The notes under the pieces were generated by a model. That model was not told the DNA's origin. It ran no database searches and saw nothing but the letters and a program-made list of their open reading frames with translations. The position numbers and the translations under genes were made by a program. DNA of 64,000 nt from an uncultured Solirubrobacteraceae bacterium (GTDB lineage: Bacteria; Actinomycetota; Thermoleophilia; Solirubrobacterales; Solirubrobacteraceae): positions 2,334,610-2,398,609 of the forward strand of contig OY970237.1 in assembly GCA_963715385.1 (NCBI GenBank), given 5' to 3'. This document shows, piece after piece, positions 1-64,000 of this stretch. The number at the start of each line of letters is the position of its first letter. Position 1 is the first letter of the stretch.

Positions 1-179
1 GTCTCCCAGAAGTCGATAATCGCCTGCGGGCCAACACAGATCCTCTGGCCGGGAAACTGCGCGGTGTTGTGCCACACGACATCGGTGTGGAAATCGCGCT
101 CGGCGTCTTGCTGGTCGGCGCGCAGCACAGCGTCAAGTGCGCGGCGAGGATACGCTCGGGAAGTGACCCACGCAAACAC
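1..179 (-). CDS. Partial SnoaL/NTF2-like protein running off the window edge
   Basis: Manual translation ...RRALDAVLRADQQDAERDFHTDVVWHNTAQFPGQRICVGPQAIIDFWET; not in the ORF track; start uncertain. Confidence 0.5.
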   Translation of the reverse strand, partial: MFAWVTSRAYPRRALDAVLRADQQDAERDFHTDVVWHNTAQFPGQRICVGPQAIIDFWE

Positions 180-206
180 ACGCGCGCACCCCCGAGCCCC
201 GGACCG

Positions 207-2606
207 ATGAGCCCCCCGCTGAAGCGCTATCGCGCGAAACGCGACTTCGCGAGCACCCCGGAGCCCGCGGGTGGCGAGGCCACCTCGGCGGGCGCGCCTC
301 GGTTCGTGATCCACGAGCACAGCGCCACGCGGCTGCACTGGGACCTGCGCTTGGAGCGTGACGGCGTGCTCGCCTCGTGGGCGATCCCCAAGGGGCTTCC
401 GGAGGAGCCGAAGGACAACCGCCTGGCCGTGTGGACGGAGGACCACCCGCTCGAGTACATCGACTTCCACGGTGAGATCCCGACGGGGCAGTACGGCGCC
501 GGGACCATGAGCATCTGGGATCACGGCACGTATGAGGTCCTGAAGTGGGAGCCGCGGAAGATCGAGGTGGCGCTGCATGGCGAGCGCGTGGACGCGCGCT
601 ACGCGCTGTTCCCGATCTCGAAGGAGGCCGAGCCGAAGGAGTGGATGATTCACCGCATGGACCCGCCCGCGGACCCCGGGCGCGAGCCGATGCCCGAGCA
701 CATCGAGCCGATGCTCGCGCGCGCCGGGCCGCTGCCGCGCGAGAGGCGGGGATGGGCGTATGAGATCAAGTGGGATGGAGTGCGGGCGATCGCCTACTCA
801 AAGCCCGGCGAGCTGCGACTGGAGAGCCGCAACCTCAACGATGTGAGCGCTCAGTATCCCGAGCTAGGACGGCTGAACCGCGCGCTCAGTTCGCATGCCG
901 CCGTGCTGGACGGCGAGGTCGTCGCGTTCGACGAGCACGGCCGCCCGAGCTTCGAGGCGCTTCAGCAGCGCATGCACGTCAGCTCGAAGGCACAGGTCAA
1001 ACGGCTGGCGCAGGGCACGCCCGTCACGTATGTGATCTTCGATCTGCTGTGGCTGGACGGCCACTCGCTGATGGAGCTGCCCTACTCCGAGCGCCGCGAG
1101 CTGCTGTCCGCCTTGCGGCTGGACGGCGGCGCCTGGCAGACGCCCGATCACCTGCCCGGCCCGGGCGCGGAGGTGCTGCGGGCGAGCGCCGAGCAGGGCC
1201 TCGAGGGAGTCCTCGCCAAGCGGCTGGACTCCCCTTACCGGCCCGGACAGCGCACGAGCACGTGGGTGAAGATCAAGAACACCGGCCGCCAGGAAGTCGT
1301 GATCGGCGGCTGGCTTGCAGGCGAGGGAAGGCGCAGCGAACGGATCGGCGCGCTGCTCATGGGCGTCCATGACGAGCACGGCGCGCTCCGCTACGCCGGG
1401 CGCGTCGGCACCGGCTTCAGCGACGAGGAGCTCGAGCGGCTGGCGGTCCTGCTCGCCCCGCTCGAGCGCCCCGGCTCGCCCTTCGCAGGTGGCGCAAAGC
1501 CACCGAAAGGCGCTGTCTTCTGCGAGCCGCGGCTGGTCGCGGAGATCGAGTTCACGGAGTGGACCAAGAGCGGCAGCCTGCGCCACCCCTCCTACAAGGG
1601 GCTGCGCGAGGACAAGTCCGCCGAGGAGGTCGTGCGCGAGCAGGAGCCCGCGGCGGCGGAGGAGCGCGCCCCGCGGGACGGCCTCGTGCTGCACGAGCAG
1701 ACGGCGGAGAAAGCGACGGCCTCGCTCGACGGGCGCGAGCTGAAGCTGTCGAACCTCGAGAAGGTGCTCTACCCGCAGGCGTCCTTCACCAAGAGAGATG
1801 TGATCGATTTCTATTGGGGGATCGCGCCGGTGCTCCTCGCGCATCTGCACGGCCGCACGCTGACGGTCACACGCTGGCCGGATGGCGTGCAGGGTAAGTC
1901 CTTCTTTCAGAAGCAGGCGCCAGCGCATCGGCCGGAGTGGGTGCAGACGGCGAGGATCGAACACCAGCGCAAACCGGTCGACTACGTGCTCGCCCAGGAC
2001 CTGCCGACGTTGATCTGGCTGGCGAACCTCGCGGCGCTGGAGCTGCACACGCCGATGGCGCGCGCGCAGGCGATCGAGCGCCCGACGATGCTCGTGTTCG
2101 ACCTCGATCCGGGCGAGCCGGCGACGATCATCGAGTGCTGCCGGGTGGGCATGCGGCTGCACGACATGTTCGAGAACCTCGGCCTGCAGAGCTTCGCCAA
2201 GACCTCCGGGTCGAAGGGGCTGCAGCTGTACGTGCCGCTGAACACCCCAGGCACGAGCTACGAGCACACCAAGCCCTTCGCCAAGGCCGTCGCCGAGCTG
2301 CTCGAGGAGGATCAGCCCGAGCTGATCGTCTCGCGCATGACGAAGTCCAGACGCGGCGGCAAGGTGCTGATCGATTGGAGCCAGAACGACCGGCGCAAGA
2401 CGACCGTGTGCGCCTACTCGCTGCGCGCCCGCGAGCGCCCGACCGTCTCCACCCCGCTGGAATGGGAGGAGGTGCGCGCGGCGCTCGACTCCGGAGATCC
2501 CGGCGAGCTGGTGTTCGAGGCTGGTGCGGTGCTGGAGCGCGTGCGCGAGCGCGGCGACCTGTTCGCGCCGGTCCTGTCGCTGGTCCAGGAACTGCCGTCA
2601 CTGTGA
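207..2606 (+). CDS. ligD: Multidomain NHEJ DNA ligase D (phosphoesterase-ligase-polymerase)
   Basis: YRAKRDFASTPEP/HWDLRLE phosphoesterase; YEIKWDG adenylation motif; EGVLAK; primase-like FDLDPGE and KTSGSKGLQ; ATG at 207 preferred. Confidence 0.93.
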   Translation: MSPPLKRYRAKRDFASTPEPAGGEATSAGAPRFVIHEHSATRLHWDLRLERDGVLASWAIPKGLPEEPKDNRLAVWTEDHPLEYIDFHGEIPTGQYGAGTMSIWDHGTYEVLKWEPRKIEVALHGERVDARYALFPISKEAEPKEWMIHRMDPPADPGREPMPEHIEPMLARAGPLPRERRGWAYEIKWDGVRAIAYSKPGELRLESRNLNDVSAQYPELGRLNRALSSHAAVLDGEVVAFDEHGRPSFEALQQRMHVSSKAQVKRLAQGTPVTYVIFDLLWLDGHSLMELPYSERRELLSALRLDGGAWQTPDHLPGPGAEVLRASAEQGLEGVLAKRLDSPYRPGQRTSTWVKIKNTGRQEVVIGGWLAGEGRRSERIGALLMGVHDEHGALRYAGRVGTGFSDEELERLAVLLAPLERPGSPFAGGAKPPKGAVFCEPRLVAEIEFTEWTKSGSLRHPSYKGLREDKSAEEVVREQEPAAAEERAPRDGLVLHEQTAEKATASLDGRELKLSNLEKVLYPQASFTKRDVIDFYWGIAPVLLAHLHGRTLTVTRWPDGVQGKSFFQKQAPAHRPEWVQTARIEHQRKPVDYVLAQDLPTLIWLANLAALELHTPMARAQAIERPTMLVFDLDPGEPATIIECCRVGMRLHDMFENLGLQSFAKTSGSKGLQLYVPLNTPGTSYEHTKPFAKAVAELLEEDQPELIVSRMTKSRRGGKVLIDWSQNDRRKTTVCAYSLRARERPTVSTPLEWEEVRAALDSGDPGELVFEAGAVLERVRERGDLFAPVLSLVQELPSL

Positions 2607-2700
2607 TGCGGACGCCCGATCCCGCAACCGTCCGACGCGACCGCCGCCGCAATTTCCTGACCACACCAGATGCGCCTGCCGGCGCACGATTGGAGCCGTG

Positions 2701-3114
2701 ATGACCGATATCGCCACGCCAGTCCAGTTCCGCGACTCGATGCCATTCGCCGCGCTGATCGGCGTCGAGCTGCTCGAGACGAGCGCCGAGCTCGTGCGCG
2801 GCCGCCTGGAGTTCTCGCCCGAGCGATGCACGGCCGGCGGCCTCGTGCACGGTGGCGCGCTGATGGCGCTCGCCGATGCCTGCGGCGGCGTGTGCGCGTT
2901 CCTGAACCTGCCCGAGGGGGCGATCGGCACCGCGACGATCGAGTCCAAGACCAACTTCCTGCGGGCCGTGCGTGAGGGCGCGCTGACGGCCACCACGAGG
3001 CCGCTGCACGGCGGGCGCACGATGGCCGTGCTGGAGACGGAGATCGTGCGCGAGGATGGCGCGCTCGCGGCGAAGGTCACACAGACGCAGGCCTTTCACT
3101 ACCCGCGCGCCTGA
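2701..3114 (+). CDS. PaaI family (hotdog) thioesterase
   Basis: GLVHGGALMALADA motif; TIESKTNFLR. Confidence 0.85.
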   Translation: MTDIATPVQFRDSMPFAALIGVELLETSAELVRGRLEFSPERCTAGGLVHGGALMALADACGGVCAFLNLPEGAIGTATIESKTNFLRAVREGALTATTRPLHGGRTMAVLETEIVREDGALAAKVTQTQAFHYPRA

Positions 3115-3183
3115 GTCGAGCAGACGCGCACGCTCACAAGCGCTCGAGCCACGGGCGCTCACAGGGCATAGGATGCGCTCCAG

Positions 3184-3987
3184 ATGTCCCAGCTGCTGCT
3201 CGTCGAGGAGCCCGCTCCGCACGTTCGCCTGCTCACGTTGAACCGGCCCGAGCAGCTGAATGCGATGACGGCCGAGCTGTGCGAGGCGCTGCATGTCCAG
3301 ATGCGCGCGATCGCAGCCGACCGGTCGTGCCGCGTGGTCGTTCTGACGGGCGCCGGCCGTGGCTTCTGCGCGGGGATCGACCTGCGCGGATACGGCGCTG
3401 CTCCTGGCAACGACGAAAGCGATCTGTCACGCGATCGACTCATCAATCAACAGCACATGTCGACTTTGGTGCTCGGGCTGCGCGCGCTGCCACAACCGGT
3501 GATCGCGGCGGTCAACGGTCCCGCCGCCGGTCTCGGGCTGGCGCTGACGCTGGGCTGTGACATCCGCTATGCGAGCCCCGAGGCCGTCTTTCGTGTGGCC
3601 TTCATCAACATCGGCGTGTCCAACTGCGACATGGGCACGAGCTGGCTGCTGCCGCGGTTGATCGGCGCCTCGCGCTCGCACGAGCTGATGCTCACCGGCC
3701 GCCGCTTCGACGCCGAGGAGGCGCTGCGAATCGGCCTCGTCGCGGATGTCGTGGATCAGGCGCGCCTGCTCGAGCGAGCGCTCGAAGGCGCCGAGCAGAT
3801 CGCCGCGCTCGCGCCATGGGGCGTGCGCTTGACCAAGCAGGGCATGTGGGCGGCCCTGGAGATCCCCTCCGAGCGGACGGCCGTCGAGTATGAGGACCGT
3901 CAGCAGATCATGGCCACGTTCGGCAACGCGCTGCCGGAGGCGGTCGGCGCCTTCCTGGAGAAGCGCCCGGCCGAGTTCGCCGACTGA
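3184..3987 (+). CDS. Enoyl-CoA hydratase/isomerase family protein
   Basis: TLNRPEQLNA, FCAGIDL, IAAVNGPAAGLG. Confidence 0.9.
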   Translation: MSQLLLVEEPAPHVRLLTLNRPEQLNAMTAELCEALHVQMRAIAADRSCRVVVLTGAGRGFCAGIDLRGYGAAPGNDESDLSRDRLINQQHMSTLVLGLRALPQPVIAAVNGPAAGLGLALTLGCDIRYASPEAVFRVAFINIGVSNCDMGTSWLLPRLIGASRSHELMLTGRRFDAEEALRIGLVADVVDQARLLERALEGAEQIAALAPWGVRLTKQGMWAALEIPSERTAVEYEDRQQIMATFGNALPEAVGAFLEKRPAEFAD

Positions 3988-3989
3988 CG

Positions 3990-4763
3990 ATGAGCGACCT
4001 GTTCGACGTATCCGGCAAGACGGCGCTCGTGACGGGCGGCTCGCGCGGGATCGGGCTGATGATCTCCCGCGCGCTCGTGCAGGCGGGAGCGCGCGTGATC
4101 GTCTCCTCGCGCAAGACCCAGGACGTCGAGGCCAGCGCCGCCGAGCTCGCGAAGCTGGGCGACTGCGAGGCAATCACGGCCGACGTCTCGACTCCGCAGG
4201 GGGCTGCGGCACTCGCAGCGGCGACGCAGGAGCGCTTCCCTGCGCTTGACATCCTCGTCAACAACGCCGGGGCCGTGTGGGGAGCGCCGCTCGAGGAGTT
4301 CCCGGCCGGCGGCTGGGACAAGGTCCTGCACACGAACGTCGAGGGCGTCTTTCACCTGACGGTCGCGCTGCTCGGCGCGCTGCGCGCGTCGGCCAGCGAG
4401 GAGGACCCGGCGCGCGTTATCAACATCGGCTCGATCGACGGCCTGCGCACACCGCCGGTCGAGAACTACAGCTACAGCGCCAGCAAGGCGGCCGTGCACA
4501 TGCTCACGCGCCACCTCGCCAAGCGCCTGGCATCGGAGCACATCACCGTCAACGCGATCGCCCCCGGTCCGTTCCCGAGCAAAATGATGGCCGTGCTCGA
4601 GGACCCGGAGTGGCGCGCGCGGATCGAAGAGGAAGTCCCGCTCAGGCGTGTCGGGCGTCCCGACGACATCGCGGGGCTGACGCTGCTGCTCGCCTCCCGC
4701 GCAGGCTCCTTCCTCACGGGGACCGTGATCCCGCTCGACGGCGGCATCACCGGGTGTGGGTAG
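3990..4763 (+). CDS. Short-chain dehydrogenase/reductase
   Basis: TGGSRGIG, NNAG, YSASK; 2 nt after upstream stop. Confidence 0.9.
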   Translation: MSDLFDVSGKTALVTGGSRGIGLMISRALVQAGARVIVSSRKTQDVEASAAELAKLGDCEAITADVSTPQGAAALAAATQERFPALDILVNNAGAVWGAPLEEFPAGGWDKVLHTNVEGVFHLTVALLGALRASASEEDPARVINIGSIDGLRTPPVENYSYSASKAAVHMLTRHLAKRLASEHITVNAIAPGPFPSKMMAVLEDPEWRARIEEEVPLRRVGRPDDIAGLTLLLASRAGSFLTGTVIPLDGGITGCG

Positions 4764-4780
4764 GGGCACGGGACACGGCA

Positions 4781-5182
4781 ATGTCGCAGGAGAACGTCGA
4801 TCTCAGCCGCCGGTTCTGGATGCTCTTCAACGACCGCGAATGGGACGCCTGGTGGGACCTGATGGCCGAGGACATCGAGTGGCATGCCCGCTCTGACAAG
4901 CCGGACGTGGAGATCTATTACGGCCAGGAGAGCCTCAAGAGACTCGTGGACTCGTGGATGGAGATGTTCCCGGACCTGCGCCTGGAGTTCACCGGCGAGA
5001 GCATCGACCTCGGCGATCAGGTGATCACCCCAACGGATCTCCTCGGAACGGCCAGGACGACCGGCATCGCGCTCCACGAACCCTACAGCTGGCTGTTCAA
5101 GATCTCAGAGCGGAAGATCGTGCTCGCTCATGAATTCCACAACAACGAGGAGGCGCTCGAAGCGGCGGAGCCGCAGGGTTAG
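4781..5182 (+). CDS. SnoaL-like/NTF2 family protein
   Basis: MSQENVDLSRRF start, DIEW motif, 133 aa. Confidence 0.75.
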   Translation: MSQENVDLSRRFWMLFNDREWDAWWDLMAEDIEWHARSDKPDVEIYYGQESLKRLVDSWMEMFPDLRLEFTGESIDLGDQVITPTDLLGTARTTGIALHEPYSWLFKISERKIVLAHEFHNNEEALEAAEPQG

Positions 5183-5243
5183 GCGCGGTCCGCCGAGCCG
5201 ACGCGTCCGCCCCTCCCATTACCGGCGCGCGGGCGGCTGCCCC

Positions 5244-5918
5244 TCATGCCGACGCGGCTCCAGCCGGTAGAAGGCGGTCGAGGCCATCGAGGATCAGATC
5301 GAGCCCCCACGCGAACTCGACGGCCTCGTCGTACCCGGTCTCGGGGAGCTTCTTAGCGATCTCGGCGAGATATGGGTAGTCCTCGAGCGTGCCGATCGTC
5401 TCGGCTCTCCTCTGTGCGGCTTGTCCGGCACTATCGGGTGTCTCGAACCCTAGATCCCTCTCCTGCAGGGCGAAGCCGTAGATGTATGCGTCCTGGACCG
5501 AATAGGCGTGGACCGCCATCTCGAACGCGAAGCCCGCCTTCCGCAGGCAGGCCATCACCGCATTGTGGTTTCGCAGGTTCGCCGGCCCCGGGTGCCGCGA
5601 CTCCATCATCCCGATCGCCCAACTGTGGCGCTGCAGCGCCTCGCGCGTGGAGATCGCCCGGCGCCGCATGGCGGATCTCCAGTCGAGGTCCCCGGACGGA
5701 AGCTCGATCTCGCCAAAGACGATGTCGACCATTCCGTCGAGGAGCTCCTCCTTGTTCGCGACGTGCTTGTAGAGCGCCATCGGCACGACGCCGAGCTCCT
5801 GTGCGAGCCCGCGCATGCTGAACGCCTCAAGCCCGGCCTCATCGGCGAGGGCAACGGCGGCCTCGAGCACACGAGCGCTGCTCAGCGGTATCCGGGTTGC
5901 GATCTTCTGTTTCGTCAT
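5244..5918 (-). CDS. TetR family regulator (TetR_C type)
   Basis: HTH FSMRGLAQELGVVPMALYKHVANKEELLD; C-terminal FAWGLDLILDGL. Confidence 0.9.
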   Translation of the reverse strand: MTKQKIATRIPLSSARVLEAAVALADEAGLEAFSMRGLAQELGVVPMALYKHVANKEELLDGMVDIVFGEIELPSGDLDWRSAMRRRAISTREALQRHSWAIGMMESRHPGPANLRNHNAVMACLRKAGFAFEMAVHAYSVQDAYIYGFALQERDLGFETPDSAGQAAQRRAETIGTLEDYPYLAEIAKKLPETGYDEAVEFAWGLDLILDGLDRLLPAGAASA

Positions 5919-5923
5919 TGCCC

Positions 5924-5977
5924 TTGACAAGTGTACACCGTACACCTATAGTCGGCAGCAGAGTGTACGTCGTACAC
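5924..5977 (+). promoter_or_regulatory. Sigma70-type promoter TTGACA-N17-TATAGT with two GTGTAC-N3-GTACAC operators
   Basis: -35 at 5924-5929, -10 at 5947-5952; palindromes at 5931-5945 and 5963-5977 between divergent tetR and DUF4389 gene. Confidence 0.75.
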
Positions 5978-5995
5978 CTTACGGAGAGGCATCTC

Positions 5996-6625
5996 ATGAA
6001 CCCCGACGCGCCGTATCCCGTCCAGTACTCGGTCGACTACCCGGACCGCCCGCTCAACCGCCTGACGACTTTCTTTCGCCCGTTCACGGTCATCCCGATC
6101 GTGATCGTGCTCGCCCTGATCGAGGGCGGCGGCTACGCCTACGGTGGCGGGAGGGCCGCCGGGGCTGTCGGCGGCGCCGGCCTGGTCGTGCTGCCCACGC
6201 TGCTGCTGATCCTGTTCCGGCAGAAGTACCCACGCTGGTGGTTTGACTGGAACCTCGAGCTGATGCGGTTCTCCGCCCGGGTAGGGGTCTATCTGGCGCT
6301 GATGGAGGACCGCTATCCCTCCACCGACGAGCACCAGGCGGTGCATCTGGACTTTCCGCATCCGGACGCACGCAACGACCTCAACCGCTGGCTGCCGCTG
6401 GTCAAGTGGCTGCTCGCGATCCCCCACTACGTGGTGCTGTTCTTCCTCTACATCGCGGCGTTCCTCGTCGTGATCCTGGCCTGGTTCGCGATCCTGTTCA
6501 CCGGTCGCTTCCCGCGCGGCATGTTCGACTTCCTGGTCGGCGTCGGTCGCTGGACGAACCGGGTGGTCGCATATGCCCACGTGCTGGTCACCGATCGCTA
6601 CCCGCCGTTCCGCCTCGCCCCGTAG
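5996..6625 (+). CDS. DUF4389-like membrane protein
   Basis: Two repeated FxxxYPR..FD and D.YPPF units with hydrophobic helices; GGAGAG RBS. Confidence 0.75.
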   Translation: MNPDAPYPVQYSVDYPDRPLNRLTTFFRPFTVIPIVIVLALIEGGGYAYGGGRAAGAVGGAGLVVLPTLLLILFRQKYPRWWFDWNLELMRFSARVGVYLALMEDRYPSTDEHQAVHLDFPHPDARNDLNRWLPLVKWLLAIPHYVVLFFLYIAAFLVVILAWFAILFTGRFPRGMFDFLVGVGRWTNRVVAYAHVLVTDRYPPFRLAP

Positions 6626-6654
6626 TTTCCGCGGGCGGATGCGGGGAGGTGACG

Positions 6655-6688
6655 GCCGTGATCAGGCCAGATGGAACCTGATCACGGC
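6655..6688. terminator. 12-bp stem hairpin between convergent genes
   Basis: GCCGTGATCAGG-N10-CCTGATCACGGC; no U-tract. Confidence 0.5.
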
Positions 6689-6741
6689 TCTCGCAAGCTC
6701 AAGACGGCAATGTACCCGCCGCCCGCCTGCAAGCCACGCTC

Positions 6742-7275
6742 TCAGGCCCGCAGGCGCACGCCGTCGCCGCTTGCGAGCAGGCGGCGCCCGGAGACGACGC
6801 CGGGCTCGTGCGCGCCCGGCGGGTCGACGACGCCACCACGGGCCGTCGCTCGCAGCTCGCCCGCCTCGAGCTCGCGCTCGCATTGCGGGCAGCGAACCTC
6901 GACACGCACCTCGTGACCGCAGCCGTCGTGCGTGACGCGCACCGGCCCGCGCTCGCCCGGCCACATCCAGCGATCGCCCCATTGCATCAGCGCCAGCAGC
7001 GCGGGGATCAGCTCGGCGCCCTTCTCGGTCAACCGGTACTCGTGGCGCTTGGGACGCTGCTGGTAGATGCTTCGCTCGAGGATGCCCTCGGCAACGAGCG
7101 TCTCGAGCCGGTCGGAGAGGACGTTGGCGGAGATGGCAAGGTCCTCCTGGATCGCCGCGAAGCGCCGGATGCCGTAAGCGACATCGCGCAGGATGAGAGG
7201 CGTCCACCACTCCCCGGCCACGTCGAGCGTCCTCGCGATCGAGCATGGGTGATGGCTCAGAGCGGTGCGCTTCAC
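6742..7275 (-). CDS. HxlR family winged-helix regulator
   Basis: CSIARTLDVAGEWWTPLILR, RRF, EYRLTEKG, LMQWGD; GTG start inferred. Confidence 0.85.
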   Translation of the reverse strand: MKRTALSHHPCSIARTLDVAGEWWTPLILRDVAYGIRRFAAIQEDLAISANVLSDRLETLVAEGILERSIYQQRPKRHEYRLTEKGAELIPALLALMQWGDRWMWPGERGPVRVTHDGCGHEVRVEVRCPQCERELEAGELRATARGGVVDPPGAHEPGVVSGRRLLASGDGVRLRA

Positions 7276-7305
7276 GACGATCGAAGTGTATCGCTTGCAT
7301 AAGGG

Positions 7306-7328
7306 GAGTGACTTGTATAGAGTCACTC
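7306..7328. promoter_or_regulatory. Inverted repeat, candidate HxlR operator
   Basis: GAGTGACT-N7-AGTCACTC ending 2 nt before the ATG at 7331. Confidence 0.5.
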
Positions 7329-7330
7329 TT

Positions 7331-7936
7331 ATGACAAGAGCGACACGTCGGGTGGGCGGCTCCAATCCCCTCTCGGAGTTCGTGCTGAAGGACGAGCACG
7401 GCGTGGCCCGCGAGCTCGACGGCCTGTGGCGAGAGCGCGCGGTGGCGCTTGTGTTCCTGCGTCACTACCTCTGCGTGCAATGTCGCGTCGGCGCGATGGA
7501 GCTCGAGCGCGATCGCGACCTGCTGGGCCCCGAGCCGAATGTGTGGCTGATCGGCATGGGCACGCCAGCGCAGGCGGCCGCCTTCAAGCAGCAGACTGGG
7601 GTGCGCTTTCCGGTGCTGGTCTCGCCCGACATGCGGGCGTATGAGGCGATGGACCTGCCGCGCGGAAGCCTGCGCCAGATCTTCGGCCCGGCCGCACAGC
7701 GGGTGGCAAGACGCCGCGCGAAGGGTGTGGGACTCGCCCGCGCCGCCGAGGGCGGCAACCGGCCCAAGCAACGACCCGAACAGGATTGGCATCAGCTCGG
7801 TGGCGCGTTCGTGTTCGCGCCCGGCGGGCGGACCGTTTGGAGCCATCGCGCGCGGCACGCGGGCGATGACGCGGACAGCCGCGCCCTCGCCGACGCGTTG
7901 CGCCAGGCCGAGCGCACGCAGACGCATCCAACTTGA
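7331..7936 (+). CDS. Peroxiredoxin-like (PRXL2/AhpC-TSA_2) protein
   Basis: VFLRHYLCVQCR CxxC motif; QLGGAFVF. Confidence 0.75.
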   Translation: MTRATRRVGGSNPLSEFVLKDEHGVARELDGLWRERAVALVFLRHYLCVQCRVGAMELERDRDLLGPEPNVWLIGMGTPAQAAAFKQQTGVRFPVLVSPDMRAYEAMDLPRGSLRQIFGPAAQRVARRRAKGVGLARAAEGGNRPKQRPEQDWHQLGGAFVFAPGGRTVWSHRARHAGDDADSRALADALRQAERTQTHPT

Positions 7937-7982
7937 CATCACCAACCCAGATACCGGCGACCGGCCGGAGGAGGTCTGACAC

Positions 7983-8474
7983 ATGCCAATGCTCGACGCG
8001 TACATACCCGAGGGAGCGCTGACGGACACGGCCGAGGCGAAGCTGCTGAGCGAGTTGACTGACATCCTCATCGTCAACGAGGGCGCGGACCCCTCCAATC
8101 CGCAGGTTCGCTCGATCGCCTGGCTGTTCGTGCATCGTCCCGAGGCGGTCTACGTCGCCGGCGCGCCCGCCGTCGCTCCCCACTACCGCTTCATCGCCTC
8201 AGTCCCGGAGGGTCAATACGAGCCCGAGCGTCGTGAAGCGATGGTGAGCACGATCACCGAGGCCGTGCTCGATGCCGAGGGCGGCGCCTACGAGCGCGAC
8301 CCGGGCCGCGTGTGGGTCTTTACGCCCGAGGTGCCCGATGGCACTTGGGGTGGATTCGGGCGGATCGCAACGCTCGCGGACATCGCGACGCTCGCCACGG
8401 GCGATCCGGAGCGCGGGCGCCGGTATGCCGAGGAACGCCTCGGTGGACGGCGCGCGGTGGCGGCGATGGCCTGA
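7983..8474 (+). CDS. Tautomerase superfamily protein
   Basis: N-terminal Pro after Met (MPMLDAYIPEG); VWVF.PEVPDG.WG. Confidence 0.7.
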   Translation: MPMLDAYIPEGALTDTAEAKLLSELTDILIVNEGADPSNPQVRSIAWLFVHRPEAVYVAGAPAVAPHYRFIASVPEGQYEPERREAMVSTITEAVLDAEGGAYERDPGRVWVFTPEVPDGTWGGFGRIATLADIATLATGDPERGRRYAEERLGGRRAVAAMA

Positions 8475-8486
8475 GGTAGCGCCCAT

Positions 8487-8519
8487 GGATCACCGGCGAC
8501 TCGCGCCCGCCGGTGATCC
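8487..8519. terminator. 12-bp perfect hairpin after tautomerase gene
   Basis: GGATCACCGGCG-N9-CGCCGGTGATCC. Confidence 0.45.
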
Positions 8520-8554
8520 GCCTACGGCCAGTTGACTGCGTCAAGCTGACGGGC

Positions 8555-9868
8555 ATGGGAAACCTTGCCCAGCAGCTGCGTGTACTGCGCCACCGCGACT
8601 TTCGCTACCTGTGGCTCGCCCAATCGGCGAGCGTGATCGGCGACTGCATCGTGATCGTCGCGCTGGCGCTGTTCGTGATCGAACTCACGGGCTCGGCGAC
8701 CGACCTCGGGCTGGTGCTGGCCGCCGCGAGTCTGCCACTGGTGGCGTTCCTGCTGATCGGCGGCGTGTGGGCGGATCGCCTCGCGCGCCATCGCGTGATG
8801 ATCGTGACCGATCTCGTGCGCTTCACGCTGCACGCGCTGCTCGCGGCGCTGATCTTCACCGGGGAGATCGAGATCTGGCAGCTGATCGTGATCGAGGCGC
8901 TGTTCGGCACGGCCGAGGCGTTCTTCCGCCCGGCCGCGAACGGGCTGCTCCCGCAGACGGTGCCCGAGACCGAGATCCAGGCGGCCAACGGGCTCAGCTC
9001 GCTGTCGAACAACATCGGCGAGTTCGCCGGACCGGCGCTCGCGACCGCGCTCGTCCTGGGGCTCGGCGCGGGTTGGGCGTTCGCGCTCGACGCGGGCACG
9101 TTCCTGCTCAGCGCCACCCTGCTCGCGCGTGTGCGCCCGCGCCGCCGGGCGACCGCGGCCGGCGCTGAAAGCACTATGGCCAAACGGCTCAGCGTGTGGA
9201 CCGACATTCGTGAGGGCTCGCGCGAGGTGCGCTCGCGCGCCTGGGTGTGGGCCACGCTCGCGGCGTTCTGCGCCGCCCTGTTCACCGCCCTGGCGCCGTG
9301 GTTCGTGCTCGGGCCGGTCGTCGCGCGCGAGCAGTACGGCGACATCGGCGTCTACGGGATCGTCGCCGCCGCGCTCGGCATCGGCACGATCGTCGGCTCG
9401 CTGTGGGGAACCGCCTGGCGCCCTCGCTACCCGATGCGTGCGGCGATGCTCGCGATCCTGCTATGGCCCGCCTCGGCGATCATGTACGCAGCAGGCGTGA
9501 CGCTCTTCGCCGTGATCCCCACGATCGTGATCGGCGGCATCGGCATCGCGCTGTTCGACGTGTGGTGGACGACGGCGCTGGCCGAGCGGATACCGCCCGC
9601 CAAGCTCTCGCGCGTCAGCTCCTATGACTGGATGGTCTCACTCGCGCTGCTGCCGCTCGGCTACGTGCTGGCCGGCCCGCTCGCGCACGCGCTGGGCGCG
9701 GTCGAGGTGCTGCTCGGCGGCTCGGCGCTCGGCTGCCTGGCGCTCGCCGCGGGGCTGCTGCCAAGGGAAACGCGGATGCTCGAGCGGCTCGACGACGGCG
9801 ATCACCCCGCCGGCGAGGCTCCGGCGGCAGCAGGCGAGCCGCTTCCCGGCTTCGCCCACTGGTCCTGA
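8555..9868 (+). CDS. MFS transporter (DHA3/MefA-like)
   Basis: LRHRDFRYLW, GGVWADRLARHR, about 12 hydrophobic segments. Confidence 0.88.
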   Translation: MGNLAQQLRVLRHRDFRYLWLAQSASVIGDCIVIVALALFVIELTGSATDLGLVLAAASLPLVAFLLIGGVWADRLARHRVMIVTDLVRFTLHALLAALIFTGEIEIWQLIVIEALFGTAEAFFRPAANGLLPQTVPETEIQAANGLSSLSNNIGEFAGPALATALVLGLGAGWAFALDAGTFLLSATLLARVRPRRRATAAGAESTMAKRLSVWTDIREGSREVRSRAWVWATLAAFCAALFTALAPWFVLGPVVAREQYGDIGVYGIVAAALGIGTIVGSLWGTAWRPRYPMRAAMLAILLWPASAIMYAAGVTLFAVIPTIVIGGIGIALFDVWWTTALAERIPPAKLSRVSSYDWMVSLALLPLGYVLAGPLAHALGAVEVLLGGSALGCLALAAGLLPRETRMLERLDDGDHPAGEAPAAAGEPLPGFAHWS

Positions 9869-9902
9869 ACATCCTCCGTGCGCTTTGGCGTAGGGTGGCG
9901 GG

Positions 9903-10973
9903 GTGGACTTCCTCGTTGCCAAGGACGACCTCCACCGCTGCAGGTTCTCCGAGGACCCGCCACCAGAGCTCGAGCCCGGCCAGGCGCTCCTGAGCGTCGA
10001 GCGCTTCGGTCTGACCTCGAACAACATCACCTACGCGATGTTCGGCGAGGCGATGTCCTACTGGAGCTTCTTTCCGGCGCCGGACGGCTGGGGCCGCGTG
10101 CCGATGTGGGGTTTTGCCGAGGTGACGGCGAGCCTGCAGGACGCGCTCGAGGTGGGCACCCGCATATATGGCTATTTGCCCCCTTCCAGCGAGCTCGTCG
10201 TCACCCCCGAGCGTGTCGGCGCCGGCGGCTTCGTGGACGCCTCCGCACATCGAGCAGCGCTACCGGCCGCCTACAACGGCTACGCGAACGTCACCGCCGA
10301 TCCGGTCTACGAGGCGGACTCCGAGGATCTGCAGATGCTGCTCCGGCCACTGTTCTTCACCTCGTACCTGATCGACGACTTCCTCGACGATGCCAAGATG
10401 TTCGGCGCCGGCAGCGTGATCCTCTCGAGCGCCTCGAGCAAGACGGCAAGCGCGCTGGCGTTCCTGCTCTCACACCGCGAGGGTGTCGAAGTCGTCGGCC
10501 TGACGTCATCCACGAGCGCCGACTTCACGCGCGGATTGGGCGTCTATGACCGCGTGCTCGCCTACGAGGAAATCGACGCGCTCGCCGACGGGACCGCCGT
10601 GTACGTCGACATGGCCGGTAACGCCGAGGTGCGAAACGCCGTCCACGGTCATCTCGGCGAGGCGCTCGCCCATTCGGCGGTCGTCGGGGCAACGCACCAC
10701 GACCAGAGGGGTGCGGTATCCGACTCGCTGCCCGGGGCGCCGCCAACGTTCTTCTTCGCACCTGACCGCATCGCCAAGCGCACGAAGGAGTGGGGACGCG
10801 ACGGCGTCGAACGCCGGATCGCCGATGCCTGGCGTCCTTACGCCGAGTGGGCCAGGGGCTGGCTCGAGGTGGTCGAGGGCAGCGGAACAGAGGAGCTGGA
10901 GCATGCCTACCTCGACCTTCTGGACGGGCGCATCGACCCGGCGAAGGCGCACGTGCTCTCGCTGACGCGCTAG
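9903..10973 (+). CDS. DUF2855-like protein (MDR-like fold)
   Basis: FGLTSNNITYA, YWSFFP, RVPMWGFA, LSSASSKTA. Confidence 0.75.
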   Translation: MDFLVAKDDLHRCRFSEDPPPELEPGQALLSVERFGLTSNNITYAMFGEAMSYWSFFPAPDGWGRVPMWGFAEVTASLQDALEVGTRIYGYLPPSSELVVTPERVGAGGFVDASAHRAALPAAYNGYANVTADPVYEADSEDLQMLLRPLFFTSYLIDDFLDDAKMFGAGSVILSSASSKTASALAFLLSHREGVEVVGLTSSTSADFTRGLGVYDRVLAYEEIDALADGTAVYVDMAGNAEVRNAVHGHLGEALAHSAVVGATHHDQRGAVSDSLPGAPPTFFFAPDRIAKRTKEWGRDGVERRIADAWRPYAEWARGWLEVVEGSGTEELEHAYLDLLDGRIDPAKAHVLSLTR

Positions 10974-11016
10974 CCGCTTGCACCGTCTCTGAGCGTCGCT
11001 CGCCGTTGGCCGGCGG

Positions 11017-11283
11017 TCAGCCGACCCGGGCGTGAGAATCGCTGGCGTGCGCCGCGACCGGCGCCCCGACCGCAGCCTCGACGGGCGCCGCGTGGACCGG
11101 CGTGGCCGGCGGCTGCGGCTGAGCGCTCAACGGCGCGTGCGTGTGCTCGCCGCTGAGCGTCTCCCTGAAGCCCCGCATCCCCGTCCCGAGCGAGCGTCCC
11201 ATCTCGGGAAGCCGCTTGGCTCCGAACACGAGCAGCAGCAGAATCAAGAGGAAGGCGATGTGAATTGGATTGTCAAGACCCAT
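11017..11283 (-). CDS. tatA: Twin-arginine translocase TatA/TatE subunit
   Basis: TM helix then FGAKRLPEMGRSLG.GMRGFR. Confidence 0.85.
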   Translation of the reverse strand: MGLDNPIHIAFLLILLLLVFGAKRLPEMGRSLGTGMRGFRETLSGEHTHAPLSAQPQPPATPVHAAPVEAAVGAPVAAHASDSHARVG

Positions 11284-11346
11284 TGTGTGAATCAACTCCC
11301 GAGGTTCGAGTTCCCATTCCCGGGCGGAAAAGGGAGATGTCTGAAC

Positions 11347-11382
11347 TACGCGGCGGCGCCGAGAACGGATCACCGGCGCCGT
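11347..11382 (-). promoter_or_regulatory. Candidate ECF promoter (GATCC-N16-CGTA) upstream of tatA
   Basis: ACGGCGCCGGTGATCC-N16-CGTA; same motif and spacing as 13007-13042. Confidence 0.55.
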
Positions 11383-11392
11383 CTTGCGGCGA

Positions 11393-12025
11393 CTATTCCT
11401 TGATCAGCGGGCCGGCCTTGGCCAGCACCTGTGCCTTCGTCAGCGGCACGTCGAAGCCACCCGTGGGGGTCGGGCTCTTGCCGATCAGCAAATCGATCGC
11501 CGCGGCGTGACGGGCCTCGATCTGCACGATGCTGCCTGCCGAGGCGAGCACATCCTTGCTCGAGATCGACGGCGCGGCGCCGTTGTATGCGCCGACGCCC
11601 GTGTTCTCGAGCACGGAGGCCAGTGCCAGATATGAGGCTTGGCTGCTGACCGGGAACACGAACTGCGGCTTCTTCACCGGCGTGCCCCCCAGCTGCTTGA
11701 TCGCGGCCGTGAGCGCCGCGACGTGCTCTGACTCCTGTTCGCCGAACATCTTGGCGTAGGACTTGGCCTGACCGCTGAGGTGGACTTCCTTGCCCTTGAC
11801 GTTGTAGAAGGCGGCCTCGAGGTACTCCAGGGTGAGCGCGAAGTTGAGGATTTCCGCGTCTCCGCCACCACCCTGCGCGAGCGCCTGCGATACGAACGGG
11901 CCGACCGACGCGGCGCCGTAGAAGGCTCCCGCCGCCAGCGCCCCGCGCAACAGGAAGCTGGAGCGGGTCATGCCGTCCACCTCACAGCCCGCCAGCTCGG
12001 GATTTGCAATCTCGTGATCAGTCAT
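11393..12025 (-). CDS. Ferritin-like domain protein with Tat-like signal
   Basis: TRSSFLLRGALAAG; ILNFALTLEYLEAAFY, E.EH, EARHAA diiron motifs. Confidence 0.85.
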   Translation of the reverse strand: MTDHEIANPELAGCEVDGMTRSSFLLRGALAAGAFYGAASVGPFVSQALAQGGGGDAEILNFALTLEYLEAAFYNVKGKEVHLSGQAKSYAKMFGEQESEHVAALTAAIKQLGGTPVKKPQFVFPVSSQASYLALASVLENTGVGAYNGAAPSISSKDVLASAGSIVQIEARHAAAIDLLIGKSPTPTGGFDVPLTKAQVLAKAGPLIKE

Positions 12026-12060
12026 GTCTTTGAATCCTCTCGTGACGTTTCAGTGAGCGA

Positions 12061-12768
12061 TTAGGGGAGAAACGGCTTGACGGCCGCCATCACCGTGGTC
12101 ATGTCTGCGGGCTTGGCAAAAGCCCCGTCTGGGGTGAGGGACTTCTTGACGAGCGTGCCCAGCGTCGCCGCGTGACGTGCCTCGACCGAGTGGATCGCGA
12201 GCGCGGTCGCGAGAACCGCGGGACTCTGGATCTTCGTCGCCTGGCCGAGGTAGGCGGCCGCCCCGAGGTTCTCCACCGTGTAGGCGAGCTCGGCGACCTG
12301 GTTGGCGTTGTCGATCGGGAATTTGCCTTCCGGGTTGGCGGCCGGGGTGCCGCCCATCTTCGTGACCGCGCCTTTGAGCGCTTCCACGTGCGTGGCCTCC
12401 TGACGAGCGAATTCCTTCAGCAGCGCTCCCACCTTGCCGCTGAATAGCCCGGCGGCCAGCACCTTCGCGTAGAACTCGGTCTCCAGGTACTCGAGCGTGA
12501 GCGCGTAGTTGAGAATCCCCACGTCGGTGGCATTCGCACTCGCCCTGCTCGTGCCCGCGGCGGCCGTCGAGGCGGTGCTGGAGCTACTGCTGCTGCTTCC
12601 GCAGGCCGCGAGCACAAATGCCCCGAAGCTCGCCGCGCCGGCGCCGCCGGCCATCTTCAGGAACCGCTTGCGATCGACGTCATCGCGCACGAGCCGCTCG
12701 ACGATCCCGACCGGCTGCGGCGGAGTGTCATCGGCTCTCGTGATTTCACCATCTGGTGGACTGGGCAT
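12061..12768 (-). CDS. Ferritin-like domain Tat lipoprotein
   Basis: DRKRFLK plus LAAC lipobox; ILNYALTLEYLETEFY, E..H, EARHAA; start uncertain. Confidence 0.85.
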   Translation of the reverse strand: MPSPPDGEITRADDTPPQPVGIVERLVRDDVDRKRFLKMAGGAGAASFGAFVLAACGSSSSSSSTASTAAAGTSRASANATDVGILNYALTLEYLETEFYAKVLAAGLFSGKVGALLKEFARQEATHVEALKGAVTKMGGTPAANPEGKFPIDNANQVAELAYTVENLGAAAYLGQATKIQSPAVLATALAIHSVEARHAATLGTLVKKSLTPDGAFAKPADMTTVMAAVKPFLP

Positions 12769-13006
12769 CTGGGACCTCCGTGTTGAGGACTTGGAACAGA
12801 CTTTGGACCCGAGGTCTGTTCATCTGGATCTCCGGCGACTGCCGGGCTCACCTACTTGCACTGCTTACGCGGCCACACCGGGCATGGATCACTCAGGCGA
12901 CTCGTGGCACGCGGCCAAACCCCACCGGCGCAGCGGGCGGATCGGTATACGCCCCGGCCGGGACCCGGCTCGCGCTCGCGTCTGCCGCGCCGGACGGCGC
13001 TCGCGC

Positions 13007-13042
13007 ACGGCGCCGGTGATCCAGGAGGCCCGTTCGCGCGTA
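13007..13042 (+). promoter_or_regulatory. Candidate autoregulatory ECF promoter (GATCC-N16-CGTA)
   Basis: ACGGCGCCGGTGATCC-N16-CGTA, 7-10 nt before TTG/ATG of the sigma gene. Confidence 0.55.
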
Positions 13043-13052
13043 CAGTCAGTTG

Positions 13053-13661
13053 ATGTCCCGCCTGCGGCGACCCAGCGCAGACTCGAAGGACAAGCTCAGA
13101 CGGCTTGCCGACGAGGAGCTCATGCAGCTGGTGGCCGGCAACGATGCCGACGCCTTCGAGGTCGTCCTCGAGCGCCATGCGGACGCCGCGTTCGCGCTGG
13201 CCTACCGCATGTGCGGCCGCCGGGCGGCCGCCGAGGACGTCGCGCAGGAGGCATTCCTGTCGATCTGGCGCAGCGGGGCCCGCTATGACCGCTCGCGCGG
13301 AAGCGTCCGCACCTGGACGCTGGGCATCGTGCACAATCGCGCGATCGACGCGCTGCGCAGAAGCAGCGTGCAGGAACGCCGCCGTGTCAGCGACGAGGGG
13401 ATCGAGGAAGGCATCGAGGCGCCCGAGCGGACGGACACCCAAGCGATGGACAATGCCACCTCACACGAGATCCGCGGGGCGCTCGGAGAGCTGCCGCCTG
13501 AGCAGCGGCGTGTGATCGAGCTCGCATACTTCGGCGGCTTCACGCACATCGAGATCGCATCGATGCTCGGCGCGCCCGTCGGGACCGTCAAGGGCCGCAT
13601 GCGCCTGGGGCTGCAGAAGCTTCGCGATCACCTGCACGACTGGGAGGCCATCGGCGCATGA
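13053..13661 (+). CDS. ECF sigma factor (SigK-like)
   Basis: AEDVAQEAFL.IWR region 2; ELAYFGG.TH.EIA...GTVKGRMR region 4. Confidence 0.9.
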   Translation: MSRLRRPSADSKDKLRRLADEELMQLVAGNDADAFEVVLERHADAAFALAYRMCGRRAAAEDVAQEAFLSIWRSGARYDRSRGSVRTWTLGIVHNRAIDALRRSSVQERRRVSDEGIEEGIEAPERTDTQAMDNATSHEIRGALGELPPEQRRVIELAYFGGFTHIEIASMLGAPVGTVKGRMRLGLQKLRDHLHDWEAIGA

Positions 13662-14374
13662 GCGTTGGCGAGCCGGGATTCGAGTGCCCCGAGTGCGTGG
13701 ACGCCGCTCCATATGTCCTCGGCGCGCTCTCAGACACAGAGCTGAGCGCGTATGAGCAGCACCTGCGGAGCTGCGAGGCGTGCCGTGCGCAGGTCGCCGA
13801 GCTGCAGATCGTGGCCGATGCGTTGCCGGCCAGCGCGCCGCCCGTGCTCGCCTCGAAGGAGCTGCGCGGGCGCGTGATGGCGACCGTGCGCTCGGAGGCG
13901 GAGCTGCTTCAGGCAGCCGGCCAAGAGGCTGACCGTCCGGCCAAGCCGGCGAGCCGCCTGCGCTCGCGGCGGCTGTCGCTGGCCGGCGCCGCGATCGCGG
14001 CCACCGTCGCGGTGGCCGTGGCGATCGCGATCGGGGTCGGCTCGTCCAATGACGAACACGTGACCTCCGCGCAACACATCGCCGCGAGCGCGCCGGGCGC
14101 CCGCGCGGCTCTGCGCCAGCGCGGCGGGCGGGCCGAGCTGGTCGTCTCCGGTATGCCACAGCCCCCGCGCGGGAAGATCTACGAGGTCTGGCTGAGCCGC
14201 GGCGCGGGCTCGGCGGAGCCAACGGATGCGCTGTTCAGCGTGACGAGCCGCGGAAGGGGCGCGGTGGCCGTCCCCAAGAGCCTGCACGGGGTCAAGGAAG
14301 TGATGGTCACGAGCGAGCCGCTCGGCGGCAGCTCGCAACCCACGAGCCCGCCGCTGATCCGCGTCGTCCTCTAG
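13658..14374 (+). CDS. Anti-sigma factor (ZAS zinc motif plus RskA-like domain)
   Basis: HLRSCEAC HxxxCxxC; single TM; KIYEVWL, VMVTSEP; ATGA overlap with sigma. Confidence 0.85.
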   Translation: MSVGEPGFECPECVDAAPYVLGALSDTELSAYEQHLRSCEACRAQVAELQIVADALPASAPPVLASKELRGRVMATVRSEAELLQAAGQEADRPAKPASRLRSRRLSLAGAAIAATVAVAVAIAIGVGSSNDEHVTSAQHIAASAPGARAALRQRGGRAELVVSGMPQPPRGKIYEVWLSRGAGSAEPTDALFSVTSRGRGAVAVPKSLHGVKEVMVTSEPLGGSSQPTSPPLIRVVL

Positions 14375-15168
14375 CTCTCCCCGGTCTCGGCGCGGGCATT
14401 GCGCACGAGCCGCCGCATGCCCTCGAGCCAGCGTTCGGGGTCGGCTCCCTTGAGCGCCATGTGCCGCGCGACCTCCTCGTGCGGCAGGATCAGGAAGCGC
14501 TCCTCGCGCATCCCCGCGACGAGCGCCTCGGCGACGTCCTCGGGTTCGATCAGCCCGCCGGCTGTCAACGCCGCGGCTCCCGCCGGCTCCTGCATCGCCA
14601 GGTCGAGCATCGGCGTGCGCACGCCCTGCGGGCAGATGCAGGAGACGCGCACGCCCGCGTCGCGGTATTCGATCGCCAGCCACTCGGCCAGCGAGACGGC
14701 CGCGTGCTTGGTGACGCTGTAGACGAGCGAGGAGACCTGCGTGAGCACGCCCGCGGCGGAGGCGGTGTTGATCAGATAGCCCTCTCCCCGCTCGAGCATC
14801 TCGGGCAAGAGCGCCCGGGCAGCCCACACGTGTGCCATCACATTCACGCGCCAGGCCTCATCCCAGGCATCCTCGGCGGCCTCCGGGCCGCCCATCGCGC
14901 CGGGCACGCCGGCGTTCGAGATGAACACGTCGACCGGCCCGTTGGCGTCCGTCGCGGTGGCGATCAGCGCGCGCACGCTGCTCTCGTTACCGGCGTCGAG
15001 CTCGACAGCCAGCCCGCCGAGCTCGCCGGCAACCGCACGCGCTCCCTCGGCGTCGCGGTCGGCCACTACGACCGCCCGCGCCCCCTCCTGCGCGATCCGC
15101 CGGGCGAGCGCTCCGCCGATGCCCCCGGCGGCCCCGGTGATCACCACATGACGTTCTGTCAACTCCAT
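14371..15168 (-). CDS. Short-chain dehydrogenase/reductase
   Basis: TGAAGGIG, SNAG, YSVTK. Confidence 0.88.
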   Translation of the reverse strand: MELTERHVVITGAAGGIGGALARRIAQEGARAVVVADRDAEGARAVAGELGGLAVELDAGNESSVRALIATATDANGPVDVFISNAGVPGAMGGPEAAEDAWDEAWRVNVMAHVWAARALLPEMLERGEGYLINTASAAGVLTQVSSLVYSVTKHAAVSLAEWLAIEYRDAGVRVSCICPQGVRTPMLDLAMQEPAGAAALTAGGLIEPEDVAEALVAGMREERFLILPHEEVARHMALKGADPERWLEGMRRLVRNARAETGES

Positions 15169-15189
15169 TGGGCGTACTCTATTTGAGCC

Positions 15190-15951
15190 ATGACCGCTGA
15201 GGCCACCGCCACAGGGTCGTCCCTCGCGCCCGTCTGGGGCGAGTTGCGATACGGCCGAGAGCTTGCCCGGCTGCTGGCGGACGGCGACTTCCGCGCGGCC
15301 CGCCGTTCGGGCGCCGCCCAGCCGGTATTCCTGATACCGGGGTTCATGGCCGGCGACGCATCGCTGACCGTCATGCGGCAATGGTTGCGCCGCCGCGGGC
15401 ACCGCACGCGCATGAGCGGGACGCTCGTCAACGTCGGCTGCGCCGAGCGGCTGGTCAGGCGCATGGACGAGCAGCTGCGGGAGTTCGCCGCGGACTGCGG
15501 GCAGCCCGTGACGGTCATCGGGCAGAGCCGCGGCGGGGCGCTCGCGCGCTCGCTGGCAGTGCGCAACCCAGAGATCGTCGCGGGGATCGTGATGCTGGGC
15601 TCCCCCGTCCGCGACGGGCTGGCGGTCTCGCCGCCGGTGTTGCGAACGGTTCGCTGGCTGGCCCTGCTCGGGGACCTGGGGGTGCCGGGCGTGTTCTCGA
15701 GCACCTGCAAGGACGGCCTCTGCTGCGCCGCCTTTCGCGAGGATCTGCGCGCCCCGCTGCCCGACGGGACGAGCGCGATCTCCGTGTACTCGCGCAGCGA
15801 TGGGATCGTCGACTGGCGCGCCTGCATCGACCCGCATGCAAAGCCGGTCGAGGTCGACTCGAGCCATTGCGGGATGTCGGTCAACCTCGACGTCTACCGA
15901 GCGCTCGAGCACTCGCTCGCGCGCCCACGGGAGGCCTCATGGAGTGGATGA
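15190..15951 (+). CDS. Alpha/beta hydrolase (lipase/esterase-like)
   Basis: IPGF oxyanion motif; GQSRGG nucleophile; DGIVD; SSH. Confidence 0.8.
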   Translation: MTAEATATGSSLAPVWGELRYGRELARLLADGDFRAARRSGAAQPVFLIPGFMAGDASLTVMRQWLRRRGHRTRMSGTLVNVGCAERLVRRMDEQLREFAADCGQPVTVIGQSRGGALARSLAVRNPEIVAGIVMLGSPVRDGLAVSPPVLRTVRWLALLGDLGVPGVFSSTCKDGLCCAAFREDLRAPLPDGTSAISVYSRSDGIVDWRACIDPHAKPVEVDSSHCGMSVNLDVYRALEHSLARPREASWSG

Positions 15952-17384
15952 GCCCGATCGACTCCTCGTTTCTGCACATCGAGAACGAGACGACCCCGAT
16001 GCACATCGGCGGGGTCAGCATCTTCGAGGGTCCGCCGCCGCCGTTCGAGCAGCTGCGCGAGATGGTCGCCGGCAAGCTGGACCTCGTTCCGCGCTACCGG
16101 CAGAAGGTCCGGTCCGTGCCGCTCGCCGCCGGCCCCCCAGCATGGATCGACGATCCTCATTTCAATCTCGATTACCACATCCGGCACACCGCGATCCCGG
16201 CTCCCGGCAGCGAGGCGCAGCTGCGGCAGATGGCCAGCCGCGTGTTCTCCGGAGCGCTCGACCGCGACAAGCCCCTGTGGGAGCTGTGGATGGTCGAGGC
16301 GCTGGACGGCGGCCGCTGGGCGCTGTTGTCGAAGGTCCATCACTGCATGGTCGACGGCGTCGCCGCGACCGACCTGATGTCGATGATGTTCTCCGACACG
16401 ACCACCCGCGCATCCGCGCGCGAGTGGTCTGCGCCCGCGGAGCCATCGGGGCTTGACCTGCTGATCCAGACGCTCGCGCGGCGGGTGAGCCCGGGCGGGC
16501 AGCTGGATGCCCTGCGGCGGGCGCTGCGCACGCCCGCGGATACGCTGCGATCGGCCGGCGAGCTCGCACGTGGAGCGCTGTCGGCCGGGCGCAGCCTGCG
16601 CCCCGTGGCCGCCTCCTCGCTGACCGGCCCGATCGGCCCACACAGACGCTGGAGCTGGGCAGAGCTGCGCCTGAGCGACGTCAAGTCGGTTCGCGCGGAG
16701 CTGGGCGGCACGGTCAACGACGTCGTCTTGACCGTCATCACCAACGGGTTCCGCAGCCTGCTGCACGCTCGCGGCGAGCCGGTGCTCGAGGAGCGGGTGA
16801 TCCGCACGATGGTCCCCGTCTCCGTCCGCAGACGTGGGGAGAAGGGCATCTACAACAACCGCGTCACGGCCGTCTTCGCGAGCCTGCCCGTCGGGTTGCT
16901 CGATCCGAAGCAGCGGCTGGCGGCGATTCGCGCGGAGATGGACGGGATCAAGCAGTCCAAGCAGGCCATCGCCGGAGACGTGCTCTCGTCGATGTCGGGG
17001 TACGCGCCACCGCTGCTGCTCGCGCTGGGGAGCCGGCTGGTCACGCTCTCACCGCGCCTGAACATGCACACGGCCACGACCAACGTCCCCGGTCCCCAGC
17101 AGCCGGTGCAGACGCTCGGCCGGCGAATGCTCCAGTCCTACCCGTTCGTGCCAGTCGTCGGCTCGATCCGGATCGTCGTGGCGATCTTCTCCTACGACGG
17201 CGGCCTCTACTTCGGGGTCACCGGCGACTACGACGGTGCGCCGGACATCGACGTGCTGACGAGCGGCATCGAGGCGGGCATGGACGACCTGCTGGCACTT
17301 GTCTCCCCGCCGAAGCGCACGCGCCGCACGAGTCCCAAGGTCTCCCGGCAGATGCCGCTTCAGGCGAAATCGGTCACGGTGTAG
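15939..17384 (+). CDS. Wax ester synthase/diacylglycerol acyltransferase
   Basis: HHCMVDG catalytic motif, PMHIG, TNVPGP. Confidence 0.92.
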   Translation: MEWMSPIDSSFLHIENETTPMHIGGVSIFEGPPPPFEQLREMVAGKLDLVPRYRQKVRSVPLAAGPPAWIDDPHFNLDYHIRHTAIPAPGSEAQLRQMASRVFSGALDRDKPLWELWMVEALDGGRWALLSKVHHCMVDGVAATDLMSMMFSDTTTRASAREWSAPAEPSGLDLLIQTLARRVSPGGQLDALRRALRTPADTLRSAGELARGALSAGRSLRPVAASSLTGPIGPHRRWSWAELRLSDVKSVRAELGGTVNDVVLTVITNGFRSLLHARGEPVLEERVIRTMVPVSVRRRGEKGIYNNRVTAVFASLPVGLLDPKQRLAAIRAEMDGIKQSKQAIAGDVLSSMSGYAPPLLLALGSRLVTLSPRLNMHTATTNVPGPQQPVQTLGRRMLQSYPFVPVVGSIRIVVAIFSYDGGLYFGVTGDYDGAPDIDVLTSGIEAGMDDLLALVSPPKRTRRTSPKVSRQMPLQAKSVTV

Positions 17385-17674
17385 ACGGGCCGCCCCACGA
17401 GCGTGGGGGCGTCAAGACCGTCGCCCGTGTGCACGACGAACGGCTCCTCGCGCCCGTGGTCGAGGATCGCGAACACGACCTCTCCCCCGTGCGGCAACGG
17501 CCTGCCGACCTCGATCTCGCAGTCGCTGCCCTCGAAGCGGCAGTCCAGCTTGAAGATGCGCCGCGGCTTGGCCGCGCAGCCGACGGCGATCTGCGAGCGC
17601 TCGCGCAACTCGCTGTAGGCCGCCTCCAGTCCTTTGCTGTCGCACTCGACGCCGGTCAGGAAGAAGCGCGTCAC
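17360..17674 (-). CDS. Hypothetical protein (104 aa)
   Basis: Protein-like composition; GTG overlaps the stop of the upstream small ORF (GTGA). Confidence 0.6.
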   Translation of the reverse strand: MTRFFLTGVECDSKGLEAAYSELRERSQIAVGCAAKPRRIFKLDCRFEGSDCEIEVGRPLPHGGEVVFAILDHGREEPFVVHTGDGLDAPTLVGRPVYTVTDFA

Positions 17675-17838
17675 CTGCGCCGGCCCTTGGACGGCTCCTT
17701 GTGGGGTCGCGGAGGAAAGCGCTTGCGCTCCTGCGCCGTCATCTTCCGGATCTTCAGCGAGCCGTCTTTCAACTGGCGCTGGATCTCCTCGAGCTTCACA
17801 CGGCGCTTCTCAGCGGCGCGATCTGCCTGTGTGAGCAT
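17671..17838 (-). CDS. Small basic protein (55 aa), absent from ORF track
   Basis: MLTQADRAAEKRRVKLEEIQRQLKDGSLKIRKMTAQERKRFPPRPHKEPSKGRRR; coupled to next gene. Confidence 0.6.
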   Translation of the reverse strand: MLTQADRAAEKRRVKLEEIQRQLKDGSLKIRKMTAQERKRFPPRPHKEPSKGRRR

Positions 17839-17962
17839 CTATCAAGGGTAGCGCGTCAGCCGGGGGCGCCCGGCAACGGGGGCGCGGGACGCTCGTGAAT
17901 GAGAGTATCCCGGCATCCTCGGCGAGCCCGCCCGAGCACGATCACCGTCCAAGGAGCCAAAC

Positions 17963-18652
17963 ATGCCAGATCTCGAGTTCCCCACCAGCGCCGGTCCCGC
18001 GCCCGGCTACCTCGCGGCGCCGGCCGGCGAGCAGGGGCCGGCCACGATCGTCCTGCAGGAGTGGTGGGGCGTGGAAGATCACGTCCGCTCCGTCTGCGAC
18101 CGCTTGGCGGCCGAGGGCTTCTTCGCGCTGGCCCCCGACCTGTTCGAAGGCGAGACGACCACGCAGCCGAGCGAGGCCGAACAGAAGATGATGGCGCTGA
18201 ACATGGAGAAGGTCGAGCAGCAGATGTGCGGCGCCGCGGAGTTCCTCGCCTCCCAACCGGGTTTTCAGGGCACGGGCGTCGGATCGGTTGGCTTCTGCCT
18301 TGGTGGCGGACTGTCCGTGTGGGCCGCGGCCAACTGCCCGCGGGTCACGGCGGCCGTCAGCTATTACTACGTGATGCCGCACGGCAAGCCGAGCTTCGCC
18401 GCAGTCAAAGGCCCGGTGCTCGGGCATTTCGGGACGGCCGATGAATTCATCTCACAGGAGCAGGCGCAGGCACTCGAGACCGAGTTGCGCCAAGCGGGCG
18501 TGGATACCACCTTTCACTACTACGACGGCGCCGGACACGCCTTCTTCAACGACACCAACCGCCTGGGGACATACGACCTGGCGGCCGCCCAGAGCTCGTG
18601 GGAGCGCACTGTCAGCTTCCTGCGGGGCGCGCTGACGCCGTCCGCCACCTGA
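17963..18652 (+). CDS. Dienelactone hydrolase family protein
   Basis: QEWWG, GFCLGG nucleophile Cys, GAGHAF; AAGGAG RBS. Confidence 0.9.
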   Translation: MPDLEFPTSAGPAPGYLAAPAGEQGPATIVLQEWWGVEDHVRSVCDRLAAEGFFALAPDLFEGETTTQPSEAEQKMMALNMEKVEQQMCGAAEFLASQPGFQGTGVGSVGFCLGGGLSVWAAANCPRVTAAVSYYYVMPHGKPSFAAVKGPVLGHFGTADEFISQEQAQALETELRQAGVDTTFHYYDGAGHAFFNDTNRLGTYDLAAAQSSWERTVSFLRGALTPSAT

Positions 18653-18675
18653 GCGCCGCGGCACTCCACCGGATC

Positions 18676-20055
18676 GTGTCGAGGCTACGGCCGCTGCTGG
18701 CGGCGCTGGTGCTCCTGCCGGCGGCCGGCATGAGCGCGACGGGCGCGACGGGCGCGACGGGCGCGAGCGCTCAGGCGCAGTGGTCGGCGCCCGCGACTCT
18801 CAACAAGTGCCCGGTGGCCGGAGCCGCACAGGCCGTGTTCCCGAAGGACAGTCCCACGCACGCGACCGGGCGCGGGGCGGTCGTGTGGAGCACGAGCAGC
18901 CGGTGCCCCGCGGGCGAAGCCACGCTGACGGCCGCGATCGGCGCGAACGATGTCCCCCGGCCGGGCGCCTATGCCCTCGCTCCCGGCGGGCGCAAGCTCG
19001 AGCTGCGCGCTCCGCTCGCCGCGACGGGCGCTCCGCACGGACAGCTGGCGATCGCCGGCTCGCAGGCGCCGGGCGGGCGGGGCGGGACGGTTCTACAGGG
19101 GTCCTCTGGCGGCCCCTTCTCGACGCTTGCGAGGACCGCGGGGGTGGCGTCCGCGGGGGCGCTTGCGACCGGCTACCTGGGGGACGTCGGCGTCGCGTCT
19201 CCGGTGAGCGGGCGCGGCGGCTTGCAGGTACGCATCGAGCGCTACTTCGCACATGACTTCTCCGCTCCGCTGACGGTCGCCGCGGCGGCGCCGGGCCCGG
19301 TGCGGGCGCTCACGCTCGCCATGGACTACCGCACGGACACGATCGCGGTGTGGCAACAGGCCGGCGCGATCTACGCTCGCGACCTGCCGGCATCCGGAAC
19401 CCCGCATGCGACCCAGCGGCTCGCGGCGGCCGCGAGCGTTCGGCACATCTCTGCGCTGATCAGCGACAACAACCGCGCGATCGTCGTGTGGGCGCAGGAG
19501 CAGGGCTCGCAGACGAGCGTGTACCTGGATCAGTCGGCGACGGGTGTCGTGTTCGGAAAGCCGCGCCTGCTCGAGCGCTTCGCCAACCCGGGCGGCCTGC
19601 ACTCGCCCGCCGCCTCGCCGCGGCTCGTGCGGCTGAGCTCTGAGAGCGTGATGCTGGCGTGGAGCGGGGCAGAGCACGACCGCTGGGTGCTGCGCACGGC
19701 GCCGATCGACCTCCGCGGCCTGCAGGCCGTGAGCACGATCTCCGCGCCGGGCGGCGACGCGCTGCTGGCCGACCTCGAGCCCGGCCCGGACGGCGAGGCG
19801 CTGGCCCTGTGGAGCGAGCCGCAGCGGACAGCCGACGGTTTGCTGCAGCCTTCCCGCCAGGCGATCTATGCGGCGCGCGGAATCGACGCGGCTCCGGGAA
19901 GGACGATCTTCTCGAGGCCCGAGCAGATCGCCGCGCCGGGACCGAACAGCGACGCGACGGTCGCATTCGACCCTGCCAGCGACCGTGCGCTTGCACTCTG
20001 GCGCGGCTCGGACGGGACACTCCAGTACGCCGTCCGCAGCCCCTCGGCTCCGTGA
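18676..20055 (+). CDS. Secreted hypothetical protein
   Basis: Signal-like RLRPLLAALVLLPAA; repeated beta-rich AVVW/IAVW/ALW units. Confidence 0.6.
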   Translation: MSRLRPLLAALVLLPAAGMSATGATGATGASAQAQWSAPATLNKCPVAGAAQAVFPKDSPTHATGRGAVVWSTSSRCPAGEATLTAAIGANDVPRPGAYALAPGGRKLELRAPLAATGAPHGQLAIAGSQAPGGRGGTVLQGSSGGPFSTLARTAGVASAGALATGYLGDVGVASPVSGRGGLQVRIERYFAHDFSAPLTVAAAAPGPVRALTLAMDYRTDTIAVWQQAGAIYARDLPASGTPHATQRLAAAASVRHISALISDNNRAIVVWAQEQGSQTSVYLDQSATGVVFGKPRLLERFANPGGLHSPAASPRLVRLSSESVMLAWSGAEHDRWVLRTAPIDLRGLQAVSTISAPGGDALLADLEPGPDGEALALWSEPQRTADGLLQPSRQAIYAARGIDAAPGRTIFSRPEQIAAPGPNSDATVAFDPASDRALALWRGSDGTLQYAVRSPSAP

Positions 20056-20062
20056 GCGCGCG

Positions 20063-21364
20063 CTACAGGATCTGCTTGTAGATCAGGAACAGGTTCAGGC
20101 AGGTGATCAGCGCCGCGAGCGTCACACCGACGATCGTTGTCGTACGGCGGTTGACGTGCACGCCCATCACGTCGCTACGCATCGTCAGCATCACGAGCGG
20201 GATCAGGGCCATCGGGATGCCGAACGACAGCACGACCTGACTGAGCACGAGCGCGCTGGTGGGGTCGACGCCGATCGCCAGCACGATCAAGGCCGGCACC
20301 ATCGTCACCGCGCGGCGCATCAGCACGGAGATCTTCACGTTGATGAAGCCGCTCATGACGACCTGCCCGGCGTAGGTGCCGACGCTCGAGGAGGACAGGC
20401 CGGAGGCGAGCAGCGCGACGGCGAAGGCGAGCGCGGCGAGCCCGCCAACCTGATTGCCGAAGCCGTGGTAGGCCTGTTGCACGCTCTCGACTTCGGCGTG
20501 GCCGCTGGAGTGGAACAGCTTGGCCGCGACGGCGAGCATCGCCATGTTGACCAGTCCGGCGATGCTGAGCGCGATGATGATGTCCAGGCGCTCGAAGCGC
20601 AGCACGCGCGAGCGCTCCGCGTTGTCGCGGCAGCGAACGCGGTTCTTGGTCAGCGCCGAGTGCAGGTAGATCGCGTGCGGCATGACGGTCGCGCCGATGA
20701 TGCCGACGGCCACGTACACGGCGTCGGTGTTCGTCAGGTGCGGAACGAGCCCGCTGATCGAGCCCTGTACGGACGGCCCGATCTTCAGCGTCTGATAGAG
20801 GAAGCCGAGCAGGATGATCCCCAGCAGCCCCGTGATCGCCAGCTCGAAGCGGCGAAAGCCACGGGTCTGCAACTCGAGGATCGCGAAGGCGACGATGCCC
20901 GTGATGACGCCAGCCCACAGCAGCGGCACTCCGAACAGCAGGTTCAGACCAAGGGCGGCGCCGACGAACTCGGCGATGTCGGTGGACATCGCCGTGATCT
21001 CCGCCTGCACCCACATGACCCGGCTGGCCGAGCGCGGGTAGTGCTCGCGAAACAGCTCCGGGAACGTCCGATCGGTGGCGATGCCGACCTTCGCCGACAG
21101 GTACTGGATCAGCATCGCCATCAGGTTCGCCGCCAGCACGACCCACAACAGCAGATAGCCGAACTTGGAGCCGCCGGAGATGTTGGTCGCGAAGTTGCCG
21201 GGATCGACGTAGGCGATCGCCGCCACGAAGGCGGGGCCGAGCATCGTCAGAGTCGCGCGCAGCTTGCCCCTGGAGAGCAGGATCTCCAGGTGGCTGGGAC
21301 CGAGGGCGATCGACGGCGCGGCGCCTGCGCCCTCGAGCACCGGCGAGGGCGGGACGGGCGTCAA
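20063..21364 (-). CDS. mntH: Nramp family Mn2+/Fe2+ transporter
   Basis: YVDPGN, GATVMPH, TYAGQ, SQVVLS. Confidence 0.93.
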   Translation of the reverse strand: MTPVPPSPVLEGAGAAPSIALGPSHLEILLSRGKLRATLTMLGPAFVAAIAYVDPGNFATNISGGSKFGYLLLWVVLAANLMAMLIQYLSAKVGIATDRTFPELFREHYPRSASRVMWVQAEITAMSTDIAEFVGAALGLNLLFGVPLLWAGVITGIVAFAILELQTRGFRRFELAITGLLGIILLGFLYQTLKIGPSVQGSISGLVPHLTNTDAVYVAVGIIGATVMPHAIYLHSALTKNRVRCRDNAERSRVLRFERLDIIIALSIAGLVNMAMLAVAAKLFHSSGHAEVESVQQAYHGFGNQVGGLAALAFAVALLASGLSSSSVGTYAGQVVMSGFINVKISVLMRRAVTMVPALIVLAIGVDPTSALVLSQVVLSFGIPMALIPLVMLTMRSDVMGVHVNRRTTTIVGVTLAALITCLNLFLIYKQIL

Positions 21365-22155
21365 GCCGAGACCTCCGCGGTGCGATCGGTCCCTTCGGGC
21401 TGCTCCGCCCGCTCGGCGAGCTCCCCCGCGATCCGCTCCTCGCGGCGGGCTGTGCCGCCCTTCTCCGTATAGCCGGAATCGAGCTGCACGCGCATCGCGC
21501 GGGCCAGTCGCCCACCGATCGCGTGCTCGGACTCGCCGCCCGCGAAGCTCACGAGCAGCGGGCCGCCGAAGGGCTGGCGCTCGCGCACGTGCAGGCGATC
21601 TCCAGGGGAGATGCCACGCTCGGAGAGGTACCTGAGCATCTCCGGATCGGCGTCTGAGACGCGCACGAACACTCCCCCGTCGCCCTCGCCGAGGCGCTCC
21701 AGGGGCAGCGTTTCGGGCTCGTTGAGCTCCAACTCGGCGCTCGGGATCGGGTCGCCGTGGGGGTCGAGGGTCGGGTCGCCGAGCTTGGCGGCGATCAGCC
21801 GCTCGAGATCCTCGGAGATCACGTGCTCGAGCACCTCCGCCTCGTCGTGAACGCGGTCCCAGGGCATCTCCAGCGCCTCGGCCAGGAACAGCTCGAGCAG
21901 CCGGTGGTGGCGAATCACCTCGAGCGCGACCTTGCGCCCCTCGGGGGTCAGGCGCACGCCGCGATAGGGGTGGTGCTCGATCAGCCCCAACTCTCCGAGC
22001 CGCTTGAGCATCGCCGAGACCGAGCCCGGCGTGATCCCCAACCGCTCGGCCAGCGGATTCGTGGCGACCGGTTCGTCGGTCCTCGATTCGAGCGTGAAGA
22101 TCGCCTTGCAGTAGTCCTCCACGGCGGGCGATCTGGAGATCTCTCTTGCGGCCAT
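21361..22155 (-). CDS. mntR: DtxR/MntR family metalloregulator with FeoA-like domain
   Basis: EDYCKAI, RHHRLLELFL, EVLEH, DPHGDPIP. Confidence 0.9.
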   Translation of the reverse strand: MAAREISRSPAVEDYCKAIFTLESRTDEPVATNPLAERLGITPGSVSAMLKRLGELGLIEHHPYRGVRLTPEGRKVALEVIRHHRLLELFLAEALEMPWDRVHDEAEVLEHVISEDLERLIAAKLGDPTLDPHGDPIPSAELELNEPETLPLERLGEGDGGVFVRVSDADPEMLRYLSERGISPGDRLHVRERQPFGGPLLVSFAGGESEHAIGGRLARAMRVQLDSGYTEKGGTARREERIAGELAERAEQPEGTDRTAEVSA

Positions 22156-22161
22156 GGACTT

Positions 22162-22190
22162 ATATTATGGCATGCCAAGTTTTTCGTCAA
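22162..22190 (-). promoter_or_regulatory. Leaderless-type promoter TTGACG-N17-TAATAT containing palindrome TGGCATGCCA
   Basis: -10 ends 6 nt before mntR ATG; palindrome at 22168-22177 in the spacer. Confidence 0.55.
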
Positions 22191-22241
22191 GGGCAGGCTG
22201 GACTTCCATCGAGAAGGCCTTTAGGACAGGATGCAGCACGG

Positions 22242-22970
22242 ATGGACCGGGATTACGAGCTGCAGACGCACCGCGCCGAGGATCGCCATTGGTGGTATCG
22301 AGGGCGAAGAAGCGTTCTCGAGCGTGTCGTCGCAGATATGCGGCTACCCGCGGGCGCGCGGATTCTCGACGCCGGTTGTGGCAGCGGGCGCAACATGGTC
22401 GAGTTCGCCCGTCACGGCGCCGTCACCGGCATCGAGCTGTCGGAGACGAGCGTCTGTCTGGCACGCGCGCGCAAAGCCGGCGAGGTGGTCGAAGGGTCGG
22501 TCCTGGAGATGCCCTTTGGCGACGGTGGCTTCGAGCTGGCGGCCTCGCTCGACGTGATCGAGCACCTCGAGGACGACCTCGGCGCGCTGCGCGAGCTGCG
22601 CCGGGTGGTCGCGCCGGGCGGCGCGCTGCTGGTGACGGTGCCCGCCTACCAGTGGCTGTGGAGCGGTCACGACGAGATCAACCACCACCACCGCCGCTAC
22701 ACGCGCCGCTCGCTGCAGCAGATCGGCGAGCAGGCCGGCTGGAGGCAGGTGCGCACCACCTACTTCAACTCGCTGCTGTTGCCGGCGGCGATCCTGCTGC
22801 GCGTGCTCGACCGCTTCAGCCGCAAGACGACCGAGTCGAGCCTCGATCTGTGGGTGCCACCGGCGCCGCTGAACTGGCTGCTGGAGCGCCCACTGGCGCT
22901 CGAGGCGGCGCTGATCGGGCGTGGCGGACGAATCCCCGCCGGCCTGTCGTTGCTCGCCGTGTTCCGCTGA
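22242..22970 (+). CDS. Class I SAM-dependent methyltransferase
   Basis: HWWY, LDAGCGSG, DVIEH, VPA..WLWS.HD. Confidence 0.85.
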   Translation: MDRDYELQTHRAEDRHWWYRGRRSVLERVVADMRLPAGARILDAGCGSGRNMVEFARHGAVTGIELSETSVCLARARKAGEVVEGSVLEMPFGDGGFELAASLDVIEHLEDDLGALRELRRVVAPGGALLVTVPAYQWLWSGHDEINHHHRRYTRRSLQQIGEQAGWRQVRTTYFNSLLLPAAILLRVLDRFSRKTTESSLDLWVPPAPLNWLLERPLALEAALIGRGGRIPAGLSLLAVFR

Positions 22971-23044
22971 GACCCGGATTCGATCGTTTGATGAGGCCCC
23001 TTCGGGGCGGCGTGCGTTCGCGGCTCCCGCGCCCCCGGCTCGGC

Positions 23045-23524
23045 TCAACCGTCGGCGTCGGCGGCTGCCACGCGCGGGTGCATGCGGAAGGTCCAGGCGC
23101 GGTTGACGAAGAACGTCAGCACGGTGACGATCGCCGTCGCGAAGGCCTGCGCGAGCAGCTTGTCGAGGCCGGCGTCGTCGACGAACAGGTACAGCAGCGC
23201 CTCGTTGAGTCCCAGCCCGCAGCCCTGCACGACCCCCCAGCGCACCGGCGTGAGCGCGTCGCCGACGTGTCCGCGGAAGGTCCAGCGGCGGTTCAGCAGG
23301 AACCCGTTTACCGCGCCGGCGATGAAGCCGATCGCGGATGCCGCCAGGTACCAGACGCCGAAACCCTTCAACAGCAGCGTGTAGACGGCGAAGGTGATCA
23401 GCGTGTTGGAGATGCCGACGGTCCCGAACTTCAGGAACTGCACGAGCAGGGGCGCGCTCAGCCGCCGCGCCGGTCTCGGTAGGCTGGAGGGCGGTTCGTG
23501 GGGTGCGTCGCGCTCGGAAGGCAT
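23045..23524 (-). CDS. GtrA family membrane protein
   Basis: QFLKFGTVG, four TMs, NRRWTF and NRAWTF. Confidence 0.85.
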   Translation of the reverse strand: MPSERDAPHEPPSSLPRPARRLSAPLLVQFLKFGTVGISNTLITFAVYTLLLKGFGVWYLAASAIGFIAGAVNGFLLNRRWTFRGHVGDALTPVRWGVVQGCGLGLNEALLYLFVDDAGLDKLLAQAFATAIVTVLTFFVNRAWTFRMHPRVAAADADG

Positions 23525-23620
23525 CCCCAGACAGGATGAACGATAAATTCATCGGGGGCTTAAGCCCGCGTTGCAAGATCAGCATCTGGTGAAACCTCGA
23601 TCATGCGCCTCGGGTAATAC

Positions 23621-24647
23621 GTGAACATGCCGGACACACCGCTTCGCACCCCCAAGCTGCTCAGCATCGTGGCGCCCGTCTACGACGAGCAGGAGCTGAT
23701 CGGGGACTTCGTCGCGCGCGCCTGCGCGGCCGCGGCCGACTACGACTTCGAGCTGGTCCTGGTCAACGACGGCAGCTCAGACCGCACGCCCGAGCTGCTC
23801 GACCGGATCGCGGACTCCGACCCGCGCGTGCGCGTGATCCACCTGTCGCGCAACTTCGGCCACCAGGCGGCGCTGACGGCGGGCCTGGAGCACGCGAGCG
23901 GCGATGTGGTGGCGATGATCGACGCCGACCTGCAGGACCCGCCGGAGCTGATCGCGGACATGATCGCGCAGTGGAGCCAGGGCGCGGACGTCGTCTATGC
24001 GGTGCGCAAGCAGCGCGAGGGCGAGACCGCCTTCAAGCTGGCGACGGCATCGTGGTTCTACAAGCTGTTCGACAAGCTCGCGCAGGTCGATCTCGAGCCG
24101 AACTCCGGCGACTTCCGCCTGCTCGACCGGCGCGCGCTGGACGCGCTGCTGGCGATGACCGAGCGCTCGCGCTTCCTGCGCGGCATGACCGTGTGGGTGG
24201 GCTTCAACCAGACTGCCGTCTCCTACGAGCGCGAGGCGCGTAACGCGGGCGAGACCAAGTACACGCTGCGCAAGATGCTGCGCTTCTCGCTCGATGCGAT
24301 CGCGTCGTTCTCGCACCTGCCGCTGCAGCTGGCGACGTGGGTGGGACTGCTGTCGGCGAGCGTGGCGTTCATCGCGATCCCCGTGGTGATCGTGCTGCGG
24401 ATCTTCGACTCCTACCTGCCGGGCTTCGGCTCGATCACGATCGCGATCCTGCTTGCTGGGCGGCATCCAACTGATCGCGCTGGGCGTGATCGGGGAGTAC
24501 GTGGGGCGCATCTACGACGAGGTCAAGCACCGTCCGCTTTACATCGTGCGCGAGGAGCGCAACCGGCCAGCGCCCTCCGCGGGACCGCAGGCGACGCCGC
24601 TCACACGCGCGGGCCTCGCCGCGAGGGCGCCCGAGCGGGTTGGATAG
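23621..24647 (+). pseudogene. GT2 polyprenyl-phosphate glycosyltransferase (GtrB/ArnC-like), +1 frameshift near 24453
   Basis: VNDGSSD, SRNFGHQ, DADLQDPP; C-terminus [29 protein letters not shown] is in the next frame. Confidence 0.8.
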
Positions 24648-24750
24648 GGCCGGCGGCGCCCCCACGCCTGCCGGGCTGCGAGAAGCGGCGGCGCTCGGCC
24701 GCGGGCGAAACACCGCTCCGCCGGGCGCGGCGAGGTGTTCCGATCGGGCA

Positions 24751-27041
24751 ATGACGCTTGCTCGCCCTCGCCGGCTGATCGCCGCGCTGCTCGGTTGCGC
24801 GCTGCTGACGCTCGGCCTCGCCTGCGCATGGGCTGCGGTGGGCGTCGCGCGCGCTTCGGCAGAGGCATGTCCTGGGTCGGGGAGCGCCCCGTGCCCGTAT
24901 GCGTCGGCGCAGATCATCGGCCAGCGCGCCGAGGGCGTGCTGCGCTTTCCCGAGGCCGTCGCCTTGGACGCCCAGGGCAACGTCTACGTAGCCGACCAGC
25001 TTGGCTATGTCGTGCAGAAGTTCACCGACACCGGCGTCTTCGAGACCGAGTGGGGCTCCTACGGCGGCGGGCACGGCCAGTTCGGGCCGATCGGCGGGAT
25101 CGCGACCGACGCCGCCAGCAACGTGTACGTGGTCGACTCGAGCCACAACCGGATCGAGAAGTTCGACACCAACGGCGCCTTCATCACGCAGTGGGGACAC
25201 AAGGGCGACGAGCTTGGCCAGTTCAGCTTCGGCTCCTCCCAGGACTACACCAAGCCACCGGGCGGCGGGATCGCGGTCTCCGGAAACTACGTGTACGTCG
25301 CCGACTCCGGCAACAACCGCATCCAGCGCTTCAACCTCGAAGGCGGCGAAGCGATGGCGTGGGGCACGAAGGGCTCTGGCCCCGGGCAGTTCCGCTACCC
25401 GCGCGGCGTCGCGGCGAACGCGACGCGAGGTGCTCGTCGCCGACGACGACAACCACCGCATCGAGAAATTCGATCTGGACGGCGCCTACCAGACCGCCGC
25501 GGGCTCGCAGGGCACCGGCCCCGGGCAGTTCGGCTTCCCCTATGGGGTCGCGCTGGACGCGGCCGCGAACGTGTACGTCGCCGATGACCTGAACCACCGT
25601 GTCGTCAAGCTGAGCCCCGAGCTCGGGTTCCTCGGCTCGTGGGGTGGGTACGGCACAAAACCGGGGCAGCTGGCCTTCCCGCGCGCCGTCGCCAGCGACC
25701 CCGCGGGCGACAGTTACGTCGCGAACACCGCCAACGATCGCATCGAGGTGTACAACCCCGAAGGCCGGTTCCTGCGCACGCTTGGGGCCTCGGCGCGCGG
25801 GCTCGGAACGCTGACCGGGCCGCGTGGGGTCGCGGCCGACCCGACCGGCCGGCTGCTCGTCTCCGACACCGTCGGCAGCCGCGTCGAGCTGTTCCTGGCA
25901 GGGAGCAACATCTTCGCCGGCCAGTGGACGAGGGCCGGCGGACACAAGCCAGGCTTCGCCAGGCCCTCGGGGATCGGCGTGGATCCGCGCGGCTCGGTGT
26001 ACGTCGCCGACCAGGGCAACGAACGGGTCGTGCGCCTGTGGGGCGATGGCACGTACTTGTCAGAGCTCGGCGGTCCCGCCAATCTCGGCGGAGCGCAGCT
26101 CAGCGGCGCCGGCTCGGTGGCCGTCGGCGAGCCAGACGGACCGGACGTATGTCGCAGACACGGGCCACAATCGCGTGCTCGTCTACGGAGCCGAAGGGTC
26201 GCTGCTCGCGAAGTGGGGCGCCGGCGACGGCGACGGAGCCGCCAGCGGCGCGGTGGGGGGCTTCAACCATCCGTCGGCGCTCGCCGTGAGCGGGGCGGGC
26301 GGCGGCGAGACCCTGTACGTGGCCGACCGTGGCAACGACCGGATCGTCGAGCTCAACGCAAACGGCAACGTCCTGCGGCTGTGGGGCTCGCACGGGACTG
26401 CCGAGGGGCACTTCCAGGGCCTGGCGGGGATCGCCGTCGACGGGGGCGGCAACGTGTTCGCCCTCGACGGGGAAAACAACCGCGTGCAGGAGTTCGACGC
26501 CGACGGGCACTACCTCGCGAAGTGGGGTATGCGCGGCACCGGGCTCGGGCAGTTCTCCCAGCCCGCGGCGGTGACCGTGGACTGTGCCGGCGATGTGTAC
26601 GTGGCCGACACGAACAACAACCGCGTCGAGCGCTTCGACCTCGTCTCCCCCGCCCCCACCGGGTGCCTCGCGGCGGGCGCCTGGCCGCCTCCGCTCGACG
26701 TCGCCCCGGTGCTGCGCGTGAGCCTGCCGCGGCGCTCGGGAGTGCTGGCACGGCGCGCGCTGGCGATGACCGTGAGCTGCCAGCGGGGCTGCAAGGTGCT
26801 TGTCACCGCCACGCTCTCCCCCGCCGGGCGCCGTGGCTCGGTCAAGCTGATCGCCGTCGCGCGCCCGCTGCCGCGCGCGCTCGCCGGGCACGTGCGCCTG
26901 CGTGTGGGGGCGCTCGCCCTGCGACGCCTGCGCAGCGCGCTCGGCAAGCACCGGGCGATGACCGCGCGCGTGCGGATCCTCGCCGCCGGGCCGACCGGGC
27001 GGCGGACGACGGCGACGCGCACGTACTCGGTAGCGCGATAA
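24751..27041 (+). pseudogene. Secreted NHL-repeat beta-propeller protein, +1 frameshifts at about 25426 and 26126
   Basis: Signal peptide; P.G.A.D..GNVYVAD..N.R repeats continue across three frames. Confidence 0.8.
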
Positions 27042-27048
27042 TGCCCGT

Positions 27049-27342
27049 ATGAGCACCGAGGAGCGTGAGGGCAAGGATCAGCAGAGCATGGATCACCGGC
27101 GCGAACGCGTGCGGATCGAGACCGAGCGCCATCGCATCGAGGGCTTTCTGACGCTCGCGCGCGACGGCTACCGCAGCCGGGTCTCCGACGTGCTGAACGC
27201 CTCCGAGCGCGACTTCTTGACCCTCACGGAGGTGACGGTCGCGCCGCTGGAGGGCGGACCGGTCGAACTGCATCCGTATTTGACGGTCGCCCGGCGGCAC
27301 ATCGTCTTCGCAGTCGCCGCCGCCGAGACGCCTGAGGACTGA
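27049..27342 (+). CDS. Small hypothetical protein (DUF6812-like)
   Basis: RHRIEG.L......R.SD.LN...DFL.LT pattern. Confidence 0.6.
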   Translation: MSTEEREGKDQQSMDHRRERVRIETERHRIEGFLTLARDGYRSRVSDVLNASERDFLTLTEVTVAPLEGGPVELHPYLTVARRHIVFAVAAAETPED

Positions 27343-27443
27343 GGCGCGCGGGAGATTGCCCGCTCGCAAGCGGCGCGCCGGGCCCGGTCCTCCTCACAGC
27401 CTCGATCGCGCCGCGGCAGCCGACGCGCCACGGACGTCCGCCC

Positions 27444-28691
27444 GCCCTCAGCCCACCACAAAGCCGACGGCGCTCGAGACCGTGCCCGTCGGAGCCGTGG
27501 TGTTGGTCACGGTGATCGCTCCGGTGCCCGCTCCGGCGGGGACGGCGGCCTTCAGCTTGCTCTGGGAGATAAAGCTCACGCTCGTGGCGGGGACGCCGTT
27601 GAAGGCGACGCTCGAGCTGTTGGTGAAGCCGACTCCCTTGATCGTCACGAGCTTGCCGGGGACGCCGTGTTTGGGGCTGAAGGCGGTGATCGAGAGGGTC
27701 GGTGTGAACTTGGCCTGGCTGGTGGCGGCTCCGCCCGGGGCGCTGATGGCGATCTTGCCGGCCTTGGCCCCGTCGGGCACGATCGCTTCGATCTGCGTGT
27801 TCGACAGCACGGTGAAGCTGGCGGCGAGTTTCCCGAACAGCACGCTGTTCACGCCGCCGAGGGCGCTGCCGTTGATCGTCACCGAGCTGCCCGTTATCCC
27901 CGCAGGCGGCGTGAAGCCGCTCAGCGCGGGCACGTTGGAGACGACCACGGCGCTCTGAGCGGAGACGGTCGGCGGCCCTGAGCCGGAGGCGTTGGCGGCG
28001 CTCTCCTGCACGCGGATCGTCGAGTCCACGTCGGCGGTCGTGAGCGTGTAGGTGGGCCCGGTGGCTCCCGCGATCGGCGAGCAGCTGGAGCCGGAGCTGT
28101 TGCAGTCGGCCCATTGATGGCCGATCGAGGTGGGGCTGTTGCTCCAGGCGCCCTGCGTGAGGCTGAGCGTCTGGCCCTGTTCGGCCAGGCCCGAGATCGT
28201 GGGCGGGGTGCTGTTCGCGGGCGTCCCGGCCGTGGAGAAGGCGCTCAGGCCCAGCGGGCTGCCAACCCCCGTTGGCCCGTCATAGCCGGCGATCGCCTGG
28301 CAGGAGCTGGCGCCCGAGCAGGTGCCGTTGCTGCCTGAGATCACGTCGTAGAGGGCGCTGGGATCGCCGAGGTGGGTGTAGAGGGTGGCGGCTGGATAGG
28401 CGACCGCCTGGGCGCCGCCGGAGAGGGCGAACTCGGCGGCGACGATCGGCGAGGCGACCGAGGTGCCTCCCCACACGCCCCAGCCGGTCGGGTTGCCGTT
28501 GCCTTCGGGGGTGCTGTCATAGACGTCGACTCCGGTGTTCGGATCGCCGATCGCCGAGACGTCGGCGACCGAGCGACCGGCGGCGCAGCCGGTGGCTGAG
28601 AAGTTGGGCGTGGCGCTCTGCCAGGCGGGGGCGCTGAAGACGAGGCTGCAGCCGCTGCCGCCTTCGTCCCAGGTGGTGCTGGTCCAGGCTT
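27444..28691. repeat. 1248-bp direct repeat copy 1 (3' half of protease A)
   Basis: Same translations in several frames as 30059-31306 at offset 2615; both breakpoints checked by eye. Confidence 0.9.
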
Positions 28692-29544
28692 TTTTCACCT
28701 GCTTGAGGCTCGTGCCCCCGATCGCCACGACCCCCGGCGCGCCGGCCGGGAATTCAGCGGCGTCGCGCAGCCCGCCGCAGGCCGTGTTCAGATAGCCGCA
28801 GTCGCCGGAGCTGGCCGTGATCACGACCCCCGGGTGATCGAAGTAGAGCGAGGCCAGTTTGGCCGAGCTCGGCGAGCGCTCGGGAGCGCCGTAGGAGTTG
28901 CTGACGACCGTCGCGCCGGCGTTCACGGCTGCGTTCACGGCATGCCCGAGGCTGGCGAAGCTTTCGTTGTCGGCCTCCACGAGCAGCACTTTGCAGGTCT
29001 CGCAGATCGCGTGCGCCATCTGCACGTCGATCGATATCTCACCGGCCCATTCGCCTTCCTTGGGCGGAAGCGGGCCGGGCTGCCCGTCCTGGTTGAGCTT
29101 GCGAAAGCAGCCGTTGGCGGTCGTGCAGGCGGACAGGCCGAACTGTTTGTCGTACACGTCGAGGTCGGCCTCGGCGGTCGGATCGTCGTAGGCGTCGACG
29201 ACGGCCACCGTCTGCAACGAGGAGGCCAGCGAGTCACTCGGCAACGCGTACGCTTCGTGCAGACGCTGAGGGGTCAGGTAGCCGGGAATGGGGGATTTCA
29301 CGCTCACCGCCGGCCTCGCGCCACGGCCTGCTTCGGCGGCCTGCCTGCTGGCGTTGGCCTGGAGCTCAGACGAGCTCAGATCGGCGGGCACGAGCTTCAT
29401 CGAGAGGCATGCGGCGGCGCCCGCAGGTGGCTTGCCGCACACCCGCTGAACGCGGTATCGCGGGGCCGCGGACGCTCCTGCGAGCGATGGTGTCGCGGCC
29501 AGGCTCAGAAGGCCGACGGCAGCCAGCGCGAGCAGCATCCGCAT
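27448..29544 (-). CDS. Secreted S53 (sedolisin-like) serine protease with Ig-like and IPT/TIG domains, copy A
   Basis: GEISID (ExxxD), SSGD, GGTSVASP, GYDGPTG.GSP; signal peptide MRMLLALAA. Confidence 0.85.
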   Translation of the reverse strand: MRMLLALAAVGLLSLAATPSLAGASAAPRYRVQRVCGKPPAGAAACLSMKLVPADLSSSELQANASRQAAEAGRGARPAVSVKSPIPGYLTPQRLHEAYALPSDSLASSLQTVAVVDAYDDPTAEADLDVYDKQFGLSACTTANGCFRKLNQDGQPGPLPPKEGEWAGEISIDVQMAHAICETCKVLLVEADNESFASLGHAVNAAVNAGATVVSNSYGAPERSPSSAKLASLYFDHPGVVITASSGDCGYLNTACGGLRDAAEFPAGAPGVVAIGGTSLKQVKKAWTSTTWDEGGSGCSLVFSAPAWQSATPNFSATGCAAGRSVADVSAIGDPNTGVDVYDSTPEGNGNPTGWGVWGGTSVASPIVAAEFALSGGAQAVAYPAATLYTHLGDPSALYDVISGSNGTCSGASSCQAIAGYDGPTGVGSPLGLSAFSTAGTPANSTPPTISGLAEQGQTLSLTQGAWSNSPTSIGHQWADCNSSGSSCSPIAGATGPTYTLTTADVDSTIRVQESAANASGSGPPTVSAQSAVVVSNVPALSGFTPPAGITGSSVTINGSALGGVNSVLFGKLAASFTVLSNTQIEAIVPDGAKAGKIAISAPGGAATSQAKFTPTLSITAFSPKHGVPGKLVTIKGVGFTNSSSVAFNGVPATSVSFISQSKLKAAVPAGAGTGAITVTNTTAPTGTVSSAVGFVVG

Positions 29545-29612
29545 CTGACGACATCCCCCTGGCCACGCCTGCATCGAGCGGGCAATAGCACCCATGCGGT
29601 CGATGTTATTGG

Positions 29613-29822
29613 CTAACCCTCGCGAACGCACCCGATTCGCGAGACCTGGACGAAGATCGGATCGCCCAGGCCGATCTGCGTGAGGCTGACCCACCCTGGC
29701 GGTGCGACGATCGCGCCGCTTCCGTGCCGAAGTCCATCGCGTGAGTCGACGATCCGCGCGAGGATTTCCTCGACATCCTCGGCCACGTCGATCTCTGTCT
29801 CGTCAAGCAGGATGCGCGCCAT
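29613..29822 (-). CDS. Small hypothetical protein (69 aa)
   Basis: AAAGGA RBS upstream of ATG; protein-like composition. Confidence 0.6.
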   Translation of the reverse strand: MARILLDETEIDVAEDVEEILARIVDSRDGLRHGSGAIVAPPGWVSLTQIGLGDPIFVQVSRIGCVREG

Positions 29823-29858
29823 CTGGCGGTCCTTTCGGTCGGGTGGTGGGTTCGCCGC

Positions 29859-29999
29859 TCAATTGTCGTCGTCCGCAAAGTCGGTGGCTTCGACGCCGAG
29901 TACTCCGTCGAGCCTGTCGAGCGTAATCGCCAGCTCTTCGATCGTGGGCTTGCCGCGCACCTCGAGTGTCACGGCGACCGCGGGCACGCCGCCGCCGGT
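29859..29999 (-). pseudogene. 3' remnant of an MgtC/SapB-like gene (ACT-like tail)
   Basis: TGGGVPAVAVTLEVRGKPTIEELAITLDRLDGVLGVEATDFADDDN*; in-frame stop just upstream; family call from recall. Confidence 0.45.
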
Positions 30000-30058
30000 C
30001 TCACTTCAACACCTCAGGGGTTACAGATGCCGACAATTTCAGTCGACAATATCAAGTA

Positions 30059-31306
30059 GCCCTCAGCCCACCACAAAGCCGACGGCGCTCGAGACCGTGC
30101 CCGTCGGAGCCGTGGTGTTGGTCACGGTGATCGCTCCGGTGCCCGCTCCGGCGGGGACGGCGGCCTTCAGCTTGCTCTGGGAGATAAAGCTCACGCTCGT
30201 GGCGGGGACGCCGTTGAAGGCGACGCTCGAGCTGTTGGTGAAGCCGACTCCCTTGATCGTCACGAGCTTGCCGGGGACGCCGTGTTTGGGGCTGAAGGCG
30301 GTGATCGAGAGGGTCGGTGTGAACTTGGCCTGGCTGGTGGCGGCTCCGCCCGGGGCGCTGATGGCGATCTTGCCGGCCTTGGCCCCGTCGGGCACGATCG
30401 CTTCGATCTGCGTGTTCGACAGCACGGTGAAGCTGGCGGCGAGTTTCCCGAACAGCACGCTGTTCACGCCGCCGAGGGCGCTGCCGTTGATCGTCACCGA
30501 GCTGCCCGTTATCCCCGCAGGCGGCGTGAAGCCGCTCAGCGCGGGCACGTTGGAGACGACCACGGCGCTCTGAGCGGAGACGGTCGGCGGCCCTGAGCCG
30601 GAGGCGTTGGCGGCGCTCTCCTGCACGCGGATCGTCGAGTCCACGTCGGCGGTCGTGAGCGTGTAGGTGGGCCCGGTGGCTCCCGCGATCGGCGAGCAGC
30701 TGGAGCCGGAGCTGTTGCAGTCGGCCCATTGATGGCCGATCGAGGTGGGGCTGTTGCTCCAGGCGCCCTGCGTGAGGCTGAGCGTCTGGCCCTGTTCGGC
30801 CAGGCCCGAGATCGTGGGCGGGGTGCTGTTCGCGGGCGTCCCGGCCGTGGAGAAGGCGCTCAGGCCCAGCGGGCTGCCAACCCCCGTTGGCCCGTCATAG
30901 CCGGCGATCGCCTGGCAGGAGCTGGCGCCCGAGCAGGTGCCGTTGCTGCCTGAGATCACGTCGTAGAGGGCGCTGGGATCGCCGAGGTGGGTGTAGAGGG
31001 TGGCGGCTGGATAGGCGACCGCCTGGGCGCCGCCGGAGAGGGCGAACTCGGCGGCGACGATCGGCGAGGCGACCGAGGTGCCTCCCCACACGCCCCAGCC
31101 GGTCGGGTTGCCGTTGCCTTCGGGGGTGCTGTCATAGACGTCGACTCCGGTGTTCGGATCGCCGATCGCCGAGACGTCGGCGACCGAGCGACCGGCGGCG
31201 CAGCCGGTGGCTGAGAAGTTGGGCGTGGCGCTCTGCCAGGCGGGGGCGCTGAAGACGAGGCTGCAGCCGCTGCCGCCTTCGTCCCAGGTGGTGCTGGTCC
31301 AGGCTT
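30059..31306. repeat. 1248-bp direct repeat copy 2 (3' half of protease B)
   Basis: Matches 27444-28691. Confidence 0.9.
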
Positions 31307-32207
31307 CGCCGGCTTTGCTGAGTGAGGTTCCGCCCACCGCCACCACATCTTGGGAGTCGGCGGGGAAGCTGGCAGCCCCTTCCTCGAGCGGGCAGGCCTG
31401 GTTTAGGTAGCCGCAGTCGCCGGAGCTTGCGGCGATGACGACGCCTGGATGGTCGTAGTAGAGGCTGTTGTAGGTGGAGTAGAACGACTGCTCGGGACCG
31501 CCGTAGGAGTTGCTGACGACCGTCGCGCCGGCATTGACGGCCGTGTTGACCGACGCTCCCAGATCGGGGAAGTCTTCGCTGCTGGCCTCCACCAGCACGA
31601 TCCGGCAGGCGGGGCAGATCGCGTGCGCCATCTGCACGTCGATCGAGATCTCGCCCGCCCATTCGCCGTTTTTGTGCGGCAACGGAGCGCTGTGTCCCGC
31701 CTGGTTGAGCTTGCGAAAGCAGCCGTTGGCCTTCGTGCAGGCGGGCAGGCCGAACTGTTTGTCGTACACGTCGAGGTCGGCCTCGGCGGTCGGATCGTCG
31801 TAGGCATCGACGATGCCAATCGTCTGCAGTGAGGAGGAGCTCGTCTCACTCGGAAGCGCATAGGCTTCGCGCAGGCTTTCCGGGGTCAGGTTGCCCGGCA
31901 GCGGATCTTCGTTCGTGACCAGGGGACGCGCACCGCTCGCCGCTTCTCGGGACTGTCTGTTGGCGCTGGCCCGCAGATCGCTGGGCGTGAGCGATGCGGG
32001 CACGAGCTTCATGCCCATGCAGGCAGCCGCCCCCGGGCGGGGCGTGTGACAGAGGCGATGAACGCGGAAGCGCGCGCGGGCGTGTGCCGCCGATACGGCT
32101 GGGCTCCCTCCCATCGCCAAGGCGCCGACTCCGAGCAGCGCGACTCCCTTTCGCGCCCATCGATGTCGCACCGGCTGCGCCTGCTCGAAGCGGGCCGTCG
32201 TGCGCAT
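30063..32207 (-). CDS. Secreted S53 serine protease with Ig-like and IPT/TIG domains, copy B
   Basis: Same catalytic motifs; N-terminal half clearly diverged from copy A. Confidence 0.85.
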   Translation of the reverse strand: MRTTARFEQAQPVRHRWARKGVALLGVGALAMGGSPAVSAAHARARFRVHRLCHTPRPGAAACMGMKLVPASLTPSDLRASANRQSREAASGARPLVTNEDPLPGNLTPESLREAYALPSETSSSSLQTIGIVDAYDDPTAEADLDVYDKQFGLPACTKANGCFRKLNQAGHSAPLPHKNGEWAGEISIDVQMAHAICPACRIVLVEASSEDFPDLGASVNTAVNAGATVVSNSYGGPEQSFYSTYNSLYYDHPGVVIAASSGDCGYLNQACPLEEGAASFPADSQDVVAVGGTSLSKAGEAWTSTTWDEGGSGCSLVFSAPAWQSATPNFSATGCAAGRSVADVSAIGDPNTGVDVYDSTPEGNGNPTGWGVWGGTSVASPIVAAEFALSGGAQAVAYPAATLYTHLGDPSALYDVISGSNGTCSGASSCQAIAGYDGPTGVGSPLGLSAFSTAGTPANSTPPTISGLAEQGQTLSLTQGAWSNSPTSIGHQWADCNSSGSSCSPIAGATGPTYTLTTADVDSTIRVQESAANASGSGPPTVSAQSAVVVSNVPALSGFTPPAGITGSSVTINGSALGGVNSVLFGKLAASFTVLSNTQIEAIVPDGAKAGKIAISAPGGAATSQAKFTPTLSITAFSPKHGVPGKLVTIKGVGFTNSSSVAFNGVPATSVSFISQSKLKAAVPAGAGTGAITVTNTTAPTGTVSSAVGFVVG

Positions 32208-32274
32208 GATCTGGAAATCGTATCGGCTGCCTCAGGGTTTGAGGCGGGCTTTGCGCGGGCATGCGTGAAACAGG

Positions 32275-32682
32275 ATGTCGATCGATCCCCTCGCGGCGCC
32301 AAACCTCGTGATGTCGCTGCCGCTCGAGCCGGATGCTCCGCGCGCGGCGCGTCATCATGTGGCCCAGGTGGAGATCCTCTCACCGGACCTGCGAGACGCG
32401 GTGATGCTGCTGACGAGCGAGCTCGTCACCCGTGCCGTGCGCCAGCGCAGCTGCGAATCGGAGGAGGCGGTCGAGCTGCTCGTGTGGATGCCCGCGGATG
32501 TCGTCCGCGTCGAGTTGCGGGCGCCCAACGAGCGCCTCGTGCGGCCGCCGGAGGCCGCGGGACCGCACTACGATCACATCCTGCTCGACCAAGTCGCCCA
32601 TCGCTGGTCGATTGACACGGGCCGGCGTCCAGCGCGAATCTGGTTCGAGATAGACCGCGATCGGCTGTGGAGCGAGGAGTGA
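32275..32682 (+). CDS. RsbW-like HATPase (ATP-binding protein), degenerate
   Basis: PDAPRAARH, LLTSELVTRAV, IWFEI. Confidence 0.7.
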   Translation: MSIDPLAAPNLVMSLPLEPDAPRAARHHVAQVEILSPDLRDAVMLLTSELVTRAVRQRSCESEEAVELLVWMPADVVRVELRAPNERLVRPPEAAGPHYDHILLDQVAHRWSIDTGRRPARIWFEIDRDRLWSEE

Positions 32683-32732
32683 CTCGAACACGGCCACGCT
32701 CGTTGCGAGCCGTTCAAATAGCCTTACAGCTG

Positions 32733-33188
32733 GTGACAGTGACAAGCGCCACGCGAACCTGTCAAGCGAAGCAGCGGCGGCTGGCGCCGATTGCCGTCAG
32801 GGCGCTGCTGGTCACTGTTCTCGCAATTGCCGTGGCCTGCCCGGCCGCGCTCGCCGCTCACCGTGACTACGGCAAGCCGATCGCCCAGGGCAGGCTCGGA
32901 GTCGACGGAACCCCCAAGGCGAGCTTCCACGGCGTTCGCCCAGCCCCCAGCTTCTGGCTCGTGGTGGCGAACCCCGCGGGAGCCTCACTCGGCATCAGCT
33001 GGTCGGTCTCGTGCTCGGACCCCACCCACAAAGCGAACGGCGGCGCCACCGGCGAAGCCACGATCGCGCCCGGCCACTGGGCCAAGCGCGTGCGGGCCGA
33101 CTGGATCAAGCACCCCGCCTACTGCTCTGGCAAAGTCGAAGGGCTGATCGGCAGCGGCCCGCTGAGGATCCACATATACGCCGAATAG
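32733..33188 (+). CDS. Secreted hypothetical protein
   Basis: Signal-like ALLVTVLAIAVACPAALA; start uncertain. Confidence 0.5.
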   Translation: MTVTSATRTCQAKQRRLAPIAVRALLVTVLAIAVACPAALAAHRDYGKPIAQGRLGVDGTPKASFHGVRPAPSFWLVVANPAGASLGISWSVSCSDPTHKANGGATGEATIAPGHWAKRVRADWIKHPAYCSGKVEGLIGSGPLRIHIYAE

Positions 33189-33207
33189 GCGTGGGCGCGG
33201 TCCGCGG

Positions 33208-33669
33208 TTATGCGGCGGCGGAGAGTCGCGGCGCCGTGAGGAGGTCGATCAGCAGCGAGCGCATCGCGTTCACACGCTTGACGCCGAACTGCTCGGCCCA
33301 GCCGCGCTCGATGTCCGCGATGATCTCAAAGCCCGCGCGCTGGGCGTCGCGGCCACGCTCGGTGAGGTGGATGATCTTCGCGCGCCCGTCGCTGGGGTCA
33401 GGTGCTCGTTCGGCATAGCCGAGGCGTTCGAGGTCGCTCACGGACTCGCCGACCGCCTGCTTGGTCATGCCGGCGCGCTCGGCCAGCTCGGTGAGGCGCA
33501 TCCCGTCGGGATCGATGTTGCCGAACACACAGCCGTGAGCCCCACGGATCTCGCTGTAGCCGAGCGCCGTCATACGCGTCGAGAGCTCGTCCGCGACGGC
33601 GTCGGCCGCCGTATAGAGCAGCGCGATGAAGTCCTGGCGCTGGATCTTGTCGATTTGGTCAGTTTCCAT
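33208..33669 (-). CDS. MarR family regulator
   Basis: LTELAERAGMTKQAVGESVSDLERLGY; DPSDGRAK. Confidence 0.9.
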   Translation of the reverse strand: METDQIDKIQRQDFIALLYTAADAVADELSTRMTALGYSEIRGAHGCVFGNIDPDGMRLTELAERAGMTKQAVGESVSDLERLGYAERAPDPSDGRAKIIHLTERGRDAQRAGFEIIADIERGWAEQFGVKRVNAMRSLLIDLLTAPRLSAAA

Positions 33670-33689
33670 GATAAGGTTGCTTGATAATT

Positions 33690-33705
33690 TTGCCTGACAA
33701 GGCAA
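33690..33705. promoter_or_regulatory. Candidate MarR operator
   Basis: TTGCCT-N4-AGGCAA between divergent marR and MFS. Confidence 0.55.
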
Positions 33706-33741
33706 CCTGACGATTGTAGAGCGAGAACCGGAGGCCGTCAA

Positions 33742-35283
33742 ATGACTCGCAAGTGGTGGACCCTCACAGCGGTGGTGATCGCCACCTTCATGCTGCTGCT
33801 CGACATCACGGTCGTGAACACCGCGCTGCCGAAGATCGAGAAGAGCCTGAACGCCAGCTTCACGGACCTGCAATGGGTGATCGACGCCTACGCGCTGGCA
33901 TTGGCGACGGTCGTGCTGACATCTGGATCGCTCGCCGACCGCTTCGGGCGCAAGCGCCTGTTCGTGATCGGCCTGATCGTCTTCACCCTGGCCTCGCTGG
34001 CGTGCGCGCTCGCGCCGAGCGCCGGCTTTTTGATCGGCGCGCGCGCCGTGCAGGGCATCGGCGGCGCGATCATGTTCGCGATCTCATTGGCGCTCGTGGC
34101 CCAGGAGTTCCCGGGCGGGAGCGAGCGCGGGATGGCGATGGCCATCTACGGAGCCACGATCGGCGTGGCGGTCGCCGTCGGCCCGCTGCTCGGCGGCGCG
34201 CTGACGCAGGCGCTCGGCTGGGAGGCGGTCTTCTACATAAACGTGCCGATCGGCGTCGCGGCCCTGGTCATCAGCGTGCTGAACATCGCCGAGTCGCGTG
34301 ACCCGAACGCGACGCGAGCCGACTGGCCCGGTGTGGCGACGTTCAGCGCCGCGCTGTTCATGCTCGTGCTGGCCCTGTTGCGCGGCAACGCAAGCGGCTG
34401 GGGCAGCGCCTCGATCCTGTCGCTGCTCGCCGGGGCGGCGGTGCTGCTCGGGGCGTTCGTGTGGATCGAGCGCCATTCGGCGAATCCGATGCTGCCGCTC
34501 GAGCTGTTTCGCAACCGTGCCTTCACCGGCGTGCAGATCGCGGCGTTCGCGATCAGCGCCTCGATGTTCGCGCTGTTCCTGTACCTGACCCTCTACCTGC
34601 AGGCGTTCCTCGGCGACACGCCGCTCGGCGCGGGCGAGCGCTACCTGCCGCTGACGATCGTGACGTTCGTCGTCGCCGGGCTCTCGGGCATGTGGGTCTC
34701 GCGGATCGCGGCGCGAGCGCAGCTTGGCGTCGGTCTCGGTCTCGTGGGGCTGGGCCTGATCCTCATGTGCGGCCTGAGCGCAGGCGACGACTGGACCGCG
34801 TTGCTGCCCGGCTTCATCCTCGCCGGCGCCGGCACCGGCGTCCTCAACACGGTCGTCGCCGACGTGGCGTTGAGCGTCGTGCCGAAGGAGCGCAGCGGGA
34901 TGGCCGCCGGGATCAACGACACATTCCGCCAGGTCGGCATCGCCGTGGGCATCGCGGCGTGGGGCGCGATCTTCACGGCGCGCGGCGCGTCGAAGGCCGT
35001 CTCGCTCGCGAGCGAGGCGCGCGGACACGGCCGTCAACTCGTCGAAGCGGTGTCCTCGGGCAGGCTCGCCGAGGCCGTGGCGCCGCTGCCCGCGGGGGCG
35101 CGCAGCGCCGTCGCGCACGCGGCCCGCGAGGGATTCCTGGCGGGCCTCAACGAGGTGCTGCTGCTCGGAGGCATCCTCGCGCTGCTCGGAGGGATCGCCG
35201 CGGCGCTGCTCGTGCGCGAGCGCGAAATCGAGCGTGACGAACCGGTCCGCTCCGCCCCCGGCTCGGTGCCCGTTCCGGCATAG
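33742..35283 (+). CDS. DHA2 (EmrB/QacA) MFS efflux transporter
   Basis: FMLLLDITVVNTALP, WVIDAY, GSLADRFGRKR; 14-TM pattern. Confidence 0.92.
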   Translation: MTRKWWTLTAVVIATFMLLLDITVVNTALPKIEKSLNASFTDLQWVIDAYALALATVVLTSGSLADRFGRKRLFVIGLIVFTLASLACALAPSAGFLIGARAVQGIGGAIMFAISLALVAQEFPGGSERGMAMAIYGATIGVAVAVGPLLGGALTQALGWEAVFYINVPIGVAALVISVLNIAESRDPNATRADWPGVATFSAALFMLVLALLRGNASGWGSASILSLLAGAAVLLGAFVWIERHSANPMLPLELFRNRAFTGVQIAAFAISASMFALFLYLTLYLQAFLGDTPLGAGERYLPLTIVTFVVAGLSGMWVSRIAARAQLGVGLGLVGLGLILMCGLSAGDDWTALLPGFILAGAGTGVLNTVVADVALSVVPKERSGMAAGINDTFRQVGIAVGIAAWGAIFTARGASKAVSLASEARGHGRQLVEAVSSGRLAEAVAPLPAGARSAVAHAAREGFLAGLNEVLLLGGILALLGGIAAALLVREREIERDEPVRSAPGSVPVPA

Positions 35284-35373
35284 GCCCCACGCCGCCGCCG
35301 AGCGCTCCGTTTGGCGTCCGGTGGCGTGCGTGCGCGGCGCCAGCCCTCCGGGTGATCTGGCAGGCTTACGGCA

Positions 35374-37350
35374 GTGTCACGGTCCCGGCATGCCGCGCAC
35401 GTCGAGCAAAGTCGGCAAGAGATCCTCGGCGCGCTTGAAGAGGACAACGACATCGTGCTGGTGCGGGCGCCAGCGGGAGCCGCAGGCGAGCTCAACCGCG
35501 CCGGCGCGCGTCGGCTGCTGAGCGATCGCAGCCACCGGGAGATAGGCCTCCAGGAGCTGTCCGAAGCGGGGGGCGGCACGGCGTTGATCTGTGGCGGCGG
35601 GGGCTTCTGCCAACCCCATCACGCGCTCATGCCGCACGTCTTGGCGGTCGCGGAGTTGAGGTTCGAGCGCGTGATCCTGCTGCCCAGCACATTCGACACC
35701 GACGTTGACGCCGTGCGCGAAGCGGTGGAACGCTCGACCGCGGTCATTTTCGCTCGTGAGCGGGAGTCCTTTCGCCGGATTCGATCGTTGTGCGATGCCC
35801 GGCTCGCACACGACACGAGCTTCTTCTTCGATTACGACAGCCACCGCCGGGGAGCGGGATCGGGAGTCCTGAACGCCTTTCGCGCTGATCCGGAGTCCGC
35901 CGGCGAGCGCCCGATCCCAACAGCGAGCGACGACCTGTCGAACGTTCACGCGCTCGAGGATTGGCTTGCGACGATCTCGCGCCATGCGGTAGTGCGAACC
36001 GACAGGGCGCAGGTGACGATCGCCGCCGCGCTGCTTGGGAAGGAGGTCGAGTTTGACGCCGGCCGCGACTTCACGGTGCAGGCGATCGCCGATTATGCAT
36101 TGGGCGAATATCCGGTGAGACGACTGCCTCCCGCCGACAGGCCCGAGCGGCCGCGCGCTCGTCTCGCCCCTTTCCCCAGCTCGCCGGAGGGGAAAGCCGT
36201 GCGCGACCGCCTGCGAGCTCGCGCCGAGACCGATCCCGCACCGTCGCTGCCCGAGAGCGGGAATCGCCCGCCACGGGTGACCGCCGTGGTCCTCTCCCAC
36301 AATCGGCCGGAGCTCGTCCTCGGATCACTCCACTCGTTGATCCACGCGACGAGCATTCCGCTGACGATTGTCGTGGTCGACAACAACTCGACGCGTGCCA
36401 CGCGCCGGATGCTCGCCGACGCGTGCGCCGAGCATCCACGGATTCAAGTGCATTTGAGCGACCGCAATCTCGGCGCCGCCGGCGGGCGCAAGCGCGCGCT
36501 CGAGCTCAGCGACACGGAGTTGGTGCTGTTCCTCGACGATGACGCCGAACTGCTGCCCGGTGCGCTCGAGCACATGGTCGCGGAGCTCGATCGTCACCCC
36601 GCAACGGGCGCCGTGAGCGCCACGGTTGTGTTGCCTGACGGGCGAGTGTCGCACTCGGGCGGCTCGCTCAGCGACTCCTCCGAGATCGTCAGCTTCACGC
36701 TCGACGGCTCGGGCCTGCGGTTCGACGATCCCAACCTGCCGGCCTCCGGGCGGTGCGACTGGCTTCCCTGGACCGCGCTGCTCGTGCGCACGAGCCTATT
36801 CGAGCGCGCCCCGCTCGACCCGGCGATGTTCAGCTACTACGAGGACAACGATTGGGCACTTCGATGTGTGCAGGCCGAGCCCGGCTCGAACTGCTTCCGG
36901 CGCTCGCACGAGGCGCTGGTCATCCATCACGCCCAGGAGCGGCCTTGGCAGCGGGAGGACTTTGCCGGCCGGGCATATCTGACTCGCTTCATCCTCGCCG
37001 CCGCGTACTTCTATCGGCGGCACAGGCGGCTGCTCGGAGTTCCCGGCACGGATGTGTTCTCGATCATGCCCGAGCTGACGCGAACGAACGGGACACTCGA
37101 TTGCGCGGGCGCACGTCTGGTGATGGCGCTTGCGAGCACACACAGCGAGGACTGGCTGTTGATGGAATGGATGAACGGCGGTCTGGACCCGGTGCTCGGT
37201 GTCGAGCGGACCGCACTTGGCGACGAGTTGCACGCCGCCAGGGTCGAAGTCGATGCACTGCGTGCCGAGCTCGCCCTCCGTCCAGATCGCACTCGACGCC
37301 GCAGCCGCTCGGCGCGAGCGCAACCAGCGGTGAGAGCCTCATCGAGCTGA
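35374..37350 (+). CDS. Polysaccharide pyruvyltransferase-like domain fused to GT2 glycosyltransferase
   Basis: GGGGF, LPSTF, ARERES, AHDTSF, TDR; then VVVDNNS, FLDDDA, YYEDNDW; probable +1 near 37275 changes the tail. Confidence 0.75.
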   Translation: MSRSRHAAHVEQSRQEILGALEEDNDIVLVRAPAGAAGELNRAGARRLLSDRSHREIGLQELSEAGGGTALICGGGGFCQPHHALMPHVLAVAELRFERVILLPSTFDTDVDAVREAVERSTAVIFARERESFRRIRSLCDARLAHDTSFFFDYDSHRRGAGSGVLNAFRADPESAGERPIPTASDDLSNVHALEDWLATISRHAVVRTDRAQVTIAAALLGKEVEFDAGRDFTVQAIADYALGEYPVRRLPPADRPERPRARLAPFPSSPEGKAVRDRLRARAETDPAPSLPESGNRPPRVTAVVLSHNRPELVLGSLHSLIHATSIPLTIVVVDNNSTRATRRMLADACAEHPRIQVHLSDRNLGAAGGRKRALELSDTELVLFLDDDAELLPGALEHMVAELDRHPATGAVSATVVLPDGRVSHSGGSLSDSSEIVSFTLDGSGLRFDDPNLPASGRCDWLPWTALLVRTSLFERAPLDPAMFSYYEDNDWALRCVQAEPGSNCFRRSHEALVIHHAQERPWQREDFAGRAYLTRFILAAAYFYRRHRRLLGVPGTDVFSIMPELTRTNGTLDCAGARLVMALASTHSEDWLLMEWMNGGLDPVLGVERTALGDELHAARVEVDALRAELALRPDRTRRRSRSARAQPAVRASSS

Positions 37351-37552
37351 TCGCCGGTGATCGTGAGCAGCGAGTCCTCGATCTGACCTCGCAGTCGCAG
37401 ACATCCACAGCATCGAGTTCATGCGCTCCCCTTTTCACCGCGGGCAAGAGCGCGATACTGCTTTTCGCGCCAAGCGTCGGCGGGCCGATACCTGTTCGAA
37501 CTCGAGTCCGCGGTGACTATATGATCGCGATGCCAACCAATAAGGAGGGGAT

Positions 37553-38374
37553 TTGTCGTCCACAGCTGATTCAGAGCTCAAGGCGCGCCATCGCAAGATG
37601 TGGGCATCGGGCGACTACCCGTCGATGGTCGAGACGTTCCTGCTGCCGCTCGGTCCGACGCTCGTCGAGGCCTGCGGCATAACAGCGGGGACGCGGGTCC
37701 TCGACGTCGCGGCAGGTACCGGGAATGCCTCGATTCCTGCGGCCAAGACCGGCGCTGATGTCACAGCCAGTGATCTGACCCCCGAGCTCTTCGACGCGGG
37801 CCGTCGCCGTGCGCAAGCGGAAGGCGTAGAGCTCGAATGGGTCGAGGCGGACGCGGAGAGCCTGCCGTTCGACGACGACTCCTACGACGTCGTGATGTCC
37901 TCGATCGGGGCCATGTTCGCGCCCCACCATCAAGAGGTCGCCGACGAGCTGGTCCGCGTTTGCCGTCCCGGCGGCACCATCGGAATGCTGAACTGGACTC
38001 CAGAGGGCATGATCGGCGCTCTGTTCCGGACGATGGGACCGTTTGCCCCAGCACCTCCACCCGGCGCGCAACCTCCTCCGCTCTGGGGGAGCGAGGAGCA
38101 CATGAAAGAGCTATTCGGGGATCGCGTCGACTTTCGCACGCTCGAGCGGCAGGCATTGGAGATCACCGCGTTCGCGCATCCGCGCGACTACGGCGAGCAC
38201 TTCAAGGAGCGGTACGGCCCGACCATCGTCGCCCAGACGAACGCCCGCAACGATGGGCGTGAGGCGGAGTTCAATGATGCTGTGGACCAATTCTGCGATC
38301 AGTGGAACCGCGGCGGCGCCGAGGAGGCACGTTTTGAGCAGGAGTATCTGCTCGCCGTAGGAACTCGGACGTAA
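37553..38374 (+). CDS. Class I SAM-dependent methyltransferase
   Basis: LDVAAGTG, EADAESLPF, SSIGAMFAP; AAGGAGG RBS before TTG. Confidence 0.9.
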   Translation: MSSTADSELKARHRKMWASGDYPSMVETFLLPLGPTLVEACGITAGTRVLDVAAGTGNASIPAAKTGADVTASDLTPELFDAGRRRAQAEGVELEWVEADAESLPFDDDSYDVVMSSIGAMFAPHHQEVADELVRVCRPGGTIGMLNWTPEGMIGALFRTMGPFAPAPPPGAQPPPLWGSEEHMKELFGDRVDFRTLERQALEITAFAHPRDYGEHFKERYGPTIVAQTNARNDGREAEFNDAVDQFCDQWNRGGAEEARFEQEYLLAVGTRT

Positions 38375-38523
38375 TTACGTCTCTCTTCCGAGGTAGTTGA
38401 TCGCCGGCGTGGCTCGGGGTCGTTCCGGCTGGTCTATGGCTGCATCGCGCTAACTGACCGAGCTTCTGCCAGTTGACGCGCGGAGTTGGCCGAGGATGAC
38501 CAGTGCGATACGGTCGTGCGGCA

Positions 38524-39336
38524 ATGGCGAGTGAGATGGTCAATGGGGCGGTCCTGCACTACGAGGAGCGGGGGAGCGGGCCGCCGCTCTTGCTGGTGCA
38601 CGGGACCGGCTCGTATGCCGACATCTGGTCCCCAGTGCTCGATGGGCTCGCGCGTGTGTACCGCGTCATCGCTTATGACCGTCGCGGCTTCGCACGCTCG
38701 TCGCCCGCACCTGGCGGAGGGCTCGCAGAACACGCACGTGACGCCGCCGCGCTGCTGAACGCCCTCGGTGCTTCGCCCGCGACGGTGGTGGGCTGGAGCG
38801 GCGGCGGCGTTATCGCCCTTGACCTGGCCGCCTCGTTCCCCGAACGGGTTGCGTCGCTCGTCTTGGCCGAGCCGGCGGTGCATCTAACGACGCACCCGAC
38901 GCGCGGCGCGCTTGCGATGGCGGCGCGCTCGGGCTTCCATAGATATGTGCGCCGTGACCCGGCGTCGGCCGCGCTGACGATGTACCGGTGGGCTAGTGGT
39001 TACAAGACGGGTGGCAACGCATTCGACGCCCTCCCGGAGGCGTGGCGCGAGCAGATGCTCGCCCATGCCCCCGCCACGCTGCGTGAGATGGATCAAATGA
39101 TTCGTCCTTACCCGACGCAAGCTGCGATCCGCTCGATTGGGTGCCCAGTGACCGTCATCGAGGGTGACCTCAGCGACCCGGCGTTTGCGACCGCCGTCGG
39201 GTTCGTCATGCGCTTGCTGCCCCAGGCGCGGTTGGCCTCGCTGGCCGGTGCCGAGCACATGCTTCACATCGACCAGCCGGAGAGCTGGGTCGAAGTCGTC
39301 ACTCAGACGACTGGCCACGCGCAATCGCTCAGCTGA
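38524..39336 (+). CDS. Alpha/beta hydrolase
   Basis: LLVHG, YDRRG, GWSGGG, AEH. Confidence 0.85.
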   Translation: MASEMVNGAVLHYEERGSGPPLLLVHGTGSYADIWSPVLDGLARVYRVIAYDRRGFARSSPAPGGGLAEHARDAAALLNALGASPATVVGWSGGGVIALDLAASFPERVASLVLAEPAVHLTTHPTRGALAMAARSGFHRYVRRDPASAALTMYRWASGYKTGGNAFDALPEAWREQMLAHAPATLREMDQMIRPYPTQAAIRSIGCPVTVIEGDLSDPAFATAVGFVMRLLPQARLASLAGAEHMLHIDQPESWVEVVTQTTGHAQSLS

Positions 39337-39428
39337 CCTGCTCGGCGCATCCAAAATGCGACCGCGGTGGGGTCTCATCGACACGGCTCCGCCACAACGA
39401 GCTCCTCCCGCCGCGCCTCGCGCGGTCC

Positions 39429-40688
39429 CTATGCGCCACAGGCGACCGCGCGCGAGAGCAGTAGCTCGCGCTCGCGCTCGTTGTCGCACAGGTCGGCTGC
39501 GCGCTCGAACTCCTCGCGCGCCTCCACCAGCCGTCCCAGGCGCACGAGCACGTCGCCACGGACCCCGGGGAGCAGGTGATAGCCGCGCAACGCGGGCTCA
39601 TCCGCGAGCGAATCGACGAGCTCGAGTCCGGCCTCGGGGCCGAAGGCCATCGTCACCGCCACAGCGCGGTTGAGCTCGACGACCGGGGAGCCGGTGAGCG
39701 CCGCCAGGCCGTCGTACAGCGCGACGATTCGCGGCCAGTTGGTCTCCTCGACACTTCCGGCACTCGCGTGGCAGGCGGCGATAGCGGCCTGCAACGTGTA
39801 CGGCCCCAGCGCGCCGCTGAGCTGCTCGGCTCGCCGCAGCCCGGCGAGACCGCGCTGCACGAGCAGGTGGTCCCAGCGAGCGCGGTCCTGATCGGCGAGC
39901 AGTACCGGCTCGCCGTGCGGCCCAACCCGCGCCCGCAGTCGCGAGGCCTGAAGCTCCATCAGGGCCAGCAGGCCGTTCACCTCGGGCTCGTTGGGCATCA
40001 GCGCGACCAGGATCCTTCCCAGGCGAAGGGCGTCCGCGCACAGCGCCGGGCGGGTCCATTGCTCGCCGGCCGTCGCCGTGTAGCCCTCGTTGAACACCAG
40101 GTAGATCACCTCGAGCACCGCAGACAGACGCTCGGCCAACTCGTCGCGACCTGGAACCTCAAACGGCACGCGTGCCTCGGCGAGCGTGCGCTTGGCGCGG
40201 ACGATGCGCTGTGCGACCGCCCCTTCGGAGACGAGAAACGCCCGCGCGATCTCCGGCGTCGAAAGGCCACCCAGCAGACGCAGCGTAAGCGCGACGCGCG
40301 CCTGCCGGGACAAGACCGGATGGCACGTCATGAAGATCAGGCGCAGCACATCGTCCTGCACGTCTTCGACCTGCGCCGCGAGGTCGGGTTGATCGAGCTG
40401 CTGGAGGATCTCCAACTCGCGCTCGATCAACTCCCGCTTGCGCTCGAGCGCGACCCGACGGCGCAGCGCATCGATGCCCCGGCGCTTGGCGGTGGCCATC
40501 AACCAAGCGCCCGGCTTCTCCGGAATACCCGACTCAGGCCACTGCTCGAGCGCGGCGAGGAGCGCGTCCTGAGCAAGATCCTCGGCCACCGCCACGTCGC
40601 GCACGATGCGAGTCAGCCCGGCTATCAACCGGGCTGACTCGATCCGCCAGACGGCGTCGATCGCTCGGTGGGTGGCCGACGACCTCAC
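39429..40688 (-). CDS. ECF42-like sigma factor with long C-terminal TPR extension
   Basis: AEDLAQDA, LRLIFMTCHP, YLVFNEGY, QDRARWD, VVELNRAVA. Confidence 0.88.
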   Translation of the reverse strand: MRSSATHRAIDAVWRIESARLIAGLTRIVRDVAVAEDLAQDALLAALEQWPESGIPEKPGAWLMATAKRRGIDALRRRVALERKRELIERELEILQQLDQPDLAAQVEDVQDDVLRLIFMTCHPVLSRQARVALTLRLLGGLSTPEIARAFLVSEGAVAQRIVRAKRTLAEARVPFEVPGRDELAERLSAVLEVIYLVFNEGYTATAGEQWTRPALCADALRLGRILVALMPNEPEVNGLLALMELQASRLRARVGPHGEPVLLADQDRARWDHLLVQRGLAGLRRAEQLSGALGPYTLQAAIAACHASAGSVEETNWPRIVALYDGLAALTGSPVVELNRAVAVTMAFGPEAGLELVDSLADEPALRGYHLLPGVRGDVLVRLGRLVEAREEFERAADLCDNERERELLLSRAVACGA

Positions 40689-40692
40689 GCGT

Positions 40693-41109
40693 CTAGTTCT
40701 GGGCGGTCTGCTCGCGCAGCCGCTCGTTGGCCTCGCGCAGCTCGGGCGTCAGCTGCTCGCCGAAGTCGTCGGCTTCGAAGATCTGGCGCAGCTCGATCTC
40801 GACACCGCCGTCGAACGGCGCTCGCTTGAGCCACTCGATCGCCTCCTCGCGCGACGCGCACTCCCAGACCCAGTAGCCCGCGACGATCTCCTTGGCCTCC
40901 GTGAACGGACCGTCGATGACGGTCCGTTCGCTGCCGTTGAAGCGGACCTTTGCGCCCCTGGAGGTCGGGTGCAGGCCCTCGCCGGCCAGCATCACGCCTG
41001 ACTTGACGAGCTCTTCGTTGTACTTCGTCATCGTCCCCAACAGCTCGGTGTTGGGCATCTCGCCCGCCTCGGACTCGGGGCTTCCGGGGACCAGAACCAT
41101 GAAACGCAT
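40693..41109 (-). CDS. YCII/DGPF-domain protein
   Basis: IDGPFTEAKE motif; upstream of ECF42-like sigma. Confidence 0.9.
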   Translation of the reverse strand: MRFMVLVPGSPESEAGEMPNTELLGTMTKYNEELVKSGVMLAGEGLHPTSRGAKVRFNGSERTVIDGPFTEAKEIVAGYWVWECASREEAIEWLKRAPFDGGVEIELRQIFEADDFGEQLTPELREANERLREQTAQN

Positions 41110-41149
41110 TGGTGTCTCCTTGTGGTGGATGGGTGGTTTCTACCCGTAC

Positions 41150-41176
41150 GTCGAACGAGGTGGGCCGAAATCGACA
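41150..41176 (-). promoter_or_regulatory. Candidate ECF42 promoter TGTCGA-N17-CGAC
   Basis: Matches the recalled ECF42 consensus (TGTCGA / CGWC) about 40 nt upstream of the DGPF gene. Confidence 0.6.
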
Positions 41177-41480
41177 CCGCCCAGAATTTTCTTGTCGACG
41201 TGTGCGGCCTGGCCGCGCTGGGTGCGGGCGTGCCTGAGCTTGCGCTGGAGGCCGGAGTGGCCGGGGCCTTCCAACGGTATCGAGCCAGGACATCCACAAT
41301 GAGGGCGCGCACGTGTGGACGTCTGGCGATGGCCGACGAGCTCACCGGCTGGGCACGCTTCCCTACGCGAGGACAGGCGTTCGCGCACGCCGGGGTCAAC
41401 GGTGCTAACGGGACGATTCTCGAAACATGACTCTGACTGGGAACAAATCCGCGAGCTGCACTCCCTGCGCTACACCGAAC

Positions 41481-41715
41481 CTACGCGGCCCGATCTGACG
41501 CGGCCCGGATAAGCGACCTTACGACCTCGCCCGGCCTCTCGCCCTGATTGCGCGCGATCTCCTGTAGCGCAGCTGCATCATCGCCGTCGAGCGTGAACTG
41601 CACGACGAGATGGCGGTCGCGAGAGGCCTCCGCAACCCGCATGTCCACAGGATCTCAGATCTTCTAGCTCCTGATCGAAGTCTCCGGGTAGCGGATCAAT
41701 ATCTGACGGAGTCAT
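41481..41715 (-). pseudogene. Putative antitoxin (RHH-like C-terminus), +1 frameshift near 41655
   Basis: MTPSDIDPLPGDFDQELEDL then DPVDMRVAEASRDRHLVVQFTLDGDDAAALQEIARNQGERPGEVVRSLIRAA; 235 nt = 78 codons + 1; ATGA overlap with toxin. Confidence 0.55.
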
Positions 41716-42023
41716 GACTTCTCCAAGATCATACGCTCGACGGGCGTTGAAGCCCACCCCGTAATGAGAAGCCACGTCGTTGGCTCAACCGTCTCCTCAA
41801 TCACCAGCGTCAGTCGCCGACCACCATCGTTGCGTCCGATCAGCAGCCTGCGCAGTTCGCGCTGACTGCGCCGAGCACTGCCCCGTCGATTCCTGATCAG
41901 CACGTGCCGATTCCAGATCGCCTGCTGCGCTTCGGCGGCCGAGATTCCACGAACTCCCAACTTGTCGAGAGCGACCTCCGTGGCGAGCAACTGATTGACG
42001 ACATCCGACACACCTCCAAACAT
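41712..42023 (-). CDS. BrnT/DUF497-like toxin
   Basis: KLGVRGIS..EA, LLIGRNDGGRRLTLV, LITGW; start may be GTG 42011. Confidence 0.6.
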   Translation of the reverse strand: MFGGVSDVVNQLLATEVALDKLGVRGISAAEAQQAIWNRHVLIRNRRGSARRSQRELRRLLIGRNDGGRRLTLVIEETVEPTTWLLITGWASTPVERMILEKS

Positions 42024-42300
42024 GAACGCTGCTTGGGACGCTTTAGCGGTGCGATCAGACGCACCGCGCTGGCGCCTACCGCTCTCGCTCCCATCACGGT
42101 CGGAGTTCGAATAACGGCCTCACACCCGGCCAAAACGGGGAGATCGGGACGACTTGCGAACCCCGTCCTAGACCGCTTTCTTGAGCATCTCATGGAGCCA
42201 GTCGGTCGGCAAGCGCGGCGGCGGGCGGCAGAGGCCATCCGAAGCCGTGGCCGGAGCGATTTGGCTCGACCAACGAGTAGACGCGCATAAGCTGGTAGCG

Positions 42301-43518
42301 GTGTCCCCGCTGCTATTCGACGAGGTCGTGCGCACGGATGGCTCCCCTGGGCTTCGGTCCGAGGACAGCTTCAGCTTCCTGAACAGGGCTCACGGCATCG
42401 TTTGCCGCCGCATCCGCGACCAACTGGACCGTTGGTACGCGGCGTTTCCTGATGAGGACGGCGATCTCCGTCGTCGCTATCGCTCCCGAGATCCTCGACA
42501 GCACTACGCGGCTTGGTGGGAGTTGTATCTGCACACCCTGCTGACGACTCTGGGCTATGACCTGACCGTGCACCCCGAGATACTGGGGCACAAAGGTCGT
42601 CCCGATTTCCTGGCGGAGCGCGAGGGCGAGTCCTTCTACGTCGAGGCCGTGACGGTGTTCTCGGGGATTGTTGATCGGAGCCGACGAGAAGCGCTTGAGG
42701 CGGCCGTACTCGATGTAGTCGACGCGGTCGATTCGTCGCGCTTCATGGTTCGCATCGGTTTGGAGCGAGTAGGACAGTCGATGCCTACTACGAGGTCGAT
42801 CGTGGAGCCGATCGAAACGTGGCTGGCGACCCTTGATGTCGATGACATCCTCACGAAATATCCGGGCGGGTACTCGCCCGAAAAGAAGCGCATTGCCTTT
42901 GCAGACTGGGTGGTCGAGTTGAGTCCGATCGCTCGGGCACCAGAGCATCGAGGCTGCCCCGACAATCTGCTTATCGGTATAGGCCCTAGCTCGGGTGGCT
43001 ATACGAACGACGTCCAGCAGATTCGGCGTGCGGTGACGCGGAAGAAGAAACAGCTCGGAAGGCCAGACAAGCCCCTGGTTGTAGCTGCACTCGCCCCGAG
43101 CGGGACCGTCGACAACTGGGTTATCGAGAACGTGCTGTTCGGCAGCGAAGCGGTGCGCATCGGACCGTCGGGTGCCACGTCAATAGGTCGTAGTCCGGAT
43201 GGCATTTGGATCGGCAAGCGCGGGCCTGCCACGAAACGAATGTCGGCGCTCCTTATCGGCGTCGCGATTGTGCCACATACCTGCGCAACGGCGTGGCCGA
43301 CTTTGTGGCACCACTTCGATCCGACCCACGCGCTAAATGCGGACCTGCCGTTTTCCTCAACGCGCGTCGTCGACGAAAGGCTCGTCGTCGAGGACGCAAA
43401 GCTTTCTGCGTCGCAAGTCCTCGATCTGCCCGTTGACTGGCCTGGACCCGAGCCGGCTTTCCCGCGCTGCCAGCATCGGCCCGGGGATCACTCCGTACCG
43501 TCAGATCGGTCGGCATAA
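42301..43518 (+). CDS. Hypothetical protein with PD-(D/E)XK-like nuclease motif
   Basis: WWELYLH...GRPDFLAEREGESFYVEA; start uncertain (42181 or 42301). Confidence 0.55.
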   Translation: MSPLLFDEVVRTDGSPGLRSEDSFSFLNRAHGIVCRRIRDQLDRWYAAFPDEDGDLRRRYRSRDPRQHYAAWWELYLHTLLTTLGYDLTVHPEILGHKGRPDFLAEREGESFYVEAVTVFSGIVDRSRREALEAAVLDVVDAVDSSRFMVRIGLERVGQSMPTTRSIVEPIETWLATLDVDDILTKYPGGYSPEKKRIAFADWVVELSPIARAPEHRGCPDNLLIGIGPSSGGYTNDVQQIRRAVTRKKKQLGRPDKPLVVAALAPSGTVDNWVIENVLFGSEAVRIGPSGATSIGRSPDGIWIGKRGPATKRMSALLIGVAIVPHTCATAWPTLWHHFDPTHALNADLPFSSTRVVDERLVVEDAKLSASQVLDLPVDWPGPEPAFPRCQHRPGDHSVPSDRSA

Positions 43519-43521
43519 GAC

Positions 43522-44079
43522 ATGAAGCCCGATGAGAATGCCGTGCCTCATGTCATCGAGCCAATCTCCCGCGAGGATTGGGAGCAACGCCAGGTCTATG
43601 CGAAGTTCGGCCTAGCGATCTATTGCTGCCAATGCCTTGAGTCTCAGCTAGTCAATTACCTCGCTCTGCTGCGTCGAATAAAGACAGGCCGCCCAATGAC
43701 GGGTGATGAGATCGATGCGCTTTTTGACCGCTTGTTCGGCGGCACATTCGGCCGGAATCTCAAGGAAGTCCGCAATCTGCTCGGGGATCAGTGGGCTATG
43801 GCCGAGGAGCTGACGTCAGCGCTCAACCTGCGCAACCAGTTGGTACATCACTGGATGAGAGATCGTGCGCTTGAGCAGGGTACGAGCAGAAAGCGTCGCG
43901 CGATGGTGGACGAGCTCGATGAAGTCATCGAGCAGCTTGAGACCATTGACGCGAAGCTCACGGAGACCACACGGCACCTGCAAGACAGAGCTGGCATACC
44001 CCGATCACTCATCGACAGGGAGTACGAGGAGCTACGTCGCATCGCCGACAGCGATGAACCCACAACCTCGACGACGTAA
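43522..44079 (+). CDS. HEPN-like all-helical protein
   Basis: Q.LE motif and Rx4H (RNQLVH). Confidence 0.55.
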   Translation: MKPDENAVPHVIEPISREDWEQRQVYAKFGLAIYCCQCLESQLVNYLALLRRIKTGRPMTGDEIDALFDRLFGGTFGRNLKEVRNLLGDQWAMAEELTSALNLRNQLVHHWMRDRALEQGTSRKRRAMVDELDEVIEQLETIDAKLTETTRHLQDRAGIPRSLIDREYEELRRIADSDEPTTSTT

Positions 44080-44132
44080 GCTAGCGTTCAACGCCGGAAC
44101 TGATTGCCGGTCGCTGCTGCCAGACTGCGCCA

Positions 44133-44897
44133 ATGGCGTCGGGCCGAAAGCGGACGAGAAGCAATCGACAGGCGGGGAGCGCTAGGGCCAAGCCCCACGA
44201 TCCGAGGATGTCCGGCACCCAGGTCGCCGCCGACGCTGACGAAGGCATCAAAAAGGGCGACTGGCTCGTCGTCGTGTCCCCGGTGAACCTAGACGACGGT
44301 GGCCGGTTGCTGTGGTGGCCGCCGCAGCCAGTCGCCTTCAACCTGCTCGAAGCTAAGCGCCACCGTGATCGCGGCGTTCGCCAGCGTCGGCGCATCATGG
44401 GGAACCTCGTCGCCCGGCCAGACGGTAGCGGCTTGCAGCCATCGAATGCTCACGCTGCTCTCGACTGTCTTTCCGAACTCGCCGCTGCGGTCCTGTTCTC
44501 TTTCACGGCGGTCGAGAGCTTGGCGAACCACGCCATCGAGTCGCTACCTGATGACACGGTTGTCACGCTCCGAAAAGGACGCCAGCTTCCCAAGGCAGAA
44601 CTGGTCGCCAACGTCGGGGTCGACGAAAAGCTCAAGCGAATCGTCCCGCTGGCCGACGGCGGAAAAGACGTAGCTAGCACTGTTATCTGGCAGCGCTATC
44701 GAGCACTCAAGTTTCTCCGCGACGAGCTAGTGCATGTCAAGGCGCGCGGGTACGACCCCGATCCTGACGTCAGAACCGCATACGACCGTCTCATGGTCGG
44801 CGAGGGCGACGGATGCGTAGAAGATGCGCAAACCGTCATCGAGGGCGCGTTCCCAGCATTCCTACCAGCACACGTACTCGCTGCGCTCGCAGCCTAG
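44133..44897 (+). CDS. HEPN-like protein
   Basis: F.AVESLAN motif and Rx4H (RDELVH). Confidence 0.55.
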   Translation: MASGRKRTRSNRQAGSARAKPHDPRMSGTQVAADADEGIKKGDWLVVVSPVNLDDGGRLLWWPPQPVAFNLLEAKRHRDRGVRQRRRIMGNLVARPDGSGLQPSNAHAALDCLSELAAAVLFSFTAVESLANHAIESLPDDTVVTLRKGRQLPKAELVANVGVDEKLKRIVPLADGGKDVASTVIWQRYRALKFLRDELVHVKARGYDPDPDVRTAYDRLMVGEGDGCVEDAQTVIEGAFPAFLPAHVLAALAA

Positions 44898-45051
44898 CCC
44901 TCGCCCACGTCGCACAATCGGCGATGCGCGACGTCGCACGGCGCGTACTCGTCATCGACCGCATCAAACGGTATCGCTGAGTCAATAAGCCGGAAATCTC
45001 TGGCAGATCACCGCAGACCGTCAAGCTGCTATGGCCCAATAGCGGACGGCA

Positions 45052-46050
45052 TCAACTATCCTGGCTAGTAACAACCCCAATAGTTGATATCGAAGTCGGA
45101 TAGGCCACTCCACCCAGCGCCGGCAGCGCTGCAACAATATCGTCACGCTGCGCATCGCGGGCGGTGATCGCGAACATACATCCACCTTCACCTCCCCCGG
45201 TCAACTTAGCGCCTGCAGCTCCCGCGTGAAGGCTAGCGTCAACCATTTCGTCAATCTGCCGCGTTGAGCTTCCCATGAGCCCGGCTATTGCGTGATGACA
45301 AGCCGTCACATCCTGTGCAACAGCGAAAAGCTCTTCGTTCTTAGCGAGAGCATCTGCCATCTCGCACACCAGCTCCGCAGTTTGCCTCTGATACTCCATA
45401 ATAGAAACGTCGCGCAACCTAAAGCGCTCTCGCTTTTTCGCAATGCTATGTGCGGTCGCTGCTCGTACGCCCGAATCACCGACCACAATCACAGCTCGCA
45501 CATTGGGAAAATCTAGTACCGACACCTGTTTTTCATTTTCAAAGTGAGTCAAGCGAGTACCACCAAGGCCGCATGACCAAAAATCCATTTCACCGGCACC
45601 GGTGCGGAGCCGCTCGATCTCGGCACGGAACGCAAGTTCACAAAGAGCTTCTTTCGTTAGCAGATGACCAAGCTCGCCAGCAACGGCCGCGATAGTCGCG
45701 ATAAGACAGGCGGCGCTACTAGCAAGACCAGCAGCGATCGGGAGTGTGCTCGTCAGTGCTATTTTTCCTGCGAAATGGCCAAACTCTGAGCTTGCACAGG
45801 CAAGCGCAGCTGCTGGGAAATCGAGCTCGTCGTCTCTCCGATCGGCCGCATCTGCGATCCGAAACGTTCGCTCTACACCGACCGGCCATCCGGAGGACAG
45901 CACGACCATCCCGTTGTTATCACTAGGTTCTATTTCCGCAACCGCTGTTACCGCGAGATCGATCGCTGCTTGGAGGGTACTGCCCCCCATCCAGTCGAGA
46001 TCCTCGCCACCAAGACAGATCCTTCCTGGGCACTTTGCGCGCGTTGGCAT
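45052..46050 (-). CDS. GHMP kinase (galactokinase/mevalonate kinase-like)
   Basis: PGRICLGGEDLD, LPIAAGLASSAA, GAKLTGGGEGG. Confidence 0.85.
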   Translation of the reverse strand: MPTRAKCPGRICLGGEDLDWMGGSTLQAAIDLAVTAVAEIEPSDNNGMVVLSSGWPVGVERTFRIADAADRRDDELDFPAAALACASSEFGHFAGKIALTSTLPIAAGLASSAACLIATIAAVAGELGHLLTKEALCELAFRAEIERLRTGAGEMDFWSCGLGGTRLTHFENEKQVSVLDFPNVRAVIVVGDSGVRAATAHSIAKKRERFRLRDVSIMEYQRQTAELVCEMADALAKNEELFAVAQDVTACHHAIAGLMGSSTRQIDEMVDASLHAGAAGAKLTGGGEGGCMFAITARDAQRDDIVAALPALGGVAYPTSISTIGVVTSQDS

Positions 46051-46065
46051 ACCTTATTTGTAAGG

Positions 46066-46503
46066 CTAAGACGAGTAGTCCTCGTCAACCACCTTGTCGT
46101 TCTTGATCTTCTCGTGCTTGTCTTCCCCACTAAGCACTAGTCGAAATACCACAAACGTCGCATCCTCGTCAGCGACATTTGCGAAGGTATGCACGCTACG
46201 CCCAACGCGGACGACATCACCACTGCCGATCGTCTCGCACTTAGTTGTTCCCCTATTCCGCCATCTCACCTCCAGCTCACCCTTGAGTACCAAGACCGTC
46301 TCCTCAATAGCTTCATGGTGGTGCCACTGCTGCACCGTACCTGGCGCGATCTCATTGAAGTGAAGCTCGTACTCAGCAAAAATGTAGTAACTAACCTTGG
46401 TGCCTTCACCCTTGTCCACATCAATTGCCTGGGTTCGCCTCACGATCTCCACTGAGTCGCCTGGGTCTTTTACGGCACTATCGTATCTCGGGATGTCACT
46501 CAT
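46066..46503 (-). CDS. Cupin domain protein
   Basis: WHHHEAIEETVLVLKGEL and VHTFAN motifs. Confidence 0.85.
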   Translation of the reverse strand: MSDIPRYDSAVKDPGDSVEIVRRTQAIDVDKGEGTKVSYYIFAEYELHFNEIAPGTVQQWHHHEAIEETVLVLKGELEVRWRNRGTTKCETIGSGDVVRVGRSVHTFANVADEDATFVVFRLVLSGEDKHEKIKNDKVVDEDYSS

Positions 46504-47636
46504 ATGAACATGTCGTAATCGTCCACATTACGTGTCGGCTCTCCATCGATCAACCACTGATTGGACTGATGCCTGATACAACTAAAGGAGCAGTCCCGTG
46601 ACGGGTTTACACGCTTTGCCGCTGCCAAGCGCGCGTTAGAGGTCCACATTTCACGAAAACCTTCTGTTGACGGATCGCCATACCGTGCGGAGGCGTTCCC
46701 ACGATGATAGGGGCACAAGTACGCGCCCGACGGGGTGAGCAGTGTCCGAAGCTCAACTGTGGGGCAATGATGATATGTCTTCGGCTCATCAAGTCGTTCA
46801 TCGGCGATTACTTTGTCAAGATGTGCAGGTGCAATTACATTGAAGGCCTCGCATTGAATATCGGCCGCAGCGGCAAGTTCGTCTATCAGAAGTTCACGTA
46901 GCTCACGGGGTTGGGCGACGAGTCGATGATTGAGGTCATACTCGGGCTTGAACTCGATGTAGTCGCATCCGATATCTCGCGCTAGGTGCGCCGCAGCCGC
47001 AACCTCGTCAAAGTTATGGTGGAGAATTGTTTTGCCTCTACGGGCGCGCCGCGCGATGAGTAGAAAGGAGTAACCAAGTGAACCGCGCCGATCGCGCGCC
47101 AGTGATCTGACGTTCTCGACCACCTCGGCAAAAGTGTCGCGCGTGCCACCGCGGCGCGGGCGAAACAAGTTGTAGGTGGCTGCAGACGCCGCATCGACGG
47201 AGACACGTGTCCATTCGACGTATCGCGCAACCACATCATGATGACGGTTCAACTGGGTGCCGTTTGTAGTAAGACCAACGGCAACATTTGCCTCTGCAAA
47301 CGCCTCGATGACGTCAGCGACCACTGGATGTAGCAACGGCTCCCCGCCGCCAATCAGGATCACAGCGCGAACACCGACCTCGCAGATCTCGGCGGCGAGC
47401 TCCAATAGTCTCTCGTTGGAGAACCGGCCGCGGTTCAAAAGCGAGCCACTGATGCACTCCGGGCAGGCCAGGTCACAGAACGTTGTCACATCGAGCTCAA
47501 CGACGGTCGGGGCGGCTAGTGACTTGCCCTCACGTACCTTCCCTACCTCTAGCGATAGCGAGCGCTGGTGAAGCTTCTCCGCGAGAGCGAGCCTTGAGCG
47601 GTGGTCGACTCGAGCTGACACGGACTGTACGATCAT
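46500..47636 (-). CDS. Radical SAM protein with SPASM/twitch domain
   Basis: CDLACPEC, GGGEPLL, TTNG, RVSVD; C-terminal CPT...CPY...C...C. Confidence 0.9.
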   Translation of the reverse strand: MIVQSVSARVDHRSRLALAEKLHQRSLSLEVGKVREGKSLAAPTVVELDVTTFCDLACPECISGSLLNRGRFSNERLLELAAEICEVGVRAVILIGGGEPLLHPVVADVIEAFAEANVAVGLTTNGTQLNRHHDVVARYVEWTRVSVDAASAATYNLFRPRRGGTRDTFAEVVENVRSLARDRRGSLGYSFLLIARRARRGKTILHHNFDEVAAAAHLARDIGCDYIEFKPEYDLNHRLVAQPRELRELLIDELAAAADIQCEAFNVIAPAHLDKVIADERLDEPKTYHHCPTVELRTLLTPSGAYLCPYHRGNASARYGDPSTEGFREMWTSNARLAAAKRVNPSRDCSFSCIRHQSNQWLIDGEPTRNVDDYDMFI

Positions 47637-48187
47637 TATTCGCTCCGTTCGGGGTCGTGCCTTAGTTTAAGTGATATCGGGGCAAAAAGCTCCGCCCAGT
47701 CGCGGGGATCGTCACCAGAGGTGTCCACGCAGCCCAGAGTGTCCAAATGCAGATTGAGCGGCATCATTGCGCGCAGATCGGTCGCTACTGCCTCACGTTC
47801 GGCTTCGTCAAGGGAGCCATAGATCGCGCTTAGATGCGGAAGATAGGGACGCGCTTGCTTGTGGCGCAAGGCGCGCCCACAGGCAGATCGGACGGCAAGT
47901 AGTGGCGCAGTCGCAGGGCATACGAAGAAGACACATTGGTAATAGGCTGTCGTATGCTCGACCGAATCGACTTGCAGGTCGATCGGCAGCTGGTCACAGG
48001 CGATCTCATCTAGAAGGCGCTCCACGTCGGCGATGTTAGCGGCGTCGCCGTTCCCGATGACGGTGACGTGAGGCGGAAATGGAGGGGTCCCGTGGGCAGC
48101 GGATAGCCGGTTGATGACCGCGGCGAGCTTGTCGGCCTGCTCTGCGCATGGGCGTAGCCATATCGAGAGTGCTCGGCTGGAAGTCAT
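47636..48187 (-). CDS. 2H phosphoesterase / cyclic phosphodiesterase
   Basis: PPHVT and LPHLS motifs; TAATG coupling to radical SAM gene. Confidence 0.85.
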   Translation of the reverse strand: MTSSRALSIWLRPCAEQADKLAAVINRLSAAHGTPPFPPHVTVIGNGDAANIADVERLLDEIACDQLPIDLQVDSVEHTTAYYQCVFFVCPATAPLLAVRSACGRALRHKQARPYLPHLSAIYGSLDEAEREAVATDLRAMMPLNLHLDTLGCVDTSGDDPRDWAELFAPISLKLRHDPERSE

Positions 48188-48224
48188 TCCACGCCTGCAA
48201 ACATATCGAGCTGGCATCGCTCCA

Positions 48225-48821
48225 TCAGATAAGGCCGAGCAAGTGTGCCGCGCCAAGCACTGCGGACACCGCTACTGCGCTGGTCGCGAAGTTTTGAAGT
48301 CCGGATGCGAGCAAGTCGCGCACACTGGGACCAGTTGTTTCCATCGCCCGGTGTTTGGTAAGGGGGTTGCGAGCCGGCGCATTTTTCGGTTCCGGGTCGA
48401 CGATCCCAAACCATACGCTCCCAAGGAGGAGTCCGCGCTCGATACGAACAGCCTTCTTCCCAGCATTGAAGACTGTGGGCTTGATCTGCCCCTCGAAGTT
48501 CGGATCGACCTTGAGGTTAGCGACGAGCAGTCCGTTGGCCGCCTGCGATGTCTTCGAACATACCTGCCCGAACACATTCTTGGGCGTTTTGATTTTCTCG
48601 TCAACCTCAATGCGCACGCACTCGCCGGGCTTTAGTGCGAAGCCCTTCTCTCCTATATCCTGCTCGCCGCCGAAATCGACCTCGTAGACCTCTCCGACAT
48701 GGAGATCGAGCGCGACACGCTCTGGCCCCTTCAACATCTTCTTGATCAGATCAACGTCCTCGTCCCGAGCACTTTCGACAGTGATTTCAGCTTTTCCCCA
48801 GCACTCAATAGGAATGATCAC
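48225..48821 (-). CDS. dCTP deaminase/dUTPase-fold protein with C-terminal hydrophobic helix
   Basis: DLHVG, LKPGE, SKTS, VDPNFEG, VFNAG; tail FATSAVAVSAVLGAAHLLGLI. Confidence 0.7.
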   Translation of the reverse strand: MIIPIECWGKAEITVESARDEDVDLIKKMLKGPERVALDLHVGEVYEVDFGGEQDIGEKGFALKPGECVRIEVDEKIKTPKNVFGQVCSKTSQAANGLLVANLKVDPNFEGQIKPTVFNAGKKAVRIERGLLLGSVWFGIVDPEPKNAPARNPLTKHRAMETTGPSVRDLLASGLQNFATSAVAVSAVLGAAHLLGLI

Positions 48822-49056
48822 TCACGGCCCCTCCAGTTAGCCTCTGCCGAGCTTGCCGCCTGACGCCTAGCAGATCTGAATGTCGGAATAATAGCCGCTG
48901 ATGATCTTCAGCGCATCCCTGGAGTCGCCCTGTCAGTCTCGGTGCTCGCCTGTCGCACAAGTGCCATTCGGCGGCGGGCATTCTCCCGTAGGCCGTAGCG
49001 CAGTATTGCTGCGTGGTGGCCTACGGGATCAGCCGTATGCGCTTCGGGTTCGATGG

Positions 49057-49317
49057 TTAGACGACGCGCCCGCCTTGTAGCTCGGTGTAGCGGATCGCTT
49101 GCCGAGTGGCGAAGATGAATCCGTCGACCGTTCGGTGGATGAGCCCCGCTCGGCGCAGAGACCCCAGGGCGTCGTCTGCGTCGATTGAATCCCCGACCTC
49201 GCGGCCTATCTCGTCGGGGGACCAAATGGATTGCTCGGAGGGCTCGACTAGGAGGTGCAGGACTGCTAGCTCAACGGCGTCGAAGCGTTCGGCAGGTGTA
49301 CGCTCGTCATCGGACAT
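49057..49317 (-). CDS. Small winged-helix-like protein, paralog A
   Basis: GREVGDSIDADDAL..L...GLIHR...FIFATR.AI. Confidence 0.65.
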   Translation of the reverse strand: MSDDERTPAERFDAVELAVLHLLVEPSEQSIWSPDEIGREVGDSIDADDALGSLRRAGLIHRTVDGFIFATRQAIRYTELQGGRVV

Positions 49318-49466
49318 GGGAGATCATTCCTCTCTTGTCTCGGGCCTCGGCGCGGTGTCAGCCGCGTCGAGGCCACTTGGTTTTCGGAGCGCCCGAAGCT
49401 AGGTCTGTGCTGCGTGAGCGGTCAACGTGTGCGGCGGCCGCCGCGGACGGTCACGCTGACCCGCGC

Positions 49467-49718
49467 CTACCAAGTCGCGCCAAAGAGGTCGTGCAGGTGG
49501 ATGGCGGCGCGGGTGGGGAAAACGTAGTCGCCCTGGCGATGGATGAGCCCGACGTCGGAGAGGACGCGCATGGCGTCGAGGGCGACGATCAGGTCGCCGA
49601 CGTGGCGGCCAAGTTGCTCGACCGTGTACCAGTCCTCACCGGCCCACAGGACGAGCATGAGGATTTGCCGTTCAAAGTTCGACGGCACGTCGTCATAGTC
49701 GAGGGCAGTCTTTGTCAT
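49467..49718 (-). CDS. Small winged-helix-like protein, paralog B
   Basis: GRHVGDLIVALDAM..L...GLIHR...YVFPTR.AI. Confidence 0.65.
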   Translation of the reverse strand: MTKTALDYDDVPSNFERQILMLVLWAGEDWYTVEQLGRHVGDLIVALDAMRVLSDVGLIHRQGDYVFPTRAAIHLHDLFGATW

Positions 49719-49786
49719 GGCCCAGGACGGTAGGCCAGCGGGGGACGGCGGAACAAGGTGTGGGACGAGGCGCGGGCCCGCTTCGG

Positions 49787-50146
49787 TCAGCGGGGTTTAC
49801 GACGACCGGCCACCGATGCCTCGATGCGCTCCATGCCGCTACGGATCGCGGCAAGCTCGGAAAGCACGCGCTGCTCGAAGGCACCGCTTCCGGCCTCGCG
49901 GCCAGCGATCCGCATCAGCTCGAGGCGGTCGGCGCTAAGCACCTCGGCCAGCCGCTCTATGACCTCATCGCCGGGCGGCCCGTAATCGCCGACCTCGACC
50001 CTCGACAAGTGACCAGGGCTCATCGGTAGCTGTTCGGCTACCTCGCGTTGAGTCGGCTTCTTCTCGCGGCGTAGGGAGCGGATGCGTTCGCCGAAGGCGA
50101 CGGCACGCTCGGCTTGGGATTTGGGGCGTCGTGCAGGCGCCACCAA
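49787..50146 (-). CDS. XRE family HTH regulator (5' end possibly altered)
   Basis: FGERIRSLRRE...TQREVAE....SPGHLSRVE.G. Confidence 0.8.
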   Translation of the reverse strand: MVAPARRPKSQAERAVAFGERIRSLRREKKPTQREVAEQLPMSPGHLSRVEVGDYGPPGDEVIERLAEVLSADRLELMRIAGREAGSGAFEQRVLSELAAIRSGMERIEASVAGRRKPR

Positions 50147-50403
50147 GCGCCGCTACAACCAAGCGTTCTTCCAGAAGCTCTACGTGACGCCCGAATGGGA
50201 TGAGCAGCAAGGCCAACTGGTCGCCCGGATCACCAAGGCCGAGCTGACCGAGCCCTATGCGCTGCTTCTGGCCGACGACTTGGCCGAGGGCGTACTGGCC
50301 GAGGCTGAGGCCATCACGGCCCAGGCCAACGCCGAAAGGGCTTCAGACAGCCAGATTGGCTATCCGAAGCCCTTTGCTGTCGCGTGTTCATACTTCGTGA
50401 AGA
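50134..50403 (+). pseudogene. C-terminal remnant of a large serine recombinase
   Basis: KRRYNQAFFQKLYV tail motif pointing at the tRNA 3' end; no catalytic domain; family call from recall. Confidence 0.55.
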
Positions 50404-50495
50404 TGGCGGAGAGGGCGGGATTCGAACCCGCGATGGAGTTTGACCCCCATACTCGCTTAGCAGGCGAGTGCCTTCAGCCACTCGGCCACCTCTCC
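50404..50495 (-). tRNA. tRNA-Ser(GCT), CCA encoded
   Basis: GGAGAGG acceptor, CTCGC-CTGCTAA-GCGAG anticodon arm, long variable arm, GGTTCGAATCC. Confidence 0.97.
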
Positions 50496-50565
50496 CGGGA
50501 ATAGGGGTGCCAGTGTAGAGACTGACAAGCCCTGCCGAGAGACCACGTAGCATCTGAGGCCCTCC

Positions 50566-50655
50566 GGAAGGGTGGCAGAGCGGTTGAATGCGGCGGTCTT
50601 GAAAACCGTTAGGCGGGCAACACCCGTCTCGGGGGTTCGAATCCCCCCCCTTCCG
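50566..50655 (+). tRNA. tRNA-Ser(TGA), CCA not encoded
   Basis: GGAAGGG/CCCTTCC acceptor, GCGGT-CTTGAAA-ACCGT anticodon arm, GGTTCGAATCC. Confidence 0.97.
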
Positions 50656-50807
50656 TCCCGCGTCTAGTGGCCCCTCATGGCGACATCGCGTGTCGCATGT
50701 CCGGGTAGAGCTTGATCTGACGATCGTCTGCGAGCCCGGCCCAGGGTGGCGAGTCATCGGGTCGATTCCGGAGGTCGCTGGGGTCTCAGCCGGGGCCGCG
50801 GGTTGCG

Positions 50808-51254
50808 TCAGAGATGGTGGGGCGCTGCTGCAAGCAGCGGCGTAATGCGAGTTACGAGTGTGATTGCCTCATTGGTAGCCGCGGCTGCCTTGATGGTCGT
50901 CCAGAGCTTGCGGACCTTCTGCCCATCGGGTGCCTGGGCCTGGGTCTCGTCAGCGAGTCGCGCCGCGGCCCGCTCGGCCTCGGTCGCGCCCTCGTTGTCG
51001 AAGACCTGCCGAAGCTGAGCGAGCAGCTCCGCGAGCTGCGGCAAGTCTCCGCCCAGCGCGCGGGCGCCTATGGCAACCGAGGTGCTGTCGGCTCGCGCGC
51101 CGGCACCAATCGCCGTGCCGCCCTTGTTGCTGAGCACGTTGCCGTTTGGGTCGGCCAGCGTATAGATCGTGTTCCCGTCACCCATCGAGGGAACCGGCCC
51201 TGCGCCCACGTACGTATTCTCGTTGCCGATCCTCGGGGCATCGCCGCTCGTCAT
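50808..51254 (-). CDS. Hypothetical protein with AIGxxAxA repeats and helical C-terminus
   Basis: TAIGAGARADSTSVAIGARA; amphipathic helices. Confidence 0.55.
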   Translation of the reverse strand: MTSGDAPRIGNENTYVGAGPVPSMGDGNTIYTLADPNGNVLSNKGGTAIGAGARADSTSVAIGARALGGDLPQLAELLAQLRQVFDNEGATEAERAAARLADETQAQAPDGQKVRKLWTTIKAAAATNEAITLVTRITPLLAAAPHHL

Positions 51255-51372
51255 TTCCCTGCCATGATATGTGACGAGGCGGCGAGGCTCATCGGATTGC
51301 CGCCAAGCACAGCCTCGCGTGTAGCGCGTAACACACTGGCGTGATGTCGGGCCAGCGATTCGTGTGCGGCGA

Positions 51373-52002
51373 CTAACGGCCACAGCACTTCTTGTACTTC
51401 CGACCCGAGCCGCACGGACAGGGGGCATTGCGCCCAGGTTTAGTTTCGTGCGTGACCGCTGGTGGATCGTCCTGATGGCTACGGAAGTCTTCAAGGGCTT
51501 GCTCGACCGCTCGCTGTAGCTCGCTATGGACGATCGCGTCGTTTCGCTGGATCGCGTGCTCAACAGTCGCACTAGTCGCCGAGTGATCGCGGGATTCGGC
51601 TACCAGCTGCGCGGTGAGTATCACGAGCGCTTGGAGCAGCACCCATATAAAGGCTTGCCTTGCGCTGATCGGAACGCGCTCAAGAAGGCGGCCGAGTACC
51701 GGGGCGTCCTCTGCGATGCGTGCGGCTGCCTCCTCCATCGGGAGCGTGCCGTCATTTGCTTGCCGGGCAATCCCTGCGAACCGTTGAAGCAGCTCCCGAT
51801 CAAGACGAGTGGAACGCAGAGCCTCGAAAACGCCATCGCGAACGTTGAACTCGCCCTCGACGATACGGGCTGCTCCACCGCATCTTGGACAGGACTCGAC
51901 GTTGTTTTCGAGGACCAGGTGCCGCACGTAGCCCTCTACGACGATTCCACGCCCCTCGAATGTGTATCCGCATTGAGTGCAATGCGCCGGCAGTCCAACC
52001 AT
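51373..52002 (-). CDS. Zn-ribbon plus SEC-C motif protein
   Basis: CTQC...CPRC; KPGRNAPCPCGSGRKYKKCCG. Confidence 0.8.
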   Translation of the reverse strand: MVGLPAHCTQCGYTFEGRGIVVEGYVRHLVLENNVESCPRCGGAARIVEGEFNVRDGVFEALRSTRLDRELLQRFAGIARQANDGTLPMEEAAARIAEDAPVLGRLLERVPISARQAFIWVLLQALVILTAQLVAESRDHSATSATVEHAIQRNDAIVHSELQRAVEQALEDFRSHQDDPPAVTHETKPGRNAPCPCGSGRKYKKCCGR

Positions 52003-52135
52003 AAGAACTACACGCTACTCATTGCCGGGAAACGTCATCCGAAGCGCCGGGCGTGCAGCTCTTGTATTCGTTGCCAGCCGAGCGCATGTTTCGAGAGTCG
52101 TCCCGTCAAGCCCCGCTGCCGAGGCAAGGATCCGC

Positions 52136-52438
52136 TCAATACGGACCGAATCGGCGCGGCTGTTGCAGCAGCTCGCGGATTCTCTGAAGCACGAGACGGG
52201 CGAGGACGATCGCCGAGAAGGCGAGCACCAGCGTGACGGCGTACAGGTAGGCGAGCGAGACGATCAGGACACCGGCGAAGCCGGCCACGTCTCCGGCGCG
52301 TTCGCCGAGCCACCAGAACGGAAACGCCAAGCCGACGATTGTGGCCGCCATCACCAGCACCAGCGCGAGCAGATGGTAGAGCCGGTAGCCGGTCCAGCGA
52401 CGAACCAGCCAGTAGATCGGAGCGCCCAGACCGTGCAT
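52136..52438 (-). CDS. Small membrane protein
   Basis: Two long hydrophobic segments. Confidence 0.55.
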   Translation of the reverse strand: MHGLGAPIYWLVRRWTGYRLYHLLALVLVMAATIVGLAFPFWWLGERAGDVAGFAGVLIVSLAYLYAVTLVLAFSAIVLARLVLQRIRELLQQPRRFGPY

Positions 52439-52478
52439 CCTGCAAAAGGCTACTCCCAGCCGTGAGGCGATCGAACGC

Positions 52479-53489
52479 CTACAGCAGCTCCAGATCTCCC
52501 AGTGAGAGTGCCCACGAGGCCGCCAGCGTCGGGTCGGGAACGATGCCCTCGCGCAGCGGATTCGCGGTCAGAGCAGCGCCGCGAAGCGACTCGAGAAAGC
52601 CGCATCGCGCAGCCTGGCGGCGCGATGGAAAGGCACATGCGACGCCATCCACCGGGGCGGCCCTCCTGACACCGCGCAGGAGCCGGCGGACGATCCGCCG
52701 TTCGCCGCGCTCGGCCAACAGCTCACAGACCTGGGAGACCCAGAAGCGCCCGTGGCGGCGGACCCGGAAGATCGCCAGCCCGGAGCAATGCCCATCCTCG
52801 CCGGCCACGAGCGCCCGGTACTCCTCGAAGCGCCCGTAGCGCCAGCGCAGGTAGTCGAGATCCTTGGCCGTCACGTAGCGATCGCCGGGCTCGCCCGTAC
52901 GTTCGAGCAGGCGCGACAGGCCGGCCCCGTCATCCAGCACCGTGGCGGCGGTGTCGGCTTCGACGGAGATGCGCTCGGGGGTTCTCGATCCGCGTGCGGA
53001 CGCCCGCCGAACCGTCCCCCACGGCGTACCGCCGAGCGCCACGAAGCGCGGAACGCCGTTGACTTTGCGCCGGCCGGACTTGAGAACGCCTCCGCGGCTG
53101 TACTCGTTGGGGTTGTTCCAGCCGAAGGAGGTGTCCGGCGGGAAGTGCTCGCGGGCCGCGTTGATCAGCGCCATCGAGGCTCCGCGACGCCGGACGGCGG
53201 GGTCTACGGCCAGGTCGACGCCGCGAATCGTCTTTCGCAACTGGCCGTCGACCTGCAAGCGCCACGTCAGCAACCCGAGAAAGCCGATGATCGTGCACTC
53301 GGCCTCCGCGAGCAGCCCGATCGATGGCCCGAACGGACTGGCCATGTGCTTCCAGTGGAAGAACTCGGCCGCCGTGACCCCGTCCACGTGCCGCGGCCAT
53401 TCGCCGAACGCCGCCTGCAGCAGCTCGAGCACACGCGGCTCGTCCGCGGCCTCGAACACCCGAACGCTGACGGCGCCGCCGTGAGCCAT
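52479..53489 (-). CDS. GNAT family acyltransferase (tandem GNAT-like)
   Basis: FFHWKH..SPFG, GVDLAVDP..RRRG, FGWNNPN, YLRWRY. Confidence 0.8.
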   Translation of the reverse strand: MAHGGAVSVRVFEAADEPRVLELLQAAFGEWPRHVDGVTAAEFFHWKHMASPFGPSIGLLAEAECTIIGFLGLLTWRLQVDGQLRKTIRGVDLAVDPAVRRRGASMALINAAREHFPPDTSFGWNNPNEYSRGGVLKSGRRKVNGVPRFVALGGTPWGTVRRASARGSRTPERISVEADTAATVLDDGAGLSRLLERTGEPGDRYVTAKDLDYLRWRYGRFEEYRALVAGEDGHCSGLAIFRVRRHGRFWVSQVCELLAERGERRIVRRLLRGVRRAAPVDGVACAFPSRRQAARCGFLESLRGAALTANPLREGIVPDPTLAASWALSLGDLELL

Positions 53490-53513
53490 CGGCTTAGCCT
53501 ACGCCCGTCGCCG

Positions 53514-55385
53514 TTATGACACCTTGACCGTGCGGGCCGTGGCGATCACCGCGCCGGCCGCATTCAGCGCCTGTACCGTCATGTATGGGCCACCAACTCC
53601 CGCCGGCAGCGCGATCGCGGTCTCGAAACCGGTGCGCCCAAGTTCTGCCACCGGCTTCAGACTGCCCGGAGCCGTGCCCGACAGCACCCGCCAGCCGCTC
53701 ACGAGCGTGGCGCCGTTCCAACTGGCGTAGACGGCGCCGGCGCCGTGCGCGCCCGCTTGAAAGGCGAACGCCGGCGCATCGGCGGGCGTGCCGGTCCACT
53801 CGAAGCGCAAGTCGCGGTAGGACTGTGTATGCGCCGGGAAGTGTGCGTCGAACAGCAGCGCTCCAGCGGAGTTGAACTCCGAGAAGCCCGGAACCTGGCC
53901 CCAGCCCGCGAACCAGTCGCCGTTTGCCAGCGCCTGAAAATTGCCTTGGCTGTCGGCCAGCAGCGGGGGCGGATGGTCGATCTGGCTGAGAAGCATCGCC
54001 GTCTTGTGCTGCGCGTCGAGTCCCAGCACGATCCCACGCGATTGGCTGTGCACCGCCGGCGAGGCGCCGTTGTCGAACAAGCTGATCGACCCGTCGGGGA
54101 GCTGGCGCGGGTCGTGCTGCCAGGCGGTTCGTGTGCCCGGCCCCATCTTGAAGCTGCTGCGCTTTCCTCCCAACCGCCACAGGATCTGGCCGCTGCGGGC
54201 GTCCAGGTCGTAGGTGGCCCAGGTGTTGCGAGCGGAGATCAGTAGGCTGCCATCCCCATCGACGTTGATCGAGTTGATGTGGAAGAAGTCGAACGGCGCG
54301 GGCGCCGAAGTCCTGGTGGCCTTCGCGTAGGACTCGCTCAGCGCGACGTGGTCGAGGCTCGACCACTGGAACATGACCAGCCCGGTCTTTACGTCGATCT
54401 CCTGCAGCAGTCCGTCGGTGATGCCGTCGTAGCGGGAGCCGCCCGCGGAGGAGAGGTCGCAGAGGATCGGCTGATAGGCGGTGATCAGCGCGGTCCCCTG
54501 CGGGGTCAGCTGAAGCTCGTGCAGGTCGGCCTGCACGCCGTTGCCCGCTTTCACGTGTGCGATCTCCTGATACGCCTGATCGGCGATCACTCCTTCGCCC
54601 AAGCCGTAGCCGTGGACCGAGATGTCCCCCTGCCACCAACTCAGAACCGGCTTGCCCAGGTACTCCTGCACGCGCAAGTTGGTCGCGAAGGTGTTCGCCG
54701 GCAGGGGCTTGAACCACAGCAGCCCGCCGCTCTGATCGAGAATCATCGGGCCGGCTTGCCCCGGCCCGGTGTACGGCGCGAGGAACTCATCGCCGGGCGC
54801 GACGGCGGGCGAGGAGGCGGTCACCGTCACGACCGGCGGGCGCAGGTCCGCCCGCGAGCGAAACGCCTGGACGTCGCTGGGTCGGCCGGGGTGGGTCGTC
54901 TCCGGCGTGGAGCTGATCAGGTCCCGATCGGCGATCGCGAACCGATCGAGGAGCGTATGCGTGGAGGCACCCTCGCGCAGCTGGGCACGAACCGTGACCC
55001 GCTCTCCTTCCGCGAACGGCCGCGAGGGCAGGAAGCTCGCACCGTTGCCCTGCGAATACGGAGCGAGACGCCCACCATGGGCGCCACTCTGCGAGCCGCT
55101 TACGCGGAGATCGCTCAATTGCCGTGCGGGGACCCCGAGAAAGCTAATCTGAGTCCGTGCTGAGGCATCGCGGCTGCCGGGCAGCGGAGACATCGTCACC
55201 GTGCCCGCCTGCACCGCGGAGGTGTTCAACGTGGCCGGCGTGCAGGCCGGAGCGCGTGTCGCCGCGAAGGCGTCCGCGGCGGATAGCCCAATCCCCAGCG
55301 CGACCGGCAGCCCTGGTAGGAGTAGAGCACGGACGATGAGTAAGAACCCCGAGCAGGACAGACGAGTCGATCGCCGCACGTTCAT
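53514..55385 (-). CDS. Secreted arylsulfotransferase (ASST) family protein 1
   Basis: DLHEL, DFFHINSI, SARNT, WQHDPR, SQGN; start uncertain. Confidence 0.8.
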   Translation of the reverse strand: MNVRRSTRLSCSGFLLIVRALLLPGLPVALGIGLSAADAFAATRAPACTPATLNTSAVQAGTVTMSPLPGSRDASARTQISFLGVPARQLSDLRVSGSQSGAHGGRLAPYSQGNGASFLPSRPFAEGERVTVRAQLREGASTHTLLDRFAIADRDLISSTPETTHPGRPSDVQAFRSRADLRPPVVTVTASSPAVAPGDEFLAPYTGPGQAGPMILDQSGGLLWFKPLPANTFATNLRVQEYLGKPVLSWWQGDISVHGYGLGEGVIADQAYQEIAHVKAGNGVQADLHELQLTPQGTALITAYQPILCDLSSAGGSRYDGITDGLLQEIDVKTGLVMFQWSSLDHVALSESYAKATRTSAPAPFDFFHINSINVDGDGSLLISARNTWATYDLDARSGQILWRLGGKRSSFKMGPGTRTAWQHDPRQLPDGSISLFDNGASPAVHSQSRGIVLGLDAQHKTAMLLSQIDHPPPLLADSQGNFQALANGDWFAGWGQVPGFSEFNSAGALLFDAHFPAHTQSYRDLRFEWTGTPADAPAFAFQAGAHGAGAVYASWNGATLVSGWRVLSGTAPGSLKPVAELGRTGFETAIALPAGVGGPYMTVQALNAAGAVIATARTVKVS

Positions 55386-57153
55386 CAAGAACGGGCTGAT
55401 CACCGGCGGCGCGCTGGCGGGCGCCGGGCTGGGGATCACGCGGGCCGTGGATGCCACGCAGGGATCGCAGCTCACCGGGGGCGCCCCGGCGCAGAAGCCG
55501 GCTGTCTCACGCGGGCGCACACGCCGCCCGAACATCCTCGTGATCGTGGTCGATCAGATGCGCTTTCCACAGTGGCTCCCGACGGGGATCAACGGGGCGG
55601 CGCTGCCGCCCAACCTCCAGCGCCTGCGCAATGGCGGCGTCTCCTTCGCCCGGCATTACACGGCCGCCAACGACTGTACCCCGGCGCGCTCGACACTTCT
55701 GACCGGCCTCTACACACATCAGACCGGCTGCATGATCACGGGCGGCAGCAACCTGGACCCCGGCTTCCCGACCTGGGGAACGATGTTGCGCGAGCACGGC
55801 TATCGCACCCGCTGGTATGGCAAGTGGCATCTCACCCATCGCGACAACCACTGGGGCGCGAAATTCGGGCCTCGCGCGCTCGCGCGCTACGGCTTTGCGG
55901 GAGGCACCTATCCCTCCCCCAACGGCGCACCCGGCCAGGGCTGGCGCCGAGACCCGTACATCGCTCGGCAGTTCGAGCATTGGATCGCACGGGAGAGCGG
56001 CGCCAAGCCGTGGTGCACGACGGTCTCCTTCGTCAACCCCCACGACATCGCCTGGTGGTACGCGTGGAGCGATCGCGTGCCGGGCGAGGCGCGCGCCGAG
56101 AGCGTGGCCGGGGGCCTTCCGCCCAACTTCGAGACGCCCGAAGTGATGATCGAGCGCAACAAGCCGCGACTGCAGCGCTCGCTGCAGGACACCGCGGCGG
56201 CCGCCTTTGGCCCGGTCCCGTTCACCGGTCTTGAAGCAGCCCCCCGGTGGGCTGAATTCCTCGACCTGTACGCGAAGCTCCAACTGGAGGTCGACCGCCA
56301 CATCGGCCAGGTGCTGCGGGCGCTGCACGACCGGCCCGAGGTCGCCGCCAACACGGTGATCCTGTTCACCTCCGACCACGGTGAGTACGGCGGCTCGCAT
56401 GGCCTGCGGGGCAAGGGCGCCGCCGCCTACGAGGAGGCGATCCGGGTGCCGCTGATCGTCAAGGACCCGCGCGGAGTGCTGACCCGCGCGCCGGAGCAGG
56501 AGCGCGTGCAGTTGAGCTCCAGCGTGGACGTCGCGCCGTTGCTGCTGACGATCGCCACCGGATCGAACCAGTGGCGCACCGAAGAGCACTACTCGCATCT
56601 CGCCGGGCGTGCGGACCTCGCCGCGATCCTCGCCGATCCGGGCGCACCAGGCCGTCCGTACGTGCTGCACGCGACCGATGAGACCGTGACCGAGTTTGCG
56701 ATCGAGCCCTACGCTGCCAACGCGCCCCGTCATGTCGTCGCGATGCGCACGCCCACGGCAAAGTTCGCCAGCTACTGCGACTGGCCCAGCACGGGAATCG
56801 AACCGCTGTCGCAGGGCGCCGAACACGAGCTATATGACTACAGCACGGACAGCGGCCGCCTGGAGCTGCACAACAGCGCGGGCGAGAGCAGGCTCGAGGA
56901 TGGGCTGCGCTCCGCGTTCGAGCAGGCGTTCGCCGAGGAGCTTCGGCGCCCGCTGCCCCCGCGCCTGACTGAAGCGCACGCGCGTGGATTTGCCGACTAC
57001 TTCTCCACCGCCAGGCACGCCGAGGACAACGCCGCGGCCGCACGTCAGCGCCGCTCCGAACAGGAAACCGAGGGCCTGGAAGAAGGAGGGATCACCCCGC
57101 AGGAGCCACTCCTGCAACATCTCAGAGCCGCTTCACAGGCGAAGCGCCGATGA
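55336..57153 (+). CDS. Tat-exported formylglycine-type sulfatase
   Basis: DRRTFIK Tat motif; VVDQ, CTPAR (CxPxR), GKWH, SDHG. Confidence 0.92.
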   Translation: MSKNPEQDRRVDRRTFIKNGLITGGALAGAGLGITRAVDATQGSQLTGGAPAQKPAVSRGRTRRPNILVIVVDQMRFPQWLPTGINGAALPPNLQRLRNGGVSFARHYTAANDCTPARSTLLTGLYTHQTGCMITGGSNLDPGFPTWGTMLREHGYRTRWYGKWHLTHRDNHWGAKFGPRALARYGFAGGTYPSPNGAPGQGWRRDPYIARQFEHWIARESGAKPWCTTVSFVNPHDIAWWYAWSDRVPGEARAESVAGGLPPNFETPEVMIERNKPRLQRSLQDTAAAAFGPVPFTGLEAAPRWAEFLDLYAKLQLEVDRHIGQVLRALHDRPEVAANTVILFTSDHGEYGGSHGLRGKGAAAYEEAIRVPLIVKDPRGVLTRAPEQERVQLSSSVDVAPLLLTIATGSNQWRTEEHYSHLAGRADLAAILADPGAPGRPYVLHATDETVTEFAIEPYAANAPRHVVAMRTPTAKFASYCDWPSTGIEPLSQGAEHELYDYSTDSGRLELHNSAGESRLEDGLRSAFEQAFAEELRRPLPPRLTEAHARGFADYFSTARHAEDNAAAARQRRSEQETEGLEEGGITPQEPLLQHLRAASQAKRR

Positions 57154-59002
57154 CCGTGCCGGCGGCATCGAGCGCCTGCGCCTGGACATAGGCGCCGGCC
57201 GCCTCCGACGGCAGCGCCATCGCCGTCTCAAAGCCGCTCCTGGCCGAGCTGCAGACGGGTGCCAGCTTCGCGGGCGACGGCCCCGCAAGCACGCGCCAGG
57301 AGGCGACATCCGTCGCGCCGTTCCAGCTCGCGTATGCGACCGCGCCGCCGTGCGCGGCGGGCGGCTTCGCCAGGGCCAGCGCCGGGGAATCGGCCGGCCG
57401 GGCGCTCCACGCGAGCCGGTAGGCTCGATAGGACTCATAGGCGGCCGGCATGTGCGCGTCGAGGAGCAGTTGGCCGGACGGGCTGAATTCAGAGATGTAG
57501 GGGACCTCGCCCCACCCCACCATCCAGGCGCCGTTGGGCAGGGCCTGCAGGTTTCCCTGGCTGCCGGCGACCAGCGCCTTCGACGGGTGCGTGTCCGCAC
57601 GCACGAGCGTCGCCGTCTTGCGCTGTGGATCGAGCCTCACGGCGATCGCCCGCGACTCAGGATGAATCGCCGGTGTCGCGCCGTTGTCGAAGAAGGTGAT
57701 CGTTCCGTCCGGCTGCCGGCGTGCGTCGTGCTGCCAGGCCGTGCGCGTGCCCGCCCCCATCTTGAAGTTGCTGTGCTTGCCGCCTAGCTGCCAGCGCACC
57801 CGGCCCGTACGCGCGTCGAGGTCGTAGGCGGCCCACGTGTTGCGCGCATCGACGAGCAAGTCGCCGTTCGGCTGCACGTCGATCGAGTTGATGTGGAAGT
57901 AGTCGAACGGCGTCTTGCGGCTCGCGTGCCGGCCGGAGGCGTAGGAGCGCGCGAGGGCGACGTGATCGAGGCTGTGCCACTCGAACATCACAAGGCCCGT
58001 CTTGAGGTCGATCTCCTGCAGCAGCGTGTCCGCCACGGCCGCATTGCGCGGGCCCCCGACGGCGGTCAGATCGCAGTTGATCCCGTTGAACACCGTGATC
58101 AGCCCGGTGCCCCGCGGGGTGATCTGGAATTCGTGCAGATCGGGCTGATAGCCGTTGCCGGCGCGCACGACCGCGAGCTGGCGGTATGAACTGTCGAGGA
58201 TCACCTCGCCCGCCTTGCTGGAGCCGCCGGCGCTCAGCGGGTCCTGCCACCAGGTGAGCACGGGCCTGCCTTCATACTGCTGAACCCTGAAGTCCGCCGC
58301 GCGCGTGCCCTGCGGTGAGAGCGGCTTGAACCACACCATCGCGCCGTCTTCATCGAGGATCATCGGGCCGTACTGCCCCGGACCCGAGTACGGGGCCACG
58401 AACAGATCGCCCGGAGCGGTGCCCGCGGTGTGAGTCGTCACGGTCACCGTGGGCGGCTTCAGGTCTGGGCGGGAGTGGAAGCTCTGGTAGTAGGGAGGGT
58501 GTGGCGGTGGGAACGGGCTGCCGCCCGCTTCTCCGGCGCGGTCGCGCACGGCGACCGTGAAGCTCCAAGAGAACGGGATCGTCGTGCCGTCCGCTCGCAG
58601 CTCGGCGTGAACGCTCACGAGCTCGCCTTCCGTGAACGGCTTTGATGGCAGGAAGCTCGCGCCGTCGCCCTGCGAGTAGGCGAGCAAGCGACCGGAATGG
58701 CCGCCGCTGCGCGAGCCCGTGACGGTGACGTGCGAGAGCGCCGTCGCGGGCACGCCGAGCATGCTGATCTGGGTCAGCGCGGAGGCGTCCCGCGTCTGCG
58801 GTCCCGGAGAGACCGTCACCCGCGAGCCGGCCAGCGCGGCGGAGACGTTCAGGCGCGGGGGCGTGCAGCGCGGGTTCGCGGGGATACCCGCGGCGCGAGC
58901 GCTCGAGGAGCGCCACGAGTACCTCCCGAGCAGGCCCACGACACCCCCCAGCACCGCAAGGCCGGTGAGCAGCGCGCACACGCGCGAGCGGCGTCTGCTC
59001 AC
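57122..59002 (-). CDS. Secreted/anchored ASST family protein 2
   Basis: DLHEF, DYFHINSI, DARNT, WQHDAR, SQGN; GTGA coupling to upstream gene. Confidence 0.82.
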   Translation of the reverse strand: MSRRRSRVCALLTGLAVLGGVVGLLGRYSWRSSSARAAGIPANPRCTPPRLNVSAALAGSRVTVSPGPQTRDASALTQISMLGVPATALSHVTVTGSRSGGHSGRLLAYSQGDGASFLPSKPFTEGELVSVHAELRADGTTIPFSWSFTVAVRDRAGEAGGSPFPPPHPPYYQSFHSRPDLKPPTVTVTTHTAGTAPGDLFVAPYSGPGQYGPMILDEDGAMVWFKPLSPQGTRAADFRVQQYEGRPVLTWWQDPLSAGGSSKAGEVILDSSYRQLAVVRAGNGYQPDLHEFQITPRGTGLITVFNGINCDLTAVGGPRNAAVADTLLQEIDLKTGLVMFEWHSLDHVALARSYASGRHASRKTPFDYFHINSIDVQPNGDLLVDARNTWAAYDLDARTGRVRWQLGGKHSNFKMGAGTRTAWQHDARRQPDGTITFFDNGATPAIHPESRAIAVRLDPQRKTATLVRADTHPSKALVAGSQGNLQALPNGAWMVGWGEVPYISEFSPSGQLLLDAHMPAAYESYRAYRLAWSARPADSPALALAKPPAAHGGAVAYASWNGATDVASWRVLAGPSPAKLAPVCSSARSGFETAMALPSEAAGAYVQAQALDAAGTVIGASPVKRL

Positions 59003-60807
59003 TCCTTGACCGTGGACGAGGTGCCGATCACGGCGCCCGAGCCGTCGAGCGCCTGCACAGCCAGATACGGACCTGTCGTGTGCGCCGTGATCGTCGTCTG
59101 AAAGCCCGCGGCCGGGGCGCTCGTGACGGGCGCCAGCGTCGAGCTGGGGGAGCTTCCCTCCAGCACCCGCCAGGAAGCGACATCGGTGGCGCCGTTCCAG
59201 CTCACAGAGACCGCGACCGCGACCGCTCCCGCGGAGCGCACCGACACGGACGGCCGCCCCGCCGGCTGCCCACTCCACGGCGAGAGATAGGTCCGGAAGT
59301 TCTGGACGTCCTTGCCGAGCGTGGCGTCCAGGAGCACGTGTCCGGATGCATCGAACTCCGTGAAGTTCGGCAGCCCGCCGTAGCCGAGCAGCCAGTTGCC
59401 ACCGGGCAGGCTGAGGGTGTTGCCCTGGCTCGAGGCGAGCAGCCTTTTGGACGGGTTCACGAGCTGCTTGACGAGGCTGACCGTGTGATTGGAGGTGTCC
59501 GGGCGCAGCAGGATCCCGCGCGACTGCCTCTCCTTGGGCGGCGCCGAGCCGTTGTCGAACATCGAGATCAGCCCGCCCGGCTGGAACTCGGAATCGTGCT
59601 GCCAGTAGAAGCGCGTGCCGGCGCCCTGCTTGAAGCTGCTGCGCTTGCCGCCGAGACGCCAGTGGATGGCGCCGCTGTGCAGGTCGACGTCATACAGGGC
59701 CCAGGTGTTGCGCGCTGAAAGCAGTAGATCGTCCGAGGGGCCGGGATCGGCGGTGTTCATGTGTACGTAATCCCACGGGTAGCCGTTGCTGCGCACGGGG
59801 TTGTAGGACTCGCTCAGAGGGATGTGACCGAGCGAGTGCCACTCCCACATGACCAGACCGGTCTTGATGTCGATCTGCTGGATCACCGAGTCGGTGAGGA
59901 TGCCGTCGGCGGAGCCGTGCACGCTCGACAGGTTCATGTGGATCGGGTCGAACACGTCGATCCACGCGGTCCCCTCCGGAGTGAGCCGGATCTCGTGCAG
60001 ATCGGCGTGGTAGCCGTTGCCCGCCCTGACCCGCGCGATGCGCCTGTAGGAACTGTCGTAGATGACGTTTTCACCCTCGCCGAAGCCAACCTGGATGATC
60101 CGCCCCTGCCACCAGGTGAGCACCGGTTTGCCCTGATAGGACTGCACCTGGAAGTTCGTCGCGTCGACCCCGGCGGGGAGCGGGTGAAACCACACGAGGT
60201 TGCCCTTCTGATCGACGATCATCGGGCCTGAGGCGCCCTTTCCCTGGTAGGGGGCCAGGAAGAGCTCCCCGGGCGTCGCGCCCGGCTTCGCGGGCGTCGT
60301 GATCTTCACCGAGGAGGGAGTCAGCGCGGGCGCCGAGCTGTAGTGCTGCACCGCCTTGGAGTCGCCGGGATTCCTCGGAAACTGCTTCTGGCTGACCGTC
60401 GCCTGATGGGCGACGGTGAAGCTCGTGCTCGCCTCCTGGGACCCGACTTGGGCATGAACGGTCACACGCTCGCCGGCGACGAACGGGTGCGAGGGCAGAA
60501 AGCTCTCACCCGTTCCCGTCGAGTAGGCCCGCAGGGTTCCCGAGTGCGTGCCGCTGTGGGAGCCGACCACGTGCACGCCGGAGATCTGCGTGCCGGCTCC
60601 GCCAAGGAAGCTGATCTGCGTGCTCGGCGAGGCGTCTGGAGTGCCCGGCAGCGGCGAGACCGTCACCGAGCTGGCCGCCACGGTCGCGCTCGGAGTGCCG
60701 TGGCCGAGCGCAGCCGATGTGGCAGGCGAGGCGCCGCCGCACGCGCAGATGCCGGCGACCGTTGTGAGCGCAGCGAGTAGGACCACAGCTGGACGAGCGG
60801 CTCTCAT
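58999..60807 (-). CDS. ASST family protein 3 (probable lipoprotein)
   Basis: GICACGG lipobox-like; DLHEI, DYVHMNT, SARNT, WQHDSE, SQGN. Confidence 0.82.
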   Translation of the reverse strand: MRAARPAVVLLAALTTVAGICACGGASPATSAALGHGTPSATVAASSVTVSPLPGTPDASPSTQISFLGGAGTQISGVHVVGSHSGTHSGTLRAYSTGTGESFLPSHPFVAGERVTVHAQVGSQEASTSFTVAHQATVSQKQFPRNPGDSKAVQHYSSAPALTPSSVKITTPAKPGATPGELFLAPYQGKGASGPMIVDQKGNLVWFHPLPAGVDATNFQVQSYQGKPVLTWWQGRIIQVGFGEGENVIYDSSYRRIARVRAGNGYHADLHEIRLTPEGTAWIDVFDPIHMNLSSVHGSADGILTDSVIQQIDIKTGLVMWEWHSLGHIPLSESYNPVRSNGYPWDYVHMNTADPGPSDDLLLSARNTWALYDVDLHSGAIHWRLGGKRSSFKQGAGTRFYWQHDSEFQPGGLISMFDNGSAPPKERQSRGILLRPDTSNHTVSLVKQLVNPSKRLLASSQGNTLSLPGGNWLLGYGGLPNFTEFDASGHVLLDATLGKDVQNFRTYLSPWSGQPAGRPSVSVRSAGAVAVAVSVSWNGATDVASWRVLEGSSPSSTLAPVTSAPAAGFQTTITAHTTGPYLAVQALDGSGAVIGTSSTVKE

Positions 60808-60970
60808 CTGGGGGGCTACGCGCGCCCGATGTGGTGGGTCATATGGCTCGAACCCAGCGGGCGGCGCGGGCATGGCGGACTCGTCATCGCCGGTGATCGT
60901 AGCGGGAGCGCAAGCGGCCGGAGCCGGTCGCACGGAGCGTGCGCGGCGCGAGAAACGCCGATACGGGAAC

Positions 60971-63940
60971 CTAGGAGCCGAGCGTGAACGGCCGGGAAGC
61001 TCCGATCACCCGCCCGTCGCCGCTGAGTGCCTGGACCTTGAAGCTGTGATTGCCCTGAGCGACGGGGACCGCCGTCTCAAAGCCGGACTTGGCGCTCCTC
61101 GCCACAACCGCCAGCCGGCTGGGACTGGGTCCAGCCAGCACCCTCCAGGACGCGACCTCGGTGGCCCCGTTCCAGCTCGCGTACACGGTTGTCGTGCCAC
61201 CCGCCGCACGCGCGACGCCGACCGGCGAGGAGAGTGGCAGGCCGACCCATCGCTCGACGGTCGCTCTGTAGCTGACGTTCGGGCCCGGGAACTCGCCTTC
61301 GAACAGCAGCCTGCCCGAGCGGTCGTACTCGGAGAAGTACGGTTCCGAGCCCCAACCGACGAACACGTCGCCGCCCGGCTGAGGTTGCGTGTCGCCCATG
61401 TATTCCGAGCGAAAGCCGCCTTTGTTGCCGTACTGCGCGGCCAGCGTCGCCCTGCGCGTCTGCTGATCGAGCGAGAGCAGGAGCCCGCGCGAAGGCCCGG
61501 GCGGATCGACGGAGGTACCGCCGCCGGTCAACTGGCAGCAGTGGTCGTCGAACAGGCTGATCGTCGAGTCACCCTGCAACGCTACGTCGTGCTGCCATTC
61601 GAAGCCGGCGCCCGGGCCGAACTTGAAGCTCGAGTCCCTGCCGCCGAGCGTCCACCGGATCCTGCCGCTGTCGATGTCCACCAGGTAGGCGGCCCACGTG
61701 TCGCGCATCGAGACGAGGAACTTGCCCTCGCCCGTCAGCTGGATCGAGTTGACGTGGTAGGCGTCCCAGGGAAACCCGTTGGTCGGCAGCGTTGCCTGGG
61801 ACTGGCTCAACGGGATGTGGTCGAGCGCGTCCCAGTTGCGCTCCAGTCGGCCCGTCCTCAGGTCGTACTCCTGCACGGCCGAATCGATCAACGCGCCGTT
61901 GTAGGCGCCGCCGTACCTGGACAGGTCCTTGGGCACGTTCTTGTTCGCGGTCACCCACGCGTGCTCTCCATCGATCACGAGCTCGTGCAGTGTCAGCACC
62001 CAGCCATCCTTGGCTCTCAGCCGCGCAACCGGCTTGTAGTGCTGGTCGACGACGACGTACTCGCCGCTTTCGGTCGAGCCCGTGTTCGTGACGACGCCCT
62101 GCCACCAGGCGAGCACCGGCTTGCCGTGATAGCTCTGCAGGCTGAGGTTGGCGGCGACGACTCGTTCGGGCACCGGCTGGAACCAGACAGGCTGCAGGTC
62201 GCGGTCGAGGATCAGCGGCCCGCTCTGACCGACGATCGGCGGTTCGTTGAGGTCGTAGAAGTTCGCCGTGAAGATGTAGCCGGGCGCGAGCCGCCGGGCG
62301 GGTGCCCGCTTGACGCTGCGGATCTGCGGCGGGTGAAGCGCCGGCGCGGTGACGAAGGTGTAGGCGTCCTTCGTTGTGTATTGCCCGATCGGAGCGCCCC
62401 GCGAGCCCGCGAACGCGGCAGTGAGCCCGACGAACACCGCCAGCACGAGCGCGATCGCCCCGGCAAAACGCCGCGGCGCCGCTCCTAGCGCGCTCTCCGG
62501 TTTCGGTACGGCCACGAACGTGATGACAGCGGCCAGACCGGCGAGGCAGGCGGCGATCAGGTAGGCGAGGGCGAAGCCGTGGGTGAGCGCCGCCGCGACC
62601 TGTTCGCCTGAGCCGATCAGGTTGGTCGAGCGTTGCGTCGCGAACGTGATCAGCAGTGCCAGGCCCAAGCCGCCGCCGACCTGGCGGGAGGTGTTGACGA
62701 GCCCCGACGCGAGGCCGGCCTGACCCTCCTTCGCTCCGTGAGTGGCGGCGATCGTCGAGGGGACGATCGACATCGCGATCCCCGCCGCCGTCAGCACGCC
62801 GGGAATGACGACGTAGACGATCGGACTGCCGCTCGGCCCGATCCGCGTGAACAGCAGCAGCCCCGCGGTCAGCATGAGCAGCCCCCCTCCGAGGACCGTG
62901 CGCACGCCGAACTGGCTCACCAGCTTGCCGGCGCGAGAGGCGATCAGCATGATCGTCAACGTCATCGGCAGGAAGATGAGGCCGGTGTGCAGCGGCGAGA
63001 GACCGAGCACCTGCTGCAGGTACAGCGAGCTCACGAACCACATCGGGAAGAGCGCCGCGCTGAACAGCAGGACGATGTTGTTGGCGACCTTCAGCGGCTT
63101 GGTCAGCTCCTTGAAGGGGATCAGCGGCGCCGAGGCCACGCGCGTCTCGATCAGGCCGAACACCCCGAGCAGCGCGGCGCCGATCGCGATCGGGCCGAGC
63201 GCGGCGAGCGTGCCCCAGCCCTTCAGGCCCGCTTCGACGACCCCGTAGACGAGCACCATCTGACCGAGCGTCAGCGTCAACGCCCCGGCAAGGTCGAAGG
63301 GAGGCGCATCTGGGCCCTTGCGGCGCTCCGCGACGACGGCGTAAGCCACGAGTGCGGCGGCGATCGCGATCGGGGGATTGATCAGCAGGACCCAACGCCA
63401 GCTGAGCACTTCGGTGATGATCCCGCCGAGCAGCACTCCGGCCGCGCCGCCGAGTCCGTTCATCGCCGCCCAGATTCCGATCGCCCGGTGTCGCTTGGGG
63501 CCCGCCGGAAACGATGCGGTGATGATCGCTAGCGAGGTCGCGGCCATCAGAGCGCCGGCGAGACCCTGCACGCCGCGAGCGGCGACGAGCGTCACCTCGT
63601 TGGGCGCGAGGCCGCCGGCCAGCGAGGCCAGCCCGAACAGGGCCAGCCCGGCGACGAGCGTGCGGCGCTGGCCGAAGTGGTCGGCCGCGCGACCGCCGAG
63701 CATCAAAAAGCCGGCGAACGTGATCGCGTACGCATCGACGACCCATTGCAGATCCGGCGAGGTGAAGCCGAGATCCGACTGGATCGACGGCAGCGCGACG
63801 TTGACGATGCTCAAATCGAGAATCACCATGAACTGCGCCACGCAGCACACGACCAACAGCCACGCCGAACCCGACCCCTCCCTGCTCTCGGCCGGAGGGC
63901 TCTCGATCACTCCCGGACTGCTCGTCGCCTCGACGCTCAT
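60971..63940 (-). CDS. DHA2 MFS transporter fused to a C-terminal ASST domain (989 aa)
   Basis: FMVILDLSIVNVALP, GGRAADHFGQRR; extra TM FAGAIALVLAVFVGLTAAFA; TLHEL, DAYHVNSI, SMRDT, WQHDV; single open frame. Confidence 0.85.
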   Translation of the reverse strand: MSVEATSSPGVIESPPAESREGSGSAWLLVVCCVAQFMVILDLSIVNVALPSIQSDLGFTSPDLQWVVDAYAITFAGFLMLGGRAADHFGQRRTLVAGLALFGLASLAGGLAPNEVTLVAARGVQGLAGALMAATSLAIITASFPAGPKRHRAIGIWAAMNGLGGAAGVLLGGIITEVLSWRWVLLINPPIAIAAALVAYAVVAERRKGPDAPPFDLAGALTLTLGQMVLVYGVVEAGLKGWGTLAALGPIAIGAALLGVFGLIETRVASAPLIPFKELTKPLKVANNIVLLFSAALFPMWFVSSLYLQQVLGLSPLHTGLIFLPMTLTIMLIASRAGKLVSQFGVRTVLGGGLLMLTAGLLLFTRIGPSGSPIVYVVIPGVLTAAGIAMSIVPSTIAATHGAKEGQAGLASGLVNTSRQVGGGLGLALLITFATQRSTNLIGSGEQVAAALTHGFALAYLIAACLAGLAAVITFVAVPKPESALGAAPRRFAGAIALVLAVFVGLTAAFAGSRGAPIGQYTTKDAYTFVTAPALHPPQIRSVKRAPARRLAPGYIFTANFYDLNEPPIVGQSGPLILDRDLQPVWFQPVPERVVAANLSLQSYHGKPVLAWWQGVVTNTGSTESGEYVVVDQHYKPVARLRAKDGWVLTLHELVIDGEHAWVTANKNVPKDLSRYGGAYNGALIDSAVQEYDLRTGRLERNWDALDHIPLSQSQATLPTNGFPWDAYHVNSIQLTGEGKFLVSMRDTWAAYLVDIDSGRIRWTLGGRDSSFKFGPGAGFEWQHDVALQGDSTISLFDDHCCQLTGGGTSVDPPGPSRGLLLSLDQQTRRATLAAQYGNKGGFRSEYMGDTQPQPGGDVFVGWGSEPYFSEYDRSGRLLFEGEFPGPNVSYRATVERWVGLPLSSPVGVARAAGGTTTVYASWNGATEVASWRVLAGPSPSRLAVVARSAKSGFETAVPVAQGNHSFKVQALSGDGRVIGASRPFTLGS

Positions 63941-64000
63941 GCCGGTCTGCTCACCTGCGATTGGCACCGGGAGCGCCTGGTAGGCTGCGCGCCCGAGCCA

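Follow-up and report, generated by a model that had tools for sequence, protein, structure and literature searches.

Among transporters of the major facilitator superfamily (MFS), the DHA2 pumps, such as EfpA, QacA, LmrA, TcmA and EmrB, have 14 transmembrane (TM) helices and carry a signature consisting of motif D2 in TM1, motif A in loop 2-3, motif B in TM4 and motif C (GxxxGPxxGG) in TM5. Cpz4 (PDB 9KF4/9KF6; caprazamycin) and a LipB-like enzyme of Streptomyces, which we take to act in the biosynthesis of A-90289, are ASST-type sulfotransferases of liponucleoside antibiotic biosynthesis. Secreted as a protein of its own, Cpz4 has ~490 aa and is encoded in an antibiotic gene cluster, and both native proteins bear an N-terminal export signal. 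We named 9KF4 as Cpz4 based on the title of its Foldseek entry; in a protein search, it matched a Streptomyces sp. SID7499 protein at 100% and the aryl sulfotransferase of SANK 60405 at 82% identity, and a literature search on 9KF4 gave chance matches only. Cpz4 and the LipB-like enzyme use small aryl sulfates (pNPS, MUS) and not PAPS as donors, and Cpz4 favours a sugar hydroxyl as acceptor (PMC13426309). The roles of the active-site residues have been described for EcAST, a periplasmic enzyme, and little is known of what PAPS-independent aryl sulfotransferases (ASSTs) act on in nature or of their part in physiology (PMC13426309).

In the window analyzed here, a stretch of 64,000 nucleotides from an uncultured Solirubrobacteraceae bacterium, relatives of these two kinds of protein are encoded as one on the minus strand (60971..63940; ORF, Pfam and NCBIfam evidence), with MFS_1 and Arylsulfotran_2 both matched by Pfam within a single protein and a 15th helix (TM15) between them. 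The reading frame ends with TAG at 60971-60973 and has two candidate starts: ATG 63940, which has AGGTGA 11 nt upstream and yields 989 aa, and GTG 63967, which yields 998 aa and on which all residue numbers given here are based. The 989-aa product agrees with the usual length of the homologues, 986-995 aa, as do the coordinates given in the initial annotation, which correspond to the ATG start. Since the frame remains open as far as the window ends, and the gene called here by the source has 1071 aa, both starts are tentative.

The N-terminal half (residues 34-490; 62498..63868) was assigned as a DHA2-type MFS domain. MFS_1 (PF07690) matched residues 42-435 (E 7e-50, 170.3 bits against a gathering score of 33.4), NCBIfam placed this half in DHA2/EmrB with LmrA, TcmA and EmrB-type families as top matches, and hydropathy and AlphaFold2 (AF2) agreed on 14 TM helices ahead of residue 490, which bears out the 14-TM DHA2 transporter initially proposed. 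Consistent with this assignment, motifs D2 (LDLSIVNVALP), A (GRAADHFGQRR) and B (RGVQG) are present, as they are in the named pumps, and the best Foldseek match was EfpA (30% identity, TMt 0.86), with QacA also found. Motif C differs: throughout the fused clade it reads GAAGVLLGG, with GV where the DHA2 pumps have GP, and so lacks the usual proline. The score against TIGR00711 (efflux_EmrB), 194.4 bits, is below the curated cut-off of 230.2, and, judged by sequence, the MFS half is a divergent DHA2-like protein and no curated TIGR00711 member. Because its scores fall under the family-specific NCBIfam cut-offs, we do not regard it as an orthologue of any named pump.

The C-terminal half comprises a Cpz4-like ASST beta-propeller (residues 527-905; 61253..62389) and a C-terminal beta-sandwich (residues 906-998; 60974..61252) whose SWNGATEVASWRVLAG motif, like the domain itself, is common to Cpz4 and all ASST paralogues of the locus. 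Arylsulfotran_2 (PF14269) matched residues 611-892 (E 1.9e-40, 139.5 bits against a gathering score of 27) and PF05935 was matched at 30.9 bits (gathering score 24.2). The sequence of 9KF4 matched this half with an E of 3.9e-91, and comparison of the AF2 model with 9KF4 in Foldseek gave a TMt of 0.92, an rmsd of 2.5 A and 38-39% identity; the whole model had a pLDDT of 81 and a pTM of 0.73, with pLDDT mostly >90 in the propeller. In a profile alignment to 3ELQ, His252, His356, Asn358, Arg374 and His436 of EcAST were paired with H661 (61985-61987), H738 (61754-61756), N740 (61748-61750), R755 (61703-61705) and H793 (61589..61591), respectively, the H661/His252 pairing lying in a weak, non-significant stretch of the alignment. 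His793, within a WQHD motif, is by this alignment the counterpart of the sulfuryl-accepting nucleophile His436, and the codons of the sulfate-binding residues span 61703..61987 (roles from PMC13426309). All five residues were invariant in 121/121 homologues, in keeping with the intact ASST motif residues noted initially.

The joined arrangement was found well beyond this genome. More than 120 homologous proteins (77-87% identity, 986-1082 aa) were identified, all of which carry both PF07690 and PF14269, and the concern raised in the initial annotation that homologues might always be split was thus not borne out. Among the 80 best-matching genome loci, all of which bear the label of a Solirubrobacteraceae, Solirubrobacterales or unclassified Actinobacteria MAG, query residues 1-301 across the junction were matched in one frame in every case and a single HSP spanned the whole gene in 70; the frameshifted copies (4 of the 80) had their breaks elsewhere than at the junction. 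Junction length was identical in 118/121 homologues. Purifying selection on both halves was indicated by omega values of 0.22 (MFS) and 0.29 (ASST), and the MFS half was the best-conserved region of the protein (mean identity of 85% across 120 homologues), which argues that it is no mere anchor. Among public sequencing runs, none contained >9% of the sampled words, and no RNA run was listed. That two separate genes were joined in this one genome by loss of a stop codon, by a frameshift or by chimeric assembly is, on this evidence, so improbable as to be negligible: the same in-frame junction recurs in >120 protein clusters and 80 loci from many independent assemblies and studies, without indels and with selection on either side of it. 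We conclude that the fusion is real, conserved and selected. The MFS-TM15-ASST arrangement is conserved in uncultured soil Solirubrobacteraceae and no member is characterized in the literature searched, where queries on PF14269 and on MFS-arylsulfotransferase fusions gave nothing on such an architecture, as the initial annotation had supposed.

The segment that joins the two halves (residues 488-520; 62408..62506) consists of a cytoplasmic TM14-TM15 loop containing R499-R500, followed by TM15, which was placed at about residues 497-520 by hydropathy and AF2 (AF2 helix 497-519). Lysines and arginines number 18 in the predicted cytoplasmic loops versus 1 in the outer loops, which by prediction puts both ends of the 14-helix core in the cytoplasm, and the arginine pair ahead of TM15 is kept in 114-120 of 121 homologues. 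In addition, the relatives that stand alone, Cpz4 and the LipB-like protein among them, bear signal peptides. Based on the 15-TM topology, the positive-inside rule and these signal peptides, the ASST domain is predicted to lie on the outer face of the membrane, and the proposal that a 15th helix places the enzyme outside is therefore supported. A second proposal, that the extra helix itself argues for an evolved fusion and not a lost stop, did not stand. Alignment with the nearest standalone ASSTs (P0124, P0127, P0129 and P0130) showed that TM15 sits exactly at the position of their cleavable signal peptide, with the same GxYTTKGAYSFVSAPxLHPP motif following in both, and since the positions coincide, the same topology would result if an MFS gene were simply read through into the gene of a secreted ASST downstream of it. 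The evidence for an evolved fusion is instead its conservation over at least 80 genome loci. As such, the protein would be a clear case from nature in which a signal peptide has become an additional TM helix and so flips a fused domain across the membrane. A Tat-type internal signal was also considered and rejected, given that RRFAL mismatches the spacing of SRRxFLK and the nearest standalone relatives are of the Sec type.

At the end of TM15 there is a conserved AxA signal-peptidase-type site that the initial annotation overlooked. The site, AFA/GS, has small residues at -3 and -1 in 120/121 homologues and G521 in 121/121. Given this conservation, the enzyme may not stay at the mouth of the transporter, and the ASST domain may be cut off after export. 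If so, the protein would be a polyprotein-like precursor in which TM15 is a cleavable internal signal peptide and signal peptidase I cuts A518-F519-A520/G521 (candidate site and flexible tether, G521-S522-R523 included, at 62399..62416), releasing a free secreted ASST and leaving the MFS with a 15th helix; fusion would then serve co-expression, co-insertion and a fixed stoichiometry with no permanent tether. The site is better conserved than the core of TM15, it is positionally homologous to the cleavage region in the four nearest standalone ASSTs, RR and AFA are 20 aa apart, a distance similar to that in the cleavable signal peptides that Cpz4 and the LipB-like protein carry, and residues 521-526 are predicted to be flexible (AF2 pLDDT <50). 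However, the hydrophobic stretch F501-A520 is long and has no polar c-region, as would be more usual for a signal anchor, and small residues at the end of a helix can be kept for packing. To our knowledge, internal cleavage following 14 TM helices is unusual in bacteria. Moreover, two genes would serve equally well for release, yet the fusion persists in at least 80 genome loci. We therefore consider cleavage to a free enzyme possible, if somewhat unlikely.

The fusion gene is accompanied in the window by further genes for sulfate-ester chemistry. Downstream of it on the minus strand are ASST paralogue 2 (58999..60933; 644 aa), which has a signal/lipoprotein-like N-terminus and an extra N-terminal domain of ~100 aa, and paralogue 3 (57122..59002), which has an N-terminal TM anchor and a likely GTG start at 59002 that overlaps the stop of paralogue 2 (GTGA), both assigned from their ORFs and Pfam matches. 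A type I (formylglycine) sulfatase with a twin-arginine (Tat) signal (DRRTFIK) and a CxPxR motif (CTPARSTLLTG) is encoded on the plus strand (55336..57153); it was found in about 50/80 related loci and, as a family, in 40/60 full-length loci. Then follow, again on the minus strand, ASST paralogue 4 (a 673-aa ORF, 53514..55535) and, at the end of the cluster, a GNAT-like acetyltransferase with weak Pfam matches (52479..53489), which tblastn detected in only 5/80 loci and which the annotation of L003 shows at the corresponding position. Besides these three ASST paralogues of the window, another lies upstream of the fusion in relatives, the region upstream of the window having been read in those genomes only (L003, L004 and L005-L084). 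The core of the cluster is the upstream ASST plus the fusion, to which most genomes add 2-3 ASST paralogues and the Tat-exported sulfatase. No PAPS-dependent sulfotransferase or donor-making gene was found nearby. Likewise, no split pair of MFS and ASST genes was found: the nearest standalone ASSTs, P0124 and P0127, adjoin genes for DegT and DedA and have no adjacent MFS gene, and there is thus no independent split-gene neighbourhood to back a functional link between the halves.

Considering all of these results, we think it reasonably probable that the protein is a selected fusion of an exporter with an ASST that is tethered outside and shares its substrate, and that it is the hub, at the membrane, of a conserved gene cluster for sulfate-ester chemistry outside the cytoplasm. 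The N-terminal half is predicted to be a 14-TM DHA2-type proton antiporter that exports a small aromatic or amphiphilic molecule. TM15, which probably began as the signal peptide of a secreted ASST ancestor, would return the chain across the membrane and hold the Cpz4-like propeller on the outer face by a short flexible tether. There, a PAPS-independent ping-pong reaction is predicted, in which His793 takes a sulfuryl group from an aryl-sulfate donor and then hands it on to a hydroxyl acceptor. The two halves would be joined because the cargo of the pump is one substrate of the enzyme, serving it as acceptor or as an aryl-sulfate donor of intracellular origin, and coupling of transport to sulfuryl transfer (sulfation or desulfation), as first suggested in the initial annotation, is plausible. 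What the data show is that the two proteins are fused and that the fusion is conserved, along with its topology signals, fold, active-site residues and gene cluster; the direction of transport, the enzyme activity, the tethered state and the sharing of a substrate are inferred. Several observations weigh against this reading, namely the antiporter motif C without its usual proline, the TIGR00711 score of 194 under the cut-off of 230, the conserved AFA/GS, which could mean a released, untethered enzyme, the lack of an MFS gene beside the nearest standalone ASSTs, and the lack of a PAPS-dependent sulfotransferase or donor-making gene among the neighbours.

Alternatively, the two halves might share no substrate, with the MFS half an ordinary efflux pump, or an anchor or scaffold carrying the ASST, and the ASST acting on environmental aryl sulfates or envelope molecules that bypass the pump. 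In favour of this, the other ASST paralogues of the cluster manage with simple signal or anchor sequences, the nearest standalone ASSTs adjoin DegT aminotransferase and DedA/VTT genes and no MFS gene, and the presence of a sulfatase with several secreted ASSTs hints at the processing of external sulfate esters. Conversely, the MFS half is the most conserved (85%, omega 0.22) and has kept its transporter motifs, which is not expected of a degenerate anchor, and for anchoring a single helix would be enough. By the Rosetta-stone principle, stable domain fusions usually mark proteins of the same pathway. Separate substrates for the two halves are, in our view, quite unlikely.

We also propose, as a speculation that we regard as unlikely, an "activated-sulfate shuttle" in which the MFS half exports a small aryl sulfate made in the cytoplasm, or a recyclable carrier phenol, for common use by the tethered and paralogue ASSTs. 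With PAPS confined to the cytoplasm, the exported aryl sulfate or phenol would be the sulfuryl donor or acceptor outside, and the tethered ASST and 4-5 secreted or anchored paralogues would sulfate different extracellular or envelope targets. In the reverse direction, sulfate esters of many kinds in soil would be channelled by the paralogues to a single carrier, which the one Tat-exported sulfatase would then hydrolyse for sulfur acquisition. If true, the fusion would be the first case of an exporter joined physically to sulfuryl-transfer chemistry outside the cytoplasm. Much of the sulfur in soil is present as ester sulfates, the carriers of the fusion are abundant, uncultured soil actinobacteria, and the ASST paralogues and sulfatase around the fusion suggest that sulfate esters are processed by a route not yet described. 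The fusion may also explain how enzymes outside the cell obtain their substrates, including sulfuryl donors, and the conserved covalent link provides a testable handle, in that the cargo of the pump should be a substrate of the enzyme.

Of the described sulfotransferases, Cpz4 is similar to the fusion ASST in layout, both having a propeller and C-terminal beta-sandwich without an N-terminal sandwich, and the active-site residues are identical. They differ in that the fusion has a 14-TM transporter plus TM15 where Cpz4 has a signal peptide, in a vicinal cysteine pair (C810-C811) that is invariant in the fusion and missing from Cpz4, and in gene context: the Cpz4 gene lies in an antibiotic cluster, whereas the fusion gene has ASST paralogues and a sulfatase for neighbours, and no biosynthetic genes were seen around it. 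EcAST (E. coli CFT073, PDB 3ELQ) likewise has a six-bladed propeller, aligned active-site residues and an extracytoplasmic location, the last being predicted for the fusion ASST. It is distant from it (profile E of 5.6e-6), belongs to PF05935 whereas the window protein is assigned to PF14269, and is a soluble, DsbL/DsbI-dependent homodimer with an N-terminal beta-sandwich. Among the DHA2 pumps, EfpA, QacA, LmrA, TcmA and EmrB have neither a 15th helix nor an extracytoplasmic enzyme domain, while the fusion has the helix and, by prediction, the domain. A parallel is offered by transporter-enzyme fusions such as LplT-Aas, in which some bacteria join an MFS lysophospholipid transporter to an acyltransferase/acyl-ACP synthetase; as in the window fusion, an MFS transporter is covalently linked to an enzyme, which in LplT-Aas acts on the transported molecule and in the window fusion would do so by our reading. 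In LplT-Aas, the enzyme acts on imported molecules at the cytoplasmic face of the membrane, whereas the enzyme of the window fusion would work outside an exporter, carried there by an added helix, and would catalyse sulfuryl transfer.

The fusion gene is read on the minus strand as a 998-residue open reading frame (GTG 63967 to a stop at 60971 in the ORF listing), from which residues are numbered here. Its stop-to-stop frame is open as far as the window end, and an alternative start at ATG 63940, with AGGTGA 11 nt upstream, gives a protein of 989 aa, which is the commonest length among homologues and corresponds to the coordinates of the initial annotation (60971-63940). Pfam placed MFS_1 at residues 42-435 (E 7e-50) and Arylsulfotran_2 (PF14269) at residues 611-892 of the same protein (E 1.9e-40), with a weaker match to PF05935, and NCBIfam placed the N-terminal half among the DHA2 pumps (LmrA, 219 bits; EmrB-type TIGR00711, 194 bits, below its cut-off of 230; and TcmA). 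A Kyte-Doolittle scan and the AlphaFold2 (AF2) model agreed on 14 helices to approximately residue 487 and a 15th, TM15, at approximately 497-520. Given these domains and 14 + 1 helices in one ORF, the original description, a full 14-TM transporter continuing in frame through an extra helix into an aryl sulfotransferase (ASST) domain, was confirmed as written.

An artefact in the fusion gene is very unlikely, since independent assemblies carry the same in-frame junction. A protein search with the whole fusion protein identified more than 120 homologue clusters at 77-87% identity, all of 983-1082 aa and all bearing both PF07690 and PF14269, the domain combination that the initial annotation had proposed searching for; the named homologues were all labelled Solirubrobacteraceae. 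A genome scan (one genome per GTDB species; a 301-residue query from TM12 to the first propeller blades) returned 517 relatives, and in all of the 80 best loci the junction was in one frame over query residues 1-301. These loci stem from many separate studies, and nearly all carry the label of uncultured Solirubrobacteraceae or Solirubrobacterales MAGs, one being labelled only Actinobacteria bacterium. A single tblastn HSP spanned the whole fusion gene in 70 of them; of the other ten, five were cut by contig ends, one was a few residues short at the C-terminus and four (L006, L025, L055 and L075) had frameshifts inside the gene, none at the junction; these may reflect errors of long-read assembly, or the copies may be pseudogenes. 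The junction region (residues 480-530) was equal in length in 118 of 121 aligned homologues, and pairwise Nei-Gojobori estimates of omega from 67 genes were 0.22 for the MFS half, 0.40 for the loop and TM15, 0.29 for the propeller and 0.38 for the C-terminal domain.

The best-conserved part of the fusion is the MFS half (85% mean identity across the 121 homologues), and conservation this strong speaks for a functional transporter, which by its family would be an exporter. Its best structural matches by Foldseek were EfpA of M. tuberculosis and M. smegmatis (30% identity, TMt ~0.86), QacA, an Rv1410 homologue, EmrB and NorC. The fused half has motifs D2, A and B, and its motif C is without the proline across the whole fused clade. 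By contrast, a standalone DHA2-type MFS pump in the window (33688-35283, plus strand), 36% identical to the fused half, lacks an ASST domain and has the canonical GP in motif C. A vicinal cysteine pair in TM1 of the fused pump (C41-C42 in VVCCVAQF; 63842-63847, minus strand) is invariant in 121/121 homologues.

In a phmmer search of PDB sequences, the enzyme half matched 9KF4/9KF6 along the full domain, C-terminal beta-sandwich included (E 3.9e-91). By Foldseek these entries are the Streptomyces caprazamycin sulfotransferase Cpz4 and its reaction intermediate (TMt 0.92, rmsd 2.5 Å to the AF2 model of the fusion domain). In a protein search the 9KF4 sequence matched a Streptomyces sp. SID7499 protein at 100% and shared 82% identity with one from Streptomyces sp. 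SANK 60405 annotated as 'aryl sulfotransferase'; we take this strain to be the A-90289 producer and the protein its LipB. A 35-sequence profile reached the E. coli ASST (3ELQ, EcAST) at E 5.6e-6, aligning EcAST His356, Asn358, Arg374 and His436 with fusion residues H738, N740, R755 and H793 and, more weakly, His252 with H661; a 2026 review gives these EcAST residues as the active site, in which His436 is the transiently sulfated nucleophile (PMC13426309). The five mapped motif residues are intact, in agreement with the initial annotation, and all are invariant in 121/121 fusion proteins. Together with the Cpz4 match, this invariance indicates that the domain is very probably a competent PAPS-independent sulfotransferase. 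Such enzymes are not confined to phenols, since Cpz4 prefers a sugar hydroxyl as acceptor (PMC13426309). A second vicinal cysteine pair, C810-C811 in the ASST loop DHCCQ (61535-61540, minus strand), is likewise invariant in 121/121; it is absent from Cpz4, whereas the nearest standalone ASSTs carry an equivalent pair. Residues 812-818 of this loop region have low AF2 confidence.

From loop charges and the enzyme's relatives, the ASST domain of this monoderm actinobacterium is predicted to be on the outer side of the membrane, as the initial annotation had proposed. In a 15-helix topology that starts in the cytoplasm, 18 K+R fall in predicted cytoplasmic loops versus 1 in outer loops; directly before TM15, R499 is conserved in 120 and R500 in 114 of 121 homologues; and the enzyme's relatives are exported, with N-terminal signal peptides on the nearest standalone ASSTs (P0124, P0127, P0129 and P0130), on native Cpz4 and on the LipB-like protein, and with the E. 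coli enzyme being periplasmic (PMC13426309).

Standalone relatives have GAYTTKGAYSFVSAPxLHPP after their signal peptide, and the fusion has the similar PIGQYTTKDAYTFVTAPALHPP after TM15; judged by this motif, TM15 is the positional equivalent of an ancestral signal peptide. This weakens the argument that the extra helix shows an evolved fusion, because if the stop separating an MFS gene from a secreted-ASST gene downstream of it were lost, the correct topology would follow immediately. It is the conservation of the fusion, not the helix, that shows its maintenance. Among the 150 best representatives (at 50% identity) in a search with the ASST part, the MFS was present in just two clusters, P0121 (full-length) and P0132 (partial), which makes the fusion look like a single event in this lineage; P0122 retains TM14-TM15 remnants only. 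The main rival to a membrane-held enzyme is that signal peptidase I cuts at the end of TM15 and releases the ASST after export. TM15 ends in an AxA-type, signal-peptidase-like site (A518-F519-A520 | G521-S522-(H/R)523-G-A-P; 62399-62416, minus strand), with small -3/-1 residues in 120/121 homologues and G521 in 121/121, which makes the site more conserved than the core of the helix. RR and AFA are 20 residues apart, a spacing similar to that in Cpz4 and the LipB-like protein, whose signal peptides are cleavable, and AF2 predicts residues 521-526 to be disordered. Release is possible on these grounds, and we consider it rather unlikely.

The fusion gene is followed by ASST paralogue 2 (58999-60933), paralogue 3 (57122-59002), a convergent type I sulfatase (55336-57153) that has the formylglycine motif CTPARSTLLTG and, as export signal, the twin-arginine sequence DRRTFIK, paralogue 4 (53514-55535) and a GNAT-like gene (52479-53489). 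The likely GTG start of paralogue 3 overlaps the preceding stop (GTGA, 58999-59002), which suggests translational coupling. In relatives (L003/L004), an additional ASST (633 aa) is the next gene upstream of the fusion, past the end of the window. The conserved cluster around the fusion (52479-60933 and L003/L004) thus comprises the Tat-exported formylglycine sulfatase, the GNAT-like gene and four to five paralogues of the ASST. Across the 80 best loci the conserved core is the upstream ASST plus the fusion; in ~20 genomes no other ASST-cluster gene was found within ~9 kb of downstream sequence, and ~50 loci have the extension of further paralogues and sulfatase. The export signals on all cluster products indicate that the cluster acts on sulfate esters outside the cytoplasm. 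Neither a PAPS-dependent sulfotransferase nor a gene for making a donor was seen near the cluster. Outside the window, a conserved secreted hypothetical protein (~230 aa, no Pfam family) is divergent from the upstream ASST in 36/60 related loci (L009 ~5688-6400, minus strand). The nearest standalone ASSTs have another conserved neighbourhood: the contigs of P0124 and P0127 (L001/L002) have the order DedA/VTT, DegT/DnrJ/EryC1 aminotransferase, ASST, ASST, a context that hints at envelope glycoconjugate chemistry. Directly beside the cluster is a lower-GC island (~42000-52000; GC 0.56-0.64 versus ~0.69), which may be horizontally acquired and which encodes a radical SAM protein (46500-47636), a GHMP kinase (45052-46050), a 2'-5' RNA ligase/CPDase-like protein (47636-48256) and several products without a Pfam match. 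Elsewhere, two large ORFs in tandem (27448-29802 and 30063-32231, minus strand; ~720-785 aa) encode IPT/TIG domains at the C-terminus, and the GC content at their second codon positions is unusually high. The remaining genes noted are ordinary chromosomal context: at the window start (3-2606, plus strand) a complete LigD, with phosphoesterase, ligase and primase-polymerase domains; a DtxR/IdeR-like repressor (21361-22164); and a sigma factor of ECF type that carries DUF6596 (39429-40748).

We propose that the MFS half would export a small aromatic or amphiphilic molecule and that the ASST half, outside, would carry out ping-pong sulfuryl transfer through His793, the two being joined because what the pump exports serves the enzyme as substrate, either as its acceptor or as an aryl-sulfate donor made in the cell. 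We regard this general model, an exporter and an outside ping-pong ASST sharing a substrate, as reasonably probable. Two versions would fit: an expelled phenolic could be trapped by sulfation, which would prevent its diffusion back, or the pump could deliver donor to a battery of outside ASSTs. The latter is suggested by analogy with Cpz4, whose small aryl-sulfate donors are reportedly made in the cytoplasm. In line with the initial annotation, which knew of no characterised example, no paper describing an MFS-ASST fusion architecture was found in the literature searched, and public databases, in which the architecture is present, give the homologues no other name than 'MFS transporter' or 'EmrB/QacA subfamily drug resistance transporter'. 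Both ASSTs and fusions of a transporter with an enzyme are already known; what is new, as predicted here from sequence, is an exporter that carries an extracytoplasmic sulfotransferase by means of a recruited signal-peptide helix.
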